Positions 1 through 53,837 of a stretch of DNA of 53,837 bases are shown here, piece by piece. A program made the translations under genes and the position numbers. The notes under the pieces were generated by a model that saw only the letters and a list, made by a program, of their open reading frames with translations, did not search any database and was not told the DNA's origin. The first letter of the stretch is position 1. Each line of letters opens with the position of its first letter. The DNA is from a virus (Duplodnaviria > Caudoviricetes), in IMG/VR virus record IMGVR_UViG_3300025018_000016, positions 1 through 53,837 of that record. One strand, 5' to 3'.

Positions 1-35
1 TCTGTGTTAGTAGCAATATCTTCTGTGTTAGTAGC
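1..35. repeat. Terminal direct repeat (35 nt), identical to 53803-53837; circular or permuted assembly
   Basis: tctgtgttagtagcaatatcttctgtgttagtagc occurs at both ends. The overlap lies inside a 21-nt tandem repeat. Confidence 0.85.
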
Positions 36-557
36 TACTCTGTCTTTGATAGCACCTGCTTCATTACTTAAATATACGTCTGTAACAGAACCTTCAGGGA
101 ATGTACCTACAGAAATGTTTACAAGTGCATTATCTATATACCCTTTTGTTGCCAAATGGTTTGAAGCTGTGGGTGTGACTGATACAATACTACTTAAATA
201 ATTTTTGATACCGGCAATTGTTTGATTACCTGTGAGTTTTACGTTTGTAGAAGTATCAATTGATTTCAGTTCTTCTAATATGCCCTGAATTGTATTGGCA
301 GTTCCTCCACTTAAAGGAGTAGCTCCTATTTTATCCGCTCCGCTTGATCCGTCAACAATAGATTCTAATTCTGATATTAAATAAAATAATTTGTCCGTAT
401 CATCTGGAGTTCCGTCTACTGCAAGAACAATACCTAATAACGCAAGCGATTCATTTACTGCTTTCATTAATGCGTCAATATCTGCTTTTATTTCATTAGG
501 ACCACCGGTTGATGTTGATGGTTGTCCTGGTGTACCTGTAAAAGTTCTTCCAATCAT
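1..557 (-). CDS. Tail fibre/spike protein, N-terminal part (continues across the window end into 53837..52905)
   Basis: Read by hand: ATG at 557 after AGAAAGGA. Open frame MIGRTFTGTPGQP...VKLTGNQTIAGIKNY...HLATKGYID...VATNTEDIATNT runs to base 1. It lies directly downstream of the nozzle gene. Not in the ORF track. Confidence 0.75.
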   Translation of the reverse strand, partial: MIGRTFTGTPGQPSTSTGGPNEIKADIDALMKAVNESLALLGIVLAVDGTPDDTDKLFYLISELESIVDGSSGADKIGATPLSGGTANTIQGILEELKSIDTSTNVKLTGNQTIAGIKNYLSSIVSVTPTASNHLATKGYIDNALVNISVGTFPEGSVTDVYLSNEAGAIKDRVATNTEDIATNT

Positions 558-572
558 AATTCCACATCCTTT

Positions 573-2603
573 CTAAATTGGCGTTCCTAAGAACGAATTC
601 GTATGTTTTCTTAATGCCTGATAAGTAAAAGTTACTCCGTAAAATTCTATAGGTGAACCACCTGTTGTTGATGTAATTCTATATTTTATCCAAACACCTT
701 TTCTTCTTAAATAAGCAAAATAAAAAAACAATGGTTCAAATCCCCATAAACTACCCCAGTTTTTACCCCATATAAGACTTGGTGCAGTATCTACGTCTTT
801 AAATGATTGTGATCCACTGCCTATTTTTACATCAATATCAACAAGTGAAGTTTCATCATCGTCCGTCTGAACAAAATGAACGAACGCTTTGTCAAAAAAC
901 TTAGGATTTTCAATTAAATCAAATGTTAATTCTGCTGATTCAATATCCATGACAATGTCTTTTGTCTCTCCTGTATCAACATCAATATCTAAAAATGTGT
1001 CTGATTCAGTAGAAAGACTATAGTTTCTTGACGCAATCTCTATGTTTCCATCTGAGTTAAGTAAAAAATCATTTATTAGCCATCCGGTATACTTTGTAAA
1101 TGAACCAAAGTCAGTAAAGTAACACAACACTTTATTGTTTTCAATAATATCAACATCGTCATTGTAAGCTAAATAGTACACATCGTCTTTAAACTCTGCT
1201 ACACATTTAGTTTTATCCGTTATGCTAGAGATAGTATTATCTACTTTACCGCTAGTAACATTGACTAAAGCATCCGTGTTTTGCGTCGGCACACCTTCTT
1301 GGTTAAGAATATTGGCTGATACTATTTGTATACCGTCTTTTGCTAAATATATAAAGTTGTAAGATGACAATATTTTAATGGTCCATTCACTTTCACATCC
1401 ATAAGGAATTGGTAATTGCTTCCACGTACCGTCTGTTTCAGGATCTAACCCTGAATACTCCCACCATGTACGATTACACGATACAATAACTGAGTTTGCA
1501 ATATTAAACATTGCTGTTATGGCTCCATCACTTGCAGTAGGTACAAGAATATTTGAATCTTTCCAATAAGTTATTTGACCAGGCTCACTAAAATAAATTG
1601 ATGTAGGGCTATCCGGATTACCTGATGCAACATATCGCAATGATTTACTATGTAATATAATCCTATTGCATTTTCTAACTTCGGCAATAATATTATCATC
1701 GTCTACACCATTTATTAATATGTCTGCAAATCCACCAATACCGGTTGCATACGGTTGAAATATTGGGTTTTCTCTGAATCCTGCGCTTGCAGCTGTAAAC
1801 GTCACTACGTTTTGATTCACTGTTGTTGTGTAGTTTACGTAAGTACCTGCATTAACTTTTGTAGCGACTTGAGAAATTGTATCTCCTGTTGTCACCGATA
1901 TGCTAGTCATGTTTCCGTCTACAGTTATTTCAAGCGTTCCTGATAGCGTACAGGGGTTTGTTATTGTCAGGGTGAATGTTTCTACCTTTGACGGATTAAA
2001 AGCCTTTATAGAGCGAGATACGTTGCTTATTACGTGCTTTATATCCGTCACATTATCCCAGTTAGCAGTAATTGTATAATCTGTAGTTGATAGATTAATA
2101 CTTCCGAGTGCACTTTTGGCTTTATAGAAATTACCTCGAAGCAAAACAACACTATGATCCATTGCTATTTGAACAATATCTCCCGAAGCAATCGTAACGG
2201 TCCCTATATTACTAAAGTAATCTTTTTGGCCATACTCGTAAATGTCTGTATTGTCCGAAATATATAACACGTCTTGGTTTTGAATAAAGTGAGGACGGTC
2301 TATATCTACATCTATTATATGTGTTGCTCCTTCGTCAAAGTAAACTCCTTTGTCTAGAACTATTACCTTTCTACTGATTAGCCTTAAAAAGTACTCAATC
2401 CGTCTAGTAATATTGCCATCGAGAGAATCTTCGTTGATCTTCTCTGTTCCTTGTCTAAGGGGCAATCCACTGACGGTTTTTTGAATGTTACAGTTTTCAA
2501 TTTTTCGTAACTCATTAGGTTTTATGTTGTAAGGAGCTACAGTGTCATTGTAACCACCTGAGTAATTTTTATAAGTAATACTACTTTCTCTTGTTTTTGC
2601 CAT
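573..2603 (-). CDS. Podovirus tail nozzle / DNA-stabilisation protein (P22 gp10/T7 gp12-like)
   Basis: 676 aa, beta-rich, N-terminal YSGGYN..PNE...ENC motif and IYFSEPG motif. Position after the adaptor fits. Confidence 0.65.
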   Translation of the reverse strand: MAKTRESSITYKNYSGGYNDTVAPYNIKPNELRKIENCNIQKTVSGLPLRQGTEKINEDSLDGNITRRIEYFLRLISRKVIVLDKGVYFDEGATHIIDVDIDRPHFIQNQDVLYISDNTDIYEYGQKDYFSNIGTVTIASGDIVQIAMDHSVVLLRGNFYKAKSALGSINLSTTDYTITANWDNVTDIKHVISNVSRSIKAFNPSKVETFTLTITNPCTLSGTLEITVDGNMTSISVTTGDTISQVATKVNAGTYVNYTTTVNQNVVTFTAASAGFRENPIFQPYATGIGGFADILINGVDDDNIIAEVRKCNRIILHSKSLRYVASGNPDSPTSIYFSEPGQITYWKDSNILVPTASDGAITAMFNIANSVIVSCNRTWWEYSGLDPETDGTWKQLPIPYGCESEWTIKILSSYNFIYLAKDGIQIVSANILNQEGVPTQNTDALVNVTSGKVDNTISSITDKTKCVAEFKDDVYYLAYNDDVDIIENNKVLCYFTDFGSFTKYTGWLINDFLLNSDGNIEIASRNYSLSTESDTFLDIDVDTGETKDIVMDIESAELTFDLIENPKFFDKAFVHFVQTDDDETSLVDIDVKIGSGSQSFKDVDTAPSLIWGKNWGSLWGFEPLFFYFAYLRRKGVWIKYRITSTTGGSPIEFYGVTFTYQALRKHTNSFLGTPI

Positions 2604-2606
2604 AGC

Positions 2607-3179
2607 CTACCCCCATTGTGGAGCTTTTACGCTTCTTCTTCGTTTCCGTCTGTTGAGCCTACCAAATACTTCGTCTATATACTTTTCAAACTGAGCAAGC
2701 AAATATTGCTTTTCTCCTTCTTCGTCTCCAAACACTTCAGCTTTAATTCTAGCTGCTACATAATAACTAATGCCGGCATGATAAAGTTTATTTATACTTG
2801 GAGTCTGAGATATATTAACAACTTCATCTGGTATAGCTACGTATTCAATCGTGTAAATTCCTTGGTTGTCATACCTGATCTGTTCATTCTCTATTAGATA
2901 TTCATTGGGGGCTTTGTCAGCGTATTGCAAAGTAGAGTTTTCGTAATCTGTATACGTTCTTCTTTCTGCCAAAAAGTCACTTGGAAGGTCTAGCCATGTA
3001 CTAACATTAGATGCGTCAATGACATATGTTACTGTTTTCTTTTTTCCTACTTCGTTATACTTAATAGAGATTATTTCAACTGCTCTATTAATATATCCAA
3101 CTACTGTTGGGTCATCCGTATTGTATCCTGATATGCCTGCGTGGAGTAAAGCATCATCCATAATTTGTTTATTAGTCAC
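2607..3179 (-). CDS. Head-tail adaptor protein
   Basis: 190 aa with LPSDFL and H..I.YYVAA motifs typical of podovirus adaptors. Lies between capsid and nozzle. Confidence 0.65.
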   Translation of the reverse strand: MTNKQIMDDALLHAGISGYNTDDPTVVGYINRAVEIISIKYNEVGKKKTVTYVIDASNVSTWLDLPSDFLAERRTYTDYENSTLQYADKAPNEYLIENEQIRYDNQGIYTIEYVAIPDEVVNISQTPSINKLYHAGISYYVAARIKAEVFGDEEGEKQYLLAQFEKYIDEVFGRLNRRKRRRSVKAPQWG

Positions 3180-3194
3180 TTTAATTCACCACCT

Positions 3195-3584
3195 TTATAT
3201 AAAATGTTTTAGTCCTTTATCTGCACCTTTAAGTTCTTTTTTCATTGCCTGTGCAATTTCGTAAGCAGATTTCTTTTCATCAGCTTCTTTTTTCATCTGT
3301 TCATTTCTCACTTCGTCTACCTTTGCTCTAATACCGTATGACGTGCGATTATCTGCTCTTTTAACACGTTCTATTAGTCTTGCATCTAATACACTAGCAA
3401 ATGTTGCAATCATGACTATAGGGTAATTTTGAACGTCATACACTTGGTATTCATTTTGTTTTGGGTTATAAGTAAGTATCAGGTCCTTATCATATGCATT
3501 AATTCTTTTCCCGATGTCCTGAGTATCGGAATATATTACTTTAAGTCCTTTTTTTTCTAGTAATTCACATGCTCTTCTATCCAT
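3195..3584 (-). CDS. Hypothetical virion-region protein (probable start ATG 3584, MDRRACELL)
   Basis: RBS GAAAGGA upstream of 3584. The longer track start overlaps the capsid gene. Confidence 0.6.
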   Translation of the reverse strand: MDRRACELLEKKGLKVIYSDTQDIGKRINAYDKDLILTYNPKQNEYQVYDVQNYPIVMIATFASVLDARLIERVKRADNRTSYGIRAKVDEVRNEQMKKEADEKKSAYEIAQAMKKELKGADKGLKHFI

Positions 3585-3660
3585 TATATCTATCCTTTCA
3601 TTAAAAAAAGGGAAGTGGCACATGACCACCACCCTTATGAGTAAGTTCCTACAATATATC

Positions 3661-4845
3661 CTAAAGAGGAGTAAATGAAGTTTTTTGAATATCTGTGTAT
3701 CTGTATTGCGCTTTAGGATATTTAATACAAAGTTCTGCATACATTGCTAAAGTAGCTTCATATGCTGCTTTGTCTGGAACTCTTGATAGTATAGTGCCAT
3801 CTGCATCCATCCAAGCGAAGTTTTCGCCGATATGCATTAATTGGAAATACTTAGTGGTCAAAAAGTCCATTGTAGTATCTTGTTGGTACTTATCTTGCTC
3901 TACTGGAACTCCATTGTAATGAAGTGCTGTATGTCCTGCGTCATACTTAGTAACGGTTTCTGTATAACGTTGGAAAGTTGACAAGAAGTCTACAAGGTTT
4001 CTGTACGCTGAATACCCTGCTATGATAATGTCAGGTTTTTCGCCTGTTTCTTTATCAATTTGTTGGAATGGGTACATCATGTAGTTATCATCCAAGTCAG
4101 CTGATCCACCAAGCGTTGCTCCGTTGGCATTAAACCATGAATTTGTTGAACGGTCAATGTTATAAAGAGTATTACCTGGTGTCATTATCTTAGCAAGACC
4201 GGTAATCTCATTGTTGTAACATCCTGCTTGGTAAATAAGGTCAGTTGTAAGTACTGTTACTGCTGATGCTAAGGTTACAACGTTAGTAACTTTATTTACA
4301 TCTACAACTTGTACAGATGCATATTTATCCGCATAAGCAAGGTCTTTTATGTTAATAACAATACCTGGGTTGAGGAATGTTGCATCTCCTACAGTGATAG
4401 TTGTTAATGGGCCTGTTGCAGCTGCTATTGTAGTAATAAGACCACTACCATCACCAAAAATTTGACGGTTTAAGTCGTCCTTACAGTCCAACATTAACTC
4501 TTCCATTTGTTGCGTTAACTCGTCTAAAAAGCTTGCTGCACCTGAAGATGCTTTCATCAAACGATCAGATATCTGCATTCTTCCGTAAAAATTCTTAGGA
4601 GCTGCAATGATTTGTTTTCTACCTCTTGAAATTGCTGCGGGCAATGATGCGTCTTCCGCAACAGAACCTTTACCACCTGAACGGCCAAAACGTGCTAACC
4701 ACACAAAATCGACTCCTGATGTAGTTTGTTGTTTCTTTTCGATCAATTTGTAAAAATAAGACATGTTATCGTTGATTTGAGTTTGGAAACCTGGTAAATA
4801 ATCATGTTGTAATACTTCATTTGCTAATGCTACTGATATAGCCAT
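3661..4845 (-). CDS. Major capsid protein
   Basis: 394 aa downstream of scaffold and portal, with ISDRLM..S, DLNRQIFGDGSG and EITGL motifs seen in HK97-fold capsids. Confidence 0.85.
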   Translation of the reverse strand: MAISVALANEVLQHDYLPGFQTQINDNMSYFYKLIEKKQQTTSGVDFVWLARFGRSGGKGSVAEDASLPAAISRGRKQIIAAPKNFYGRMQISDRLMKASSGAASFLDELTQQMEELMLDCKDDLNRQIFGDGSGLITTIAAATGPLTTITVGDATFLNPGIVINIKDLAYADKYASVQVVDVNKVTNVVTLASAVTVLTTDLIYQAGCYNNEITGLAKIMTPGNTLYNIDRSTNSWFNANGATLGGSADLDDNYMMYPFQQIDKETGEKPDIIIAGYSAYRNLVDFLSTFQRYTETVTKYDAGHTALHYNGVPVEQDKYQQDTTMDFLTTKYFQLMHIGENFAWMDADGTILSRVPDKAAYEATLAMYAELCIKYPKAQYRYTDIQKTSFTPL

Positions 4846-4878
4846 ATATTACACTTCCTTTCGTGTATGTCGGATTTT

Positions 4879-5673
4879 TTATTGCATTTGATTTTGTTGA
4901 TGTGCTGCTATTCGCGCTTCGGCTGATTTTCTTGCGTCTTGCATTGTATGCGGTTGATTTGCTTGAGTAGGAGCAATACCCGGTGTTGCTGTTCCATTTC
5001 CCATGATTGGAGGAACTCCTTGCGCCCCGCCATTAAGGCTTGCAATGTATTCATTAATGATAGCTTGTTTAATATCAGGATTGCTTAAAATCTGATTTTT
5101 TAAAGCTTCATTTCCTGTTATACCTGCCATGACATCCCCATTTGGTGCTAATGCTTCTGATACGGCTTGACTATGTGCCAGTTTCAGTGCTTGGTCCGGT
5201 GATTTTTTTGCAACTTCCGCTAATATAGGGTTTGTTTTAAGTATATTACTCATCGCATCACTGTATGCTGCCGCCGATGGGTTGCTCCCTATAAAACGTC
5301 TTGTTGCATCTGACCATTGGATCGCTTGCATTTGTGTTTGCATTTGGTCCATAACAGGTTTGAAAGAGCTTTCGGCCTTTTGAACTGCTCTTGTCTCTGC
5401 TGCTTGTTGAATCCTATTTAACACAGCGTCAGGGTTGGAATTAAATTCTTCAAGCAATCTTTCTCTGTCTGCTTGAACCTGTTCGGCTGATTTAGGAGCA
5501 GGTGTATTAAGTCTTTGGTTCATACCATTAACTTCTTGTCTTAGGCCTGATAGTATATTCAATACTTGGTTATCAGGTTGAGCTTGTTGCGGTGCTTGTA
5601 CTTGTTGCGGAGGAATATCCCCCTCTGCAAAAAGTTGTAAATTCATTCTAAGCTTGTTTTGGTTCATCTTCAT
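4879..5673 (-). CDS. Capsid scaffolding protein with Prp-type N-terminal cleavage motif
   Basis: Q/A/P-rich helical protein between portal and capsid. N-terminus is LRMNLQLFAEG. Confidence 0.75.
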   Translation of the reverse strand: MKMNQNKLRMNLQLFAEGDIPPQQVQAPQQAQPDNQVLNILSGLRQEVNGMNQRLNTPAPKSAEQVQADRERLLEEFNSNPDAVLNRIQQAAETRAVQKAESSFKPVMDQMQTQMQAIQWSDATRRFIGSNPSAAAYSDAMSNILKTNPILAEVAKKSPDQALKLAHSQAVSEALAPNGDVMAGITGNEALKNQILSNPDIKQAIINEYIASLNGGAQGVPPIMGNGTATPGIAPTQANQPHTMQDARKSAEARIAAHQQNQMQ

Positions 5674-7753
5674 TACTCCTTCCTTGTGCTTGCATTTGTG
5701 ACATTGCTCTTTGCTCTAATATTTGTCTATGAGATAAGAGATGTATATTAAAAGCCCTTTTGATCTCATCGTCTAAACTGCGATATTCGGATGATAACAT
5801 GAATTCTAAGTGATACTTATACGCTATCTCGTGTAGTTCCCACTCATCAATCGTTACTTTATCATATGCTTTCATCGCAATAAACGCGTTCTCTTCTTTA
5901 GACCGTTTCTTTTGTCGGTCCTCAGGAGCTTGATCTACGTCTGTTTCTCCGGCTTCTGTTAAGGTGATAATACGCTCTGTATCTACGTTTCCGTCCGGTC
6001 CCTTAAACGCTCCCATTTGGATTAGGTCCATTATAAACCCACGTTTCTGTGCAAGTGTTTCTGATAGTGCGCTGACATTCTTTATGTAAATACTTTCCGG
6101 AGATAAGTCATCACCCTTCCATCGTATCACCTTTTGAGCATTTCCGATACCTTCAATTGATATCATTCGCTCAAAAGATGCAAATTGTTTAAATCCGTAA
6201 AGGACTTTCTTTGCTACTCTTAATTGGCACTGTGCAACTGATTTAGCTGTTAATGACATCCTTGTTTCGTCCTGTTCTTGTAGCACTAGAAGTCCACGTC
6301 CTGACGTTACTCCATTTGCTGCGGTACTGTCTTTTGATAATTCCGATACTCCTGTTACCCTTGATAAGTCTGATAAGGAGGATTGTGCTTCGTTTTCAAA
6401 CGTGTTTGGTAGTTGAGCACTATTGACTTGCTTTGGCATATTATTGCTGTCTGTGAATGTTAGTATTTTACCGGGTCCTATTCCGTACTCTTCAAAATCT
6501 TCTAACTGGTCCGAGTTTGCTGGTATGGCCCACACGCCAATCGCTGTCCGATTCATAAACTCAGCTATCCTGTTTTTTATTGCATTATATCGTCTCTGGA
6601 TAGGTATTGCTCTATCTAGTCTGCATGTCCCCCAAAAATAGCCGGCTCTTGGAATATCTTTTTGTATGTCAAAGGGTATTCTGCGCTCTCCATATTCAGA
6701 ATTAATGAAAGGCAAAGGTCCTTCATACAAGGGCTGTATGTGATTGTCGCAAGCTATGACTAATCTTCCGTCAGGGTAAAACTGACTAGGATTAGCGTAA
6801 TACTCATACAGCATAACAACATCATCTTTTCTTTTTCTGTCTGTACTGAATCCTGCTGAATTTGAATAAGGGTTCGTGGCTTGCGCTGTCTGAAAGTCTT
6901 TGTCAAAACTGAAAACATTAAGTGATCGTCCTGAGACATCTACACCGTATACATCATACAAGTCATCTACGCTAATTGGCCTAGCATGTATTATATCACG
7001 ACAATCATCCATGCGATAATTATATGAGCTATCCGGTAATATTTCGAAGGGCGGGCAAACCACATTAGCAATTGCACCTTCTCTAATTATTTCGTCAAAT
7101 TCATTTCCAAATTTATCGGTCTTTTTGACAACAGCAATCTTTTTGCCTTTAGTCTTGTCCCAAATAGTTTTCCAGATAACAGTACCTGTCAAGGCTGACC
7201 ACGAATTCGCTTCCATCTGCCTTGCTTCATACTCTTCTGACTCCCTCCAATATCGTAAAACTTCTAAACTCACCTCTGACGAGTTAATATCTTTTGAATC
7301 GTCACTCTGCGGCTTAGACAAGAAAGTGGGGTCTATACGTCCGTATTTTGCCATTGTAGTCTCGTAAATTGGAGCTATCTGATTATATACATCTCTCTGT
7401 TGCCAATCGTACTTACTAGGCATTGTAAAGAGGGTATTGATGTAGTTATTGATGTACATGTACTGTTGACCTTCGACAAAAGCCAAATTGAGCATCCATT
7501 GAAGCTCAAAGTATAACCTTTCGGTTCTTCGTCTATCTGCTTCGTTCTTGATCCACCCAACTAGTTCTTGTGGTGACACAGGTACTCTCTTAGATGGCCT
7601 TGCTTTCATGATGTCTTTTGCTTTATCTGCATATTCATTTCGTAGCCTGATGTCTGCTTCGAACGCGTCTGGGACCGCCACCATCCGATACAAATCGTTG
7701 GCCATAGAATCCATCATGGGGTTATAGTTATTACCATACTGTTTTGGGTCCAT
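5648..7753 (-). CDS. Portal protein (P22-like)
   Basis: 701 aa with N.IAP, P.F..KP, V.PPFE..PD and GVTSGRGL..LQEQD motifs. Lies downstream of terL. Confidence 0.85.
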   Translation of the reverse strand: MDPKQYGNNYNPMMDSMANDLYRMVAVPDAFEADIRLRNEYADKAKDIMKARPSKRVPVSPQELVGWIKNEADRRRTERLYFELQWMLNLAFVEGQQYMYINNYINTLFTMPSKYDWQQRDVYNQIAPIYETTMAKYGRIDPTFLSKPQSDDSKDINSSEVSLEVLRYWRESEEYEARQMEANSWSALTGTVIWKTIWDKTKGKKIAVVKKTDKFGNEFDEIIREGAIANVVCPPFEILPDSSYNYRMDDCRDIIHARPISVDDLYDVYGVDVSGRSLNVFSFDKDFQTAQATNPYSNSAGFSTDRKRKDDVVMLYEYYANPSQFYPDGRLVIACDNHIQPLYEGPLPFINSEYGERRIPFDIQKDIPRAGYFWGTCRLDRAIPIQRRYNAIKNRIAEFMNRTAIGVWAIPANSDQLEDFEEYGIGPGKILTFTDSNNMPKQVNSAQLPNTFENEAQSSLSDLSRVTGVSELSKDSTAANGVTSGRGLLVLQEQDETRMSLTAKSVAQCQLRVAKKVLYGFKQFASFERMISIEGIGNAQKVIRWKGDDLSPESIYIKNVSALSETLAQKRGFIMDLIQMGAFKGPDGNVDTERIITLTEAGETDVDQAPEDRQKKRSKEENAFIAMKAYDKVTIDEWELHEIAYKYHLEFMLSSEYRSLDDEIKRAFNIHLLSHRQILEQRAMSQMQAQGRSNEDEPKQA

Positions 7754-7761
7754 TTTATCAC

Positions 7762-8073
7762 CTACAATTCATTAGGATATGGGTTTCGTCCGTTCGGCAG
7801 CATTGCTCCGGTACGTATTAATTGCTCTTCAAGCGTTTCAACTTGCGGTCTAATTGGTTTGTCTGTTATATTAGATAGCGACTTATACTCTTGCGTATTT
7901 TTTGCTAAAAGTCTATTTAATAAATCTTTGTTTTCGGCTTTTAATTCTGTCTTTTCTTCCCGGTTGCTTTTCTGTATCTTACTAATTTGAGATACTACAA
8001 TCAATAAAACAATTACTAACACAATTATAATAAACAAAAGCGCACATATCAAGCTTGTTGCTAGATTAATCAT
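7762..8073 (-). CDS. Membrane-anchored coiled-coil protein
   Basis: N-terminal hydrophobic helix followed by a charged coiled coil. Confidence 0.6.
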   Translation of the reverse strand: MINLATSLICALLFIIIVLVIVLLIVVSQISKIQKSNREEKTELKAENKDLLNRLLAKNTQEYKSLSNITDKPIRPQVETLEEQLIRTGAMLPNGRNPYPNEL

Positions 8074-8078
8074 ATTTA

Positions 8079-8687
8079 TTATTCTCCTTCTTCTTCAGTA
8101 TATGTTGTTTCTTCTTTGCCCTCTGCCTTTTCTGCCTCGGCAAGCAACGTATCTAAATCGAAATCCGTGTCTATTCCTAACGCAACAAGATCTATTGTAG
8201 CTGTTTCGTTGTCTATGTCTATTTCGGCTTGCTCTCTCATTTTTAACTTTTCGGGCTTTTGATACTCGAGATACATTTTTAATGATTCTTTAATGTTAGG
8301 TCTTTCATTCCAGGCAAGACCTTCTTCAGCTAAAAGTCCTTCTGTTACCTTCATACTCAGGTGTCTGTTTTGGTCATATTTGCTATCCAACACTGCATTG
8401 ATTACATACTCTAATTTATCAATCCGTTTATTTGCAGCCCTTATTGTTTCTACTGCATTGATCAACTCTTCCTCGGAGACTGATACGGCTTTCTTACCAT
8501 ACAGCTTCATTAACGATTCTAACAATTCCCTGGCGTGCGTCTCGCATAGCCCTATGTCGCTCGGGAATCTTCCTTGTTCTTTTTGAGAAAATACTACATC
8601 TGCTCTCGACTTACATTTGTAATTGTAATGGCACAATGTTTTTTGTTTTAACCTCTTAGCAAATAGCTGTGTTTTTCTTGTAATCAA
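8079..8687 (-). CDS. Hypothetical protein (Cys/His-containing N-terminus)
   Basis: 202-aa ORF overlapping the terL stop, with C..YKC and LCETH motifs. Confidence 0.55.
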   Translation of the reverse strand: MITRKTQLFAKRLKQKTLCHYNYKCKSRADVVFSQKEQGRFPSDIGLCETHARELLESLMKLYGKKAVSVSEEELINAVETIRAANKRIDKLEYVINAVLDSKYDQNRHLSMKVTEGLLAEEGLAWNERPNIKESLKMYLEYQKPEKLKMREQAEIDIDNETATIDLVALGIDTDFDLDTLLAEAEKAEGKEETTYTEEEGE

Positions 8688-10318
8688 TTAAGGATACCTC
8701 TCTTTCGTGATGTTTGTTTTATTAGTTTCTGTTTAAATTCGCTACCTCTTGATTCTTCCGCTTTTGGTGGAGATGAATTGCGTCTGTGATGTGTTATTAA
8801 TCCATATCCTGCACCATCATAACAGTTATCTATTGTACTGTCGTCCTCAACAACTTCATTGTTATTTTTATCTTTTACTAAAAGCGGCAATGTCCTGATC
8901 AACTCTGTGCAGCAGTCCATGATTTGCAATTTGGCAGTTTGTACTATTTTTTTATTGCCGTGCTCGTCTGTTATCTCTATACTATAAGGTTTTAAATAGT
9001 GATGCCATGTTGCAAGTCTCAATTTGCGATCTGTCAGTGGTTTTACAAAAGGATACTTTAATCCTCCGTCTACATAGTAATTAATTAAACACTTACCTGA
9101 TTGGTCCCTGTGATGAGTCGACCATGCATCCAAACCTATTGCTATGTATTGTATCTTATCATGCCTATCTACGTCACAACCCTCGTATTCATCGTATTCT
9201 TCCCACGTGCTGTCTGCCCATACTTTAGCTGCCTGATCAGAATATCCTAACACTGTTGTTGCATCGTTTTTTTTACGTGTAAACTCATAATAGATAAAGA
9301 CAATTCCATCCTCATTAATTGCAAATTTATACCAACAAAACGGATCGTTGTATCCGTTATCTGCGCCCATCCATCGTGGCCAATGCTCCGGCGGTGTAAA
9401 TGTCTCACACACATGTACTGATCTGCTAAACTCTGGTAGTGCTGTTCTTTTACCTGCGCTCATCGCCTGCTCCAATGTTTCTGGATACTCTTGCATCCAC
9501 GTGTCAGGCATTGTCTGTTTGGTCTGTTGATACCAATCATTATCTCGTTTAGGGTCTGCCCACACAGATATAAAAATAAGGTGAAATCCCATTGACACTC
9601 TATCCAATACAACCTCTTCGAAGTAACTGCCTCGTTGATTTGTACTGATGCCCAAAAATTTACCTCCACCTACACGGTTAATCGTAGGATATGCAGCTGC
9701 AAATACAAGTTTAGCTGCGTCATGATACGCCCACTCGTCAAATATTAGAAAATCACAGGTTAATGATCTCGCAGAACTTTTGGTTGATGGCCTTGCTGTT
9801 ATCTCTGCAAACTCTCTCATATCTTTAGTCTCGTCTATTGGATGCCACAATATAATATGCCTTGAAGTATATTCAAACAACCAAATATCTTTTACGTACA
9901 GATTATCCATGCTCTTGCGTTGGCAAAACCATTTAGGTAGATTATCTAAAATAAAATCTACTCTCAATATTGCATCCTTTGCGTACTCATCCGTTTGCGA
10001 TAATATAATTGTTTTAAATCCGGCTATCTCTAACATCCATTTTATAGCCCTTGTTAGTCCTAACCATGTTATCCCAATTTGCCTTGCTTTTGGGACGATA
10101 CAACGATCATGTGTGGTGATGTCTCTCCATGCTTGCTTTTGTTCTTCCCATAATTTAAATAGTACTTTATTTGTTGTTTCAGTATCTTCTTTATTTTCTA
10201 TCCAAACGTAGTTTTCGACAAAATAAAAGTCATCATCTCTTATTTTTCTACGCTCTAACTCTCTTCTGGCCAATTCTCTTTTTGCGTCTGCTTTTACCGG
10301 TTTTAACGCATAATCCAT
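8684..10318 (-). CDS. terL: Terminase large subunit
   Basis: Walker A PKARQIGIT, Walker B LIFDEWA, coupling motif GIST, nuclease motifs GADNGYNDP and DNCYDGAGY. Confidence 0.92.
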   Translation of the reverse strand: MDYALKPVKADAKRELARRELERRKIRDDDFYFVENYVWIENKEDTETTNKVLFKLWEEQKQAWRDITTHDRCIVPKARQIGITWLGLTRAIKWMLEIAGFKTIILSQTDEYAKDAILRVDFILDNLPKWFCQRKSMDNLYVKDIWLFEYTSRHIILWHPIDETKDMREFAEITARPSTKSSARSLTCDFLIFDEWAYHDAAKLVFAAAYPTINRVGGGKFLGISTNQRGSYFEEVVLDRVSMGFHLIFISVWADPKRDNDWYQQTKQTMPDTWMQEYPETLEQAMSAGKRTALPEFSRSVHVCETFTPPEHWPRWMGADNGYNDPFCWYKFAINEDGIVFIYYEFTRKKNDATTVLGYSDQAAKVWADSTWEEYDEYEGCDVDRHDKIQYIAIGLDAWSTHHRDQSGKCLINYYVDGGLKYPFVKPLTDRKLRLATWHHYLKPYSIEITDEHGNKKIVQTAKLQIMDCCTELIRTLPLLVKDKNNNEVVEDDSTIDNCYDGAGYGLITHHRRNSSPPKAEESRGSEFKQKLIKQTSRKRGILN

Positions 10319-10779
10319 TTAATCACCTACTTTTTGACTGCGTATAATGCGATTACAGCCATTTTTATTATACCTTGATACTTATATGTATAGCAAATAT
10401 GACGCTACTACAAGTCCTATTGCAATTAACAAATAAAACCGCTCTATTCCTTTCAGCCACAAAAAATACTTTATAATGTAAATTGCTACGATAATTACTA
10501 TTAAACAGCAGATTAATATCACTTGTTTTCACCTCTTTTCCTCTTTTTGTTTTATCCGTACGGTGGAGAACCCTCACTAAACCCTGTAAAATCAATAGTT
10601 CCCGAAAATAGTGTTTTTTTATAATAGCGTGATTTTAAGTGTTTTTAATCATTTTATCAGTTTTGCTTTGGGTTTTTTATGCTGCCCTGCTGATTATAGT
10701 TACTTTTATATACGTTAGACTTTCATTTTTGCCGTATTTTTATCGTTTTTAAAGTAAAACCCCGTGTTTTTTGACACTT

Positions 10780-11166
10780 TTAATCTGCATCGGGTAAATT
10801 TGCCAGTGCTGCAAGCTCTTCATTTGTCATTTTTTTGATCTCGTCGTTGACAATATTAAGTTGTACTTTTGCCTGATATCTGTCAACCATTTCGTAGTAG
10901 AGCTTTTGATGCGAGTAACTTCCGTTCTTAGCCTTATTCAAAAAACTTCTGTTGACGTCTGCTTCCGCGTCCTTAAAGGCTTGACGAGATCGTATCATTA
11001 AATAGTTTGCAAAATTTGGGTCGTTTCTCCATAGGTAATACGTAGATCTTGCAATCTTCAATTCCTTTATAATATCGCTGACGGACTTTGTTTCATCTAC
11101 ATCTATCAGCCTGTCTGCTAGGCCTATCTGCTCTTTTGATGGGTTCCATTTCTTTGTCTCTGCCAT
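10780..11166 (-). CDS. terS: Terminase small subunit (HTH-containing)
   Basis: 128 aa with HTH (SDIIKELKIARSTYYLWRNDPNF) and C-terminal MTNEEL. Lies upstream of terL. Confidence 0.75.
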   Translation of the reverse strand: MAETKKWNPSKEQIGLADRLIDVDETKSVSDIIKELKIARSTYYLWRNDPNFANYLMIRSRQAFKDAEADVNRSFLNKAKNGSYSHQKLYYEMVDRYQAKVQLNIVNDEIKKMTNEELAALANLPDAD

Positions 11167-11197
11167 TTCTTTTCACCTCGTTTCTTTTCTTTTCTTT

Positions 11198-11206
11198 ATT
11201 ATAACA
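11198..11206 (-). promoter_or_regulatory. Extended -10 promoter (TGtTATAAT) for terS and late genes
   Basis: Minus strand reads gatgtgttataat about 30 nt upstream of terS. The -35 is weak. Confidence 0.5.
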
Positions 11207-11601
11207 CATCCTATCACTTTTTTGCATTCTCTTTCCCTCAATCCCTCTCTGCGCGCCTGTTTAGCTACCCTAGGCACAATCAGCAAGTTTTGTATTTGTC
11301 TCTTTTTTCTTTGTCGCTATGGTACAATTTGCTTTTGTAAAGGCTGGATTGATTGTTTTTATTATTAGTTTTGGTTGTTTTATTGTTTGATTTTTTGTTT
11401 AGTTGTTTGTGGTGGTTTTTTATTTATAGTTATGTTGTTGTTGTTTGTTTATTGGATAGACATGTATATGTTAATAGAGTATTTTTTATTATTTTAAGTA
11501 TTTATTTTGTTTTTATTTAGCCACTGCTGTGGCTATAGAGGGAATTGGTGGTTTTTATATTAATTATTATACTCTGTGTATAAATATTTATATAAATAGT
11601 A

Positions 11602-11630
11602 TTGTCAAACATATTTAATAGGTGTACAAT
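11602..11630 (+). promoter_or_regulatory. Sigma-A promoter TTGTCA-17-TACAAT driving the plus-strand operon
   Basis: Near-consensus hexamers, 17-bp spacer, AT-rich upstream region. Confidence 0.75.
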
Positions 11631-11648
11631 GTGATTACAAGGTTAGTT

Positions 11649-11710
11649 AACCACTTAGAGAACTAGGGGTGCAACTCCCCTAGGTGGTTTTAATTAATAG
11701 CCGAAGGGCT
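11649..11710 (+). ncRNA. Structured 5' leader (T-arm-like stem-loop plus AGCC-GAAG-GGCT hairpin)
   Basis: aaccac/gtggtt outer stem encloses ctagggg-tgcaact-cccctag. A second hairpin at 11699-11710 sits just before the RBS. Confidence 0.4.
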
Positions 11711-11728
11711 TTAAACTAAGGAGATAAG

Positions 11729-11902
11729 ATGACAGTAGCATACATGGAAGACTACGATATGACAATCGTATTAGATGATGACAATAATTTTATTAATTTT
11801 TATTTTGGAATACCTGATAAAGATGTGACGCCATTATATTTAAATAAAGACACGCTACTTAAATTTTTAAAAGCTATAGGCGCATCAATTTCAAATATTT
11901 AA
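11729..11902 (+). CDS. Small protein with acidic N-terminus (57 aa, MTVAYMEDYDMTIVLDDDNNF...), first gene of the plus-strand operon
   Basis: Read by hand. RBS TAAGGAG, stop TAA at 11900-11902. Below the ORF-track cutoff. Confidence 0.7.
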   Translation: MTVAYMEDYDMTIVLDDDNNFINFYFGIPDKDVTPLYLNKDTLLKFLKAIGASISNI

Positions 11903-11935
11903 AAAAATAATAAGAGTATTAAAGGAGGTGACAAC

Positions 11936-12133
11936 ATGATCAACAAGCACTATATAAAAGTAAGATTAGCTGATTTAGGCATGACTCAGTCTGCCTTAGC
12001 TGTGGCACTCGGTAAACTACCGAATAACTTTTCGGCTCAGCTATCATCCGGGCGCATAAGTTTAGATGACTTAGAAAACATTGCTAATGAATTAAAATGT
12101 AGCTTAGACAATTTAAGCACAAGAAAGGGATAA
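11936..12133 (+). CDS. XRE/Cro-family HTH regulator
   Basis: GMTQSALAVALG...ISLDDLENIANELKCSLDNL, with RBS AGGAGGTG. Confidence 0.85.
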   Translation: MINKHYIKVRLADLGMTQSALAVALGKLPNNFSAQLSSGRISLDDLENIANELKCSLDNLSTRKG

Positions 12134-12134
12134 C

Positions 12135-12479
12135 ATGAATAATTTAAAAGTAAAACTATCTGATGTAATAGCGTATGAAAAATGGGACGTAAACGCAACA
12201 ATGACTCAAATAGCGAAGTTTTATTGCGATGGTGAAGGAATAGACGACAAGGTATTTGAAATGGCTTTATCGTGCTTGCTACGAGATGTACATAAGGAGT
12301 TTAATAGTATCGTTGCACGCATGGCAACAGGAGATCCTTTTTTTGAAAAGACTTTGCCTTGGTTTTATACTTTTGACGTAGATAATGATTTTATGTCTGC
12401 GCTAGGTGAAAAGATAACATATAAGGAGTTTAGAGATAAAGTGTTTGATATTTTAAATGACGGTGAATCCTATGCCTAG
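12135..12479 (+). CDS. Acidic hypothetical protein (114 aa)
   Basis: Coupled to the HTH gene, with RBS AAAGGGA. Confidence 0.7.
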   Translation: MNNLKVKLSDVIAYEKWDVNATMTQIAKFYCDGEGIDDKVFEMALSCLLRDVHKEFNSIVARMATGDPFFEKTLPWFYTFDVDNDFMSALGEKITYKEFRDKVFDILNDGESYA

Positions 12480-12645
12480 ACTAAATCGAGAAGATGAATG
12501 CAAAATAACACCTGTTTATTTAGGCAAAGGTAGCATATATAAATACGGTCCCATTCTAGATCATGTTAAAACAAATATGGGATTAAAGAATTTTATTGTT
12601 TGGGCCTTGCTCCTTTACAAAAAAATTTACATGAAAAAGAACTAG
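12457..12645 (+). CDS. Small basic hypothetical protein
   Basis: Ends at the terminator. The start may be the internal ATG (MPRLNRE). Confidence 0.55.
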   Translation: MTVNPMPRLNREDECKITPVYLGKGSIYKYGPILDHVKTNMGLKNFIVWALLLYKKIYMKKN

Positions 12646-12667
12646 GGATTATCCTAGTTCTTTTTTT
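12634..12667. terminator. Bidirectional rho-independent terminator
   Basis: aaaaagaactagg-gattat-cctagttcttttt between convergent genes. Confidence 0.85.
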
Positions 12668-13334
12668 ACCATTCTTTTAGTTTTTTATTTATCCAATCAA
12701 CGCCTTTTGTTGTAACAAGTGTTTGACGTTTAACGTCATCATAGTCTGAATGATGTATAACTACTTCTCTGACTGTAAAATATTCACGCTCTATATATGA
12801 TTCATAAGGTAAATTGCTTTTCATAAGAATTTTATTTTCTCTTAATTTATCAAACAATCTATTCCGGCCTACGCCGACAATCTTTGCAACTTCGTTCATA
12901 GTATGATTGTTTTTAGTTGATAATAAATCCTCATAAGCTGCTACCATAGGTTGCATTAATTCTAGCTTATTTTTATACTCGATCATTTTCTGATTGGCAA
13001 ACTGTAAGCTTCTAGCAAATACCATTTCAGGATTGTTCCATGCTTTTTCAAGTTCGATAAAATACTTTCTTGCTTCTTGTCCCTTTTCATTTCGTTGCAA
13101 CATACATATTTGCTTTGCCATTTCAATTGTTACTTGATATTCAACGCTAGGACGTCCACCTGTACTTTCGCTCAAATTTGAGCAGAAGTCTTGACCTTCA
13201 ATAAATCCATATTCACACATTCTAGGGAACCAATCTTTAAAATGTGTTCCAACGCCTAAGTATTCGTGCAACTCTCTTGCTGATACTAATTGTTCTTGTT
13301 TTTCATTGATTGTTACTTTAATTAACTCATTCAT
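12666..13334 (-). CDS. Phage antirepressor (AntA/AntB N-terminal plus ANT/KilAC C-terminal)
   Basis: VSARELHEYL..F.DWF.RM.EYGF.EG.DF, ARKYFI..EK.WN and QTLVTTKG motifs. Confidence 0.88.
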   Translation of the reverse strand: MNELIKVTINEKQEQLVSARELHEYLGVGTHFKDWFPRMCEYGFIEGQDFCSNLSESTGGRPSVEYQVTIEMAKQICMLQRNEKGQEARKYFIELEKAWNNPEMVFARSLQFANQKMIEYKNKLELMQPMVAAYEDLLSTKNNHTMNEVAKIVGVGRNRLFDKLRENKILMKSNLPYESYIEREYFTVREVVIHHSDYDDVKRQTLVTTKGVDWINKKLKEW

Positions 13335-13504
13335 GCTATAACCACCTTTCGCTATACCTTAAATAGTATGTGTGGCAACGTAATAAGGTATTTACGCTTT
13401 CCAGTTCCGCTTATAAAAATATACGGCGTATCTTGCATTTTTCTTAATTTATTTAACTTTCTTTTCATGTACCATATTATAAATCTGTTCATATTTCTTT
13501 TCCT

Positions 13505-13528
13505 TTCGCAATATGTGACGATTATGAA
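13505..13528. repeat. Cassette-boundary site A: ttcgcaat-atgtgacg-attatgaa
   Basis: Member of the 8-bp-spacer inverted-repeat family. Overlaps the MTase-1 stop codon. Confidence 0.7.
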
Positions 13529-14457
13529 TTAATGTATGCAAATATGTGTGCTAATACATCAACTGTCCACCCATCGCCTAGTAGACTTTTAGCTTCATTT
13601 ACGGACAGACAACTTGTATATCCTTCTGGTACAGTTTGACAGCGTTCTGATTCTATTTGAGTTAAGTATCTAACGCCTTTATAAATGTTACGATCGTAAT
13701 TAGTTTTGTCTATTTGCTCTGCGCTCATTCCTTTGTAATTTTTATCATAATCTGCTTTGCAGTTCAAATAATGTTGCTTATCATTAAAAACAATATTTGT
13801 AAATCCTGAAGAATACCATCTGTGAAATATTTTTAGTGGTGTTACTAACGGCCTACTATCACTTTCTAGCAACGTCCTAGCTTTTTTGTTAATTACATAT
13901 CCACTAGCAAGTATTGATTGCAATTTTATTTTTTTATCTTTTGGTTGTGGTATATCAACAAACATCATTCCTAATAAATCAAGTCGTGTATAAATATTTG
14001 TCCAATATAGTCTTGGCCTTGATTGCGCTGATACTAAATCACTATTAATTGCTATAGGTTGAACATTTAGTTGGTTAGTTATATAAGCGTAAGAATTAGT
14101 CTCCATTGCTACGTTTTCAAGTAAAAAATATTTAGGATTTATAAAATTAACTATATCCCTGTAAATGAAAAACAATCTAGATTTATCACCTTCAAGGCCT
14201 TTTTTGTCTTTGTTTGCTTGACTAAAATCTTGGCAAGGGCTACCTCCAATCACCATATCAATACTGCTAAAATCAATAGTCCAATTTTTCCATTTTGTAA
14301 CATCGCCTAGCTGTATAGTATCTGGGTAATTATGTTGTGTACATGTGATAGCATGAGGTTTTATTTCGCTTGAATAGTATTTGTCAATTTTAATACCGGC
14401 TCTTTCTAACGCTATTCGTCCACAACTCATACCATCGAATAAACTTAATACATTCAT
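13522..14457 (-). CDS. DNA (cytosine-5) methyltransferase 1
   Basis: VLSLFDGMSCG (motif I), GGSPCQ (IV), LLENV (VI), QSRPRLYW (VIII), LGDGW (X). Start at ATG 14457 after RBS. Confidence 0.92.
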   Translation of the reverse strand: MNVLSLFDGMSCGRIALERAGIKIDKYYSSEIKPHAITCTQHNYPDTIQLGDVTKWKNWTIDFSSIDMVIGGSPCQDFSQANKDKKGLEGDKSRLFFIYRDIVNFINPKYFLLENVAMETNSYAYITNQLNVQPIAINSDLVSAQSRPRLYWTNIYTRLDLLGMMFVDIPQPKDKKIKLQSILASGYVINKKARTLLESDSRPLVTPLKIFHRWYSSGFTNIVFNDKQHYLNCKADYDKNYKGMSAEQIDKTNYDRNIYKGVRYLTQIESERCQTVPEGYTSCLSVNEAKSLLGDGWTVDVLAHIFAYINS

Positions 14458-14468
14458 TATATTTTCCT

Positions 14469-14492
14469 TTCTCAATTTCGTGCTATTGCACT
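14469..14492. repeat. Cassette-boundary site B: ttctcaat-ttcgtgct-attgcact
   Basis: Abuts the MTase-1 RBS and overlaps the stop of the upstream gene. Confidence 0.7.
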
Positions 14493-14685
14493 AACTTTCT
14501 TCATTTATTTTCATTAACTCACTCTTCATTTCGCCTAGCCAAATATTGTATTCTTTTCTCATTACCTGTTTAGGGTTTATCATATAGCCTTCCTGTTTTA
14601 ATTCTTTTTGCACTGCTTTAAATTTCTTTTTGTAGTCTTTGTCTCCTGTTATTTCACCAGATATAAATATTTTTGCTTTTTCCAA
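14491..14685 (-). CDS. DUF4406-like protein, apparently shortened
   Basis: KIFISGEITG...KKKF.AVQKELKQEGY.INP N-terminus, but only 64 aa. Confidence 0.5.
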   Translation of the reverse strand: MEKAKIFISGEITGDKDYKKKFKAVQKELKQEGYMINPKQVMRKEYNIWLGEMKSELMKINEES

Positions 14686-14696
14686 TTGTTTTCTCC

Positions 14697-14855
14697 TTAT
14701 TCTCTGCTTGCAAATAAATTACAATCTATAATTCCTTTTCTTATTAAGTCATCTTGGTCTACTTCCATTTCCTCAAGAAAGTTGGACCTATCTTTGAAAT
14801 TTGGTTTTCCTTTTGTCTTTCTTAGTGCATATACGATTGCTTCTTCAATATCCAT
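14697..14855 (-). CDS. Hypothetical protein (52 aa, MDIEEAIVYALRK...)
   Basis: Read by hand, RBS GAGGTG. Fills the gap between neighbouring genes. Confidence 0.6.
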   Translation of the reverse strand: MDIEEAIVYALRKTKGKPNFKDRSNFLEEMEVDQDDLIRKGIIDCNLFASRE

Positions 14856-14857
14856 AG

Positions 14858-15199
14858 TCACCTCTTATTTATAATCGTTTTCCCTGGGATAGAATATAAT
14901 TCGTATCCGGTTCCCTCTAGTTCTTTTATTATAAATTTCTTTATTCTTACTTGAGATGTCTTTCTTATTTTTGCTTCGTGGCGGCAATTAAATCCTTTTT
15001 TTGTTTTGATTGATTTTTTTATTATTGATCTTGCTAGTTTTTTCATTTCATTATCGGACAGACAGTGTTCTTCGCAACAATCTACGGTAGATATATGTCT
15101 ATAATACTTTTCTGCTTTTGTTACTCTGTTATATCTTTCGATATACTCTTCTACTGTTTCGTGTATTGAATAGTAATTAGGATCGTATATATCTTTCAT
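14858..15199 (-). CDS. Hypothetical protein
   Basis: 113-aa ORF in a tightly packed operon. Confidence 0.6.
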   Translation of the reverse strand: MKDIYDPNYYSIHETVEEYIERYNRVTKAEKYYRHISTVDCCEEHCLSDNEMKKLARSIIKKSIKTKKGFNCRHEAKIRKTSQVRIKKFIIKELEGTGYELYSIPGKTIINKR

Positions 15200-15209
15200 T
15201 TCTATTCAC

Positions 15210-15521
15210 CTACTTCGTAGCTGTTATAGTTATATTCAGCTCGTCTTTTACTGCTTGCTTATAATCCTCTAAAGATGCTTTCCCACCATCAATACATTGG
15301 AATCTTTCTTCGCATATTTTTAATATTCTTTCTACTCTTTTATGACCAAACCCAAGTTCGTCTTTTAAAGTTAATGCCATTACGCTATATACTAATTCTA
15401 CTGCGTAGTCAAAACCTTTTGTAACTCCGGCTAAAGAGCTATCATACTGAATTGTTTCTATCATTTTTGACAATTCTTCTGTGTTCATATGCTTTATTCG
15501 TCTTAATTCACTCCTGTTCAT
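15210..15521 (-). CDS. Hypothetical phage protein
   Basis: L.DELGFGHKRVER motif, common in small Firmicute phage proteins. Confidence 0.65.
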   Translation of the reverse strand: MNRSELRRIKHMNTEELSKMIETIQYDSSLAGVTKGFDYAVELVYSVMALTLKDELGFGHKRVERILKICEERFQCIDGGKASLEDYKQAVKDELNITITATK

Positions 15522-15645
15522 CTATATCCCCTTTCATAAACGATTTAACGGCTATATCAAGCAATTTCTTTGGAATTAAGTAATATATTGCAGTTACTGA
15601 AAAAACACTTAAAAAACAAAGTATTACAAACACCTCTACGCTCAT
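15508..15645 (-). CDS. Small membrane protein (45 aa, MSVEVFVILCFLSVFSVTAIYYLIP...)
   Basis: Read by hand. Coupled to the upstream stop, one TM helix. Confidence 0.55.
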   Translation of the reverse strand: MSVEVFVILCFLSVFSVTAIYYLIPKKLLDIAVKSFMKGDIDEQE

Positions 15646-15863
15646 TATCTATTCCTTTCATGTTGATCAAGTAAATTTATCATACACTTTTCTTTTTCTT
15701 TTTTTAATTCTTCTTTTTCTTGACTGGACCATATTAATAGCTTATATCTTTCATTTAAGTCTTGTATCGTGTTACATTTTGATTTACATTTAATGCAATT
15801 CTTTTTCTTATTACCTTTTATAATAATACATTCTTCGTTTTTAAAATCAAAAGCGCATGTCAT
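15645..15863 (-). CDS. Cys-rich hypothetical protein (start MTCAFD)
   Basis: RBS GAAAGGA, with C..KC...C motif. Confidence 0.6.
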   Translation of the reverse strand: MTCAFDFKNEECIIIKGNKKKNCIKCKSKCNTIQDLNERYKLLIWSSQEKEELKKEKEKCMINLLDQHERNR

Positions 15864-15877
15864 ATGTTTGTCCTTTC

Positions 15878-15901
15878 TTCCCAATATGTGACAATTACGT
15901 T
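15878..15901. repeat. Cassette-boundary site C: ttcccaat-atgtgaca-attacgtt
   Basis: Spacer 7/8 identical to site A. Sits between a stop codon and an RBS. Confidence 0.6.
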
Positions 15902-16040
15902 ATCTATCACTTATTTCAACTACTTCTATCTTTGGACCTTGAATTTTAATAAACTCATTTACATCATCGTAATTCTCAAAAATGTCCATCATTTTTTCAC
16001 CAGTATTTTCATTTGTAAAATAATAAACTAAAGTAATCAT
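15900..16040 (-). CDS. Small acidic hypothetical protein (46 aa, MITLVYYFTNE...)
   Basis: RBS AAAGGAG before ATG 16040. Confidence 0.6.
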   Translation of the reverse strand: MITLVYYFTNENTGEKMMDIFENYDDVNEFIKIQGPKIEVVEISDR

Positions 16041-16167
16041 GCAATCTCCTTTTAATTTTCTAAAATAAGTTCTTATTTTTTTTACCATTAAGCAGATACT
16101 TATTCCATTCAGCAATACGAGAAAATCAAAAAATCGTAGTACATTCTTTTATTGTGTTATTGAGAAC

Positions 16168-16791
16168 TTATTTCCTAAACTGCACATCGTCAACTTCTGC
16201 GACTATCTCAAATTGATCAAACCACTGTTGCTTTTCTGAATCTGTAATGCTTTTGTTATTAAACATCCATGCTTTCTCAGCGTAATCTTTACTTAAAGCT
16301 TTTTTTACTGCAAGTTTTGTTTCGTTATCCGGTTCTTTATATAATCCTTCTATTGTTGGTGAAAACTGATATACTTTTTTTCCATTGTATATAGGAGCTT
16401 CGTATATTACGTCATTCAAGTTATCAGGATAACGATCATCTGTTACTCTGTTTATAATTACACTCGCTACTAATAGTTTGCACTTATAACTTTCTGCACC
16501 TGCTTCGTGCTGTACTAACATTTCTAGTGTATTTAATTCTTCTTTGGTATATTCTATCCTTTCTGTTGCAATAGTCGCTAATATCGGCGTTTGTTGAGAA
16601 ATTCGATAGGTTTTATCTAATATCTCTCTGTGCTCTAATTCATATTGCTTCTGAATGCTATCGTCAACCGTTATCTCAATGTACGTCTCTTGGATAATTT
16701 CAGCTTCTTTTCCGTCACAAATAATTTTTGTTAACAGAATAATTATTATTAGCAAAAACAATATTAATATAAGTTCCTTCGCTAACCTCAT
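16168..16791 (-). CDS. SleB/CwlJ-family (Hydrolase_2) cell-wall hydrolase with N-terminal membrane anchor
   Basis: LVQHEAGAES..KLLVASVIINRV...YPDNLNDVIY...QFSP. Confidence 0.85.
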   Translation of the reverse strand: MRLAKELILILFLLIIIILLTKIICDGKEAEIIQETYIEITVDDSIQKQYELEHREILDKTYRISQQTPILATIATERIEYTKEELNTLEMLVQHEAGAESYKCKLLVASVIINRVTDDRYPDNLNDVIYEAPIYNGKKVYQFSPTIEGLYKEPDNETKLAVKKALSKDYAEKAWMFNNKSITDSEKQQWFDQFEIVAEVDDVQFRK

Positions 16792-16794
16792 AAA

Positions 16795-17037
16795 TCACAC
16801 TCCTTTGTTTAGTTCATCGTCAAACATATCTTCAAAATAATCTGATTTCATTAGTTCATCGCCCATTATTTGCTTTAGTCTTATTTCGCATATCCAATTA
16901 GGTACTATGCACCAAAACCATTGCTCTTTTTTCACCATACAGCAATCTAATTTAAACATGCTGCACTTGTAACACTCTTTTTCACTAGCGTTAACGTATT
17001 TTCTTAAATACTTATTGTAGAACTTTAACCATTTCAC
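16795..17037 (-). CDS. Cys-rich hypothetical protein
   Basis: 80-aa ORF in operon. Confidence 0.55.
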   Translation of the reverse strand: MKWLKFYNKYLRKYVNASEKECYKCSMFKLDCCMVKKEQWFWCIVPNWICEIRLKQIMGDELMKSDYFEDMFDDELNKGV

Positions 17038-17513
17038 TTGTTATCCTCCTGTATAAGTTCAATCTTTATACTTGCTCCTATGTCTGATAAGCACCTTGAA
17101 AAGAATAGTTTGTCGCTTTGATTGCAGGTGTATAAGCCATTTCTTATAAATTCATCAGCTAATTTTATTTTAAGGTCATTTCGTTTTCTTTCTTCAGCTA
17201 TCTTATTGTCTTTTAATTCAATTTCTCTGTTCATTTCAAGAATGATCTCTTTTAAACTTTTCAATGTTTCTTTTAAACTATTGACTTCATCATTTCTTTT
17301 CCTTATTTCTTCAATCATTTCAAGATCTACCATGTTTGTAATTCTAAAATCACTAGAATATACAGATTCAAAATCTTTTAATTCACTAAATTCAGCAGGT
17401 ATTTTGTAAAAGCTTTTCCCTTTTTCATTATCAAATACCTTTGTATATCCACCTTTGTATTTTTTGTCATCTGTATCTATTACTTGCCCTGATTCTTTAT
17501 GTCTTAATATCAT
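17034..17513 (-). CDS. Hypothetical coiled-coil protein
   Basis: 159-aa ORF in operon. Confidence 0.6.
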   Translation of the reverse strand: MILRHKESGQVIDTDDKKYKGGYTKVFDNEKGKSFYKIPAEFSELKDFESVYSSDFRITNMVDLEMIEEIRKRNDEVNSLKETLKSLKEIILEMNREIELKDNKIAEERKRNDLKIKLADEFIRNGLYTCNQSDKLFFSRCLSDIGASIKIELIQEDNK

Positions 17514-17732
17514 TTATTGTTCCTCTCTTTCTTGAATTAATTGAATTACTGTTACACCTAATGCTTTTGCATACTTTTCAAGCATCGAAACTGATATGTC
17601 TCTTGCTTTTTTTTCTTCTTGATTTACGGACGCTTTACTTACTCCTACTTTTTCCGAAAGTTCTTCCTGAGATAATTCTTGAAATCTTCTTTCTATGCGA
17701 ATGTTTTTTGAAATAATTTCCTTTAATGCCAT
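17514..17732 (-). CDS. XRE-family HTH protein
   Basis: LSQEELSEKVGVSKASVNQEEK...SVSMLEKYAKALGV. Confidence 0.85.
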   Translation of the reverse strand: MALKEIISKNIRIERRFQELSQEELSEKVGVSKASVNQEEKKARDISVSMLEKYAKALGVTVIQLIQEREEQ

Positions 17733-17734
17733 TT

Positions 17735-18679
17735 TTATTCCTCTCTTTCTTGATATAAATATTTTATATATCTTTTTTTATTGTTTTGAATCATTATTTC
17801 TTTTAATTTTACCGTAAAATCAATATATTCTTTATCTGTCATAGTAATCCACCATTGCATTACATCATGTGCTGTATTCCATTCAGTAACTAATCCTTCA
17901 TCGTTTCTTGCTTTTATCATTCTAGTAAAAGCTTTTAAGTATTGAACATATACATATGGATACATGTAAAAATCATTTACTATATTTTTGCCTTGTAGTT
18001 GGCAACCAAGACATCCTAATCGTTTATGCCCTTGGTCATATAATTCGCAGTATGCAATGTTGTATTGTTTTATAAATTGCCATACATGGGAATCGGTCCA
18101 GTCAATGATTGGGTTTATTATATGTTTTCCTTTTACTACACATGATTCTATCATTCTTCTTTTTTCGTCATTGTCATTTAAAAGATAAAAACTTTCTCTT
18201 TTTTCTTTTGCTACTTTCGACTGCGAACCATAAGTATCGTATTCAACATCTTTTCTCGTGTTTTTTCTTCTCGAGCTTTCATCCCATCTTACACCAGTTA
18301 TTATTGTTCTTTGGTTACCTCCTCCTTCTTTTAATGTTGAGCAACAATATCTTACTCTTCTTGTTGGTGGCATTTTCTTTTTTACTATCAGATCCCACAT
18401 ATTTATTTCAGGTCTTATGCGCTCTACTGACGGATAATATTTTTTTATAAATCTTGTTAGCTCTGGTGGGTCAACTGTCGTTATCGCATAGTGTGAATCA
18501 AATTTTACACCTGCCATTTGCGCAAGAGCATATATAACGATACTGTCTTTGCCACCACTAAATGCTAAATAATAACCATCTTTTGGTTCAAATGTTTTAA
18601 GTCTTTTAATAGCAGTTTTTACACGATAATCTAAATCATCTATAACTTCATTTTCTCCAATTATTAATTGTCCTTTCAT
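17735..18679 (-). CDS. PAPS-reductase-family (PP-loop) protein, probable DNA-modification enzyme
   Basis: AFSGGKDS PP-loop, RYCCSTLKE, TGVRWDESSRR, PIIDWT and RLGCLGC motifs. Confidence 0.85.
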   Translation of the reverse strand: MKGQLIIGENEVIDDLDYRVKTAIKRLKTFEPKDGYYLAFSGGKDSIVIYALAQMAGVKFDSHYAITTVDPPELTRFIKKYYPSVERIRPEINMWDLIVKKKMPPTRRVRYCCSTLKEGGGNQRTIITGVRWDESSRRKNTRKDVEYDTYGSQSKVAKEKRESFYLLNDNDEKRRMIESCVVKGKHIINPIIDWTDSHVWQFIKQYNIAYCELYDQGHKRLGCLGCQLQGKNIVNDFYMYPYVYVQYLKAFTRMIKARNDEGLVTEWNTAHDVMQWWITMTDKEYIDFTVKLKEIMIQNNKKRYIKYLYQEREE

Positions 18680-18706
18680 GTTTTCTCCTTTTTTTTAATA
18701 TGCTTT

Positions 18707-18735
18707 ATTATACACCAAACGTTTTATTTATGCAA
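18707..18735 (-). promoter_or_regulatory. Sigma-A promoter TTGCAT-17-TATAAT
   Basis: Consensus hexamers and spacer upstream of the PAPS-reductase gene. Confidence 0.7.
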
Positions 18736-18749
18736 CTCAAAGATAAACA

Positions 18750-18785
18750 AAATAAAAAAGGGCCATAAACTTACATGACCCTTTG
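18750..18785 (-). terminator. Rho-independent terminator
   Basis: Minus strand aaagggtcat...atggcccttttttatttt. Confidence 0.65.
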
Positions 18786-18940
18786 AATTATAAGGAGTTT
18801 GTGAAAATACTTGTCAGCACTACCTGTTACAAGGGTACTTTTACGAAGTATAACGTCTTAATTTCTTGTAGCCAATATCCGTTTTCTGCTCCTTGAGCTG
18901 TTTAATTAATATTTTTACTGCTTGTGATAAAAATCTTGTT

Positions 18941-19264
18941 TTATTCTGTTACATAAAGCCCATATTCTGCTATTGGTTGCAATACCCTTGGCTCTACATC
19001 TGTTTTGATATACATTCCAGGAACATATGTTAGTGCTTCTGCTACTGCGTATGATCCATCCGGATTACGTTGTTGAGTAGTTACTTGTACGATACATCCA
19101 TTCATACAATTGCATACTTTCGTTGACTTCATCCAGCCTTGTTCCTGTGAAGATGCTTTACACAATAATTGAAAAGTATCTCCGTCACCATAAATTACTA
19201 GGTCAGATATATTTGCTTTTGCTCCTTTTGCTTCCAAAATTCCTAAGTCTTTTTCTTCCATCAT
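18941..19264 (-). CDS. Hypothetical phage protein
   Basis: 107 aa with RBS AAGGAG. Confidence 0.65.
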   Translation of the reverse strand: MMEEKDLGILEAKGAKANISDLVIYGDGDTFQLLCKASSQEQGWMKSTKVCNCMNGCIVQVTTQQRNPDGSYAVAEALTYVPGMYIKTDVEPRVLQPIAEYGLYVTE

Positions 19265-19342
19265 TTATCGCTCCTTTTAAGGCATATTTGTTTAATTTGG
19301 TATGATTGGTCATTAATTAGATAAAAATGACTTCTATGGGTG

Positions 19343-19768
19343 CTATACGCGTTTATTCTGTATGTTAAATACTATTTCATTCCACCACCTACTTTCTCTT
19401 GCTTGCAATTCGTATATCATAAAATTCATTCCAAATATTTTCCGGAAATCATCTTCGGTTTTATTTTCTCTTATCATCCACTGCATCTGTGCTTTTACTT
19501 GGATCACTCTATTTATTTCATAATTCCCATGAATAGATAATTCTTTACTTTGCAAATGGTGCGGGTGATTGCATACCGGTAACATCAATCCTTCTTGTTC
19601 AACTATTTCTTTATTGCATGAGCTTTTAAATACAATATGGTGTGCAATGATTGGAAGATTGCATCCGGCAAAATAACATTTTGTTCCTTCTTTGAATTTA
19701 TAAGTATTTGTCGCTGCTTTTTTCTTTTTCTTTGTCTTGCTAAACAACAAGTTGTCATCGTACAACAT
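19343..19768 (-). CDS. HNH-like zinc-binding protein
   Basis: CYFAGC...HHIVF...LMLPVCNHPHH...IH. Confidence 0.55.
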   Translation of the reverse strand: MLYDDNLLFSKTKKKKKAATNTYKFKEGTKCYFAGCNLPIIAHHIVFKSSCNKEIVEQEGLMLPVCNHPHHLQSKELSIHGNYEINRVIQVKAQMQWMIRENKTEDDFRKIFGMNFMIYELQARESRWWNEIVFNIQNKRV

Positions 19769-19970
19769 TTGATTTACCTCTTAAATAACCAAAGTATTCA
19801 TTATTAGTTTTACTGTGTTTCAATTTATTTGCAGCAACTTTTTCTTTCCAAGCCGTATATTTGTCGCAATAATCATCAGAATTTATTAGTTTACAAGTGC
19901 TACTTCGATTTTTACATTCTGCGCTACATGGTATTGGTTCGCTTGAAAACGACATTCTATTAAACGCCAT
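19755..19970 (-). CDS. Small Cys-rich protein
   Basis: PCSAECKNRSSTC...CDKYTAWK. Confidence 0.6.
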   Translation of the reverse strand: MAFNRMSFSSEPIPCSAECKNRSSTCKLINSDDYCDKYTAWKEKVAANKLKHSKTNNEYFGYLRGKSNVVR

Positions 19971-19972
19971 GA

Positions 19973-20512
19973 TTAATCCCTTTCTAAATATTTATCTTTT
20001 ATATCCGGATTATAATAACATTTTACCGGAATGCATGTTGGATATTTTTCAAGAAAGGCTTCAAGTCCGATTGTTTCTATTTCTTTATGGAGATCGGACC
20101 TGAGTGCCATTCTTCTATATCTGTTTACTTCCCATGACGAATATGAATTATATACTGGCTTGTCAACAAAATGAATTTCTACATTTTCTTTTGCCCCAGT
20201 TACACAGCACTGAACAAGTTCAATACACTTTGCACAATATCTTTCTATGTCTTGGTATACAACAAGAGGATAATCTGCATCGACACCTACGTCTAAAGCT
20301 ACACTGACTAAAAAGTCATGAAAAGCTACGTATTCTCTATAAGTGCATACAGTCTTTTTTAGACTAAAAGGCCTGTCATAATCCATGGCATCCTCAAAAT
20401 GCTTTTTTAACATTTCGCTACTGACTGCTTCAGAAAAATAACCTATATGTTGGCCTATGTCTCTCATAAGTGCATGTGCTAATTTTTGTTGTTTCCGAGT
20501 TATATAATCCAT
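19973..20512 (-). CDS. Putative HNHc-nuclease-like (DUF968-related) protein, degenerate motif
   Basis: QQKLAHALMRDI N-terminus, CCVTG..VEIH and MALRSDLHKEIETIG..F.EKY. Confidence 0.55.
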   Translation of the reverse strand: MDYITRKQQKLAHALMRDIGQHIGYFSEAVSSEMLKKHFEDAMDYDRPFSLKKTVCTYREYVAFHDFLVSVALDVGVDADYPLVVYQDIERYCAKCIELVQCCVTGAKENVEIHFVDKPVYNSYSSWEVNRYRRMALRSDLHKEIETIGLEAFLEKYPTCIPVKCYYNPDIKDKYLERD

Positions 20513-20520
20513 AATGTCAC

Positions 20521-21027
20521 CTAAAACCCTTTTAGTTTATCGAAAAACTTTCTTATGTCATACGTATAGTTTTTAACTTTTTTCCATTGACTAATTTCAA
20601 TTCCGTTATCTATGATCCATTGGTTTGGTATAGATTTGCGTGTTTCTGTTTTCATAAAATAATCGACATGCTTCCAATGGACAAAAAAAGTTTTTTCTAC
20701 TTTCCTGATATTGAATATTATGCCCGGTGATATTCCTTCAAAACTTGAAGCATATGTCAGCCCTTTTATTTGATTTTTTCTTAGTCCACTTAAAGAATAT
20801 GCTGAATTATTATAAGACTTCAGTTCTGCCATGATTACTACAGGCATACATATAAGCAAAATATCGTAATCATTTGTCATTTGAAATCTTATATTTTTAT
20901 CGGCTTTCATCTCTTCTTCTGACTTATAAAAACTTGCTGTCCCATCTCTCAATCTGTAAAAGTATACGTCATAAGGAACGCTTTTTTTAAAATCTTCTTC
21001 AAATTGCTTGCCTGGTGTTTTTGCCAT
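20521..21027 (-). CDS. RecU-like Holliday junction resolvase
   Basis: GKQFEEDF...DYD...ELKS, NQIKGL and RKSIP motifs (PD-(D/E)xK fold). Confidence 0.75.
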   Translation of the reverse strand: MAKTPGKQFEEDFKKSVPYDVYFYRLRDGTASFYKSEEEMKADKNIRFQMTNDYDILLICMPVVIMAELKSYNNSAYSLSGLRKNQIKGLTYASSFEGISPGIIFNIRKVEKTFFVHWKHVDYFMKTETRKSIPNQWIIDNGIEISQWKKVKNYTYDIRKFFDKLKGF

Positions 21028-21662
21028 TAATCTACCTTCTTCATTTGTACAACATTTGACGGTTGCCCTGCATCTTCTAATGTTACTTGTTTGTTTGCCT
21101 TTTGAAACCCTTTCAAGGTTACATGTGTTTCTAATATGTTTGGAATAGAAATATGTTCATCCAAATAACCTTCACCGAATGTACTTATAACTTTAGAATT
21201 AAAGCTTTCGCTGTAGTTTCTTACAGAAGCATCATTACTGTTGATTAATAATAATTGGCTAAGAATAGCTGCGTTAAATTGAGCATCAGTCCACTTACGA
21301 ATATAGTAATCTTTCATTTGTAGTTTATACTCGTAGCCGGTAAACAATCTTTCAACTGCGGTTGTTTTTTTAATTTTAATGGCCCACTTGCTATTATCTG
21401 TGGTCTTGTCTGTAAGTTCCCAATTAACATCAACTTCTACCATAATGTTATTAGGGATAATGTGGCTCAAATAGTCTGAATAGGCTGCACGAATTTTTGT
21501 TACTGTGTCAAGATAAGATTGTTTTAAAATAATTTTCTCTGTGATTTGCATATCCCCTATTGGCTTTGCATTGACTTGTCCGGTTCCTTCACCAAATAAT
21601 GCAATCAGGTTACATGTTCTTACTAATTCCTTATCGTCTAATATTAATACATATTCACTCAT
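21027..21662 (-). CDS. Phage metallopeptidase-like protein lacking HExxH
   Basis: W...QFNAAILSQLLLI followed by F...I..FG resembles the putative phage metallopeptidase layout. Confidence 0.4.
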   Translation of the reverse strand: MSEYVLILDDKELVRTCNLIALFGEGTGQVNAKPIGDMQITEKIILKQSYLDTVTKIRAAYSDYLSHIIPNNIMVEVDVNWELTDKTTDNSKWAIKIKKTTAVERLFTGYEYKLQMKDYYIRKWTDAQFNAAILSQLLLINSNDASVRNYSESFNSKVISTFGEGYLDEHISIPNILETHVTLKGFQKANKQVTLEDAGQPSNVVQMKKVD

Positions 21663-22443
21663 ATTTTTTCTCCTTTTTATAATACATTCTAAGTTTTTTT
21701 ATAATTTCTCCACCGTAATCATTTTCACATAATTCGATAAAATACATTACGTCATATATTCCGTTTTCTAAATCTATTTCGTGATTTTTAGCAAATTCTT
21801 TTCTGCCAAACTCACAACTACCCGTTAATTTATTGTGCCATTCAAAAAATTTCATTGCTGGATATTTCACACCTTTTTCAAACTCATTGATAAAATATTC
21901 AATACGTTCTTCTTCGCTCATGTTGTCATAAATTTTATTCATTAGTGCTACTCTTGCTTTTGCAACTGTTTCTCCATGCGCAAACAAATTACCATGCTTG
22001 ATTATGTAGCAAGGAGTTAGTGTTAAGTCTATATTTACTGTTGACCCTAATGCTACGTTTAATTTTATTTTATCAATAATTGTATTTACTCCATCAATTT
22101 TGTAAATATGTTTTCCATTTATGCTTTTTATTCCATCGCCATCGCCATCGCCATAGCCATAGCCAGAGCCAGAGCCATCGCCAGAGCCATAGCCATAGCC
22201 ATCGCCATCGCCATAGCCAGAGCCATCGCCATCGCCATCGCCAGAGCCATAGCCAGAGCCAGAGCCATAGCCATAGCCAGAGCCATCGCCATAGCCATAG
22301 CCATAGCCATAGCCAGAGCCATAGCCAGAGCCATAGCCAAAGCCAGAGCCAGAGCCATCGCCAGAGCCAGAGCCAGAGCCATCGCCAGAGCCAGAGCCAT
22401 CGCCAGAGCCATCGCTTACTTTTACGAATTCTAATACATCCAT
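21655..22443 (-). CDS. Gly-rich (G-S/Y/D)n repeat protein
   Basis: About 95-aa GSGDGYG tract followed by a globular domain (AHGET..A, WHNKLTGSCEFGR). Confidence 0.8.
   Translation of the reverse strand: MDVLEFVKVSDGSGDGSGSGDGSGSGSGDGSGSGFGYGSGYGSGYGYGYGYGDGSGYGYGSGSGYGSGDGDGDGSGYGDGDGYGYGSGDGSGSGYGYGDGDGDGIKSINGKHIYKIDGVNTIIDKIKLNVALGSTVNIDLTLTPCYIIKHGNLFAHGETVAKARVALMNKIYDNMSEEERIEYFINEFEKGVKYPAMKFFEWHNKLTGSCEFGRKEFAKNHEIDLENGIYDVMYFIELCENDYGGEIIKKLRMYYKKEKKYE
22133..22414. repeat. Hexanucleotide tandem array (gccatc/gccata/gccaga)n
   Basis: Directly visible. Encodes Gly-Asp, Gly-Tyr and Gly-Ser on the minus strand. Confidence 0.95.
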
Positions 22444-22727
22444 GCTTTCACACTTTCTATTGCCTTTACCGCTTCATTTGTACAAGCAATAATTTCAATA
22501 GCGTCTAATATTACCAGTTCGTCAACTACTACTGTAAATTTACATCCCTCTGCCTTTTTTGTTCCTGATTTTGCAAGTTCACTAATTGAGTTAGCACCAT
22601 CCCAACGCCAGAGTCTACGACAATTTGTTAAAGTAACTTCTCTACCTTCCTTACTTTCCAATATCCCAAAAAACACACCGCTTCTGTCGCCTCTTATTAT
22701 TACTTTTGCTCCTATTAATTTACTCAT
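22431..22727 (-). CDS. DUF6948-like small protein
   Basis: VIIRGDRSGVFFG.L...EVTL...RRLW.W.GA.SISELA. Confidence 0.65.
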   Translation of the reverse strand: MSKLIGAKVIIRGDRSGVFFGILESKEGREVTLTNCRRLWRWDGANSISELAKSGTKKAEGCKFTVVVDELVILDAIEIIACTNEAVKAIESVKAWMY

Positions 22728-22936
22728 TTTATTTCTCCTTCGATTTTTTCAATTTTTTGGCTAACTTTTTTTTGAAATTCTTTTACGTTTACAATTGCAG
22801 AATTTAATTGGTCAATTCTTAATTGTGCCTTGCTACATTGTTCTCCTATTTCTTTGTTGAGCACAGTTAATGATTCTTTGTCTTCTATTGCTTCCAAGAA
22901 TACATCTAAAAGTTTTAATTTTGTTTCATTGCTCAT
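22724..22936 (-). CDS. Hypothetical coiled-coil protein
   Basis: Overlapping start/stop coupling with neighbours. Confidence 0.6.
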   Translation of the reverse strand: MSNETKLKLLDVFLEAIEDKESLTVLNKEIGEQCSKAQLRIDQLNSAIVNVKEFQKKVSQKIEKIEGEIK

Positions 22937-23403
22937 ATATCACCCCTTAATTTGTATTTTGTCAGCTGGTTATTAAGTTTTTCATTAATCTTTACTAGTT
23001 CTTTGTTTTTATTTTCAAGCATTTGTATATCATCTTGAATTTTTCGAATCATTTTATCATAATTCAAAGATACAATATGCCCTCGAATATATACATCTAA
23101 TTCTTTAATAGTTTCAACGTCAACAGAATTAATCTCTTGTTGTATCAACCTTTTTACCAAAGATGAAAAACTATTTCCGTATGATCCAATCCGATTCCAT
23201 TCGTGACGCTGCTGTACATAGCTGTTTATCATCACTTCTTGACCAGTTTTGTTTTTGACAGTGTTTCCATTTTCAATTTTTGGTACTTTGATTATCTTTC
23301 CATTTGTGTCAAGGTCCGGTTGAAGCTCTAATTTTAATAGCCATAGATTTAATCTATCTCCTGTTTCTATTGCATAATTATCACTTATTTTTATTATTCC
23401 CAT
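22933..23403 (-). CDS. Hypothetical protein (start MGIIKISD)
   Basis: RBS GAAAGGA before ATG 23403. Confidence 0.6.
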   Translation of the reverse strand: MGIIKISDNYAIETGDRLNLWLLKLELQPDLDTNGKIIKVPKIENGNTVKNKTGQEVMINSYVQQRHEWNRIGSYGNSFSSLVKRLIQQEINSVDVETIKELDVYIRGHIVSLNYDKMIRKIQDDIQMLENKNKELVKINEKLNNQLTKYKLRGDI

Positions 23404-23425
23404 TGTTTTTCCTTTCTTCTTTCTA

Positions 23426-23848
23426 CTATGATCCATTAACATAATCAGTTACTTGTATACACACAACCGCAAATGCAGCTCTATCAAGAGTCCTATAACC
23501 ACCAATAAGGCTTAATTCTTCTTCTGTTCTTTTTTTCCAATACGCAACAAACTCTTTTTTTTTCTCTGGTTTATCTTCTAAGCCCAAAATAAACCTTTTT
23601 GTTAAGTCTATCCATTTTTTTAATAGTTCGTCAGTTGCAAATTGATAGTAAAAAACAATTATTTCAAGAAGATCTAATAGTTTAGGTGTACTTATTTTTA
23701 TATACTGCTCTTTTAATGCAGAAATCATTGCACTTGGTTCGTTTTCTTCCAATGCAATTGCGTACAATCCTGAATATGTTTCAGGATTATAAATGGCCCC
23801 TTGTACAACTTCGTTTAAAATGGCTCTTTGTCCTGTATTAACGTCCAC
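23426..23848 (-). CDS. Hypothetical protein
   Basis: 140-aa ORF overlapping the helicase end. Confidence 0.55.
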   Translation of the reverse strand: MDVNTGQRAILNEVVQGAIYNPETYSGLYAIALEENEPSAMISALKEQYIKISTPKLLDLLEIIVFYYQFATDELLKKWIDLTKRFILGLEDKPEKKKEFVAYWKKRTEEELSLIGGYRTLDRAAFAVVCIQVTDYVNGS

Positions 23849-24756
23849 TTTACTTGCTCACCTTCTTTCTTCCATCCATAACTCTTAACAATTATTTCTC
23901 CATTTTTTATTTCACACAAACTTCCGGTCTCTTTATCAAATCCAAGTGGTATGTCTTTATGAATACTGTTATTCCTAGATTTTCTTATGCTTAACCAACC
24001 ATCAGGATCTTCAATAGATTCTTTTTTAAAATTTCTTCTTACTACAAAAATAACATCTGCTAGTCCTGGTATGTCCGAAGATCCATTAATATTATAAATA
24101 CTTACATCTTCACCTCTTTCATACTGTCCTTTTCTGATATGCGTCACAACAATACTATGAGCATTATATGCTTCGTTCATATCAATTACAGATTTTATGA
24201 ACTCGGATTGTGCCTCGTTCTTTTCAGCTGCTGAAGTACTTACAAGAGACATCATATTGTCATATATAACTAAATCAATATTATTTGCTCTTACAATTTT
24301 TGTTACATACTCAAGCATTGTTTTGTAATTCTTTTTAATATTATCACTTAATAACTTTTTGCTTAACAACCATAGTTTATCTCCGTGCCAAGCTTCTATC
24401 ATTTCTAAAATATGTTTTTTTGGTTCTTTTATACTGTGTTTATTAAATTTTTGAAATTCGTAATAATCAGGGTTTCCACCAATAACCATTTGATATAGTT
24501 TGTTGATCAAAAAATCTTGGTTATGCTCTCCATCAACAATTAAAACTCTATATCCTTTGTCAATTGCATTCAAAGCTATTCTGTGTATTATTAGTGACTT
24601 TCCTTCTTCTGTTTGCCCGGTTATTACAGTTAAATTTCTTGACATCAAATCATTTGTTATATTATCCGAAGCATTTATACCTGTTGGAATAAATTTTGTA
24701 TCTCCCACACTAATAGGGGAGTAAGGCATTGCCTTTAAGTTCCTAAGAGCATTCAT
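23815..24756 (-). CDS. SF4 (DnaB/gp4-like) replicative helicase domain
   Basis: Walker A TGQTEEGKS, DGE, Walker B VIYDNMM, VVTHIRK, GSSDI..LAD and KSR motifs. Confidence 0.85.
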   Translation of the reverse strand: MNALRNLKAMPYSPISVGDTKFIPTGINASDNITNDLMSRNLTVITGQTEEGKSLIIHRIALNAIDKGYRVLIVDGEHNQDFLINKLYQMVIGGNPDYYEFQKFNKHSIKEPKKHILEMIEAWHGDKLWLLSKKLLSDNIKKNYKTMLEYVTKIVRANNIDLVIYDNMMSLVSTSAAEKNEAQSEFIKSVIDMNEAYNAHSIVVTHIRKGQYERGEDVSIYNINGSSDIPGLADVIFVVRRNFKKESIEDPDGWLSIRKSRNNSIHKDIPLGFDKETGSLCEIKNGEIIVKSYGWKKEGEQVKWTLIQDKEPF

Positions 24757-25022
24757 AACCTTTCCTCTACTCTTCTAAGTGGCAATTTAAGAACTTCTTC
24801 TTTTTTTACATACTTTAGTATGCTTGCTACTGTTGGATTGTATATTTCTTTTTTTATGTGATTGTCCACTGCTTCTGCAAATTCTTTTCCTGTAATGTCC
24901 TCAAACATATCAAACCACGTTTTCATGACTATACTATTGTTAATATCTATCTTCCATGTTGGATAAAAAGTTATTAATTTAAGAATATATGCTTTGAATA
25001 TGGCCTTTTCATTCTCAACCAT
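24753..25022 (-). CDS. Helicase loader/inhibitor (SPP1 G39P-like)
   Basis: YP....W..MF.D...F..AV..HI......PTVASI. Lies between initiator and helicase. Confidence 0.65.
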   Translation of the reverse strand: MVENEKAIFKAYILKLITFYPTWKIDINNSIVMKTWFDMFEDITGKEFAEAVDNHIKKEIYNPTVASILKYVKKEEVLKLPLRRVEERL

Positions 25023-25795
25023 TAAAAATCAGCTACCTTTCCTACACCTCTTTTTTGGTTCATCTGAATATACAATCTGTCAAAGTGTTTACGAAGCTTT
25101 GCGGTTGATAATATGTTTGATTGCCAAAAACTATCATTTGTAGCAAAATTCAAAACATCTTTAATATCTTGTTCAGAACGTTTGTCAATGCGAATCATTT
25201 TATCAATTTCTTTTGCCCATGAATTTACATTAGGTTCTTTAATGTTTGGATATAGTTCTTTTAATTTTAATACAAAGGCATTAACAATTAATATTTCAAA
25301 TGATTCATTGTTAAATATATTTATACTTGTTGATTTATTAATTTCTTTTTCTTGATTAATAAAATCATCATCAATAATATATTCTTTATTAGTATTTTGT
25401 TTATTAGTATTTAGTACATTAGTACTTAGTAGTGTGTGATTATCCGCGTCGGTTAAACCGCGTCGGTTAAACCGTGTCGGTAAATCGCACGCGGTGAAAT
25501 CACTTAAAGGCGCTTCGTATATGGTATAATCATAAGAAAACTTGCCATTTATTCTTATTTCTTCACGTGTTATATACCCATTTGTCATTAATTCTTCAAT
25601 TGCTGATCTAGTGCTACTTAATCCGTCAGAAGCATTCTTTGACAATTCAGTTATATATACTTGCCAATCATCAGGAAGATATAGTAAATAAGCAAGTAAC
25701 CCTTTTGCTTTCCATGATAACCTCTTGTCTTTTAATGCTGTGTTGTCTAAAATAGTAAAATTATTTTGTTTCTTTTTTATACTTATTTTGCTCAA
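25022..25795 (-). CDS. Replication initiator protein
   Basis: NFTILDN..LKDKRLSWKAKGLL.YLL wHTH N-terminus, C-terminal W...I.KM.R.D.R and FW..NILS.AKLRK.FD.L. Contains internal iterons. Confidence 0.85.
   Translation of the reverse strand: MSKISIKKKQNNFTILDNTALKDKRLSWKAKGLLAYLLYLPDDWQVYITELSKNASDGLSSTRSAIEELMTNGYITREEIRINGKFSYDYTIYEAPLSDFTACDLPTRFNRRGLTDADNHTLLSTNVLNTNKQNTNKEYIIDDDFINQEKEINKSTSINIFNNESFEILIVNAFVLKLKELYPNIKEPNVNSWAKEIDKMIRIDKRSEQDIKDVLNFATNDSFWQSNILSTAKLRKHFDRLYIQMNQKRGVGKVADF
25386..25499. repeat. Probable replication origin: iterons plus AT-rich ttagta repeats
   Basis: ccgcgtcggttaaa x2 (25444-25471), then ccgtgtcggtaaa and tcgcacgcggtgaaa, next to five ttagta units inside the initiator gene. 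Confidence 0.75.
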
Positions 25796-25896
25796 AATTT
25801 ATTCATCTCCTTTTTAAGATAATCACCAATAAAATACATTTTGTAATAATTTTCAATTATCTCTGCTTAAATTCTATAATAAACACATGTAATATC

Positions 25897-26118
25897 TTAT
25901 TCGTGGTTTAATAATTTAGCTATAAAATCAATTCCCTTTGTAGTGACTAATGTTTGAGATTTAATATATGAGGACTGTCAAAATATGGACTGACCTATTT
26001 GTTCTCCTAGTGATTCAATTTCATTTCTAATGTCTCTCATAATGTGTTGATGTTGTTTTCCTGTTATTTCTGCTAATTCTCTTGATGTCATTTTAATTTC
26101 ATTTAATAAATAATCCAT
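25897..26118 (-). pseudogene. Decayed Rha/ANT antirepressor
   Basis: MDYLLNEIKMTSRELAEITGKQHQHIMRDIR...QSIF*QSSYIKSQTLVTTKGIDFIAKLL. In-frame TGA at 25978-25980 and an apparent large internal deletion. Confidence 0.75.
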
Positions 26119-26282
26119 TATTTCTCTCCTTTCATGAGCCTCATTACTTCTGATTCAGGTATGCGCCTTGCTGAGCCAATTTTGACGCTCTTGATTCTTT
26201 CATGCTGAACCCATTGTCTAAGCGTTATTTCTGCCATGCTTAGCAAATTTGACACTTCTTTTATTGTGTACAATTTTTCCAT
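26118..26282 (-). CDS. Excisionase-like HTH_17 DNA-binding protein (54 aa)
   Basis: MEKLYTIKEVSNLLSMAEITLRQWVQHERIKSVKIGSARRIPESEV, RBS AGGAGGTG. Read by hand. Confidence 0.8.
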   Translation of the reverse strand: MEKLYTIKEVSNLLSMAEITLRQWVQHERIKSVKIGSARRIPESEVMRLMKGEK

Positions 26283-26310
26283 CAATTACACCTCCTATCT
26301 TAATATAAAC

Positions 26311-26348
26311 ATATTAACATATATTAAGTCATATTGCAATATATTAAT
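26311..26348 (-). promoter_or_regulatory. Promoter TTGCAA-17-(TGt)TAATAT overlapped by atattaa direct repeats
   Basis: Upstream of the xis-like gene. The repeated atatt(aa) units suggest an operator. Confidence 0.5.
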
Positions 26349-26394
26349 TAATCTGTTTATTTAATCTTAGTGATTTGTTGCCATAACTACAATA

Positions 26395-26422
26395 ATAAAA
26401 AAAGAAGCCTTTCAGCTCCTTA
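26395..26422 (-). terminator. Rho-independent terminator
   Basis: Minus strand aggagctgaaaggcttctttttttatt. Confidence 0.6.
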
Positions 26423-26431
26423 ATTTATCTG

Positions 26432-26638
26432 TCATTCAACATCAAACAAATCACTTGTTTTAATTTCTAATGCCGCTGCTATTTTATTAGCTGTTTTTAT
26501 TCTAATTGGTGAAGTATTATTTATTACCGTATTAATTGTTATATAGCTTAACCCAGATTTATTTGCTAGTGTTTTGCGATCATATCCCATAGATAACATA
26601 CTACTGTGTAGCTCTTTTAATTTTACTTTTATTATCAC
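26432..26638 (-). CDS. XRE-family HTH protein
   Basis: TLANKSGLSYITI..VIN....R.KTANKIAAALE....DLF. Confidence 0.8.
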   Translation of the reverse strand: MIIKVKLKELHSSMLSMGYDRKTLANKSGLSYITINTVINNTSPIRIKTANKIAAALEIKTSDLFDVE

Positions 26639-28379
26639 TTTTGTATATCTCCTTTAAAAATTGTGATGGTTCGGTTGCTTGAGTAAATCCGTTAAATAAT
26701 TTTTTTGTATTGCAAGAAGTAATCATCAATTCTTCTTTAGCTCTTGTTATTGCAACATATAATAATCGTCTTTCTTCTTCAATATTGTCACTTCTTGTCA
26801 TTGGAAACTCTTTTTGAAAGAAATTAGGAATAAATACTTTATGAAATTCAAGCCCTTTAGATCCATGTACTGTCATAATTGTTATAGCGTCAGTGTCTTT
26901 CTTTAAAGTATCTTGAATATCCCTTATCATTACCCAACGAATAAATGCAGCTAGAGAAGTATCTAATCGCTTAAAAGATTGTACGTTTCTCCATTTTTTA
27001 ACTTCTTTACGGAATTCTTCCAATTCTGATAAGCGTGTTTCTCTGTGTTGATCTGAATATCGTGAAATTATATTGAACTCACTAAAAATACTTTTCATGC
27101 TTTCATATGCGTCTGTTATAAGCACTTTATCGTTGAGTTGATACAATTTATCGATAGAACTATAAAAGTCTTTATTTGACGCCTTTAAATGCGTGGAAAG
27201 TGGTATTCCTGTTTGACCTGCGTGTTCATAATATGGCATTATTTCATTTAATGCTTTTCCGTGCAGAAAACAAATTGATTTCATTACCGAATAATCATCA
27301 TTACTATTAACAATACTTTTTGAAATATATAGCAAAGATTTTATATGTTCTTTTTTCATAATATCAGCAGATGATAAAACTAGATTGACAGGATACCCCA
27401 TGTCATGTAATTGGTCTGCTATAGCAAGAGCTGTACCGTTCTTTCGACAAATAATAGCATTGTGTTTAAATGGATCACTTAGATTTTCTGCAATAATATT
27501 GATTTGGTCTTTTAATGTTTCATTGTCTAAATTAAACTCAACCGGAACTCCGTCACGTGTTGCTTTAGCTGTTTTATCAATTCTTTTAATATTGTTTTTT
27601 ATTAGACTTTCTGCCATGTTCACAATTTGATGGGTACTTCTATAATTGATTTCTAGTTTAAACATTTCCATTCCAGGGAATATATATTGAGTATTAATTA
27701 TGTATTCAGGCTTTGCGTCATTCCACTCATAGATAGATTGGTCAGGGTCTCCAATTACAACAAGTAATTCCGGATCAATAGCTTTTAATATTGTCAATTG
27801 AGCTGCATACGTATCTTGAAATTCGTCAATATAAAAAGCCTTATATTGCTTCTTAACTTCTTCCAGTACATCTTGATTCTCTAATAACATAACCGTCAAA
27901 TCAATAATCATATTCAAGTCAATTTCATTATATTCTTGCATAAGAGAATAATATGCCCTCAGAATTTTAGTCTTATATTTATCGTCTTTAAGTCCTTTTT
28001 CTAAAGTCATAGTCTTTGGCAATATTTGCTGACTTTCATTAATATATTTAAGAATATCATTCCTGTCATCTTGGTCAAACAAAACAAAATTATCTTCCCA
28101 TTCGATTTCATGAATATACTTAGTTAATATTTTAAGACAAAATCCATGAATTGTTTCTGCATTTAGTTCAGAAACACCTGCGGAATGAACTTTTTCTTTT
28201 AACTCGTTCGCTGCGTTCCTTGTAAAAGTAATCGCTACCATATTTTCAGGACTTATTCTTTCAGTATCTTTTTTAATTATTTGCACAAGAGTAGTTGACT
28301 TACCTGAACCGGCAGAAGCAATTATTAATTTTTTCATTGACTTACTATCTACTGCTAATTGTTGCTGTTTGTTTAACAT
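26601..28379 (-). CDS. UvrD/PcrA-like SF1 helicase
   Basis: ASAGSGKS, ITFTRNAA, TIHGFC, IDEFQD, GDPDQSIY, NYRST, TVHGSKGLEF and EERRLLYVAITRAK motifs. Confidence 0.93.
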   Translation of the reverse strand: MLNKQQQLAVDSKSMKKLIIASAGSGKSTTLVQIIKKDTERISPENMVAITFTRNAANELKEKVHSAGVSELNAETIHGFCLKILTKYIHEIEWEDNFVLFDQDDRNDILKYINESQQILPKTMTLEKGLKDDKYKTKILRAYYSLMQEYNEIDLNMIIDLTVMLLENQDVLEEVKKQYKAFYIDEFQDTYAAQLTILKAIDPELLVVIGDPDQSIYEWNDAKPEYIINTQYIFPGMEMFKLEINYRSTHQIVNMAESLIKNNIKRIDKTAKATRDGVPVEFNLDNETLKDQINIIAENLSDPFKHNAIICRKNGTALAIADQLHDMGYPVNLVLSSADIMKKEHIKSLLYISKSIVNSNDDYSVMKSICFLHGKALNEIMPYYEHAGQTGIPLSTHLKASNKDFYSSIDKLYQLNDKVLITDAYESMKSIFSEFNIISRYSDQHRETRLSELEEFRKEVKKWRNVQSFKRLDTSLAAFIRWVMIRDIQDTLKKDTDAITIMTVHGSKGLEFHKVFIPNFFQKEFPMTRSDNIEEERRLLYVAITRAKEELMITSCNTKKLFNGFTQATEPSQFLKEIYKSDNKSKIKRATQ

Positions 28380-28396
28380 TGTTTTTTATTTCTCCC

Positions 28397-28420
28397 TTCG
28401 CAATTTATGACTATTGTGTG
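28397..28420. repeat. Cassette-boundary site D: ttcgcaat-ttatgact-attgtgtg
   Basis: Overlaps the MTase-2 stop and abuts the UvrD RBS. Confidence 0.7.
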
Positions 28421-29301
28421 TTTAAACCTTTTAAAATGTGTGCTACAACATCAACAGTCCATCCATTTCCTAATAGCTTCCCAGCATTATTTTTACTAAC
28501 GATGGATGTGTATCCTCTTGGAACTCCTTGGAGCATTTCGCATTCATTAACAGTTAGTTTTCTGTATGTTTTGTTGTCTTTCGTGATATTTAGGTCAAAT
28601 AAGCTTGCACAAATAGTAGGACAATTACCAGCCACGTCGTATACTCTTCCTCTTTGCCAAGTTTGTTTTCTATTATTATCTTTTGGATTAATAGTGATAA
28701 TGCCATCAAAGCTGGTGGTTGGAGCATATTCAGTTCTATCAAGGAAAAATTGTAAATCTTTATCATATGGTAAGTCGTCTATGATATCACCAATGACTAA
28801 GCTTTTACGCTCCCAAGGTTGGATTGTTATATTCGTCCAGTAGTACCGTTTTCTTATATGACCCGTAAAATCTCTGCTGTCAATAAAAGCTCTGTTAACA
28901 CCCATTAGTTCATCTATTTTATCTGCTATATCATCTGTCATTCTTACATTTTCAAGTAAAAATTTTATGTTAGGATTAATGCCTTTCAAGTGATTCAGTA
29001 TGTCGAGATATACTAAAAACAATTTGCTTCTTTTATCATCAAAATTTAACTTTTTACCTGCTATTGAAAACCCCTGACATGGAGAGCCTCCTATTAATAA
29101 ATCTATGCTTTTCCAGTCGATATTCCAATCTCTCCAATTCTCTATATCTCCCATTTGTATGGTATCTGGATAGTGGTGTTGCGTTACTTGAATTGCTACT
29201 TCGTCAATTTCGCTGGCATAATAGTTATCAACATGAATACCTGCTCTTTCCAATGCCAACTGACCACAACTAATTCCATCAAATAAACTTAGTACATTCA
29301 T
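28411..29301 (-). CDS. DNA (cytosine-5) methyltransferase 2
   Basis: VLSLFDGISCG, GGSPCQGFS, LLENV, RKRYYW and LGNGW motifs. Start ATG 29301 after AAGGAG. Confidence 0.92.
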   Translation of the reverse strand: MNVLSLFDGISCGQLALERAGIHVDNYYASEIDEVAIQVTQHHYPDTIQMGDIENWRDWNIDWKSIDLLIGGSPCQGFSIAGKKLNFDDKRSKLFLVYLDILNHLKGINPNIKFLLENVRMTDDIADKIDELMGVNRAFIDSRDFTGHIRKRYYWTNITIQPWERKSLVIGDIIDDLPYDKDLQFFLDRTEYAPTTSFDGIITINPKDNNRKQTWQRGRVYDVAGNCPTICASLFDLNITKDNKTYRKLTVNECEMLQGVPRGYTSIVSKNNAGKLLGNGWTVDVVAHILKGLNTQ

Positions 29302-29321
29302 GTTTAAAATCTCCTTCTTTT

Positions 29322-29345
29322 CTCTCAATATCGTGCTATTGCGCA
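29322..29345. repeat. Cassette-boundary site E: ctctcaat-atcgtgct-attgcgca
   Basis: Upstream of the MTase-2 RBS. Spacer 7/8 identical to site B. Confidence 0.7.
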
Positions 29346-29519
29346 TCAATTTTCTTCCGAGTCAATTTCTACCCACTCAACAATATATCTACCTTCAAGT
29401 AGTGATTTCCTTTGAATCGCTTGGGCTACTGCAGAAAACGTAAGACCTCTTTTTCTTGCTAACCATTCTATCGCTCCATATGTACCTACAACTTGTTCAT
29501 TATTTGTAGTGTCGTACAT
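29346..29519 (-). CDS. Small DNA-binding-like protein (MYDTTNNEQVVGTYGAIEWLARKRGLTFSAVAQAIQR...)
   Basis: Read by hand. NUMOD1/HTH-like. Start codon uncertain. Confidence 0.5.
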   Translation of the reverse strand: MYDTTNNEQVVGTYGAIEWLARKRGLTFSAVAQAIQRKSLLEGRYIVEWVEIDSEEN

Positions 29520-29541
29520 TACAAGAACTTTGTTTTTTAAA

Positions 29542-29697
29542 TTATACGCTCCTTTTATATTCTCTCTCCTGTGCTTTTCTGTTTCTCTCTGAAATTTTAA
29601 TATTTACTTCTTCCAATCGGTCTAAAATTATTTCTTTTTGATCATTGATTTCGTCAAGCTCTTCTAAAATACTTTCTTTTAATTTTTCTAAGTCCAT
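29542..29697 (-). CDS. Small coiled-coil protein (51 aa, MDLEKLKESILEEL...)
   Basis: Read by hand, RBS AAGGAG. Confidence 0.6.
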   Translation of the reverse strand: MDLEKLKESILEELDEINDQKEIILDRLEEVNIKISERNRKAQEREYKRSV

Positions 29698-29737
29698 TTA
29701 ATTACTCCTTTTCTTGTTTTATTTATATTTCTTTTAT

Positions 29738-29766
29738 ACTATAGCATATATATATTTATATTTCAA
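29738..29766 (-). promoter_or_regulatory. Sigma-A promoter TTGAAA-17-(TGc)TATAGT
   Basis: Consensus-like with extended -10. Confidence 0.65.
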
Positions 29767-29788
29767 CATTATTTATTATATCTGTGCA

Positions 29789-29822
29789 TAAAAAAACAAC
29801 CTATGATTTATAGGCTGTTTTT
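29789..29822. terminator. Terminator hairpin aaaaaacaacctat-gattt-ataggctgttttt
   Basis: Inverted repeat with A and T tails after the SMC-like gene. Confidence 0.7.
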
Positions 29823-29827
29823 AATAA

Positions 29828-31849
29828 TTATAATTCTTTTAAATTTAATGTCTCATATATTTTACTAGTTAATTCATAAGGAGATAAGAAGAAAATATAT
29901 GTAAACATTTTTTGTAGTTCTTTGGAGTTAATAATAATTTCAACGTTTTCAGCATCTAAAGACAGAAGTTCATCAATGATTAATGTTTTGTTTATTACCC
30001 CGGTAATTTCTTGCAATGCTGATATTATACCGATTGACATTATTATTTGTTCACCGTCAGATAGATTAGTTATCCTACTTTTTTCAGTCATCCATCCAAA
30101 ATTCAATTGGTCTTTTCCGTTTTCATCGACAAGTTCAAAATACAGCTCTGCTTTTTTACCAAATATTTTAAGAACTTTGTCTACTTCATTTTTTACCGGC
30201 TCTAGTCGTTCACTCATTTTTTCTACTTTAAAAGCATTAAGCGATTTATACATAGAGTCAAATAACTTATGTGTTGCTTCAATTTCTTCATATCTCTTTG
30301 AACTTTCAATAGCAAGAGCTGCAGTGTTTTGTTTTTCTTTTAATGCTTCTAGTTTAAAATCAATATCATTAAGTTTTAACTCATTTGCTGCAATTATGCC
30401 TTCAGTAAGTTCTATTGGGTCATATGCTGAAATTTCTTCTTTTTCTAATATTTCAATCTCTTTTAATATGCGATTGATTTCATTAATTCGGTTTCCGTCT
30501 TTCATTTCAATCATATCAATTTTAGAATTACATAATCCTAATTCTTTTTCAATTATTGAATTAGCAAGAGTAATTGTATTTGCTTCATTTATGCTTTGTA
30601 CTTTTTTGTCATATAACTGGTGTCTTTTTTCAAGTAATTCTTTTTTTGTGGCTTTAAGAGATTCAATATCAAAACTAAAATCATTTTTGTTCGTTGTTTC
30701 CAATCTCTTAGAATACTCTTGTAGCTTCGTATTTATCTCTGTAACGTCTTTTAATCCATCTTGGGTACATTTATATCCAAACACAGGACAAGTTCCTTCA
30801 AATTCGCTTATTTCGATAATGCGTGAATTGATAGATTGTATTTCATATTCTATTTTGTTTCTTTCTGACATTAATTTTACTTGTTCTTTTGTAACTACTT
30901 CTTGTTTTTCTTCATTTTCAGAAATGAGCTTATCTATTTCTTCAAATTCTTTAGCGTAGTCTTTAATTAATGGGACTTTCTTTATTCCTTTTCGAACTAC
31001 TTCCATATCTTTCTGTAATTCAAAAAGTTCATTTGTGTAGTCAGTCTCTTTAATAACTTTTAACTCTTCTTTTTTTCTAACTATTGCACTTTGTTTCTTT
31101 TCTGCTGCTGCTATTGCGTTATTTGCTTTTTCAAGAGCAACAGCACATTGCTGAAGCGCTAATACTACCTCTTGCTTTTCTTGCTCTAGCTTGCCAATAT
31201 TTTTTGTGTTTCCAAGCATTTCCGATTTCAGTTCATTTAGAGAAGCTACAGCGCCTTTAAATTTCTTTTTTTCTCTTTCGTAATATGTGCGTTCTTTTAC
31301 TGCATAATCAATAGCTGCATCAAGCGAACTTGGAATGTCGCATTCATCATTATAAGCTTCAGCTTCAATAAGTTTATTGATTATTTCTTGTTTTGTTGGT
31401 TCGTTAAATCCTACCATGTCAAGGATGAACTTTCTGCGGTCAGTTGATTTCATTAACAATAAGTCATTATAAGAAAATACTATAGGAGCAAACACATTTT
31501 CTTCTTTTAATTTTAAATCAACTTCTTTTTTCCCCGAAGCAATAGCACGTTTACCAACAATATACTCAGCGTCAGAGGAATATGAACCTTTTTTAAGATC
31601 GTAGCGTATCCCTCTTGTAATTGTTGTTGGGCCTAATGTTAAAGTAACTTTCATAAAACTATCTGAAGATGCATATTCTAAAAATATAGCTCCAGGAAGG
31701 TTTTTGCTTCCAATGGATCCTGTATAAACAAATTCTAACGCTTTACGTACTCTACTTTTTCCAGAACCGTTAGGTCCAAAGCATATAGTATAATCTTCTA
31801 AATCTATTTCTCCGGTGTAACCCATAAAGTTTTTAAGTTCTAATATCAT
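29828..31849 (-). CDS. SbcC/Rad50-like SMC ATPase
   Basis: Walker A GPNGSGKS, long coiled coil with CPVFGYKC hook-like motif, signature LSDGE and Walker B IIDE. Confidence 0.85.
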   Translation of the reverse strand: MILELKNFMGYTGEIDLEDYTICFGPNGSGKSRVRKALEFVYTGSIGSKNLPGAIFLEYASSDSFMKVTLTLGPTTITRGIRYDLKKGSYSSDAEYIVGKRAIASGKKEVDLKLKEENVFAPIVFSYNDLLLMKSTDRRKFILDMVGFNEPTKQEIINKLIEAEAYNDECDIPSSLDAAIDYAVKERTYYEREKKKFKGAVASLNELKSEMLGNTKNIGKLEQEKQEVVLALQQCAVALEKANNAIAAAEKKQSAIVRKKEELKVIKETDYTNELFELQKDMEVVRKGIKKVPLIKDYAKEFEEIDKLISENEEKQEVVTKEQVKLMSERNKIEYEIQSINSRIIEISEFEGTCPVFGYKCTQDGLKDVTEINTKLQEYSKRLETTNKNDFSFDIESLKATKKELLEKRHQLYDKKVQSINEANTITLANSIIEKELGLCNSKIDMIEMKDGNRINEINRILKEIEILEKEEISAYDPIELTEGIIAANELKLNDIDFKLEALKEKQNTAALAIESSKRYEEIEATHKLFDSMYKSLNAFKVEKMSERLEPVKNEVDKVLKIFGKKAELYFELVDENGKDQLNFGWMTEKSRITNLSDGEQIIMSIGIISALQEITGVINKTLIIDELLSLDAENVEIIINSKELQKMFTYIFFLSPYELTSKIYETLNLKEL

Positions 31850-32958
31850 ACATTGTCCTCTTCTTTCTCAATAGAAGCTTTAATTTCTTCTAATTGTATA
31901 ATTGTAAGTGATTCAAGTTCCGGCAACTTCCTTCCAATGCGTTGGCAGCCTTTTTTTATCCATGCAACAAGTAATTTTATTTCTTCTGCGTCATCAACTA
32001 TAATTTCTTCGTCGTCAAAAGCGTTTATTTCTACAACAGTTTCGTCTGTTGTATTCTCTTGGTAATCTTCAAGGTCTGGATCAATTTGATTAAATTTTTC
32101 AGGTTCAACCATTTGAGTTTTTAAATAAGTTGCAATTTCTGCTTCTTCTCGTTCGACATCAACGTCAACCCACTGTACAATTTTTTCATAATGGACTAAA
32201 TCAACAAATTCTCCTTTTGTATTATATTTTCTTTCAGGATTAACTGAGTAAATTGCTGTTGCAGGGTGTTTCCTGAAGGCATTTCTTTTAGCTACAGTTT
32301 GGATTTTCTTCTCAAGGTTATTTATTTTTTCCTGATGCACACCTCTAAGTTTTAAAAAATCCGGATGAGTAACATCAACTGCAATACCTAGAATCATATC
32401 TCCTATTTCGTCTGTTGGAACAAAAATAGCATAGGGATATTTCTTTTTAAATTCAGGGAATGCATCTTTGGGACACATATGACCCATTTTTTCTTCTTCT
32501 TTTTGATAACTAATTTTTGAAATAATACTGCTGATCAATTCATCTGTTGCATTGTAATGAATTAAAGTTGGTGAAAAATGGAGCGTACCGTCAGGGCCAT
32601 AACCATAGAGTGTGATTTTGTAATACACCGCTTCTTTACGATTTGTTGAATCTAATATTATAGCCGGATTAGTAAATTCTTGGCCGTTAAGATTGAAAGT
32701 AGGCTCGACTAACATTTTTAGCCCGGCAAACTTATTTAAAAACTCATATCCTTCAGCTGTTAATTTATAGCTAGTTTCAACAACCCAATCATTTTTCGCA
32801 TTTTTCTTTTTTGTTTCTAGTTTCCAAAAATGACTTGCTCGATATGACAACTCAACATTATGTTCTATTCGTTGAATATATCCATCTTTAGTTTTTCTGA
32901 TCATTCCTGTTTGCCCCATAAAAGCTACATTGTTTTTCTGTACCACAAGTTCTTTCAT
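31846..32958 (-). CDS. Putative recombination / single-strand-annealing protein
   Basis: Position next to the SMC ATPase, acidic C-terminal tail and TVAKRNA motif. Family not firmly recognised. Confidence 0.4.
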   Translation of the reverse strand: MKELVVQKNNVAFMGQTGMIRKTKDGYIQRIEHNVELSYRASHFWKLETKKKNAKNDWVVETSYKLTAEGYEFLNKFAGLKMLVEPTFNLNGQEFTNPAIILDSTNRKEAVYYKITLYGYGPDGTLHFSPTLIHYNATDELISSIISKISYQKEEEKMGHMCPKDAFPEFKKKYPYAIFVPTDEIGDMILGIAVDVTHPDFLKLRGVHQEKINNLEKKIQTVAKRNAFRKHPATAIYSVNPERKYNTKGEFVDLVHYEKIVQWVDVDVEREEAEIATYLKTQMVEPEKFNQIDPDLEDYQENTTDETVVEINAFDDEEIIVDDAEEIKLLVAWIKKGCQRIGRKLPELESLTIIQLEEIKASIEKEEDNV

Positions 32959-32963
32959 AATAT

Positions 32964-33101
32964 TTACTCCTTCTTTGATTTAATGTTTTTAATTAGTTCT
33001 TCTAGTAATAAATTAACCGGCCATCCACGTTTTATTGCTTCTTTTTTTGCTAAATCAATAATTTTCGGGTCTAATGTTGTTACAAAGCGTTTTCTTATCA
33101 T
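32964..33101 (-). CDS. Ribbon-helix-helix regulator (MIRKRFVTTLDPKIIDLAKKEAIKRG...)
   Basis: Beta-strand plus two-helix pattern, RBS AAAGGAG. Confidence 0.75.
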   Translation of the reverse strand: MIRKRFVTTLDPKIIDLAKKEAIKRGWPVNLLLEELIKNIKSKKE

Positions 33102-33125
33102 GATATCAACTCCTTTATGTGCATA

Positions 33126-33155
33126 ATAATAGCACACATAAGCATACATAGTCAA
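33126..33155 (-). promoter_or_regulatory. Promoter TTGACT-18-(TGc)TATTAT with cata repeats (possible RHH operator)
   Basis: Heads the recombination/replication operon. Confidence 0.6.
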
Positions 33156-33164
33156 TAAGCAAAA

Positions 33165-33197
33165 TAAAAAGAGCACCTAATTAAAGATACTCTTTTT
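33165..33197. terminator. Terminator aaaaagagcac-ctaattaaa-gatactcttttt ending the late operon
   Basis: Imperfect inverted repeat with A and T tails. Confidence 0.65.
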
Positions 33198-33268
33198 AAG
33201 AAGAAGAAATATGCAGGAAGAAAAACAATGTACTTTTAGTATATATGCTTTCTTAAATTAAAGCAATA

Positions 33269-33550
33269 CTAAAATTCGGACCAAAAATAAAATAATTCAT
33301 CGTCATTATTTGTAACAAGAGAATAACAAGGGCTATTTTTATCCCATGAAAAAGATGCGCCGTTAGGCATAAAAGCATAATCTCCATTAATCGTTAATTC
33401 AATATCTGATTTTGCAGTAAATGAAATTGCGCTTGTATGATTAAATTTATTGGCTGCCATAAACGCTGCCAGTAAATCAGTTCCCTCTACGCTTGTTTGT
33501 ACTGCTCCTAATGACGTTAAAATTCTTACAGGTCTTAATGTTTCTTTCAT
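33269..33550 (-). CDS. Hypothetical protein
   Basis: 93 aa with RBS AGAGGAG. Confidence 0.6.
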   Translation of the reverse strand: MKETLRPVRILTSLGAVQTSVEGTDLLAAFMAANKFNHTSAISFTAKSDIELTINGDYAFMPNGASFSWDKNSPCYSLVTNNDDELFYFWSEF

Positions 33551-33565
33551 TATTCATTACTCCTC

Positions 33566-34192
33566 TCAATATTTGATTTTTGTGTATTTGTCATAGTATC
33601 TTTTCATAAAAACAGCAATTTGTCCCTCTAGTGTTGAATTAGAAAAACCAATTCCATCGTTCAAACCTTCCTTGTACATCCATGCCCATGCCATTCTTCC
33701 CCACATAGGAATTACGCTTAAGTCGATATCAACAATAAATTGCATTGGATCTTCTGAAGAATAAAATTCTCCATCGTGTGAATTCCAGTAATTTGACTCA
33801 TTGCCTTTATATCGTTTTGTTCTTATTTCATAATGCAAATGAGTACCTGTTGACGCTCCTGTGTTGCCCATATAGCCAATTATGTCACCGCACTTGATAG
33901 ATTGTCCTTCTTTTATAATTACCTTGCTTAAATGGCCATAAACTGTGCTGTAATCTAAGTTTTTATCGTCTAAAACAATGCGATTACCGTAAGTTGTGCT
34001 TACATCTACAAGAGCTGCAGTTGAATCATGTGTTGCAAAAATAGTATCACCATCAACTCTAAACTTCTCCGGAGCAATATCTATGCCATCATGAAAACCA
34101 TCGCCTAGTTCGCGAGGACCATACGGTGAAGTTATAGCGTGACTTTTGCATGGCCATATAGTATAAAACTCAGTGTTATTATAATTACTCAA
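33566..34192 (-). CDS. M23-family peptidase (probable endolysin)
   Basis: ITSPYGPR, HDGIDIA (HxxxD), YGN, YGHL and GNTGASTGTHLHYEIR (HxH) motifs. Confidence 0.9.
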   Translation of the reverse strand: MSNYNNTEFYTIWPCKSHAITSPYGPRELGDGFHDGIDIAPEKFRVDGDTIFATHDSTAALVDVSTTYGNRIVLDDKNLDYSTVYGHLSKVIIKEGQSIKCGDIIGYMGNTGASTGTHLHYEIRTKRYKGNESNYWNSHDGEFYSSEDPMQFIVDIDLSVIPMWGRMAWAWMYKEGLNDGIGFSNSTLEGQIAVFMKRYYDKYTKIKY

Positions 34193-34206
34193 TTTTTACT
34201 CCTTTC

Positions 34207-34896
34207 TTATTTTGCCATTACCGATCTGCTTCCATCGCTATTTATTTGATAATGTATTCCAAAAGTAATTAGCCCTGCGTCATCAGGATAAGTATCTTCT
34301 TCGTCTGTTGGATCTCTAAATAAAGTAAATATACATTGAGCCCCTATAGATAATTCGGATCCTGGAATAACATCAAATTCTACAACAAGACTTTTCCATG
34401 CTGTTTCTTCTGTGTTATCAATTGCTACAGTAATTGTATTAGTTCCGGTAAATGTCTCATTTGTATTTTTAATTTCATATCTCATTTGCCACTTAATGTT
34501 TCCGGCAGCTGATGTTGTAGGGCACCAATGTATATGAGGTCTTAAGTCTGTAGATTCAGCGTATCCATGAAGAAGTTCAAAACAACCGTCTAAATATTCT
34601 GCGGTAGAACCACCATTAAATCCATATATTTTTGTAGCGGATCCAATAAAATCAATTAAGTCTGGGGCAGATACACCTGCACGGAACACAGAAGGTATAA
34701 TTGGTATATCATCCCATAAAGAAAGTGCGTTAAATCCTGAATCAATAGCATTCCATTCTTTTGTTATTGAATTATAATATAATTGATCACCTTGATTATT
34801 TTCTTCCAACACGGCTCCCATGTTTTTTTTACCAATTATATCTCCTTCTGGTGGAGTAAACCCTAATTCTTTTATTTTGCTATCAAATTTAAACAA
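34207..34896 (-). CDS. Putative virion/tail accessory protein
   Basis: 229 aa, beta-rich, with HGY.E.TDLRPHIHW. Lies in the late operon. Confidence 0.5.
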   Translation of the reverse strand: MFKFDSKIKELGFTPPEGDIIGKKNMGAVLEENNQGDQLYYNSITKEWNAIDSGFNALSLWDDIPIIPSVFRAGVSAPDLIDFIGSATKIYGFNGGSTAEYLDGCFELLHGYAESTDLRPHIHWCPTTSAAGNIKWQMRYEIKNTNETFTGTNTITVAIDNTEETAWKSLVVEFDVIPGSELSIGAQCIFTLFRDPTDEEDTYPDDAGLITFGIHYQINSDGSRSVMAK

Positions 34897-34945
34897 TCCA
34901 ATTGCTCCTTTCTTGTTGATTGTTGGTATTTTAAAACTTTGTTAC

Positions 34946-34969
34946 TTCGCAATTATAACCTATTGGGAA
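34946..34969. repeat. Cassette-boundary site F: ttcgcaat-tataacct-attgggaa
   Basis: Near-perfect arms, 1 nt from the stop codon of 34971..35318. Confidence 0.75.
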
Positions 34970-34970
34970 C

Positions 34971-35318
34971 TTATAAAATCTTATCCATCCATATAATAAA
35001 TGGACTAATTATCGCAAACCATATTAACCAAAATGGTAAGCATGCTTGACCTTGTAGGTTAAATGGTATTTTACGGTAGTCCCATATCTGGTAATATTTA
35101 TTAAATATCTTGCCTGCTATAAACTCCAAAACAGTAATCAGACAGGCAAATATAAAACAGTTAACTAGATATGGTAAATTTAGCGTTAATATCAAACTGC
35201 ACAATACAAACGCTAAACCACCTACTAAGCCCATGCTACGGTCTGATGTATTGTCATACAAAACCTCTATGCCCATGTAGATTAAACCTCCTAAGATAAA
35301 TTTAATTATCCAAGTCAT
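34971..35318 (-). CDS. Multi-pass membrane protein (putative ABC-permease/CmpB-like family)
   Basis: F.LGG..YM.IE...SM.LVGG, IT.LEF..G..N....IWDY..PFN..GQ.CL.F..IW. Confidence 0.7.
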   Translation of the reverse strand: MTWIIKFILGGLIYMGIEVLYDNTSDRSMGLVGGLAFVLCSLILTLNLPYLVNCFIFACLITVLEFIAGKIFNKYYQIWDYRKIPFNLQGQACLPFWLIWFAIISPFIIWMDKIL

Positions 35319-35326
35319 TTAATCAC

Positions 35327-35875
35327 CTACTTAAACAATTCAGACATTTTTAATTCTGCTTCTTTTTTGCAAGCGGTAATATGTGCTTTTAAGTCTAACC
35401 CTAGTTTAATAATTTGGTCATTTGTGAAGGGATAGCAACCTACATCATTAATTGTCTTATGCTCTAATATCTCTTGCTTAGGCATTAAACCACTTTTGTT
35501 TAACAATGCAGTCAATACTAACCCTTGAATAGTGGCTTGATTTCCCATACCACTATCAAAAACCTTATCTTCACCTAAACAATTCGATACAAATCCACTT
35601 AATATTTTACTCGCACACTCATTACTGAATTCTTCATATTTTTTATTAGCGAATTGAGCTTGCCCTAGAGTAAATAACGCCTCAAAGTTATCCAACACAT
35701 ATTTTTCGATGTTGTCTCGTTCTTGAATAACAACGGTTATTTCGTCATATTCAAAAATGTCTTGTTCTTCTTTTTTGATTTTAACAACATTTTTAGTTAA
35801 ATTTATGGTTCGTATACCGTTATTTAGTCCACGAATCCATATTTTATCAGGTGTTATTGTTGATTGTGTTTTCAT
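35327..35875 (-). CDS. Tail-fibre chaperone-like protein (DUF4376-like C-terminus)
   Basis: EYDE N-terminal domain, then I.SGF.S..LG....FDS...Q..I.G. Confidence 0.5.
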   Translation of the reverse strand: MKTQSTITPDKIWIRGLNNGIRTINLTKNVVKIKKEEQDIFEYDEITVVIQERDNIEKYVLDNFEALFTLGQAQFANKKYEEFSNECASKILSGFVSNCLGEDKVFDSGMGNQATIQGLVLTALLNKSGLMPKQEILEHKTINDVGCYPFTNDQIIKLGLDLKAHITACKKEAELKMSELFK

Positions 35876-35893
35876 TTTTACCTCCTATTGAAA

Positions 35894-36049
35894 TTATTTT
35901 TTGTAAACAATAGTGTTATTTTTAAATGTTGTTTCGAGTGCATTATTAATCCAATTTCCACCATATACTTTAGGATTAATATCTTCTTGTCTATAGTAGT
36001 TGTCGTATGGATTATATGCGTTTCTAATTGTAATACTTATTTTATCCAT
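35894..36049 (-). CDS. Small Asn/Tyr-rich ORF (51 aa) containing GGNWINNA
   Basis: Read by hand, RBS AAGAGGA. Occupies the position where a DGR TR-RT would be expected. Confidence 0.45.
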   Translation of the reverse strand: MDKISITIRNAYNPYDNYYRQEDINPKVYGGNWINNALETTFKNNTIVYKK

Positions 36050-36110
36050 ATAATATCCTCTTTTCTATATGCTTGCTAGATTTACTAGGCACAAAAATTT
36101 TAATTTAAAA

Positions 36111-37391
36111 TTAAGCTACAATTCTAGAGCCGATATCCCGACTCCGATTGCCCGACGAACTACCGAGAGCCCAACACCGAGCCCCCGCAAACGCCCCACC
36201 ATACCAATCACCGCCCAAAAGAGCCCCGCGAACACCTGTTGAGCGATATAGGTAATCGCCTATTTTCGTGCTAGACGACCCTGTCGTCTGCTTTGGAAAA
36301 CTCGTGTAATTGTTCGTGGTGTTAACCACGAGGTTAGAAACATACCCACTTGCACTCGCTATAGGCTCTCCGATATATTGGTAATCTCCTGTAAATATAT
36401 CATCAACAAAACCGCTGTTTTTTCTACTTACGAAGATGCTGGAATCTGTTACATTTACACCATCGACCCATTTCCAAATATTGCCCCAGAAATTTTCAAT
36501 TCCACCATATCTAACAGAGCGTTGACCGTTATTCAGTACCCATCCACTGCCATTGCCAAGAGCTGATGTATCGCCTGTTGCTATTGCCATATTAGTTGAA
36601 CCATCATCGGTTAGACTTACTACACCTTGACCTACACGCTCCTGAGACTTGTAATCACCTATCTCAATTAACATCATCATTTGTATTGCTGCTACGGCAT
36701 TATTGTGCTGTTGTTGCCATCTTGTACCTCTGTTGTTAGCTAATTTTCTAGCATTTGAACGAGTCAAGTTCTGAGTATGTCCACTAATCGGTTTTGCTCC
36801 AGTAATTGAACTAAGCTTATCTCCTGTCCCCACTGTAAAGTCTGCAACTTGTGCATCATTTAAAATATAAGCACTTGCAGAAGAATCCCACAAACAACCT
36901 TCATATGTGCTAAAATATCTTTTAACTGGTAAGCCTGTCACATCGTCAATAAACCAAGGATGCAAAGACCATCCTGTATCTGTTTTAACGGTAGGAGATA
37001 TTAACGTTATAATCTCGTTATCTTCTACATAAGCTTTGTACCAAAAAGGCACATGTTCTGTCATGACCTGTCCATTCGTGCCATTTTCAACATAGTTACC
37101 GTCACCAAAGTAGGCGTTGACCGTTACTCCATCGTCTGCTAGATTGCAAACTCTACGTTGAGAGTATGGAGCGATTACTGCAAAGTCATTGACTGCACCA
37201 TTAACTCCAAATGTTTTGTTGATAGCTTGTCCTAATCTACGGTAAGTATCCGATGTAGGATTCCAACCGATTCCGAGCACGTCAGATAGTCCGACAAAGT
37301 CATTTAAATTTGTAACTTGTTGCGCAATCTGTTCCGATTGTGTAGTTAAATTTTTAATGTCTGATCTTAGTTTGTAAATTAATTCATCCAT
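36111..37391 (-). CDS. Mtd-like receptor-binding protein with C-type-lectin-fold C-terminal variable region
   Basis: GQVM, HPWF, YEG and GIENFWGNIWKWVDG motifs. Terminal LLGGDWYGGAFAGARCWALGSSSGNRSRDIGSR. Confidence 0.8.
   Translation of the reverse strand: MDELIYKLRSDIKNLTTQSEQIAQQVTNLNDFVGLSDVLGIGWNPTSDTYRRLGQAINKTFGVNGAVNDFAVIAPYSQRRVCNLADDGVTVNAYFGDGNYVENGTNGQVMTEHVPFWYKAYVEDNEIITLISPTVKTDTGWSLHPWFIDDVTGLPVKRYFSTYEGCLWDSSASAYILNDAQVADFTVGTGDKLSSITGAKPISGHTQNLTRSNARKLANNRGTRWQQQHNNAVAAIQMMMLIEIGDYKSQERVGQGVVSLTDDGSTNMAIATGDTSALGNGSGWVLNNGQRSVRYGGIENFWGNIWKWVDGVNVTDSSIFVSRKNSGFVDDIFTGDYQYIGEPIASASGYVSNLVVNTTNNYTSFPKQTTGSSSTKIGDYLYRSTGVRGALLGGDWYGGAFAGARCWALGSSSGNRSRDIGSRIVA
37321..37344. 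repeat. Cassette-boundary site G, in frame within the RBP gene: tgcgcaat-ctgttccg-attgtgta
   Basis: Encodes TQSEQIAQ at about residues 17-24 of the 426-aa protein. Confidence 0.65.
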
Positions 37392-37402
37392 AAAATACCT
37401 CC

Positions 37403-37642
37403 TTAAATTTTAATCCATTCTCCGTCCGTCATCTGGAAAAAGTCAGTAAACTCTTTTGTAACATCATCCCTTACTTTCATGATTGATCCATTGTTAATAG
37501 TTCCTCCATGTTTATCTATTAGTGGAGGGAATCCACCAACTAAGTCAGTTGTTAAACAATTATAACGCACTTTTTTGTCTTTGTTTTCTACATTTACCAT
37601 AATATCAATCTCCTTTATTTTACTTGTTATTAGATTCTGCAA
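37403..37642 (-). CDS. Hypothetical protein
   Basis: ORF in the late operon. Start uncertain. Confidence 0.55.
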   Translation of the reverse strand: MQNLITSKIKEIDIMVNVENKDKKVRYNCLTTDLVGGFPPLIDKHGGTINNGSIMKVRDDVTKEFTDFFQMTDGEWIKI

Positions 37643-37647
37643 CTAAA

Positions 37648-38016
37648 TTACTCTGCTATTGTTGTAAATGCTTGCCATGCACTCCATCGTGTATATTGTT
37701 CCATTGGTTCATCAGTTAAATGCCTTGCTCTTACTTCATATTCCGTTGCTGCGTCTAACGCCGGAGTTACATTAACTTCTTTGCCCGATGTCAAATCACT
37801 TTCATAAGCAACTACACCTGTTGAGGCTAGTCTAATTTGAACTTCTACACTGTCGCTTGTGTAGTCTATAAATGCCTGAGAAGTTTCTTGAATTTCTGCC
37901 CATGACCCAACATAACTTAATGTAGCGGTTCCAGTTGCTGTTATTATCCTTACTTTAACTTCTGTATCTTCTGTTGTCCTAATAGAAGCTTTTGCTATGC
38001 CTTGTGAATAAATCAT
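37648..38016 (-). CDS. Fn3/Ig-like virion protein (possibly the C-terminal part of a frameshifted gene)
   Basis: LDAATEYEVRARH...SAWQAFTT is the Fn3-type C-terminal pattern. Confidence 0.6.
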   Translation of the reverse strand: MIYSQGIAKASIRTTEDTEVKVRIITATGTATLSYVGSWAEIQETSQAFIDYTSDSVEVQIRLASTGVVAYESDLTSGKEVNVTPALDAATEYEVRARHLTDEPMEQYTRWSAWQAFTTIAE

Positions 38017-38122
38017 TTTCTTTCATAAAGTTAAGAGCTGGTTCAATATCTTTCTCAGACGCTATGTTACCTTCTGGTGGTATAAACCCTAAACCTCTTT
38101 GTATGCTATTTAATAAAAACAT
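37979..38122 (-). CDS. 47-aa ORF MFLLNSIQRGLGFIPPEGNI..., possibly the N-terminus of 37648..38016
   Basis: Read by hand, strong RBS GAAAGGAG. Shares LGFxPPEG(N/D)I with 34207..34896. Confidence 0.55.
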   Translation of the reverse strand: MFLLNSIQRGLGFIPPEGNIASEKDIEPALNFMKENDLFTRHSKSFY

Positions 38123-38141
38123 ATATTCTCCTTTCTTACAA

Positions 38142-38169
38142 TACGAGGGCCACTTTTCGCAGCCCTCGT
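38142..38169. terminator. Hairpin acgagggc...gccctcgt after the holin
   Basis: 8-bp GC-rich stem with a weak U tail. Confidence 0.45.
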
Positions 38170-38176
38170 TAAAATG

Positions 38177-38482
38177 TTATTTTTTCGTTATTGGTTCTAC
38201 AATTAATTCATGTGCTTTCAATGTTGCAAACCATACAACTACTGAATTAATAATCCATAATAAAATGCTGATCAATATACTTTGAAATGATAAAATTTCC
38301 TTTGCTTGTACGAGTGTTTTAACTGCCACTAGAATTATTGCGACAATTAATACAACCCACATAGTTTCATTGTCAGGTATGGTTCTGTCAATCAAGTTTT
38401 TAAATGCTTGAACAAATAGCCAACAAATAAATATCATTCCTGGAAAACTTAGTACATAATCAATATTCACAAAATCATTCAT
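38177..38482 (-). CDS. Holin
   Basis: 101 aa with three hydrophobic segments, in the lysis region. Confidence 0.65.
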   Translation of the reverse strand: MNDFVNIDYVLSFPGMIFICWLFVQAFKNLIDRTIPDNETMWVVLIVAIILVAVKTLVQAKEILSFQSILISILLWIINSVVVWFATLKAHELIVEPITKK

Positions 38483-38493
38483 TTACTCACTCC

Positions 38494-38757
38494 TTATCTA
38501 AACCGTTTTTTAAGTTCCTTTAATCGCTCTTTACCTACATATTTTACACCTTTGTTTAATCTACTGTCAAACAATAGGTCAGATAAACAAGAACAGTTAT
38601 CTTTATATTCCATAATTCTTTTTGCAATCACAGGACCAATATTGTCAATTTCTAATAACTGTTCATATGTAGCTTCTTGAATAGGTGTTTTTTCTTGCTC
38701 ATTAACAATTAAAACAATTAAAGATACAACCACAAGTGCAATACATATTTTACGCAT
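38494..38757 (-). CDS. ComEA-like helix-hairpin-helix protein with N-terminal membrane anchor
   Basis: ATYEQLLEIDNIGPVIAKRIMEY...DL....VKYVGKERL. Confidence 0.75.
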   Translation of the reverse strand: MRKICIALVVVSLIVLIVNEQEKTPIQEATYEQLLEIDNIGPVIAKRIMEYKDNCSCLSDLLFDSRLNKGVKYVGKERLKELKKRFR

Positions 38758-38758
38758 A

Positions 38759-39139
38759 TTACACCACCTTATGTATACGGTCGCAACGCTCTCTTATCTG
38801 TCTTGTTTCTGAATGGATAAAAGTTCTTAATTCTTTTATGTCTGCTGTGTTTGTGTCAATATCTTTGCGCTGCTCTTTTTGATTTGTTATCAACTCTTTA
38901 ATGTCTGATTTGTTTGCGTCCGTATCATTTTCAATAGTTCCCATAAACTTTTTTAATTCAGCATTTGACGTAATAATATTTTCAAGCGTTGCTGACATTT
39001 GCATTTCAGCTTTTGTCTTTTCTTCAATTGCCTTAGATTTACGGTCCCATGCTTTAGAAATTTTTGTTGCGATAAATGATAGAAACCCTCCTATTGTTCC
39101 TATGATAGCAAGTACTGTAGCAACTGTTTCAATAGGCAT
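38759..39139 (-). CDS. Membrane-anchored coiled-coil protein (holin-associated type)
   Basis: RBS AGGGAGG before MPIETV. One TM helix then heptads. Confidence 0.6.
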   Translation of the reverse strand: MPIETVATVLAIIGTIGGFLSFIATKISKAWDRKSKAIEEKTKAEMQMSATLENIITSNAELKKFMGTIENDTDANKSDIKELITNQKEQRKDIDTNTADIKELRTFIHSETRQIRERCDRIHKVV

Positions 39140-39158
39140 ATTATTTACCTCCCTTTCA

Positions 39159-42100
39159 TTAGTCTTGTTCGTATAATGCGTCATATTTTGCAATTAGCTG
39201 TAGTTCTTCAGATGTTAACAGTTCTCCGTTCATTGTTTTAATTGCAACAGAGTCTTGAAGCATTTGGATATCAACTAAAAGAGCTTTCTTTTCATCACCA
39301 CTTAATGTTGATTCTTTAATTGCTTTATTAACTCCATTTAGTTTTGTCATAGTTTTGTACATTTTTTTTATATAAGTATAATTTTTTGCAAAGTCTGCCG
39401 GATATTCTTGGTCTAATTCTCTATACTCAGCAGCTTTAACTTTTACTTCATTTGTATATTCATAGAAATCCTCTACATATACACTACCGGTATATGGACT
39501 TGCAATTAAACCTCGAACAAATGGCATATTACCTAATAATGTTTTTGCCGGATCTTCTATTTTTTCTCCTTTGCCTGTTGCTAAAATAATAGAGTCAATT
39601 GAGTTAAGCAAAAATCTTCCTGCTGTACCCAATGATTGCGTAATTGCATAGTCAACCATTCTAGGGCTTTCATTAAATGTCCTTCCATACTCTTTTGCAA
39701 ACTCTGATGTTGTAGTTCCGTACTGTAAATATTTAGGTCTGCTACTTTCTGAAAGAGGAACTATTGAACCTTTGTAAAACATTGAGTATCCTGAAGCAAG
39801 TTCAGAATGTACTTTGTAAACTTGTGGAATAAACTCAGGAAGTAACATTTCAATAACTCTTTCTTTGTAACCTTTAAAAGCTTTTGGGTCATTTTCTTTT
39901 AAATACTCAACCATTCTTTCTGTTCCTGACCCAAAGAATAGCCCTAATTCTTGTGGTTTTGGTATCTTAACAATTTCATCTCCAATAAATGCAATCCAGT
40001 ACATGTCTTTTGTATAGCGGTCTAGCCTATTATATCGCTCGTCATCACTATTCATTAAGTAAAGCATCGCTGAAAATGCTGCAAGCATACCTCCTTTGAC
40101 TAACATGTTTACTGGATTAGTTACTGCACTTCTTGCAAACTTGTCAACACCTTGAATGCTTGCGTTAAAGAAAGGTATTAATTTGTTTATTTCTCTTCCA
40201 ATGTAACCTGCTCTCATAAAGTCCATTAAATCTCTACTGTCAAGAGCTGCTTGAAGTATTGCGTTGTGTTCAGACATTCCTTTTTGTATGTTCTTATTGT
40301 AAGATTGTCTAAATTCTCCAAGTCTTGTTGAACTTTCTACCGCTTCATTAAGTCCACGTAAAGCGTCTAATGGCCTACTAATAACACCAAGCACGTTATC
40401 TGCAAAATCTTTTTCGTAAAGCTTTCGAGTGTCTTTTTTAATATAGTCTCTGTCGATTGCAGAAGCTGTATTGTTGATTGCTCCCGCCGATAACGCTTTG
40501 TAATAAAGATCAGTTTTGCCCATTTCTTCGTAAATACCTCTAACACTGTGAACAAATGGTATAAAGTTACTTTGAGAAAAAACAGATGCAGCAACGGTAT
40601 CTTTAATAAAGTTTCTAAGTACAAAAGCGTCACTAAACTCTGTTGCTCCTGCTCTTAAAACTCTTGCAGGAAATCCTAGTATTTTACCAATGATTTTTAA
40701 TTGCGGATAATCCGCTTGAGTAAACACTCTCAGCATATCCTTGTTATGTATCTCATAAAACTCTCGTTTTCCCTTGTTTAGAACAGTGATTACATTGTCT
40801 TTGTTTGGATACATATTAGGTTGGAATAGTGTTACTTTGTCAACTTCATTAGATATATCAATGTCGTAATTCTTTTTAATTAGCTCTGCTAATGTGTCGC
40901 CTTCTATTTCAATTGCTTTTATTGGTGGCGGTATTTTATCAAAATACTTCCCTGCTCCGTCTGCATTGTGATAATTAAACAAGGTTTTATTTGCTTCATT
41001 TACATCGATGGCATTATAAATAGAATATGTGTTTCTTACAATGCTTTCAATCGGGTTAATAATATCAAGATAACTTCCTTTTATTTTCATAATTGGATTA
41101 CCGGCTTTTGATCTTTTTCCGCTTGCAGCACTATTAATAACTCTGTTAAATGGCATGTAATATCTGTTGACTTCTTTTATTTGTTCATAAGCTTCAGGCG
41201 TAATCAAATCATTCATAGAAGCAATCTTTAATAAAGTGTCATTGTATTTATAAATCTCCTTAAGTGTTTTATTGAATTGAACATCATTTTTATATTTTGA
41301 TATTGTTGCATTAACGTCCTTGATGTCAATTCCTGTTTCAATACCTCGTTCAGTCAATTCGTTAGCTCTCATTGATACTGCGTAAGCCATAAATTCATTA
41401 AACATTTTTGATTCTCTTACAGGAGCAATTATTTCATACAAACCTTTTGTTAAAAAGTTTCCTGTTTTTGGATCAATCAAACCACGTTCCATAGCTGTTG
41501 TGGTTTTACCAATACCGCTTGTAACCGCCAGTCTTTTTTTAGTCATTGGGTCACTAGAAGGATTAACTTTGCCTACTACATCTCTAACAAAATTATAGAT
41601 AGGGTGATTAATGTCAACCATTGCAGTGTACAAGGTGCTGATAATTTCCTCAGGTTTAGTTATTTCATGTCTGCGTGGTCTTAATTGTACATTTGAAAGA
41701 ACTCTTTCGCTTGAATTCATTTTCATGTATTGATCCATTAATTCATTTAATGCACTTGTTAGTTCTTTAGTAACTTTATCTGTTTTAATTACATCTTCAA
41801 TTGCATTGTAAGTATAGATAAAGTTCTGTTGAGCAAGTTCCTTACTTTGAAGATAAGTACTGAAGAACTCTGCTATACCTTCTTGTATAACTTCTTTTTT
41901 TGTATACGTTTTTCTGCTTACAGGCTTACCGGCATTGTATAACTCACCGGCTATTAATGGATTAGCTGTTATTTTATTGGTCAAGTCAAAATGCTGATCA
42001 AACCAATGGCCGACTTCATGCATTAATACATCCATTTGTTTTGCGTTTTTTACTCTTATGATTCCAGAGGATTTAAAAATACCTAATGCATGTTGTCTAA

Positions 42101-45100
42101 AGTTGCCTTCTTTTACAGGAACTTCTAAAAACTTATCAATTAATTTTTGTGCGTCACTTAATCTAGCTTTTTCACCTTTCCCCACTCCTTGCATTGGATA
42201 AAGTTTTTGAACATATGTAGCTGCTGCTTTAGGTCCGTTGCTTGGCTTTCCGTCATTAATATCCGCAAGCAATAAATCTTCGTTAGTCGGCATCCATTTT
42301 AGCGATGAAGGTTTAGTTAATGCTTTTGGTTTTAATGAAATATCAAAATTTCCTTTTAATTCATACATTGAACTAGGGCTTGGTTTAACAGGAAAAGTTG
42401 CGCCTACTAAAAGACCATTTGAATCTTTAAATATTATCATCGGTTCATTAATAGCCTGGTATGCTGTATATTCTCCGTTAAAAGGTTGAAGTAGTTTTGT
42501 GTTATACATACGAGTAATTCCTTGGCCTGAAACTACAGTATATTTATTACGTGCATTTTTTTCTCCTACTAAGTCAATAAAATTACTTACCGGAACATAT
42601 TCATCACTCATGAACTTATTTAATTGAGCAATTGAATCAACTGATTTTTCTATTTTCAACTTTGTTGTTGGATCAATAGATGATACTTGTTCAATGTAGT
42701 TTGTAAGTTGTTTAAATTCATTTGGAGTTATAAACATACCACTATTTCCTTCTGTAGTTATATATTTGTATCCTTCAAAGTTAGTTACTACAATAGAGCT
42801 GTTTTTTACATAACTTGCAATGTTCTTTGGTATTTCTGCCATTTTAACTTTAATTCCTAAAGCATGAAGCGTTTCTGCTATAACTGTTGGAGAATTTAAC
42901 AATGTCATCGTTCCGTCATCAGGTATTTTCATTACAATTGTCTGCGCATCCATGTCTCGATTAGCAATTGAGTTAACAATAAATTCTTTCATGTCGTATG
43001 TATATCCGGATGCTGTAGCGTTTGGAATAATTAAATTGTCAATTTCTAATGTGTTATTTTCTATTGCTGCTGTTAATGCAGGTAAACTATGCCTTGCTTC
43101 AAGTGGGTTGCTTTTCGCTTTGCCATGTGACGCTCTAATCAGCTCATTAGAAGCTTTTGCTCCTGTAGCTATATCATTTGTATTGACCTTTGGATTAGAC
43201 GCTTTAATAGAGTCAATATCGTTGATTACGGGTTTACTTATAACTACTATCCTTGTATTGACTCCTGTCTTTCGGTCACTTTCTTTAAATGTTCCATCTG
43301 GTAATTGTTCATTTGTTTGATCTAGTCCGTCAAGCCATTCTCTAAATGCTGTTGCTTTTTTATCGCTTCTAAAGAAAGGACCTTCGCTCATAATCGCAAC
43401 AAGTCTGCCACCAGGTAAAAGATTGTTTTCATAAGCATACATAACATGCTCTATATCTTGGCTATTCTCGAAAGGTGGGTTCATGATAATTTTATTGTAT
43501 TGAGTTTTTACTTCTAAAGCATTATTTCCTACAACATTATGCCCTTTGTCTTTTAGCAATTGCGCCATTGAATTATTATACTCAACTACATCAAGTGTAC
43601 CTTTTGAAATCTTGTCAGCTATGTGTCCAACACCTGCGCTTGGTTCAAGAATTTTTTCACCTTCTTTGATGTCTGCAATTTCAATCATGTTGTCAACAAT
43701 ATTTTCAGGAGTAGGGAAAAATCCTTCAATCTTTTGTCGGGTGAACTCGGATTCTCTTTGCTTAATATTTCGCTCTATTTGAGTCTCTTTGCTTATCTTA
43801 GTACTGTTAAAGAAAGGTAAGTATTCTCTTAGTGCAGCTCTTAAATCTCCGTCAGTTTCAATTCCTAGTTTTTTTAATCGGTTAAAGTCTTGAATAGTAC
43901 TTTTAACACTTCCAAAGTCATTAACACCTTTACTTATAAGCTCATTCAATATTTCTTCAAACTTGTAAACAGGAAGATCATCTTGGTGTCTTTTTGCTGA
44001 ATTTAACGCAGAATTACTTTTTTGAATCATTCCTTTAATTTTAGTTCCTTCTTCAAGCATTTTTATTACATGCTCTTTATAAAGCGTTCTTACTTTAGCA
44101 AAATCTATTCCGTCAATAGTAACAGGTTCTCCTTTTAGCTCTCTGCGCTTTAATTCGCTCATATAAGCATCCTGATAGCCTTTTGTGACGTCATTTATAT
44201 AATCATGCTTTGCCCTGCTCATACGACCGTCTAGTGATTCAATTTGCGCTTTTGAATTAATCTTAGACAAGAACTTTAATTCTCCGCTATCTAAGGCATC
44301 GGCTATTTGATTGAGAACAGCTTGGGTTCTTTTCATTCGGTCACCATCCATTTGTGCACTTGCTGCCATTGCTGCACGTCTATTGGTATTGGTTTGTCTG
44401 CCGGCGTACTTTTCATCAATAGCTTTTTGCATATTGCTAGCTACTGTTCTAAGTCTATCAGCATTGCTTGTGGACTTATCAACAATGTTATCAACAGTTT
44501 CCGTCATGTTACCTTTAAGTGTATTTATTACATTGTTATATTTTTGAGTAGCTACGTCAATTGATTCAGTAGGAAAGAAGAATTTACCTTTCCAATATGA
44601 TCCACCTTCTTTTTTTACTACTTCAAGAATTTTAGACCACTCATTCTTTTCAATCCTGTCTGTTAGTTCAAACTCAAAAAGCTTGTTTCCTGTTTTTGTA
44701 TGTGTTCCTTCAACAAGTTTGCCTATTACATCTGCGCTGACTGCAACCTTATCCATTGCTTTAGCTTCAGGAAGTGACTGTTTTGCTGCTAATTTAAGAT
44801 CATCAAGTTTTCTTCTTTCTTCTGTGGTTAAAACTCTTGATTTCGAAGCTAGAATATAATCATCTAATGTTTCAGGATTATCTATTCTATTCTTCTTTTC
44901 CATTGAAGCTGTTTTTTTATCAATAGCTTCTTGTTTAATTTTGTCAACAATAGATTGGTACTTATCTTTTGTCAATCCCTCTTGAAGTTTTTTTACTTGA
45001 TCTCTTAATTGATTAAGCTTGTTTTCATGATTAAACCCGCTTGTTGAAATAGTTTTTGAATCGCTTAATGTAAATATAATATTGTTTAATTGTTCTTGAT

Positions 45101-48100
45101 AAGCAGATTGAACATATTGTGCTTTATTAAAATCATTTACATTAAATGGACTTACATATTTTGCAAGTTGCGCCTTTGTTCTTTTGTTTGCTAGGTCCAC
45201 AATAGACTTTTCATTATTTACAACAAAGTCAATATACTCATTCATTTTATTAAACGGCATATCGCCTTTTCTTAATTCAATAAAGTCTTTTTCTATGCCT
45301 GCAAATCCATCCTTTGCTTCTAAATTGTAATTCAATAATGGTTTTGGTTGCTCTGGAACTTTAACTGCATCAACTTCCATAGATTTCTTATTTTCCGATT
45401 TAATTCCAAGAATATCTTTAAGCTCTTGTAAATCTACATCATGGTTATAAAGCATAAAGTCTTGTAAATTTTCAGGTTTTTCTTCGCCTAATTTTATCTT
45501 ATTTGCTTTTGGTGGTACAGAATCAACTAATGAACCGCTCGGCATACCGTTAATCGATTTTAATGAACCATCATTTTGTATAATAAAATTATCTAATTGC
45601 TTTATAGCCTGTGTGCTTACTTTAAGTAAATCTTCGTTTACAGGTGTAGATACTAGCACAACTCTATATGCGCCATAACCCAACATTTTATTTTGCATGT
45701 TGTCTAAATATTTTTTTGAAATTGACTTTAAATCGTTTGCGCTAATTGTTTCAATTGCTTTAATTGTTAACTTTGTGGATAAATAAACAACAGATATTTT
45801 ATTATCATCTAATTGTTGCCCTTTAACATATTTCGCAATTTCTTTTCCTGCTGTGTCTTTTTGTAATGCATTTGTTTGAAAAGCAAGAAGCTTATCTTTT
45901 CCTAAATCTAAATTATGCATAAGAGATTTAGATCTCCAATTTAATGATTCTGTCATTGTTCTTGGTATAAAGAAGTATTTACCTGAATTAATTATTACAT
46001 GACCTTTATAGTTTTTGACATGAGAAGCAAACGATTCAGATATGCGAATATCATCAATTGAAGGAGTTGGATTTCCTGAAGGATGATTATGTACCATGTA
46101 AACATCATCAAAGTCAATTCTATTTATATCATCAGATAAATCTATAGCTTCTTGCTGAGACGCAAAAACAACAGCACAATTTGGCAACCTAGAAGATACA
46201 GCACGATTATACGTCACTTTACCATTCTTAACGCCTATAATAAATGCTGTTTCATACTTAGGATTTCTAAATATCTGCATAAGGGTAGCAAGCTCTCTGT
46301 GTGATGTTATTGTTTGACCAATAAGCTTTACTTTACCGGTATCAACTAATTCGTCTAAAAAGAACTTTCTATATATGCCTATTCCTTTTTTATCTAAGTT
46401 TTGTCCGTATGTTTCTTCAATGACAGACGCTCCATTGTTTAAATCTTCAACAGTTGAATAAAACTTTTTAATCTGGTCTTTAATTTGGTCCATTGTGTTG
46501 TATTGAGATTCATATTTTAAATCTATGTTATTTACAAGATCAAATCTACCTTTATACTTTTCTGTTAATTCATTCCATTTTGCTTGAGCTTCTTTTTTTG
46601 TATACTTTGCGTTTTTACTTTTTTGATTGCTATCTATGGCCACAGTAGATATATTTCTATAACTAACAATTTGATCATGGCCAAATACGTTTCTTAATGT
46701 TTTAACAGTATTGTTAGTTTTTCTATTTATGTCAGCATCGATAGAATTGTTCTCATAAGAAACAATAACTCCGTCATATCCTTTTGCTAAAATTATATAT
46801 TTTAGTTTTTTTATATCAGCTATAACGGTATCTTTTTCTAAATAAGTAGGGTTTGAGTACTTCCACCCTGCATCAATTGTAAGTTTTTTCCAATCAACAT
46901 CGTCATTAATAACATATGGGTTTTCTAAAGTAACTTTACTTTCAGTAATGTTATCACCATAATTAGAGGCCGATTTTTTATCAAATGCAAAATAAGAACC
47001 TTCGCCGAGTATAGGATATTTAATTGATCTATATATTTCAGATGCAGTTTTTCCCTTGCCTTGGTACATAGTTAGTTCCACTGGTTTGCCTGTTTTTAAT
47101 TCAGTTACATCTTTGGAGTTGTCTTGATTTGCATTTGGTAAAGCAATAACTTTTGCATCTGCCTTTATTGGTGTTTTTGCTTGGATAACTTCCATCATTG
47201 CGTCAAGAATATCATTAAATTGAGCTTTTACAGCTTTTGAGTCTGCATAATGGCCAATTTCTTTTCTTGCGGTTTCTGTTAATATTTCCATCATCACATC
47301 TCGATCAACGTCTATGTCTTGTAAATCTCCTTGGTCAAACTGAGCGTAGTCTTGGTCTCCTAATTCAATGATAAAATCTTGTAGTATAGGAGTCATTTCT
47401 TTTTTGTCTAAAGTGTTTTTATTATCAAGTATGTATGTAGCCCAAGGTAACAAATCTATTGTTTTACTGCTTATGTCTTTTGCAACTTCAGGAAATGATT
47501 TTTTCATCTGTTTTTCTAATTGAATAAGTTTTTGATTTTTTTCTGTTTTACTGAGTTCTGTATTTCTTAACATTGATTCATATTGTTTTTTGTAATCAAA
47601 GTAAGGAAGTAATTTTTCTTCCTGATCTACAGTTCCTTTTATTGGTGTTTCTGGTACTACAATTTCCTTTTTTTGTTGATCTTTACTTTCAGTTTGTGCT
47701 GCTTGGTCCATACGGATAACTTGCGATGGTTTAAATACAACAATTTCATTTCCGTCAATAGAGTTTGAGCCTTTTGCAACAATACCATCATAGCCAAGTT
47801 CCTGAATAACATCATTTGCAAAATTACCATCTTCGCTCCATAAGTCATTAGGGTCTAAATAATTAGCATCTGGATTATTATCAAAATAGTTTTCGTCCAA
47901 TATTTCAATATCTATACCGTTATTTGCTTTAGATAAAGCACTTCTGTAAGCATTCGTATCTTGAATAACTTGATCTCCTGGGTAACTTCCTGTAAATGGA
48001 TTTTTAATATCAAGCAACACAGGAATAACATTTCCATCTTTTCCGTCAGCAAATTCATTTATTATTGCATTTTTTGAATCTGAAAAATATATTCCTATTC

Positions 48101-49937
48101 CCCATCTAGGCGCAGTTGATAAAGTAAATTCTCCTTCAAAATTAGTTGGAGTTCCATGATATACAACTTGTGGGTTACCTTGTTTATCTACTATTTTTGT
48201 ATCTTTTAATTTTTTAACAACATCTGATGATAACTGAGAGGTTAAACTTTCTTCTGTATTTTGAATTAATTCAATTGTTGGAGTTGTTTTAATATTTTCG
48301 TTTTTTTGAACTGTGGGTGCAGTTGAAGTTTCTTGTTTTGGTGTAGGCGTAGCTATCTTATCAAAATTAGGATTAATTTCAGCTTCAAACTTGTTTGCAT
48401 TCGCTTCATCAAGAAGTCTTTCTTTTCTTGCAAGATCTATTTTATATTTTTCAAGATTAGGATTAATTTCAGCTTGGGGGACAACTTCAGGTTCGACCAT
48501 TGCTGCTTGCTCGGTAAAGAAATCTTTTTGTGTTTTTGCAGATGTCAATGGAACAATAGGTATAGTATTGTCAATTTGTCCGTCTAGTTTAAGCGTTGGT
48601 GTTATCATATTGCCCTGTGTTGCTTCGCCATCTGCGTTTAAATCGATTTTTATCTGATTCTCGACATCTTGTAAAGCTTTATCAACATTTTGAGTTGTAG
48701 GGTTGTTTAACGCTTGGCTTGCGCTTTGTATTCCCATTCCAACGCCCATCATTAATACAGCTGACATAGCTCCGGTAAATCCAGCATCTACAAAATCTAC
48801 AAGTTGTTGTTTTATTGTTGGCAATTCTGTATCGCTAAATACAGCTTTGTCAATATATGGACTCATTGCTTCGGACAAACCTTCTCCAAGGAACTCTTGA
48901 TTTAATTCTTTCAATATTGTGTCAGACGTAATCTTACCACCCATAATGTCAAAAAATGTAGCCATTGGACCTATTTCAGTAACAGCTTCCATTGAACCAC
49001 TTAAAGCAGCACCACCTAGTCTTGTTGCGGTTGCTCCTAAAGAATTAGGGTCAATTCCTCTTGCTATTTGACCTTGCTCTATTTCATTTGCTTTTGAGCC
49101 TGCTGCAAAACCACTTAGAGCAGTTACTGCCGGAATAGCACCTGCACCCATAAAAGGTAATTGTGCTACTTGGCCTAATGCGCCATATATATACTTATCA
49201 GGTCCCGTAATAGTTGCTGCTTGCTCTTGATAAGGCCTTACCGCATTTTGTTGTTGTTGTAATAAAGAATTAAATAATGTCGTATCTTTGTCAATAATAT
49301 CAGCTACAGACTTTTCAGGGTCAAGTAAAGCTCTAACATGTGTAACAGGGTTAATATACTCGGTTGCTTTTTGTATTTCTTTAGCTGCTTGCAGAGTTCC
49401 AATATTAAAACTACCCATGACACTAGCTAGAGAAGATATAAATTTATCTATTGGGCCTAATTGATTAGACTGTGTTGTTGGTTGTGACTGTGTTGGTTGA
49501 TTATAATTATATGCAGGTATTGCACTCACGTCATTATAATCAAAATTGTTAGTTTGTGGGCTTTGTCCTGAAGGATTAAAAGAAAAATCTTTTAAAGATG
49601 CTATTTGGTCTGCATATTTCTTAGTATAAGCATCGTCTGTTTCTCTGAAATTGGAAATAGGAGCCTGTGTTGAAGGCTCCTGTCTAAATGTTGTATCTAA
49701 CTTTTCAATTGATTGCGAATACGGATCAAGTATACCTAATGCTTTTGGTGTAGACGATAAACCGTATTTACTTTTTACCGAAGAATTAAATTTGTCAATA
49801 TCAGCTTTTCCGTTATCAATGAGATATTGATATAAATCTCCTTTTGATTGGTCAGATAATCTATCTACTGTTGTGAATCCACTATTTACTTGATCATAAA
49901 CTTTTTTTGCTTCTGTTTGGTTATAAGAACGTGCCAT
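39159..49937 (-). CDS. Giant polyvalent (probably injected internal virion) protein, 3592 aa
   Basis: Two ART-like modules (VYHGT...GIYFS...LGYDGIV; MYQG...GSYFA...KGYDGVI), JAB/RadC (HNHPSGNPTPS.DD), N6-MTase (FFPTP, LEPSAG.G, MNPPF), zincin HEVGH, and an LPD38-like C-terminus (PFFNASIQG, IPKPQELG). Confidence 0.85.
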   Translation of the reverse strand: MARSYNQTEAKKVYDQVNSGFTTVDRLSDQSKGDLYQYLIDNGKADIDKFNSSVKSKYGLSSTPKALGILDPYSQSIEKLDTTFRQEPSTQAPISNFRETDDAYTKKYADQIASLKDFSFNPSGQSPQTNNFDYNDVSAIPAYNYNQPTQSQPTTQSNQLGPIDKFISSLASVMGSFNIGTLQAAKEIQKATEYINPVTHVRALLDPEKSVADIIDKDTTLFNSLLQQQQNAVRPYQEQAATITGPDKYIYGALGQVAQLPFMGAGAIPAVTALSGFAAGSKANEIEQGQIARGIDPNSLGATATRLGGAALSGSMEAVTEIGPMATFFDIMGGKITSDTILKELNQEFLGEGLSEAMSPYIDKAVFSDTELPTIKQQLVDFVDAGFTGAMSAVLMMGVGMGIQSASQALNNPTTQNVDKALQDVENQIKIDLNADGEATQGNMITPTLKLDGQIDNTIPIVPLTSAKTQKDFFTEQAAMVEPEVVPQAEINPNLEKYKIDLARKERLLDEANANKFEAEINPNFDKIATPTPKQETSTAPTVQKNENIKTTPTIELIQNTEESLTSQLSSDVVKKLKDTKIVDKQGNPQVVYHGTPTNFEGEFTLSTAPRWGIGIYFSDSKNAIINEFADGKDGNVIPVLLDIKNPFTGSYPGDQVIQDTNAYRSALSKANNGIDIEILDENYFDNNPDANYLDPNDLWSEDGNFANDVIQELGYDGIVAKGSNSIDGNEIVVFKPSQVIRMDQAAQTESKDQQKKEIVVPETPIKGTVDQEEKLLPYFDYKKQYESMLRNTELSKTEKNQKLIQLEKQMKKSFPEVAKDISSKTIDLLPWATYILDNKNTLDKKEMTPILQDFIIELGDQDYAQFDQGDLQDIDVDRDVMMEILTETARKEIGHYADSKAVKAQFNDILDAMMEVIQAKTPIKADAKVIALPNANQDNSKDVTELKTGKPVELTMYQGKGKTASEIYRSIKYPILGEGSYFAFDKKSASNYGDNITESKVTLENPYVINDDVDWKKLTIDAGWKYSNPTYLEKDTVIADIKKLKYIILAKGYDGVIVSYENNSIDADINRKTNNTVKTLRNVFGHDQIVSYRNISTVAIDSNQKSKNAKYTKKEAQAKWNELTEKYKGRFDLVNNIDLKYESQYNTMDQIKDQIKKFYSTVEDLNNGASVIEETYGQNLDKKGIGIYRKFFLDELVDTGKVKLIGQTITSHRELATLMQIFRNPKYETAFIIGVKNGKVTYNRAVSSRLPNCAVVFASQQEAIDLSDDINRIDFDDVYMVHNHPSGNPTPSIDDIRISESFASHVKNYKGHVIINSGKYFFIPRTMTESLNWRSKSLMHNLDLGKDKLLAFQTNALQKDTAGKEIAKYVKGQQLDDNKISVVYLSTKLTIKAIETISANDLKSISKKYLDNMQNKMLGYGAYRVVLVSTPVNEDLLKVSTQAIKQLDNFIIQNDGSLKSINGMPSGSLVDSVPPKANKIKLGEEKPENLQDFMLYNHDVDLQELKDILGIKSENKKSMEVDAVKVPEQPKPLLNYNLEAKDGFAGIEKDFIELRKGDMPFNKMNEYIDFVVNNEKSIVDLANKRTKAQLAKYVSPFNVNDFNKAQYVQSAYQEQLNNIIFTLSDSKTISTSGFNHENKLNQLRDQVKKLQEGLTKDKYQSIVDKIKQEAIDKKTASMEKKNRIDNPETLDDYILASKSRVLTTEERRKLDDLKLAAKQSLPEAKAMDKVAVSADVIGKLVEGTHTKTGNKLFEFELTDRIEKNEWSKILEVVKKEGGSYWKGKFFFPTESIDVATQKYNNVINTLKGNMTETVDNIVDKSTSNADRLRTVASNMQKAIDEKYAGRQTNTNRRAAMAASAQMDGDRMKRTQAVLNQIADALDSGELKFLSKINSKAQIESLDGRMSRAKHDYINDVTKGYQDAYMSELKRRELKGEPVTIDGIDFAKVRTLYKEHVIKMLEEGTKIKGMIQKSNSALNSAKRHQDDLPVYKFEEILNELISKGVNDFGSVKSTIQDFNRLKKLGIETDGDLRAALREYLPFFNSTKISKETQIERNIKQRESEFTRQKIEGFFPTPENIVDNMIEIADIKEGEKILEPSAGVGHIADKISKGTLDVVEYNNSMAQLLKDKGHNVVGNNALEVKTQYNKIIMNPPFENSQDIEHVMYAYENNLLPGGRLVAIMSEGPFFRSDKKATAFREWLDGLDQTNEQLPDGTFKESDRKTGVNTRIVVISKPVINDIDSIKASNPKVNTNDIATGAKASNELIRASHGKAKSNPLEARHSLPALTAAIENNTLEIDNLIIPNATASGYTYDMKEFIVNSIANRDMDAQTIVMKIPDDGTMTLLNSPTVIAETLHALGIKVKMAEIPKNIASYVKNSSIVVTNFEGYKYITTEGNSGMFITPNEFKQLTNYIEQVSSIDPTTKLKIEKSVDSIAQLNKFMSDEYVPVSNFIDLVGEKNARNKYTVVSGQGITRMYNTKLLQPFNGEYTAYQAINEPMIIFKDSNGLLVGATFPVKPSPSSMYELKGNFDISLKPKALTKPSSLKWMPTNEDLLLADINDGKPSNGPKAAATYVQKLYPMQGVGKGEKARLSDAQKLIDKFLEVPVKEGNFRQHALGIFKSSGIIRVKNAKQMDVLMHEVGHWFDQHFDLTNKITANPLIAGELYNAGKPVSRKTYTKKEVIQEGIAEFFSTYLQSKELAQQNFIYTYNAIEDVIKTDKVTKELTSALNELMDQYMKMNSSERVLSNVQLRPRRHEITKPEEIISTLYTAMVDINHPIYNFVRDVVGKVNPSSDPMTKKRLAVTSGIGKTTTAMERGLIDPKTGNFLTKGLYEIIAPVRESKMFNEFMAYAVSMRANELTERGIETGIDIKDVNATISKYKNDVQFNKTLKEIYKYNDTLLKIASMNDLITPEAYEQIKEVNRYYMPFNRVINSAASGKRSKAGNPIMKIKGSYLDIINPIESIVRNTYSIYNAIDVNEANKTLFNYHNADGAGKYFDKIPPPIKAIEIEGDTLAELIKKNYDIDISNEVDKVTLFQPNMYPNKDNVITVLNKGKREFYEIHNKDMLRVFTQADYPQLKIIGKILGFPARVLRAGATEFSDAFVLRNFIKDTVAASVFSQSNFIPFVHSVRGIYEEMGKTDLYYKALSAGAINNTASAIDRDYIKKDTRKLYEKDFADNVLGVISRPLDALRGLNEAVESSTRLGEFRQSYNKNIQKGMSEHNAILQAALDSRDLMDFMRAGYIGREINKLIPFFNASIQGVDKFARSAVTNPVNMLVKGGMLAAFSAMLYLMNSDDERYNRLDRYTKDMYWIAFIGDEIVKIPKPQELGLFFGSGTERMVEYLKENDPKAFKGYKERVIEMLLPEFIPQVYKVHSELASGYSMFYKGSIVPLSESSRPKYLQYGTTTSEFAKEYGRTFNESPRMVDYAITQSLGTAGRFLLNSIDSIILATGKGEKIEDPAKTLLGNMPFVRGLIASPYTGSVYVEDFYEYTNEVKVKAAEYRELDQEYPADFAKNYTYIKKMYKTMTKLNGVNKAIKESTLSGDEKKALLVDIQMLQDSVAIKTMNGELLTSEELQLIAKYDALYEQD

Positions 49938-49957
49938 GAATGTACCATCCTTTCATT

Positions 49958-51946
49958 CTATTTAATTTGTGGTTTTATTGGAGCTTTCATGTAATCAGGT
50001 ATTTCATAATCGTTTCCATAGTCTGATTCAGGTAATGTTAATCCTCCAGAGACACTTCCACCGTTGCCTATTACATTAAGAAGACCATTGTACGCATCCA
50101 TTACTTTGTTAATGTCGGAACCTTTAAAATATGTATCGTATTCTTTTAATGCTCCTTCAAGGTCAAGTGTTGAATATTCAGAAGTCGCTGTCTTTTCTAG
50201 AATACTAATAGCCATTTTCTTTTTATCAGGATCCATGTCTGCCATATCAATTGCTTGTTGGAATAAGTCAAGTTTTATTTCAGGTGATAATATACTGTTT
50301 ACAAATGTTTCATATTCTTTTTTATTATTTAAGTCTAAAGTTTCTTTTGCTTCATACAATTGGAAATCAATATTTGCTGATTCTCCAAGTTTTACTAAGT
50401 CAAGTTGAGCTTTTTGAACCGCTTCGTTTAATGCAAGTCCGCTCTTATACCCTGCAAGTGAAATATCAAAACCGTATTCATCAGCTGCTTTTTGAAGCGC
50501 TAATAGATTTTCATATTCTTTTGTTTTTATGTCGTATTGGAATTTAACTTCTGTTTCCATGTTTCCTTGAGATGGAGTATTTAAAGATATACCCAATGTA
50601 TTAGCAACAACTTCATCTGCATAACCTAGAGCTTCCCAACGCTTGTATGCTGCGTCAATTGCTGCTTGATCGGCTGCTGTTTTAGAATTTGCTTCAATAA
50701 TTTTAGCATTTTCAGCTTCAGCAATTTTAGCGGCTTCTTTGTCTTTAGCTGTTTCAACTGTTGCTTTGATAGTTTGTTGGTCAAATAAGCTATTTCTAAG
50801 AGCATCTAATCGGTTATTGGCAATATTTAACGCTTGTGCATCTCGTGTTTGTCCCATATTAAATTCATCTTGATACATATTGTTAGCTAAGTCGTATATT
50901 GCAGACTGTTGAGCAACTTCTACATTCGCCATGCCTTCACGTTTTGCATTTTCCGTAGGTTGTTGTCCGAACATTCCTCGCTGAATTGCGTTTTGGTCAT
51001 AGGCTTTCATTGTTTCTTCAAGATTCTGTTCAAACGGTTGTCGCATTTGTGCTGTTGCTCTTGCTGTGGCTTCGTCTCGACTCATTGTTTGCGTGGGGTC
51101 AAGGCCTAATAAACTGTTTGTTAAAGCGTCTATTGAAGCGTATAAGCTATTTTCTTCGGGAGTAAAGTAAGTATTCATGTCATAGTTGCTTACAGGACCG
51201 TTTTCACCACCATTATCATTAACAGCCGATGAAGTGTTTTGATTAAGATACTTAGCTTCAAGTTCCTTTTGTGACGCTCCCCATTTTGCTTGTAAATCAG
51301 GATCACTAGCAATTTTTGCTCCTCTAGATAGCACCAAGGCTGAAACATCAGCATTTGGATCCTTGCTTATAGCATTATTGATTTCAGTCATATAGTCCGT
51401 TGTGTTATCAAATTGATACTTTGAATAATCTATAACTCCTGAAGATACAGGATTGATTATATTGTTTTGGTCTATCCATTGTTTAGCGGTAAGAGTGCTA
51501 CCATCTGTTACATTGTCAGCATATATACGATAATCATTTTCTTGTTGTGGAGTCAATTTAGTGTTATCGTTTACCGTTATTGTGTTATAAACAGGATTAC
51601 CTATTTGCGCATCTCCTGTATATGGAACAGCTCTTTCTTTTGGTGTCATTTGCGTTTGGTAAGTTTGATAGTCTGTTGGTGGTCCTGTTGTCGTGGTTGT
51701 AGGTAATTTACCCGGTGTTGTAGGTGTTAAATTTGTATTAGGTAATTTTTCTGGTGGTTTTTGAGAAGAAGCAGGCGGTTTCTTATATTCGCTAAAAATA
51801 TTTTCCCACATATTTGTAGGAATTACAGAATCTTTTACAGAGCCAGTTTGATTGTATTTATCAAGATCAACATTCACATTTTTGTTACTTCTTACCGTGC
51901 CATCCATATTGTAAACAACTTGTGCTCCATTAATTGGTGTAGCCAT
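49958..51946 (-). CDS. Probable internal virion / DNA-ejection protein
   Basis: Low-complexity N-terminus, helical A/Q-rich region with AIQRGM. Immediately upstream of the giant protein. Confidence 0.55.
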   Translation of the reverse strand: MATPINGAQVVYNMDGTVRSNKNVNVDLDKYNQTGSVKDSVIPTNMWENIFSEYKKPPASSQKPPEKLPNTNLTPTTPGKLPTTTTTGPPTDYQTYQTQMTPKERAVPYTGDAQIGNPVYNTITVNDNTKLTPQQENDYRIYADNVTDGSTLTAKQWIDQNNIINPVSSGVIDYSKYQFDNTTDYMTEINNAISKDPNADVSALVLSRGAKIASDPDLQAKWGASQKELEAKYLNQNTSSAVNDNGGENGPVSNYDMNTYFTPEENSLYASIDALTNSLLGLDPTQTMSRDEATARATAQMRQPFEQNLEETMKAYDQNAIQRGMFGQQPTENAKREGMANVEVAQQSAIYDLANNMYQDEFNMGQTRDAQALNIANNRLDALRNSLFDQQTIKATVETAKDKEAAKIAEAENAKIIEANSKTAADQAAIDAAYKRWEALGYADEVVANTLGISLNTPSQGNMETEVKFQYDIKTKEYENLLALQKAADEYGFDISLAGYKSGLALNEAVQKAQLDLVKLGESANIDFQLYEAKETLDLNNKKEYETFVNSILSPEIKLDLFQQAIDMADMDPDKKKMAISILEKTATSEYSTLDLEGALKEYDTYFKGSDINKVMDAYNGLLNVIGNGGSVSGGLTLPESDYGNDYEIPDYMKAPIKPQIK

Positions 51947-52005
51947 AATTATTTCACTCCTTTCATATTTCTTTACTTATATTGTGCCATATTTAGCAGT
52001 ATTAA

Positions 52006-52887
52006 TCAATCTTGAATCACTTCTGTGTCACCGTAATTGTCCCTGTAAGCGATTGTTTCAAGCCTTGAGTAGTATCTACCAATGGGTTGTGTACAAACTA
52101 GCGCAAAAGGCGATTTCCAAGATACATCAGCACCGGTTATCTCGGACAGTAATCGCATTGGTACTTGTAGGTGTCCACCACCGTTAGCATCAAATTCCAC
52201 TTTAATTGTGTACGGTAATTCGTGCTTTACGTTGTCTATCCAATAATGCGACTTACCAAGTTCGAACTGCACAAACTTTTTGTCTTGTTCCCATTTTAAA
52301 ATATAGAACTCCCCTTTATAAAAGTACTCTAATGTTTGGTCTTTTAGTGTTATAAAGTTGTTATTGCCACCGAATCGACTATCTAAAATATAAACATTAT
52401 ATCTATGATTAGGTAGTATATCCAATCCGTACAGTACCATAGCATGACCACCTATACCTTCTAAATCTTTGTGGAAATGAATCGGGACGCCTGCCTCAAG
52501 CGATTTCATTATTTCTTCGGGGTCTTGTGTAGGGAATACTCTGATAGGCAATGTAAATTGTTTTGCTTTTTTATGCACATCAGGAGTTAGCTTTTCAAAA
52601 TCCTTGCGGAGTTCGGGCATTTCTTTATTGACGTTAAAATCTTCAAGCAAGCAAATACCTGTTTCCCACATCTGTTCATGGTAATTTTTAATAGAGTAAC
52701 CAACTCCGTAGCCCTCTGCTTTATCCCTATTTGCGTACATGTAGAATTGGCTGAATCGGTAATCTGTGTTGAGTTTTGTGTTTATCAGGTGCTCTGTTAT
52801 AGCAACACCTGAATAGGCTGTGCAAGCTTCTATCGTCTGTTTACGCTTAGTATCCGCACGTAGTTTTATTATTTTTGATTTAACCAT
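52006..52887 (-). CDS. Papain-like (C1) cysteine peptidase with C-terminal copper-amine-oxidase-N-like domain
   Basis: Q...ACTAYS catalytic Cys, FS..YMY, GGHAMVLYG catalytic His. C-terminal VPMRLLSEITGADVSW. Confidence 0.7.
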   Translation of the reverse strand: MVKSKIIKLRADTKRKQTIEACTAYSGVAITEHLINTKLNTDYRFSQFYMYANRDKAEGYGVGYSIKNYHEQMWETGICLLEDFNVNKEMPELRKDFEKLTPDVHKKAKQFTLPIRVFPTQDPEEIMKSLEAGVPIHFHKDLEGIGGHAMVLYGLDILPNHRYNVYILDSRFGGNNNFITLKDQTLEYFYKGEFYILKWEQDKKFVQFELGKSHYWIDNVKHELPYTIKVEFDANGGGHLQVPMRLLSEITGADVSWKSPFALVCTQPIGRYYSRLETIAYRDNYGDTEVIQD

Positions 52888-52904
52888 TTAGACCTCCATT
52901 GACT

Positions 52905-53837
52905 TTAATCTGGAATATAAACGAATCCCCAATAAGTAGTTGTTGCGCATTGTAAAATAAAACCTGTTTCATATCTTGTTAATATTGGACAGTTAGATTG
53001 TACGTTTATTCTTTTTAACCCAGCGCCATCAATATTAAGGTTAAAAGCACCTGCGTTATTAATTGAGATTATCCATCCGCTGCCTGTAATATTTAATCTT
53101 TCAGTAGTTGGAGTAGCAGTGTCATTACTACTAGTAGCTAGTATACTATCACGAATAGTACTTCCGATTTTATATACAATATCCCAATCAGCAGAGGCAT
53201 CTGTATATACTTCAAATCTTGTGTTAAACCTTATTGGCCCAATTAGACTTGCTTCTACAGCTGGCGTTAACCACCCTGTAGTGGTACTACCAAATTTAAA
53301 AACACCGTCAATTTTTAAAGCTATCTCTATATTGGCTTGTGCTTTTACTAGCATTATAAACCCTTCGCCACTATACGAGAATCGAGATATCATGGCTTGA
53401 GTTGAAAGTGGAAAATTAGTAAACACTGCTGCTTTTTCAAGCCCCTGTAAGCTATCTACGCCGCTAGGGCGCATAGTAAAATTTACAGTTCCTTCGTAGA
53501 CCTCGCAGTAGCCCTTTGCTACAGTTGTGACCGCAACACCTTCGATATCGACTAATGGTTTTGCTGTTGCTCCGTTTCGAATAAGCGTCACAGCCCCGCC
53601 TGTAATCTCAGTACCTATGTAAAGTGTTAGTTTAGCGTTTGCAGATGCAGTTACAATGGTTATAACCTGTCCTGTTACGTCTGTTGGTACAATGGCATCG
53701 GATAAGTCTTCAATGGCGTTTGTGTTAGTCGCTATATCTTCGGCATTAGTCGCTATATCTTCGGCATTAGTCGCTATATCTTCGGCGTTGGTTGCTATGT
53801 CCTCTGTGTTAGTAGCAATATCTTCTGTGTTAGTAGC
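52905..53837 (-). CDS. Tail fibre/spike protein, C-terminal part (joins 557..1)
   Basis: Frame open from the window end through IATN(T/A)ED heptads into the 228-aa track ORF. Confidence 0.75.
   Translation of the reverse strand, partial: ATNTEDIATNTEDIATNAEDIATNAEDIATNAEDIATNTNAIEDLSDAIVPTDVTGQVITIVTASANAKLTLYIGTEITGGAVTLIRNGATAKPLVDIEGVAVTTVAKGYCEVYEGTVNFTMRPSGVDSLQGLEKAAVFTNFPLSTQAMISRFSYSGEGFIMLVKAQANIEIALKIDGVFKFGSTTTGWLTPAVEASLIGPIRFNTRFEVYTDASADWDIVYKIGSTIRDSILATSSNDTATPTTERLNITGSGWIISINNAGAFNLNIDGAGLKRINVQSNCPILTRYETGFILQCATTTYWGFVYIPD
53720..53837. repeat. 21-nt tandem repeat encoding IATN(A/T)ED heptads
   Basis: ttagtcgctatatcttcggca-type units, about 5-6 copies. Confidence 0.9.

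Follow-up and report, generated by a model that had tools for sequence, protein, structure and literature searches.

A tail-fibre cassette of probable DGR origin, apparently exchanged between unrelated phages by general recombination

The invertible tail-fibre segments Mu G, P1 C and p15B Min depend on crossover sites in inverted repeat, on a serine invertase encoded next to them (Gin, Cin or Min) and on a pair of cassettes in opposed orientation. Elements of a different kind, the promoter-stem-loop cassettes (PeSLs, ‘mobile regulatory cassettes’), are present in multiple copies within a genome. Those of T4-type phages are described as mediators of modular shuffling (PMC2839356, PMC4122927), and modular exchange of adhesin and tail-fibre genes is described for the same phages (PMC3157838). 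Horizontal transfer of diversity-generating retroelements (DGRs) has been documented (PMC5758913), and solitary CRISPR-repeat units are known in IMG/VR viruses (PMC10651486). The locus presented here resembles each of these systems in part. The idea of a crossover within a fibre gene, which would combine one unchanging N-terminal region with different C-terminal regions, each accompanied by its accessory gene, is that of Mu G, P1 C and p15B Min; unlike in those systems, the two candidate sites form a direct repeat rather than an inverted one, no serine invertase is encoded and there is one cassette instead of two in opposed orientation. As in T4-type modular exchange, a host-range module appears to be swapped at short conserved stretches or domain borders, and as with PeSLs a conserved intergenic element lies at the module edge. 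However, the phages here are unrelated to T4, and the element is single-copy and lacks the conserved promoter and stem-loop architecture with which multi-copy PeSLs flank variable genes. The receptor-binding protein (RBP) is like the DGR variable proteins Mtd of Bordetella phage BPP-1 and TaqVP of Thermus in fold, in the C-terminal placement of its variable region (VR) and in adenine-biased differences, but unlike in DGRs of that type, the genome holds neither the template repeat nor the reverse transcriptase that a complete DGR has in the same genome.

The window, a stretch of 53,837 nt, is a complete phage genome (53.8 kb; IMG/VR record IMGVR_UViG_3300025018_000016). On its minus strand the RBP gene (P0001; 36111..37391), an open reading frame of 426 aa whose translation starts MDELIYKLRSDIKNLTTQSEQIAQQ, is followed by a 51-aa ORF (35894..36049), a 182-aa DUF4376-type gene (35327..35875) that is putatively tail-fibre accessory or chaperone-like, and a gene for a 115-aa, PF06541-like membrane protein (34971..35318; PF06541 E 2.8e-10). 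The 182-aa gene matches phrog_1348 and PF14301, the latter with an E of 3.9e-5 that lies just under the cut-off, and family searches with the 51-aa ORF returned no match. A first-pass annotation of the window had proposed that this block is an exchangeable receptor-binding module, bounded by two copies (G and F) of a recombination site and placed behind a constant leader peptide. Its statements about the sequence were all correct. TQSEQIAQ is the peptide at RBP residues 17-24, with CAATCGGAACAGATTG (37340->37325) as its coding sequence, and F (CAATAGGTTATAATTG, 34965->34950) follows directly after the stop codon of the 115-aa ORF and closes the block. Site G comprises CAAT-N8-ATTG at 37325-37340 and an extension to 37309 (37309..37340, minus strand), which together encode QSEQIAQQVTN. 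Both sites continue as ATTGCG...AAGT(T/A)ACAAA, and in the frame of G the bases of F after ATT GCG read AAG TAA, such that a G-F join would end in a stop codon.

Comparison with L001, another IMG/VR contig, gives these two positions a meaning that the window alone does not provide. DNA matches between the window and L001 were found by blastn only at 37340-36127 (1214 nt, 90.4%) and at 34973-34941 (31 of 33 nt, 94%, E 1.4e-7). Identity across the RBP gene is even (51-58 of every 60 positions), and at the amino acid level the cassette is 92% identical for the RBP, 52% for the DUF4376 protein (L001 7208..7777) and 55% for the membrane protein, which is 66% identical to its counterpart in the contig L038. 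Outside G and F the window and L001 are unrelated, also by tblastx and blastp. The 5′ homology break is in frame at codon 18, and the limits of homology fall at G and F, both of which had been marked from the window alone; L001 is the sole close relative, and these break points rest on this one pair. Because the block is common to L001 and the flanks are unrelated, the G-F block appears to be a horizontally shared module that was exchanged between two otherwise unrelated phages, which bears out the proposal of an exchangeable host-range module. The same comparison rescues the observation from which that proposal started, since the motif is not clearly above chance within the window and rises above chance because G and F are the end points of L001 homology. 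A blastn search with 33000-39200 revealed no close relative among GenBank phages, and all tblastn matches to GenBank phages were below 60% identity. Relatives of the backbones were sought via the 229-aa gene downstream of F, which gave none, and via a 302-aa gene of L001, which matched only itself.

What kind of protein does this cassette carry? The RBP matches PHROG 5302 ‘tail protein’ (E 5.9e-74), and sequence-level searches of Pfam and PDB gave no match. Its AF2 model (pLDDT 92.3) was matched by Foldseek to TaqVP (5vf4, E 4.5e-11, prob 1.00), to Mtd (1yu2, E 6.6e-4, prob 0.94) and then to FGE and TvpA, and from this model the RBP is predicted to have the DGR variable protein fold (C-type lectin/FGE-like). 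The VR at the 3′ end of the gene (36128..36235, minus strand) has few adenines and bears the mark of DGR mutagenesis: relative to the template repeat of L001, 25 of 33 adenine columns differ and only 1 of 75 non-adenine columns does. The VR therefore differs from a template at adenines, but that template belongs to another contig. In L001 a template repeat and a reverse transcriptase (PF00078 E 2.9e-18) occupy the place where the window has the 51-aa ORF, and a reverse transcriptase adjoins the RBP gene in 25 of 35 related loci. In the window, blastn with the VR region found no second copy that could be a template, no PF00078 match is present in the complete 53.8-kb genome and tblastx with the L001 reverse transcriptase yielded nothing. 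Moreover, two further runs, X2 and X3, gave contigs in which the VR is unchanged. For these reasons, namely the absence of template repeat and reverse transcriptase here, the template in L001 and the unchanged VR in X2 and X3, the window RBP is a stranded DGR target and not a working DGR.

A fundamental question is how the cassette was exchanged. One hypothesis, that of the first-pass annotation, is that a site-specific recombinase would recognize G and F as duplicate target sites and excise or exchange the RBP block behind a fixed leader. The positions of the sites invite this idea, since the block common to the window and L001 starts at one site and stops at the other, the reading frame runs on through the junction at G, and the common CAAT-N8-ATTGCG and AAGT(T/A)ACAAA lie in direct orientation, with asymmetric extensions that point the same way. 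The behavior of the motif argues otherwise. CAAT-N8-ATTG occurs six times in the window against 2.72 ± 1.58 expected, 4 of 100 shuffles reach six, and two of the six copies precede paralogous methyltransferase genes and represent one event. The best local alignment of G and F is equalled by 2.8% of 20,000 random 50-mer pairs (p 0.028), whereas the similarity of their L001 counterparts, G′ and F′, is at the level of unrelated random sequences (p 0.63). The counterpart of G, CAAACGGAACAAATGG, has both palindrome arms changed (CAAA...ATGG), one of the changes being non-synonymous (I to M), and the arms of F′ read TAAT...ATTG. A coding recombination site had been expected to keep its motif at the DNA level and at synonymous positions; the palindrome is lost in L001, and in none of 35 related loci does CAAT-N8-ATTG occur at a distance of up to 60 nt from the homologous position.

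A recombinase that would act on such sites is equally absent. The complete genome contains no match to PF00239 (E <= 0.1) or PF00589, that is, to a serine or tyrosine recombinase, and none was found in the L001 and L037 records, both of which are fragments. Among the records that bear F, recombinase genes are confined to that of L038, in which F is ~4.8 kb from a serine recombinase and ~21 kb from a tyrosine recombinase, and no consistent linkage to F emerges. An integron- or shufflon-like arrangement finds no counterpart here, given the missing tyrosine recombinase and a site motif that is kept neither in L001 nor in the 35 loci. The window genome has no second RBP copy or alternative RBP cassette. 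Contigs of runs X1-X4 contain no G × F joints, and they span F (X2 record 5, X3 record 15) and G (X4 record 25) unchanged; contigs drop rare variants, and the X3 and X4 bins without cover are uninformative on this point. Rare recombinant molecules lie outside what contigs can exclude. Finally, the leader is not constant. Codons 1-17 (MDELIYKLRSDIKNLTT; 37341..37391, minus strand) are not common to L001, whose leader is MGQDIIARGMAGNALA, and RBP residues 1-45 matched no other protein among 5.8 billion, such that the supposedly fixed leader is the very part in which the two phages differ. Taken with the spread of break points described below, these results bring the site-specific hypothesis close to refutation. 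A role of G as a terminator was also considered; the terminator-like hairpin at 37319-37346 was set aside because it lies on the plus strand, antisense to all genes.

An alternative hypothesis is that the exchange occurred by ordinary recombination at a protein-domain junction. In the AF2 model the leader forms part of a predicted helix (residues 2-34) ahead of the globular body, and site G lies within this N-terminal neck helix. The RBP family exceeds 4230 members, of which the 120 listed span 372-746 aa, and its N-terminal Pfam domains include PF12571, PF18454, PF22337, PF03906 and PF01391. In 88 of 119 homologues the BLAST alignment to the window RBP begins at residues 15-49. Among 29 loci, 137 pairs have a 5′ homology break, which in 53 falls at window residues 10-39, and breaks across the family occur at many codons (12, 15, 18, 21-37), a spread of ~25 codons. 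Across the family, breaks of homology concentrate in the neck helix (codons 10-39). The prediction that homology would switch exactly at the site holds at G for the window and L001 but not for the family. Three further loci, L004, L005 and L006, have a common cassette of RBP, template repeat and reverse transcriptase (95-98% identity) between unrelated flanks, with variable ends and a 5′ break inside the upstream gene; this second cassette behaves like that of the window. Ordinary recombination at a domain junction explains the exchange better than a dedicated recombination site does. A first observation that counts against general recombination is that the agreement of G with the homology end point is unlikely to be due to chance, given that the probability of one of the five other motif copies falling within 8 nt of a given break is roughly 0.002. 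General recombination can only explain this coincidence if a palindrome arises here by accident from the codons that specify the conserved neck motif SEQ(I/L/M).

The 3′ junction is of a different nature. Element F is a 33-nt island (34941..34973, minus strand) that is 94% identical to L001 8426-8458 and marks where the shared module ends on its 3′ side. Its core, AGGTTATAATTGCGAAG (34945-34961), is also found in L037 and L038, and F is thus a non-coding element of 17-33 nt in four phage contigs in IMG/VR, single-copy in each, with all other matches within shuffle expectation. In L037 it shows 25-nt near-identity in an unrelated context and with no other similarity to the window. F is far better conserved (31/33 nt) than the adjoining genes (52-55% aa), and because it is conserved beyond its neighbours and present in the unrelated L037, it needs a function, a further point against the reading of general recombination. 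An F 22-mer had no matches in JGI metagenome contigs, F had none in GTDB species genomes, matches to GenBank phages and plasmids were at chance level (E >= 0.1), and a literature search for the F sequence found no mention of it. A looser F 17-mer retrieved 12 IMG/VR stretches, of which the nine new ones were rejected as chance matches, most lying inside long open frames and all lacking the flanks and the cassette genes. Membership of F in a within-genome motif family was likewise rejected, its likeness to a site at 28401 (16/20) being within shuffle expectation; CAATAGNNNNAWATTG with at most one mismatch occurs seven times in the genome against 1.8 expected, and the exact copies are two paralogous sites and one other. 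A direct repeat (family D4; 72 nt, 76% identity, E 3.4e-7) has two copies, both on the minus strand. Copy 1 (38070..38137) covers the RBS and about the first 20 codons (MFLLNSIQRGLGFIPPEGNI) of ORF 37979..38122; copy 2 (34844..34914), which begins 27 nt downstream of F, covers the RBS of the 229-aa gene 34207..34896 and its initial codons (FKFDSKIKELGFTPPEGDI).

What, then, might F do? Between its invariant AGGT and TGCGAAG lies a −10-like hexamer, TAWWAT, and no sigma-70-type site was called at F. Considered as a structured RNA, F gave no Rfam match and neither a consensus structure nor a conserved hairpin, with single-sequence z-scores of −0.2 to −1.5. In L038 and L001 the interval between F and the next gene contains a terminator-like hairpin, which follows within 5 nt in L038, with a T run, and ~70 nt downstream in L001. 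Such a hairpin fits a simple promoter poorly. Our best guess, which is tentative, is that F is a cis-regulatory DNA element at the border of the fibre genes and the downstream genes.

A second and unlikely possibility, argued by analogy with PeSLs, is that F alone would be a portable junction element that supplies homology at the downstream end of fibre cassettes. When the window and L001 are compared, F stands as an island of identity whose flanks are non-homologous on either side; a 98-aa gene that is present in L001 and absent from the window sits exactly at its left edge, and homology stops right after ...GAAGTAAC, while L037 provides a third contig with F and nothing else in common. The analogy weakens in that PeSLs are multi-copy and F occurs once per contig, in only four IMG/VR contigs and with no conserved stem-loop, and in that the related cassettes of L002 and L003 end without F. 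An extension of this idea, which we regard as improbable, is that F, perhaps acting with the in-frame junction in the neck, would be a portable docking element for the capture of DGR-type RBP cassettes by unrelated backbones. If true, there would be a non-coding ‘cassette end’ recognized by some host or phage factor, the 25-nt near-identity in L037 would mark another docking point, and aquifer phages would trade ready-diversified RBPs via a defined junction system.

The general shape of F may also resemble that of unstructured repeat classes, and F could be transcribed into a small RNA that would act as a mimic of a CRISPR repeat of the host. Like solitary CRISPR-repeat units and RNA anti-CRISPRs, it is solitary, intergenic, repeat-sized (25-33 nt) and near-identical in unrelated contigs; such a role would explain why unrelated phages of one habitat keep it base for base, and the terminator-like hairpins after F in L038 and L001 would be in keeping with it. 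Unlike known solitary repeat units, however, F obtained no cognate CRISPR repeat from scans for F-like arrays, such that its membership of this class is putative: no F-like array (two-unit pattern) and no single copy occurs in 185,579 species genomes, and in a metagenome scan for three spaced ATTGCGAAG units no array among those listed agreed with F upstream of the core, the best reaching 9/26. We therefore consider an RNA anti-CRISPR very doubtful.

We hypothesize that a tail-fibre cassette of DGR origin moved between unrelated backbones by general recombination and not by a site-specific system, a reading to which we assign a probability of roughly 0.6. General recombination between co-infecting phages would transfer the receptor-binding cassette. 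The 5′ junction at G would be the neck-helix linker, at which members of the RBP family carry many different anchors, peptides or domains, ahead of a conserved receptor-binding body, and break points would pile up in this linker because only in-frame joints there give a working fibre. The CAAT-N8-ATTG palindrome would be a by-product of the codons Q-S-E-Q-I-A in one phage. The RBP would have been diversified by a DGR whose template agrees with that of L001 at 74 of 75 non-adenine positions, and the window genome would afterwards have shed the template and reverse transcriptase, or have failed to acquire them in the first place, which would leave its VR fixed. The 3′ junction at F would be a separate conserved single-copy element that ends the cassette. 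The shared module with its break points, the fold, the adenine footprint and the lack of reverse transcriptase, template and recombinase rest on direct analysis, whereas how recombination took place, which way the cassette moved and what F does are inferred.

Nothing in these results calls for a new recombination mechanism. The locus is a clean natural case of host-range hardware transferred between unrelated phages, in which a DGR-diversified receptor-binding gene was grafted in frame onto a foreign 17-codon anchor without the retroelement that shaped it. The template whose adenine footprint a variable region bears can accordingly lie in a different phage. This affects counts of DGR targets in metagenomes, as an orphan target need not imply a missing contig. 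The small conserved element F deserves directed attention, and the neck helix is pinned down as the working graft point of a very large RBP family.

The window is a whole virus record (53,837 nt) that carries direct terminal repeats and is rated 100% complete; almost every gene is on the minus strand. The block under study consists of four minus-strand genes: the 426-aa receptor-binding tail protein (RBP, 36111..37391; PHROG 5302, E = 5.9e-74), a 51-aa ORF (35894..36049), a 182-aa DUF4376-like gene (35327..35875; phrog_1348) and a 115-aa PF06541-like membrane protein with hydrophobic segments visible in the sequence (34971..35318). Around it lie a giant of 3592 aa that contains a methyltransferase, small ORFs, a 229-aa protein and an M23 peptidase. 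Two CAAT-N8-ATTG sites on the minus strand delimit the block, namely G, CAATCGGAACAGATTG (37340->37325), which encodes Q18-S-E-Q-I-(A) of the RBP, and F, CAATAGGTTATAATTG (34965->34950), which starts 6 nt past the stop codon of the membrane-protein gene. The similar extensions that the first-pass annotation quoted for both sites are present, as is its ATT GCG AAG TAA reading at F.

Among 35 IMG/VR loci encoding an RBP relative, the closest is a 10.1-kb contig (L001) whose RBP is 92% identical in amino acids, the next best being 49%. The DNA of L001 and the window matches in two places only, L001 4725-5926 with window 37340-36127 (90.4% over 1214 nt) and L001 8426-8458 with window 34973-34941 (31/33 nt, E = 1.4e-7), and the end points of this homology are the outer edges of G and F. 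Between these edges, tblastx and blastp also pair the DUF4376 proteins (52% aa) and the membrane proteins (55% aa); outside them, neither search finds any L001-window similarity, and the L001 block is flanked by a minor tail protein, a BspA-type leucine-rich-repeat protein and unknowns. Homology confined to the G-F interval between unrelated flanks shows that the block is a horizontally shared module within two unrelated backbones. Limits that had been marked at G and F from one sequence alone therefore proved correct, as they are the ends of the L001 homology.

How does the module join its backbone? The initial proposal was that a coding recombination site fuses a constant N-terminal leader to exchangeable host-range modules; the module, common to L001, stands, and the dedicated site does not. 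We rejected G and F as recombination sites on an unconserved motif, dissimilarity of their L001 counterparts, the absence of a recombinase and of an alternative cassette, and a variable leader. At G and F, L001 reads CAAACGGAACAAATGG and TAATAGGTTATTATTG, respectively; motif arms are altered at both sites, and one change at G is protein-altering (I to M). The expected conservation among homologues is likewise missing from the 35 related loci, none of which has a CAAT-N8-ATTG site 60 nt or less from the equivalent of codon 18 (18 sites occur across their 296,251 nt). The G and F junction sequences of L001 resemble each other only as far as random pairs do (score 12, p = 0.63). The complete 53.8-kb genome contains no serine recombinase, tyrosine recombinase or reverse transcriptase (RT), nor a second RBP-like sequence that might serve as an alternative cassette. 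Far from being constant, the leader (codons 1-17) is the variable part, reading MDELIYKLRSDIKNLTT in the window versus MGQDIIARGMAGNALA in L001, and residues 1-45 have no other carrier among 5.8 billion proteins (234-746 aa considered). Contigs of four aquifer sequencing runs (X1-X4) bridge G and F unaltered and show no joints over 33000-39500, although rare molecules could escape contigs.

Within the window alone, the G/F pair hardly exceeds chance. The motif occurs 6 times versus 2.72 expected, a count reached in 4 of 100 shuffles, and the best local alignment of the G and F 50-mers (score 19) is equalled by 2.8% of 20,000 random same-strand pairs. One further copy (40688) falls within the 3592-aa gene, and those at 14473 and 29326, upstream of two paralogous C5-methyltransferase genes, represent one duplication. 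These paralogues (13522..14475 and 28411..29349) are 79% identical at their 5' ends, and CAATAGCACGAWATTG lies 15-24 nt ahead of the ATG in both (14473-14488, 29326-29341), where it may be a common operator or promoter element.

The RBP family provides another account of G. It comprises 4230 proteins at E <= 1e-40 among 7998 candidates scored, with lengths of 372-746 aa among the 120 listed and N-terminal domains from several Pfam families. BLAST-type alignments to the window RBP start at residues 15-49 in 88 of 119 homologues. The 5' DNA-homology break was located in 137 pairs (29 loci with enough upstream DNA) and lies at residues 10-39 in 53 of them, scattered over many codons; breaks elsewhere are mostly detection limits in diverged pairs. 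Moreover, the neck ...IGDIQDLQQQISD... is common to three relatives (L012, L022 and L023) whose N-termini all differ, and an AF2 model of the RBP (pLDDT 92.3) places a single helix, 2-34, ahead of a globular body. For these reasons, G sits in the linker that joins anchor to receptor-binding body family-wide. The peptide SEQ(I/L/M) recurs at this linker in several homologues, and its codons in the window phage happen to form the palindrome. The probability by position that a blindly chosen motif falls exactly on the break is ~0.002, a coincidence that is not fully explained. A different RBP-template-RT cassette recurs at 95-98% identity between unrelated flanks in L004 (5430-8562), L005 (5601-8709) and L006 (182-3322); on the 5' side the homology breaks at differing codons in the C-terminal region of the upstream gene, and the end of the cassette varies slightly, a pattern that fits general recombination rather than a fixed site. 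Separately, contigs of X2, X3 and X4 share a loose end at 36855, which indicates a probable related RBP variant of the same habitat that diverges mid-gene.

The RBP model has the variable-protein fold of diversity-generating retroelements (DGRs): in Foldseek it matches TaqVP (5vf4, E = 4.5e-11), Mtd (1yu2, E = 6.6e-4), formylglycine-generating enzymes and TvpA, and at the sequence level it has no match in Pfam or the PDB. In L001, a template repeat (TR, ~5975-6109) and a 334-aa RT (PF00078, E = 2.9e-18; phrog_1423, E = 4.9e-108) lie directly behind the RBP, as does an RT in 25 of the 35 related loci. Variable regions (VRs) were compared with the L001 TR over 108 aligned columns (33 adenines and 75 other positions). 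The VR of L001 differs at 23/33 adenines and 0/75 other positions, and that of the window (36128-36235) at 25/33 and 1/75. The window contains neither template nor RT, their place being occupied by the 51-aa ORF. The module is thus of DGR origin: the window RBP was diversified by an L001-type DGR and is now stranded without one. Its VR is unchanged in contigs of two further runs (X2 record 7, X3 record 16). The template whose adenine-specific footprint the window VR carries was found only in another phage contig, L001; an L001-like phage in the same cell could conceivably have diversified the VR in trans, though this is unsupported. The window RBP is a DGR target protein, and the locus itself is not a DGR. 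The last ~16 nt of the RBP gene deviate from the L001 TR (5975-6109) at non-adenine positions too.

Element F extends beyond the palindrome as a 33-nt island common to the window and L001. A 24-25-nt core, AATAGGTTATWATTGCGAAGTAAC, recurs in L037, a contig that encodes portal, scaffold and capsid proteins and otherwise resembles neither the window nor L001. A 17-nt core, AGGTTAWWATTGCGAAG, recurs in L038, where it again comes after genes for a DUF4376-like protein and a homologue of the membrane protein (66% aa), with a terminator-like hairpin and then a holin-like ORF behind it. That F is a junction or boundary sequence ranks second among the readings considered and is unlikely. Each contig carries one copy; no further true copy occurs in IMG/VR, and none turned up in GTDB species genomes, in GenBank phages and plasmids, or in the papers searched. 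A CRISPR-repeat mimic ranks third and is improbable. F matches no Rfam family and shows no conserved fold. It is better conserved than adjoining coding DNA and so is under selection. Both variable core positions are positions 3-4 of a TAWWAT hexamer (TATAAT, TATTAT, TAATAT), variation that suits a -10 element; a plain promoter does not account for the invariant flanks and the hairpins downstream in L001 and L038. Cis-regulatory DNA ranks first, with a probability of roughly one in three. L041 carries a degraded membrane-protein gene copy (4001-4213) with an in-frame stop and truncation, and no F behind it.

A direct repeat (72 nt, 76% identity, E = 3.4e-7) brackets the whole 3.2-kb stretch holding the block. 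Its minus-strand copies at 38070-38137 and 34844-34914 cover the ribosome-binding site and approximately the first 20 codons of, respectively, an ORF starting at 38122 and the 229-aa gene just downstream of F, and encode MFLLNSIQRGLGFIPPEGNI and FKFDSKIKELGFTPPEGDI. As a shared leader it is a stronger case than that of the RBP, and nowhere else in the window do two different genes truly begin with one N-terminal peptide. The repeat may represent a tail-docking peptide common to both genes or a module-insertion scar. Nearby, a 47-aa ORF (37979..38122) overlaps a 122-aa ORF (37648..38016; weak tail-fibre PHROG match) in a different frame near an A-rich run. The pair may be a single gene that is frameshifted or split; no variant at 37648-38122 appears in contigs of the four runs. 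Elsewhere, the giant is a single ORF (39159-49937) whose center resembles a DNA methyltransferase (phrog_15406, E = 2.5e-129) and which has further conserved blocks of unknown function. A 12/18-nt unit is repeated head to tail about 20 times at 22085-22469, overlapping an ORF (21655..22443) and extending just beyond its start, 21-nt tandem units at both record ends (1-73, 53719-53833) overlap the terminal repeat, and a terminal ORF (3..557 / 52905..53837) continues across the record junction.

The defining features of invertase switches, integron-like systems and promoter-stem-loop (PeSL) cassettes of T4-type phages were sought at the locus and not found, and it therefore falls outside these classes. 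Its points of interest are element F, which is unexplained, and an orphan VR bearing the template footprint of another phage. In function, the locus illustrates two established processes, the modular exchange of host-range genes (PMC3157838, PMC2839356, PMC4122927) and the horizontal movement of DGR cassettes (PMC5758913).
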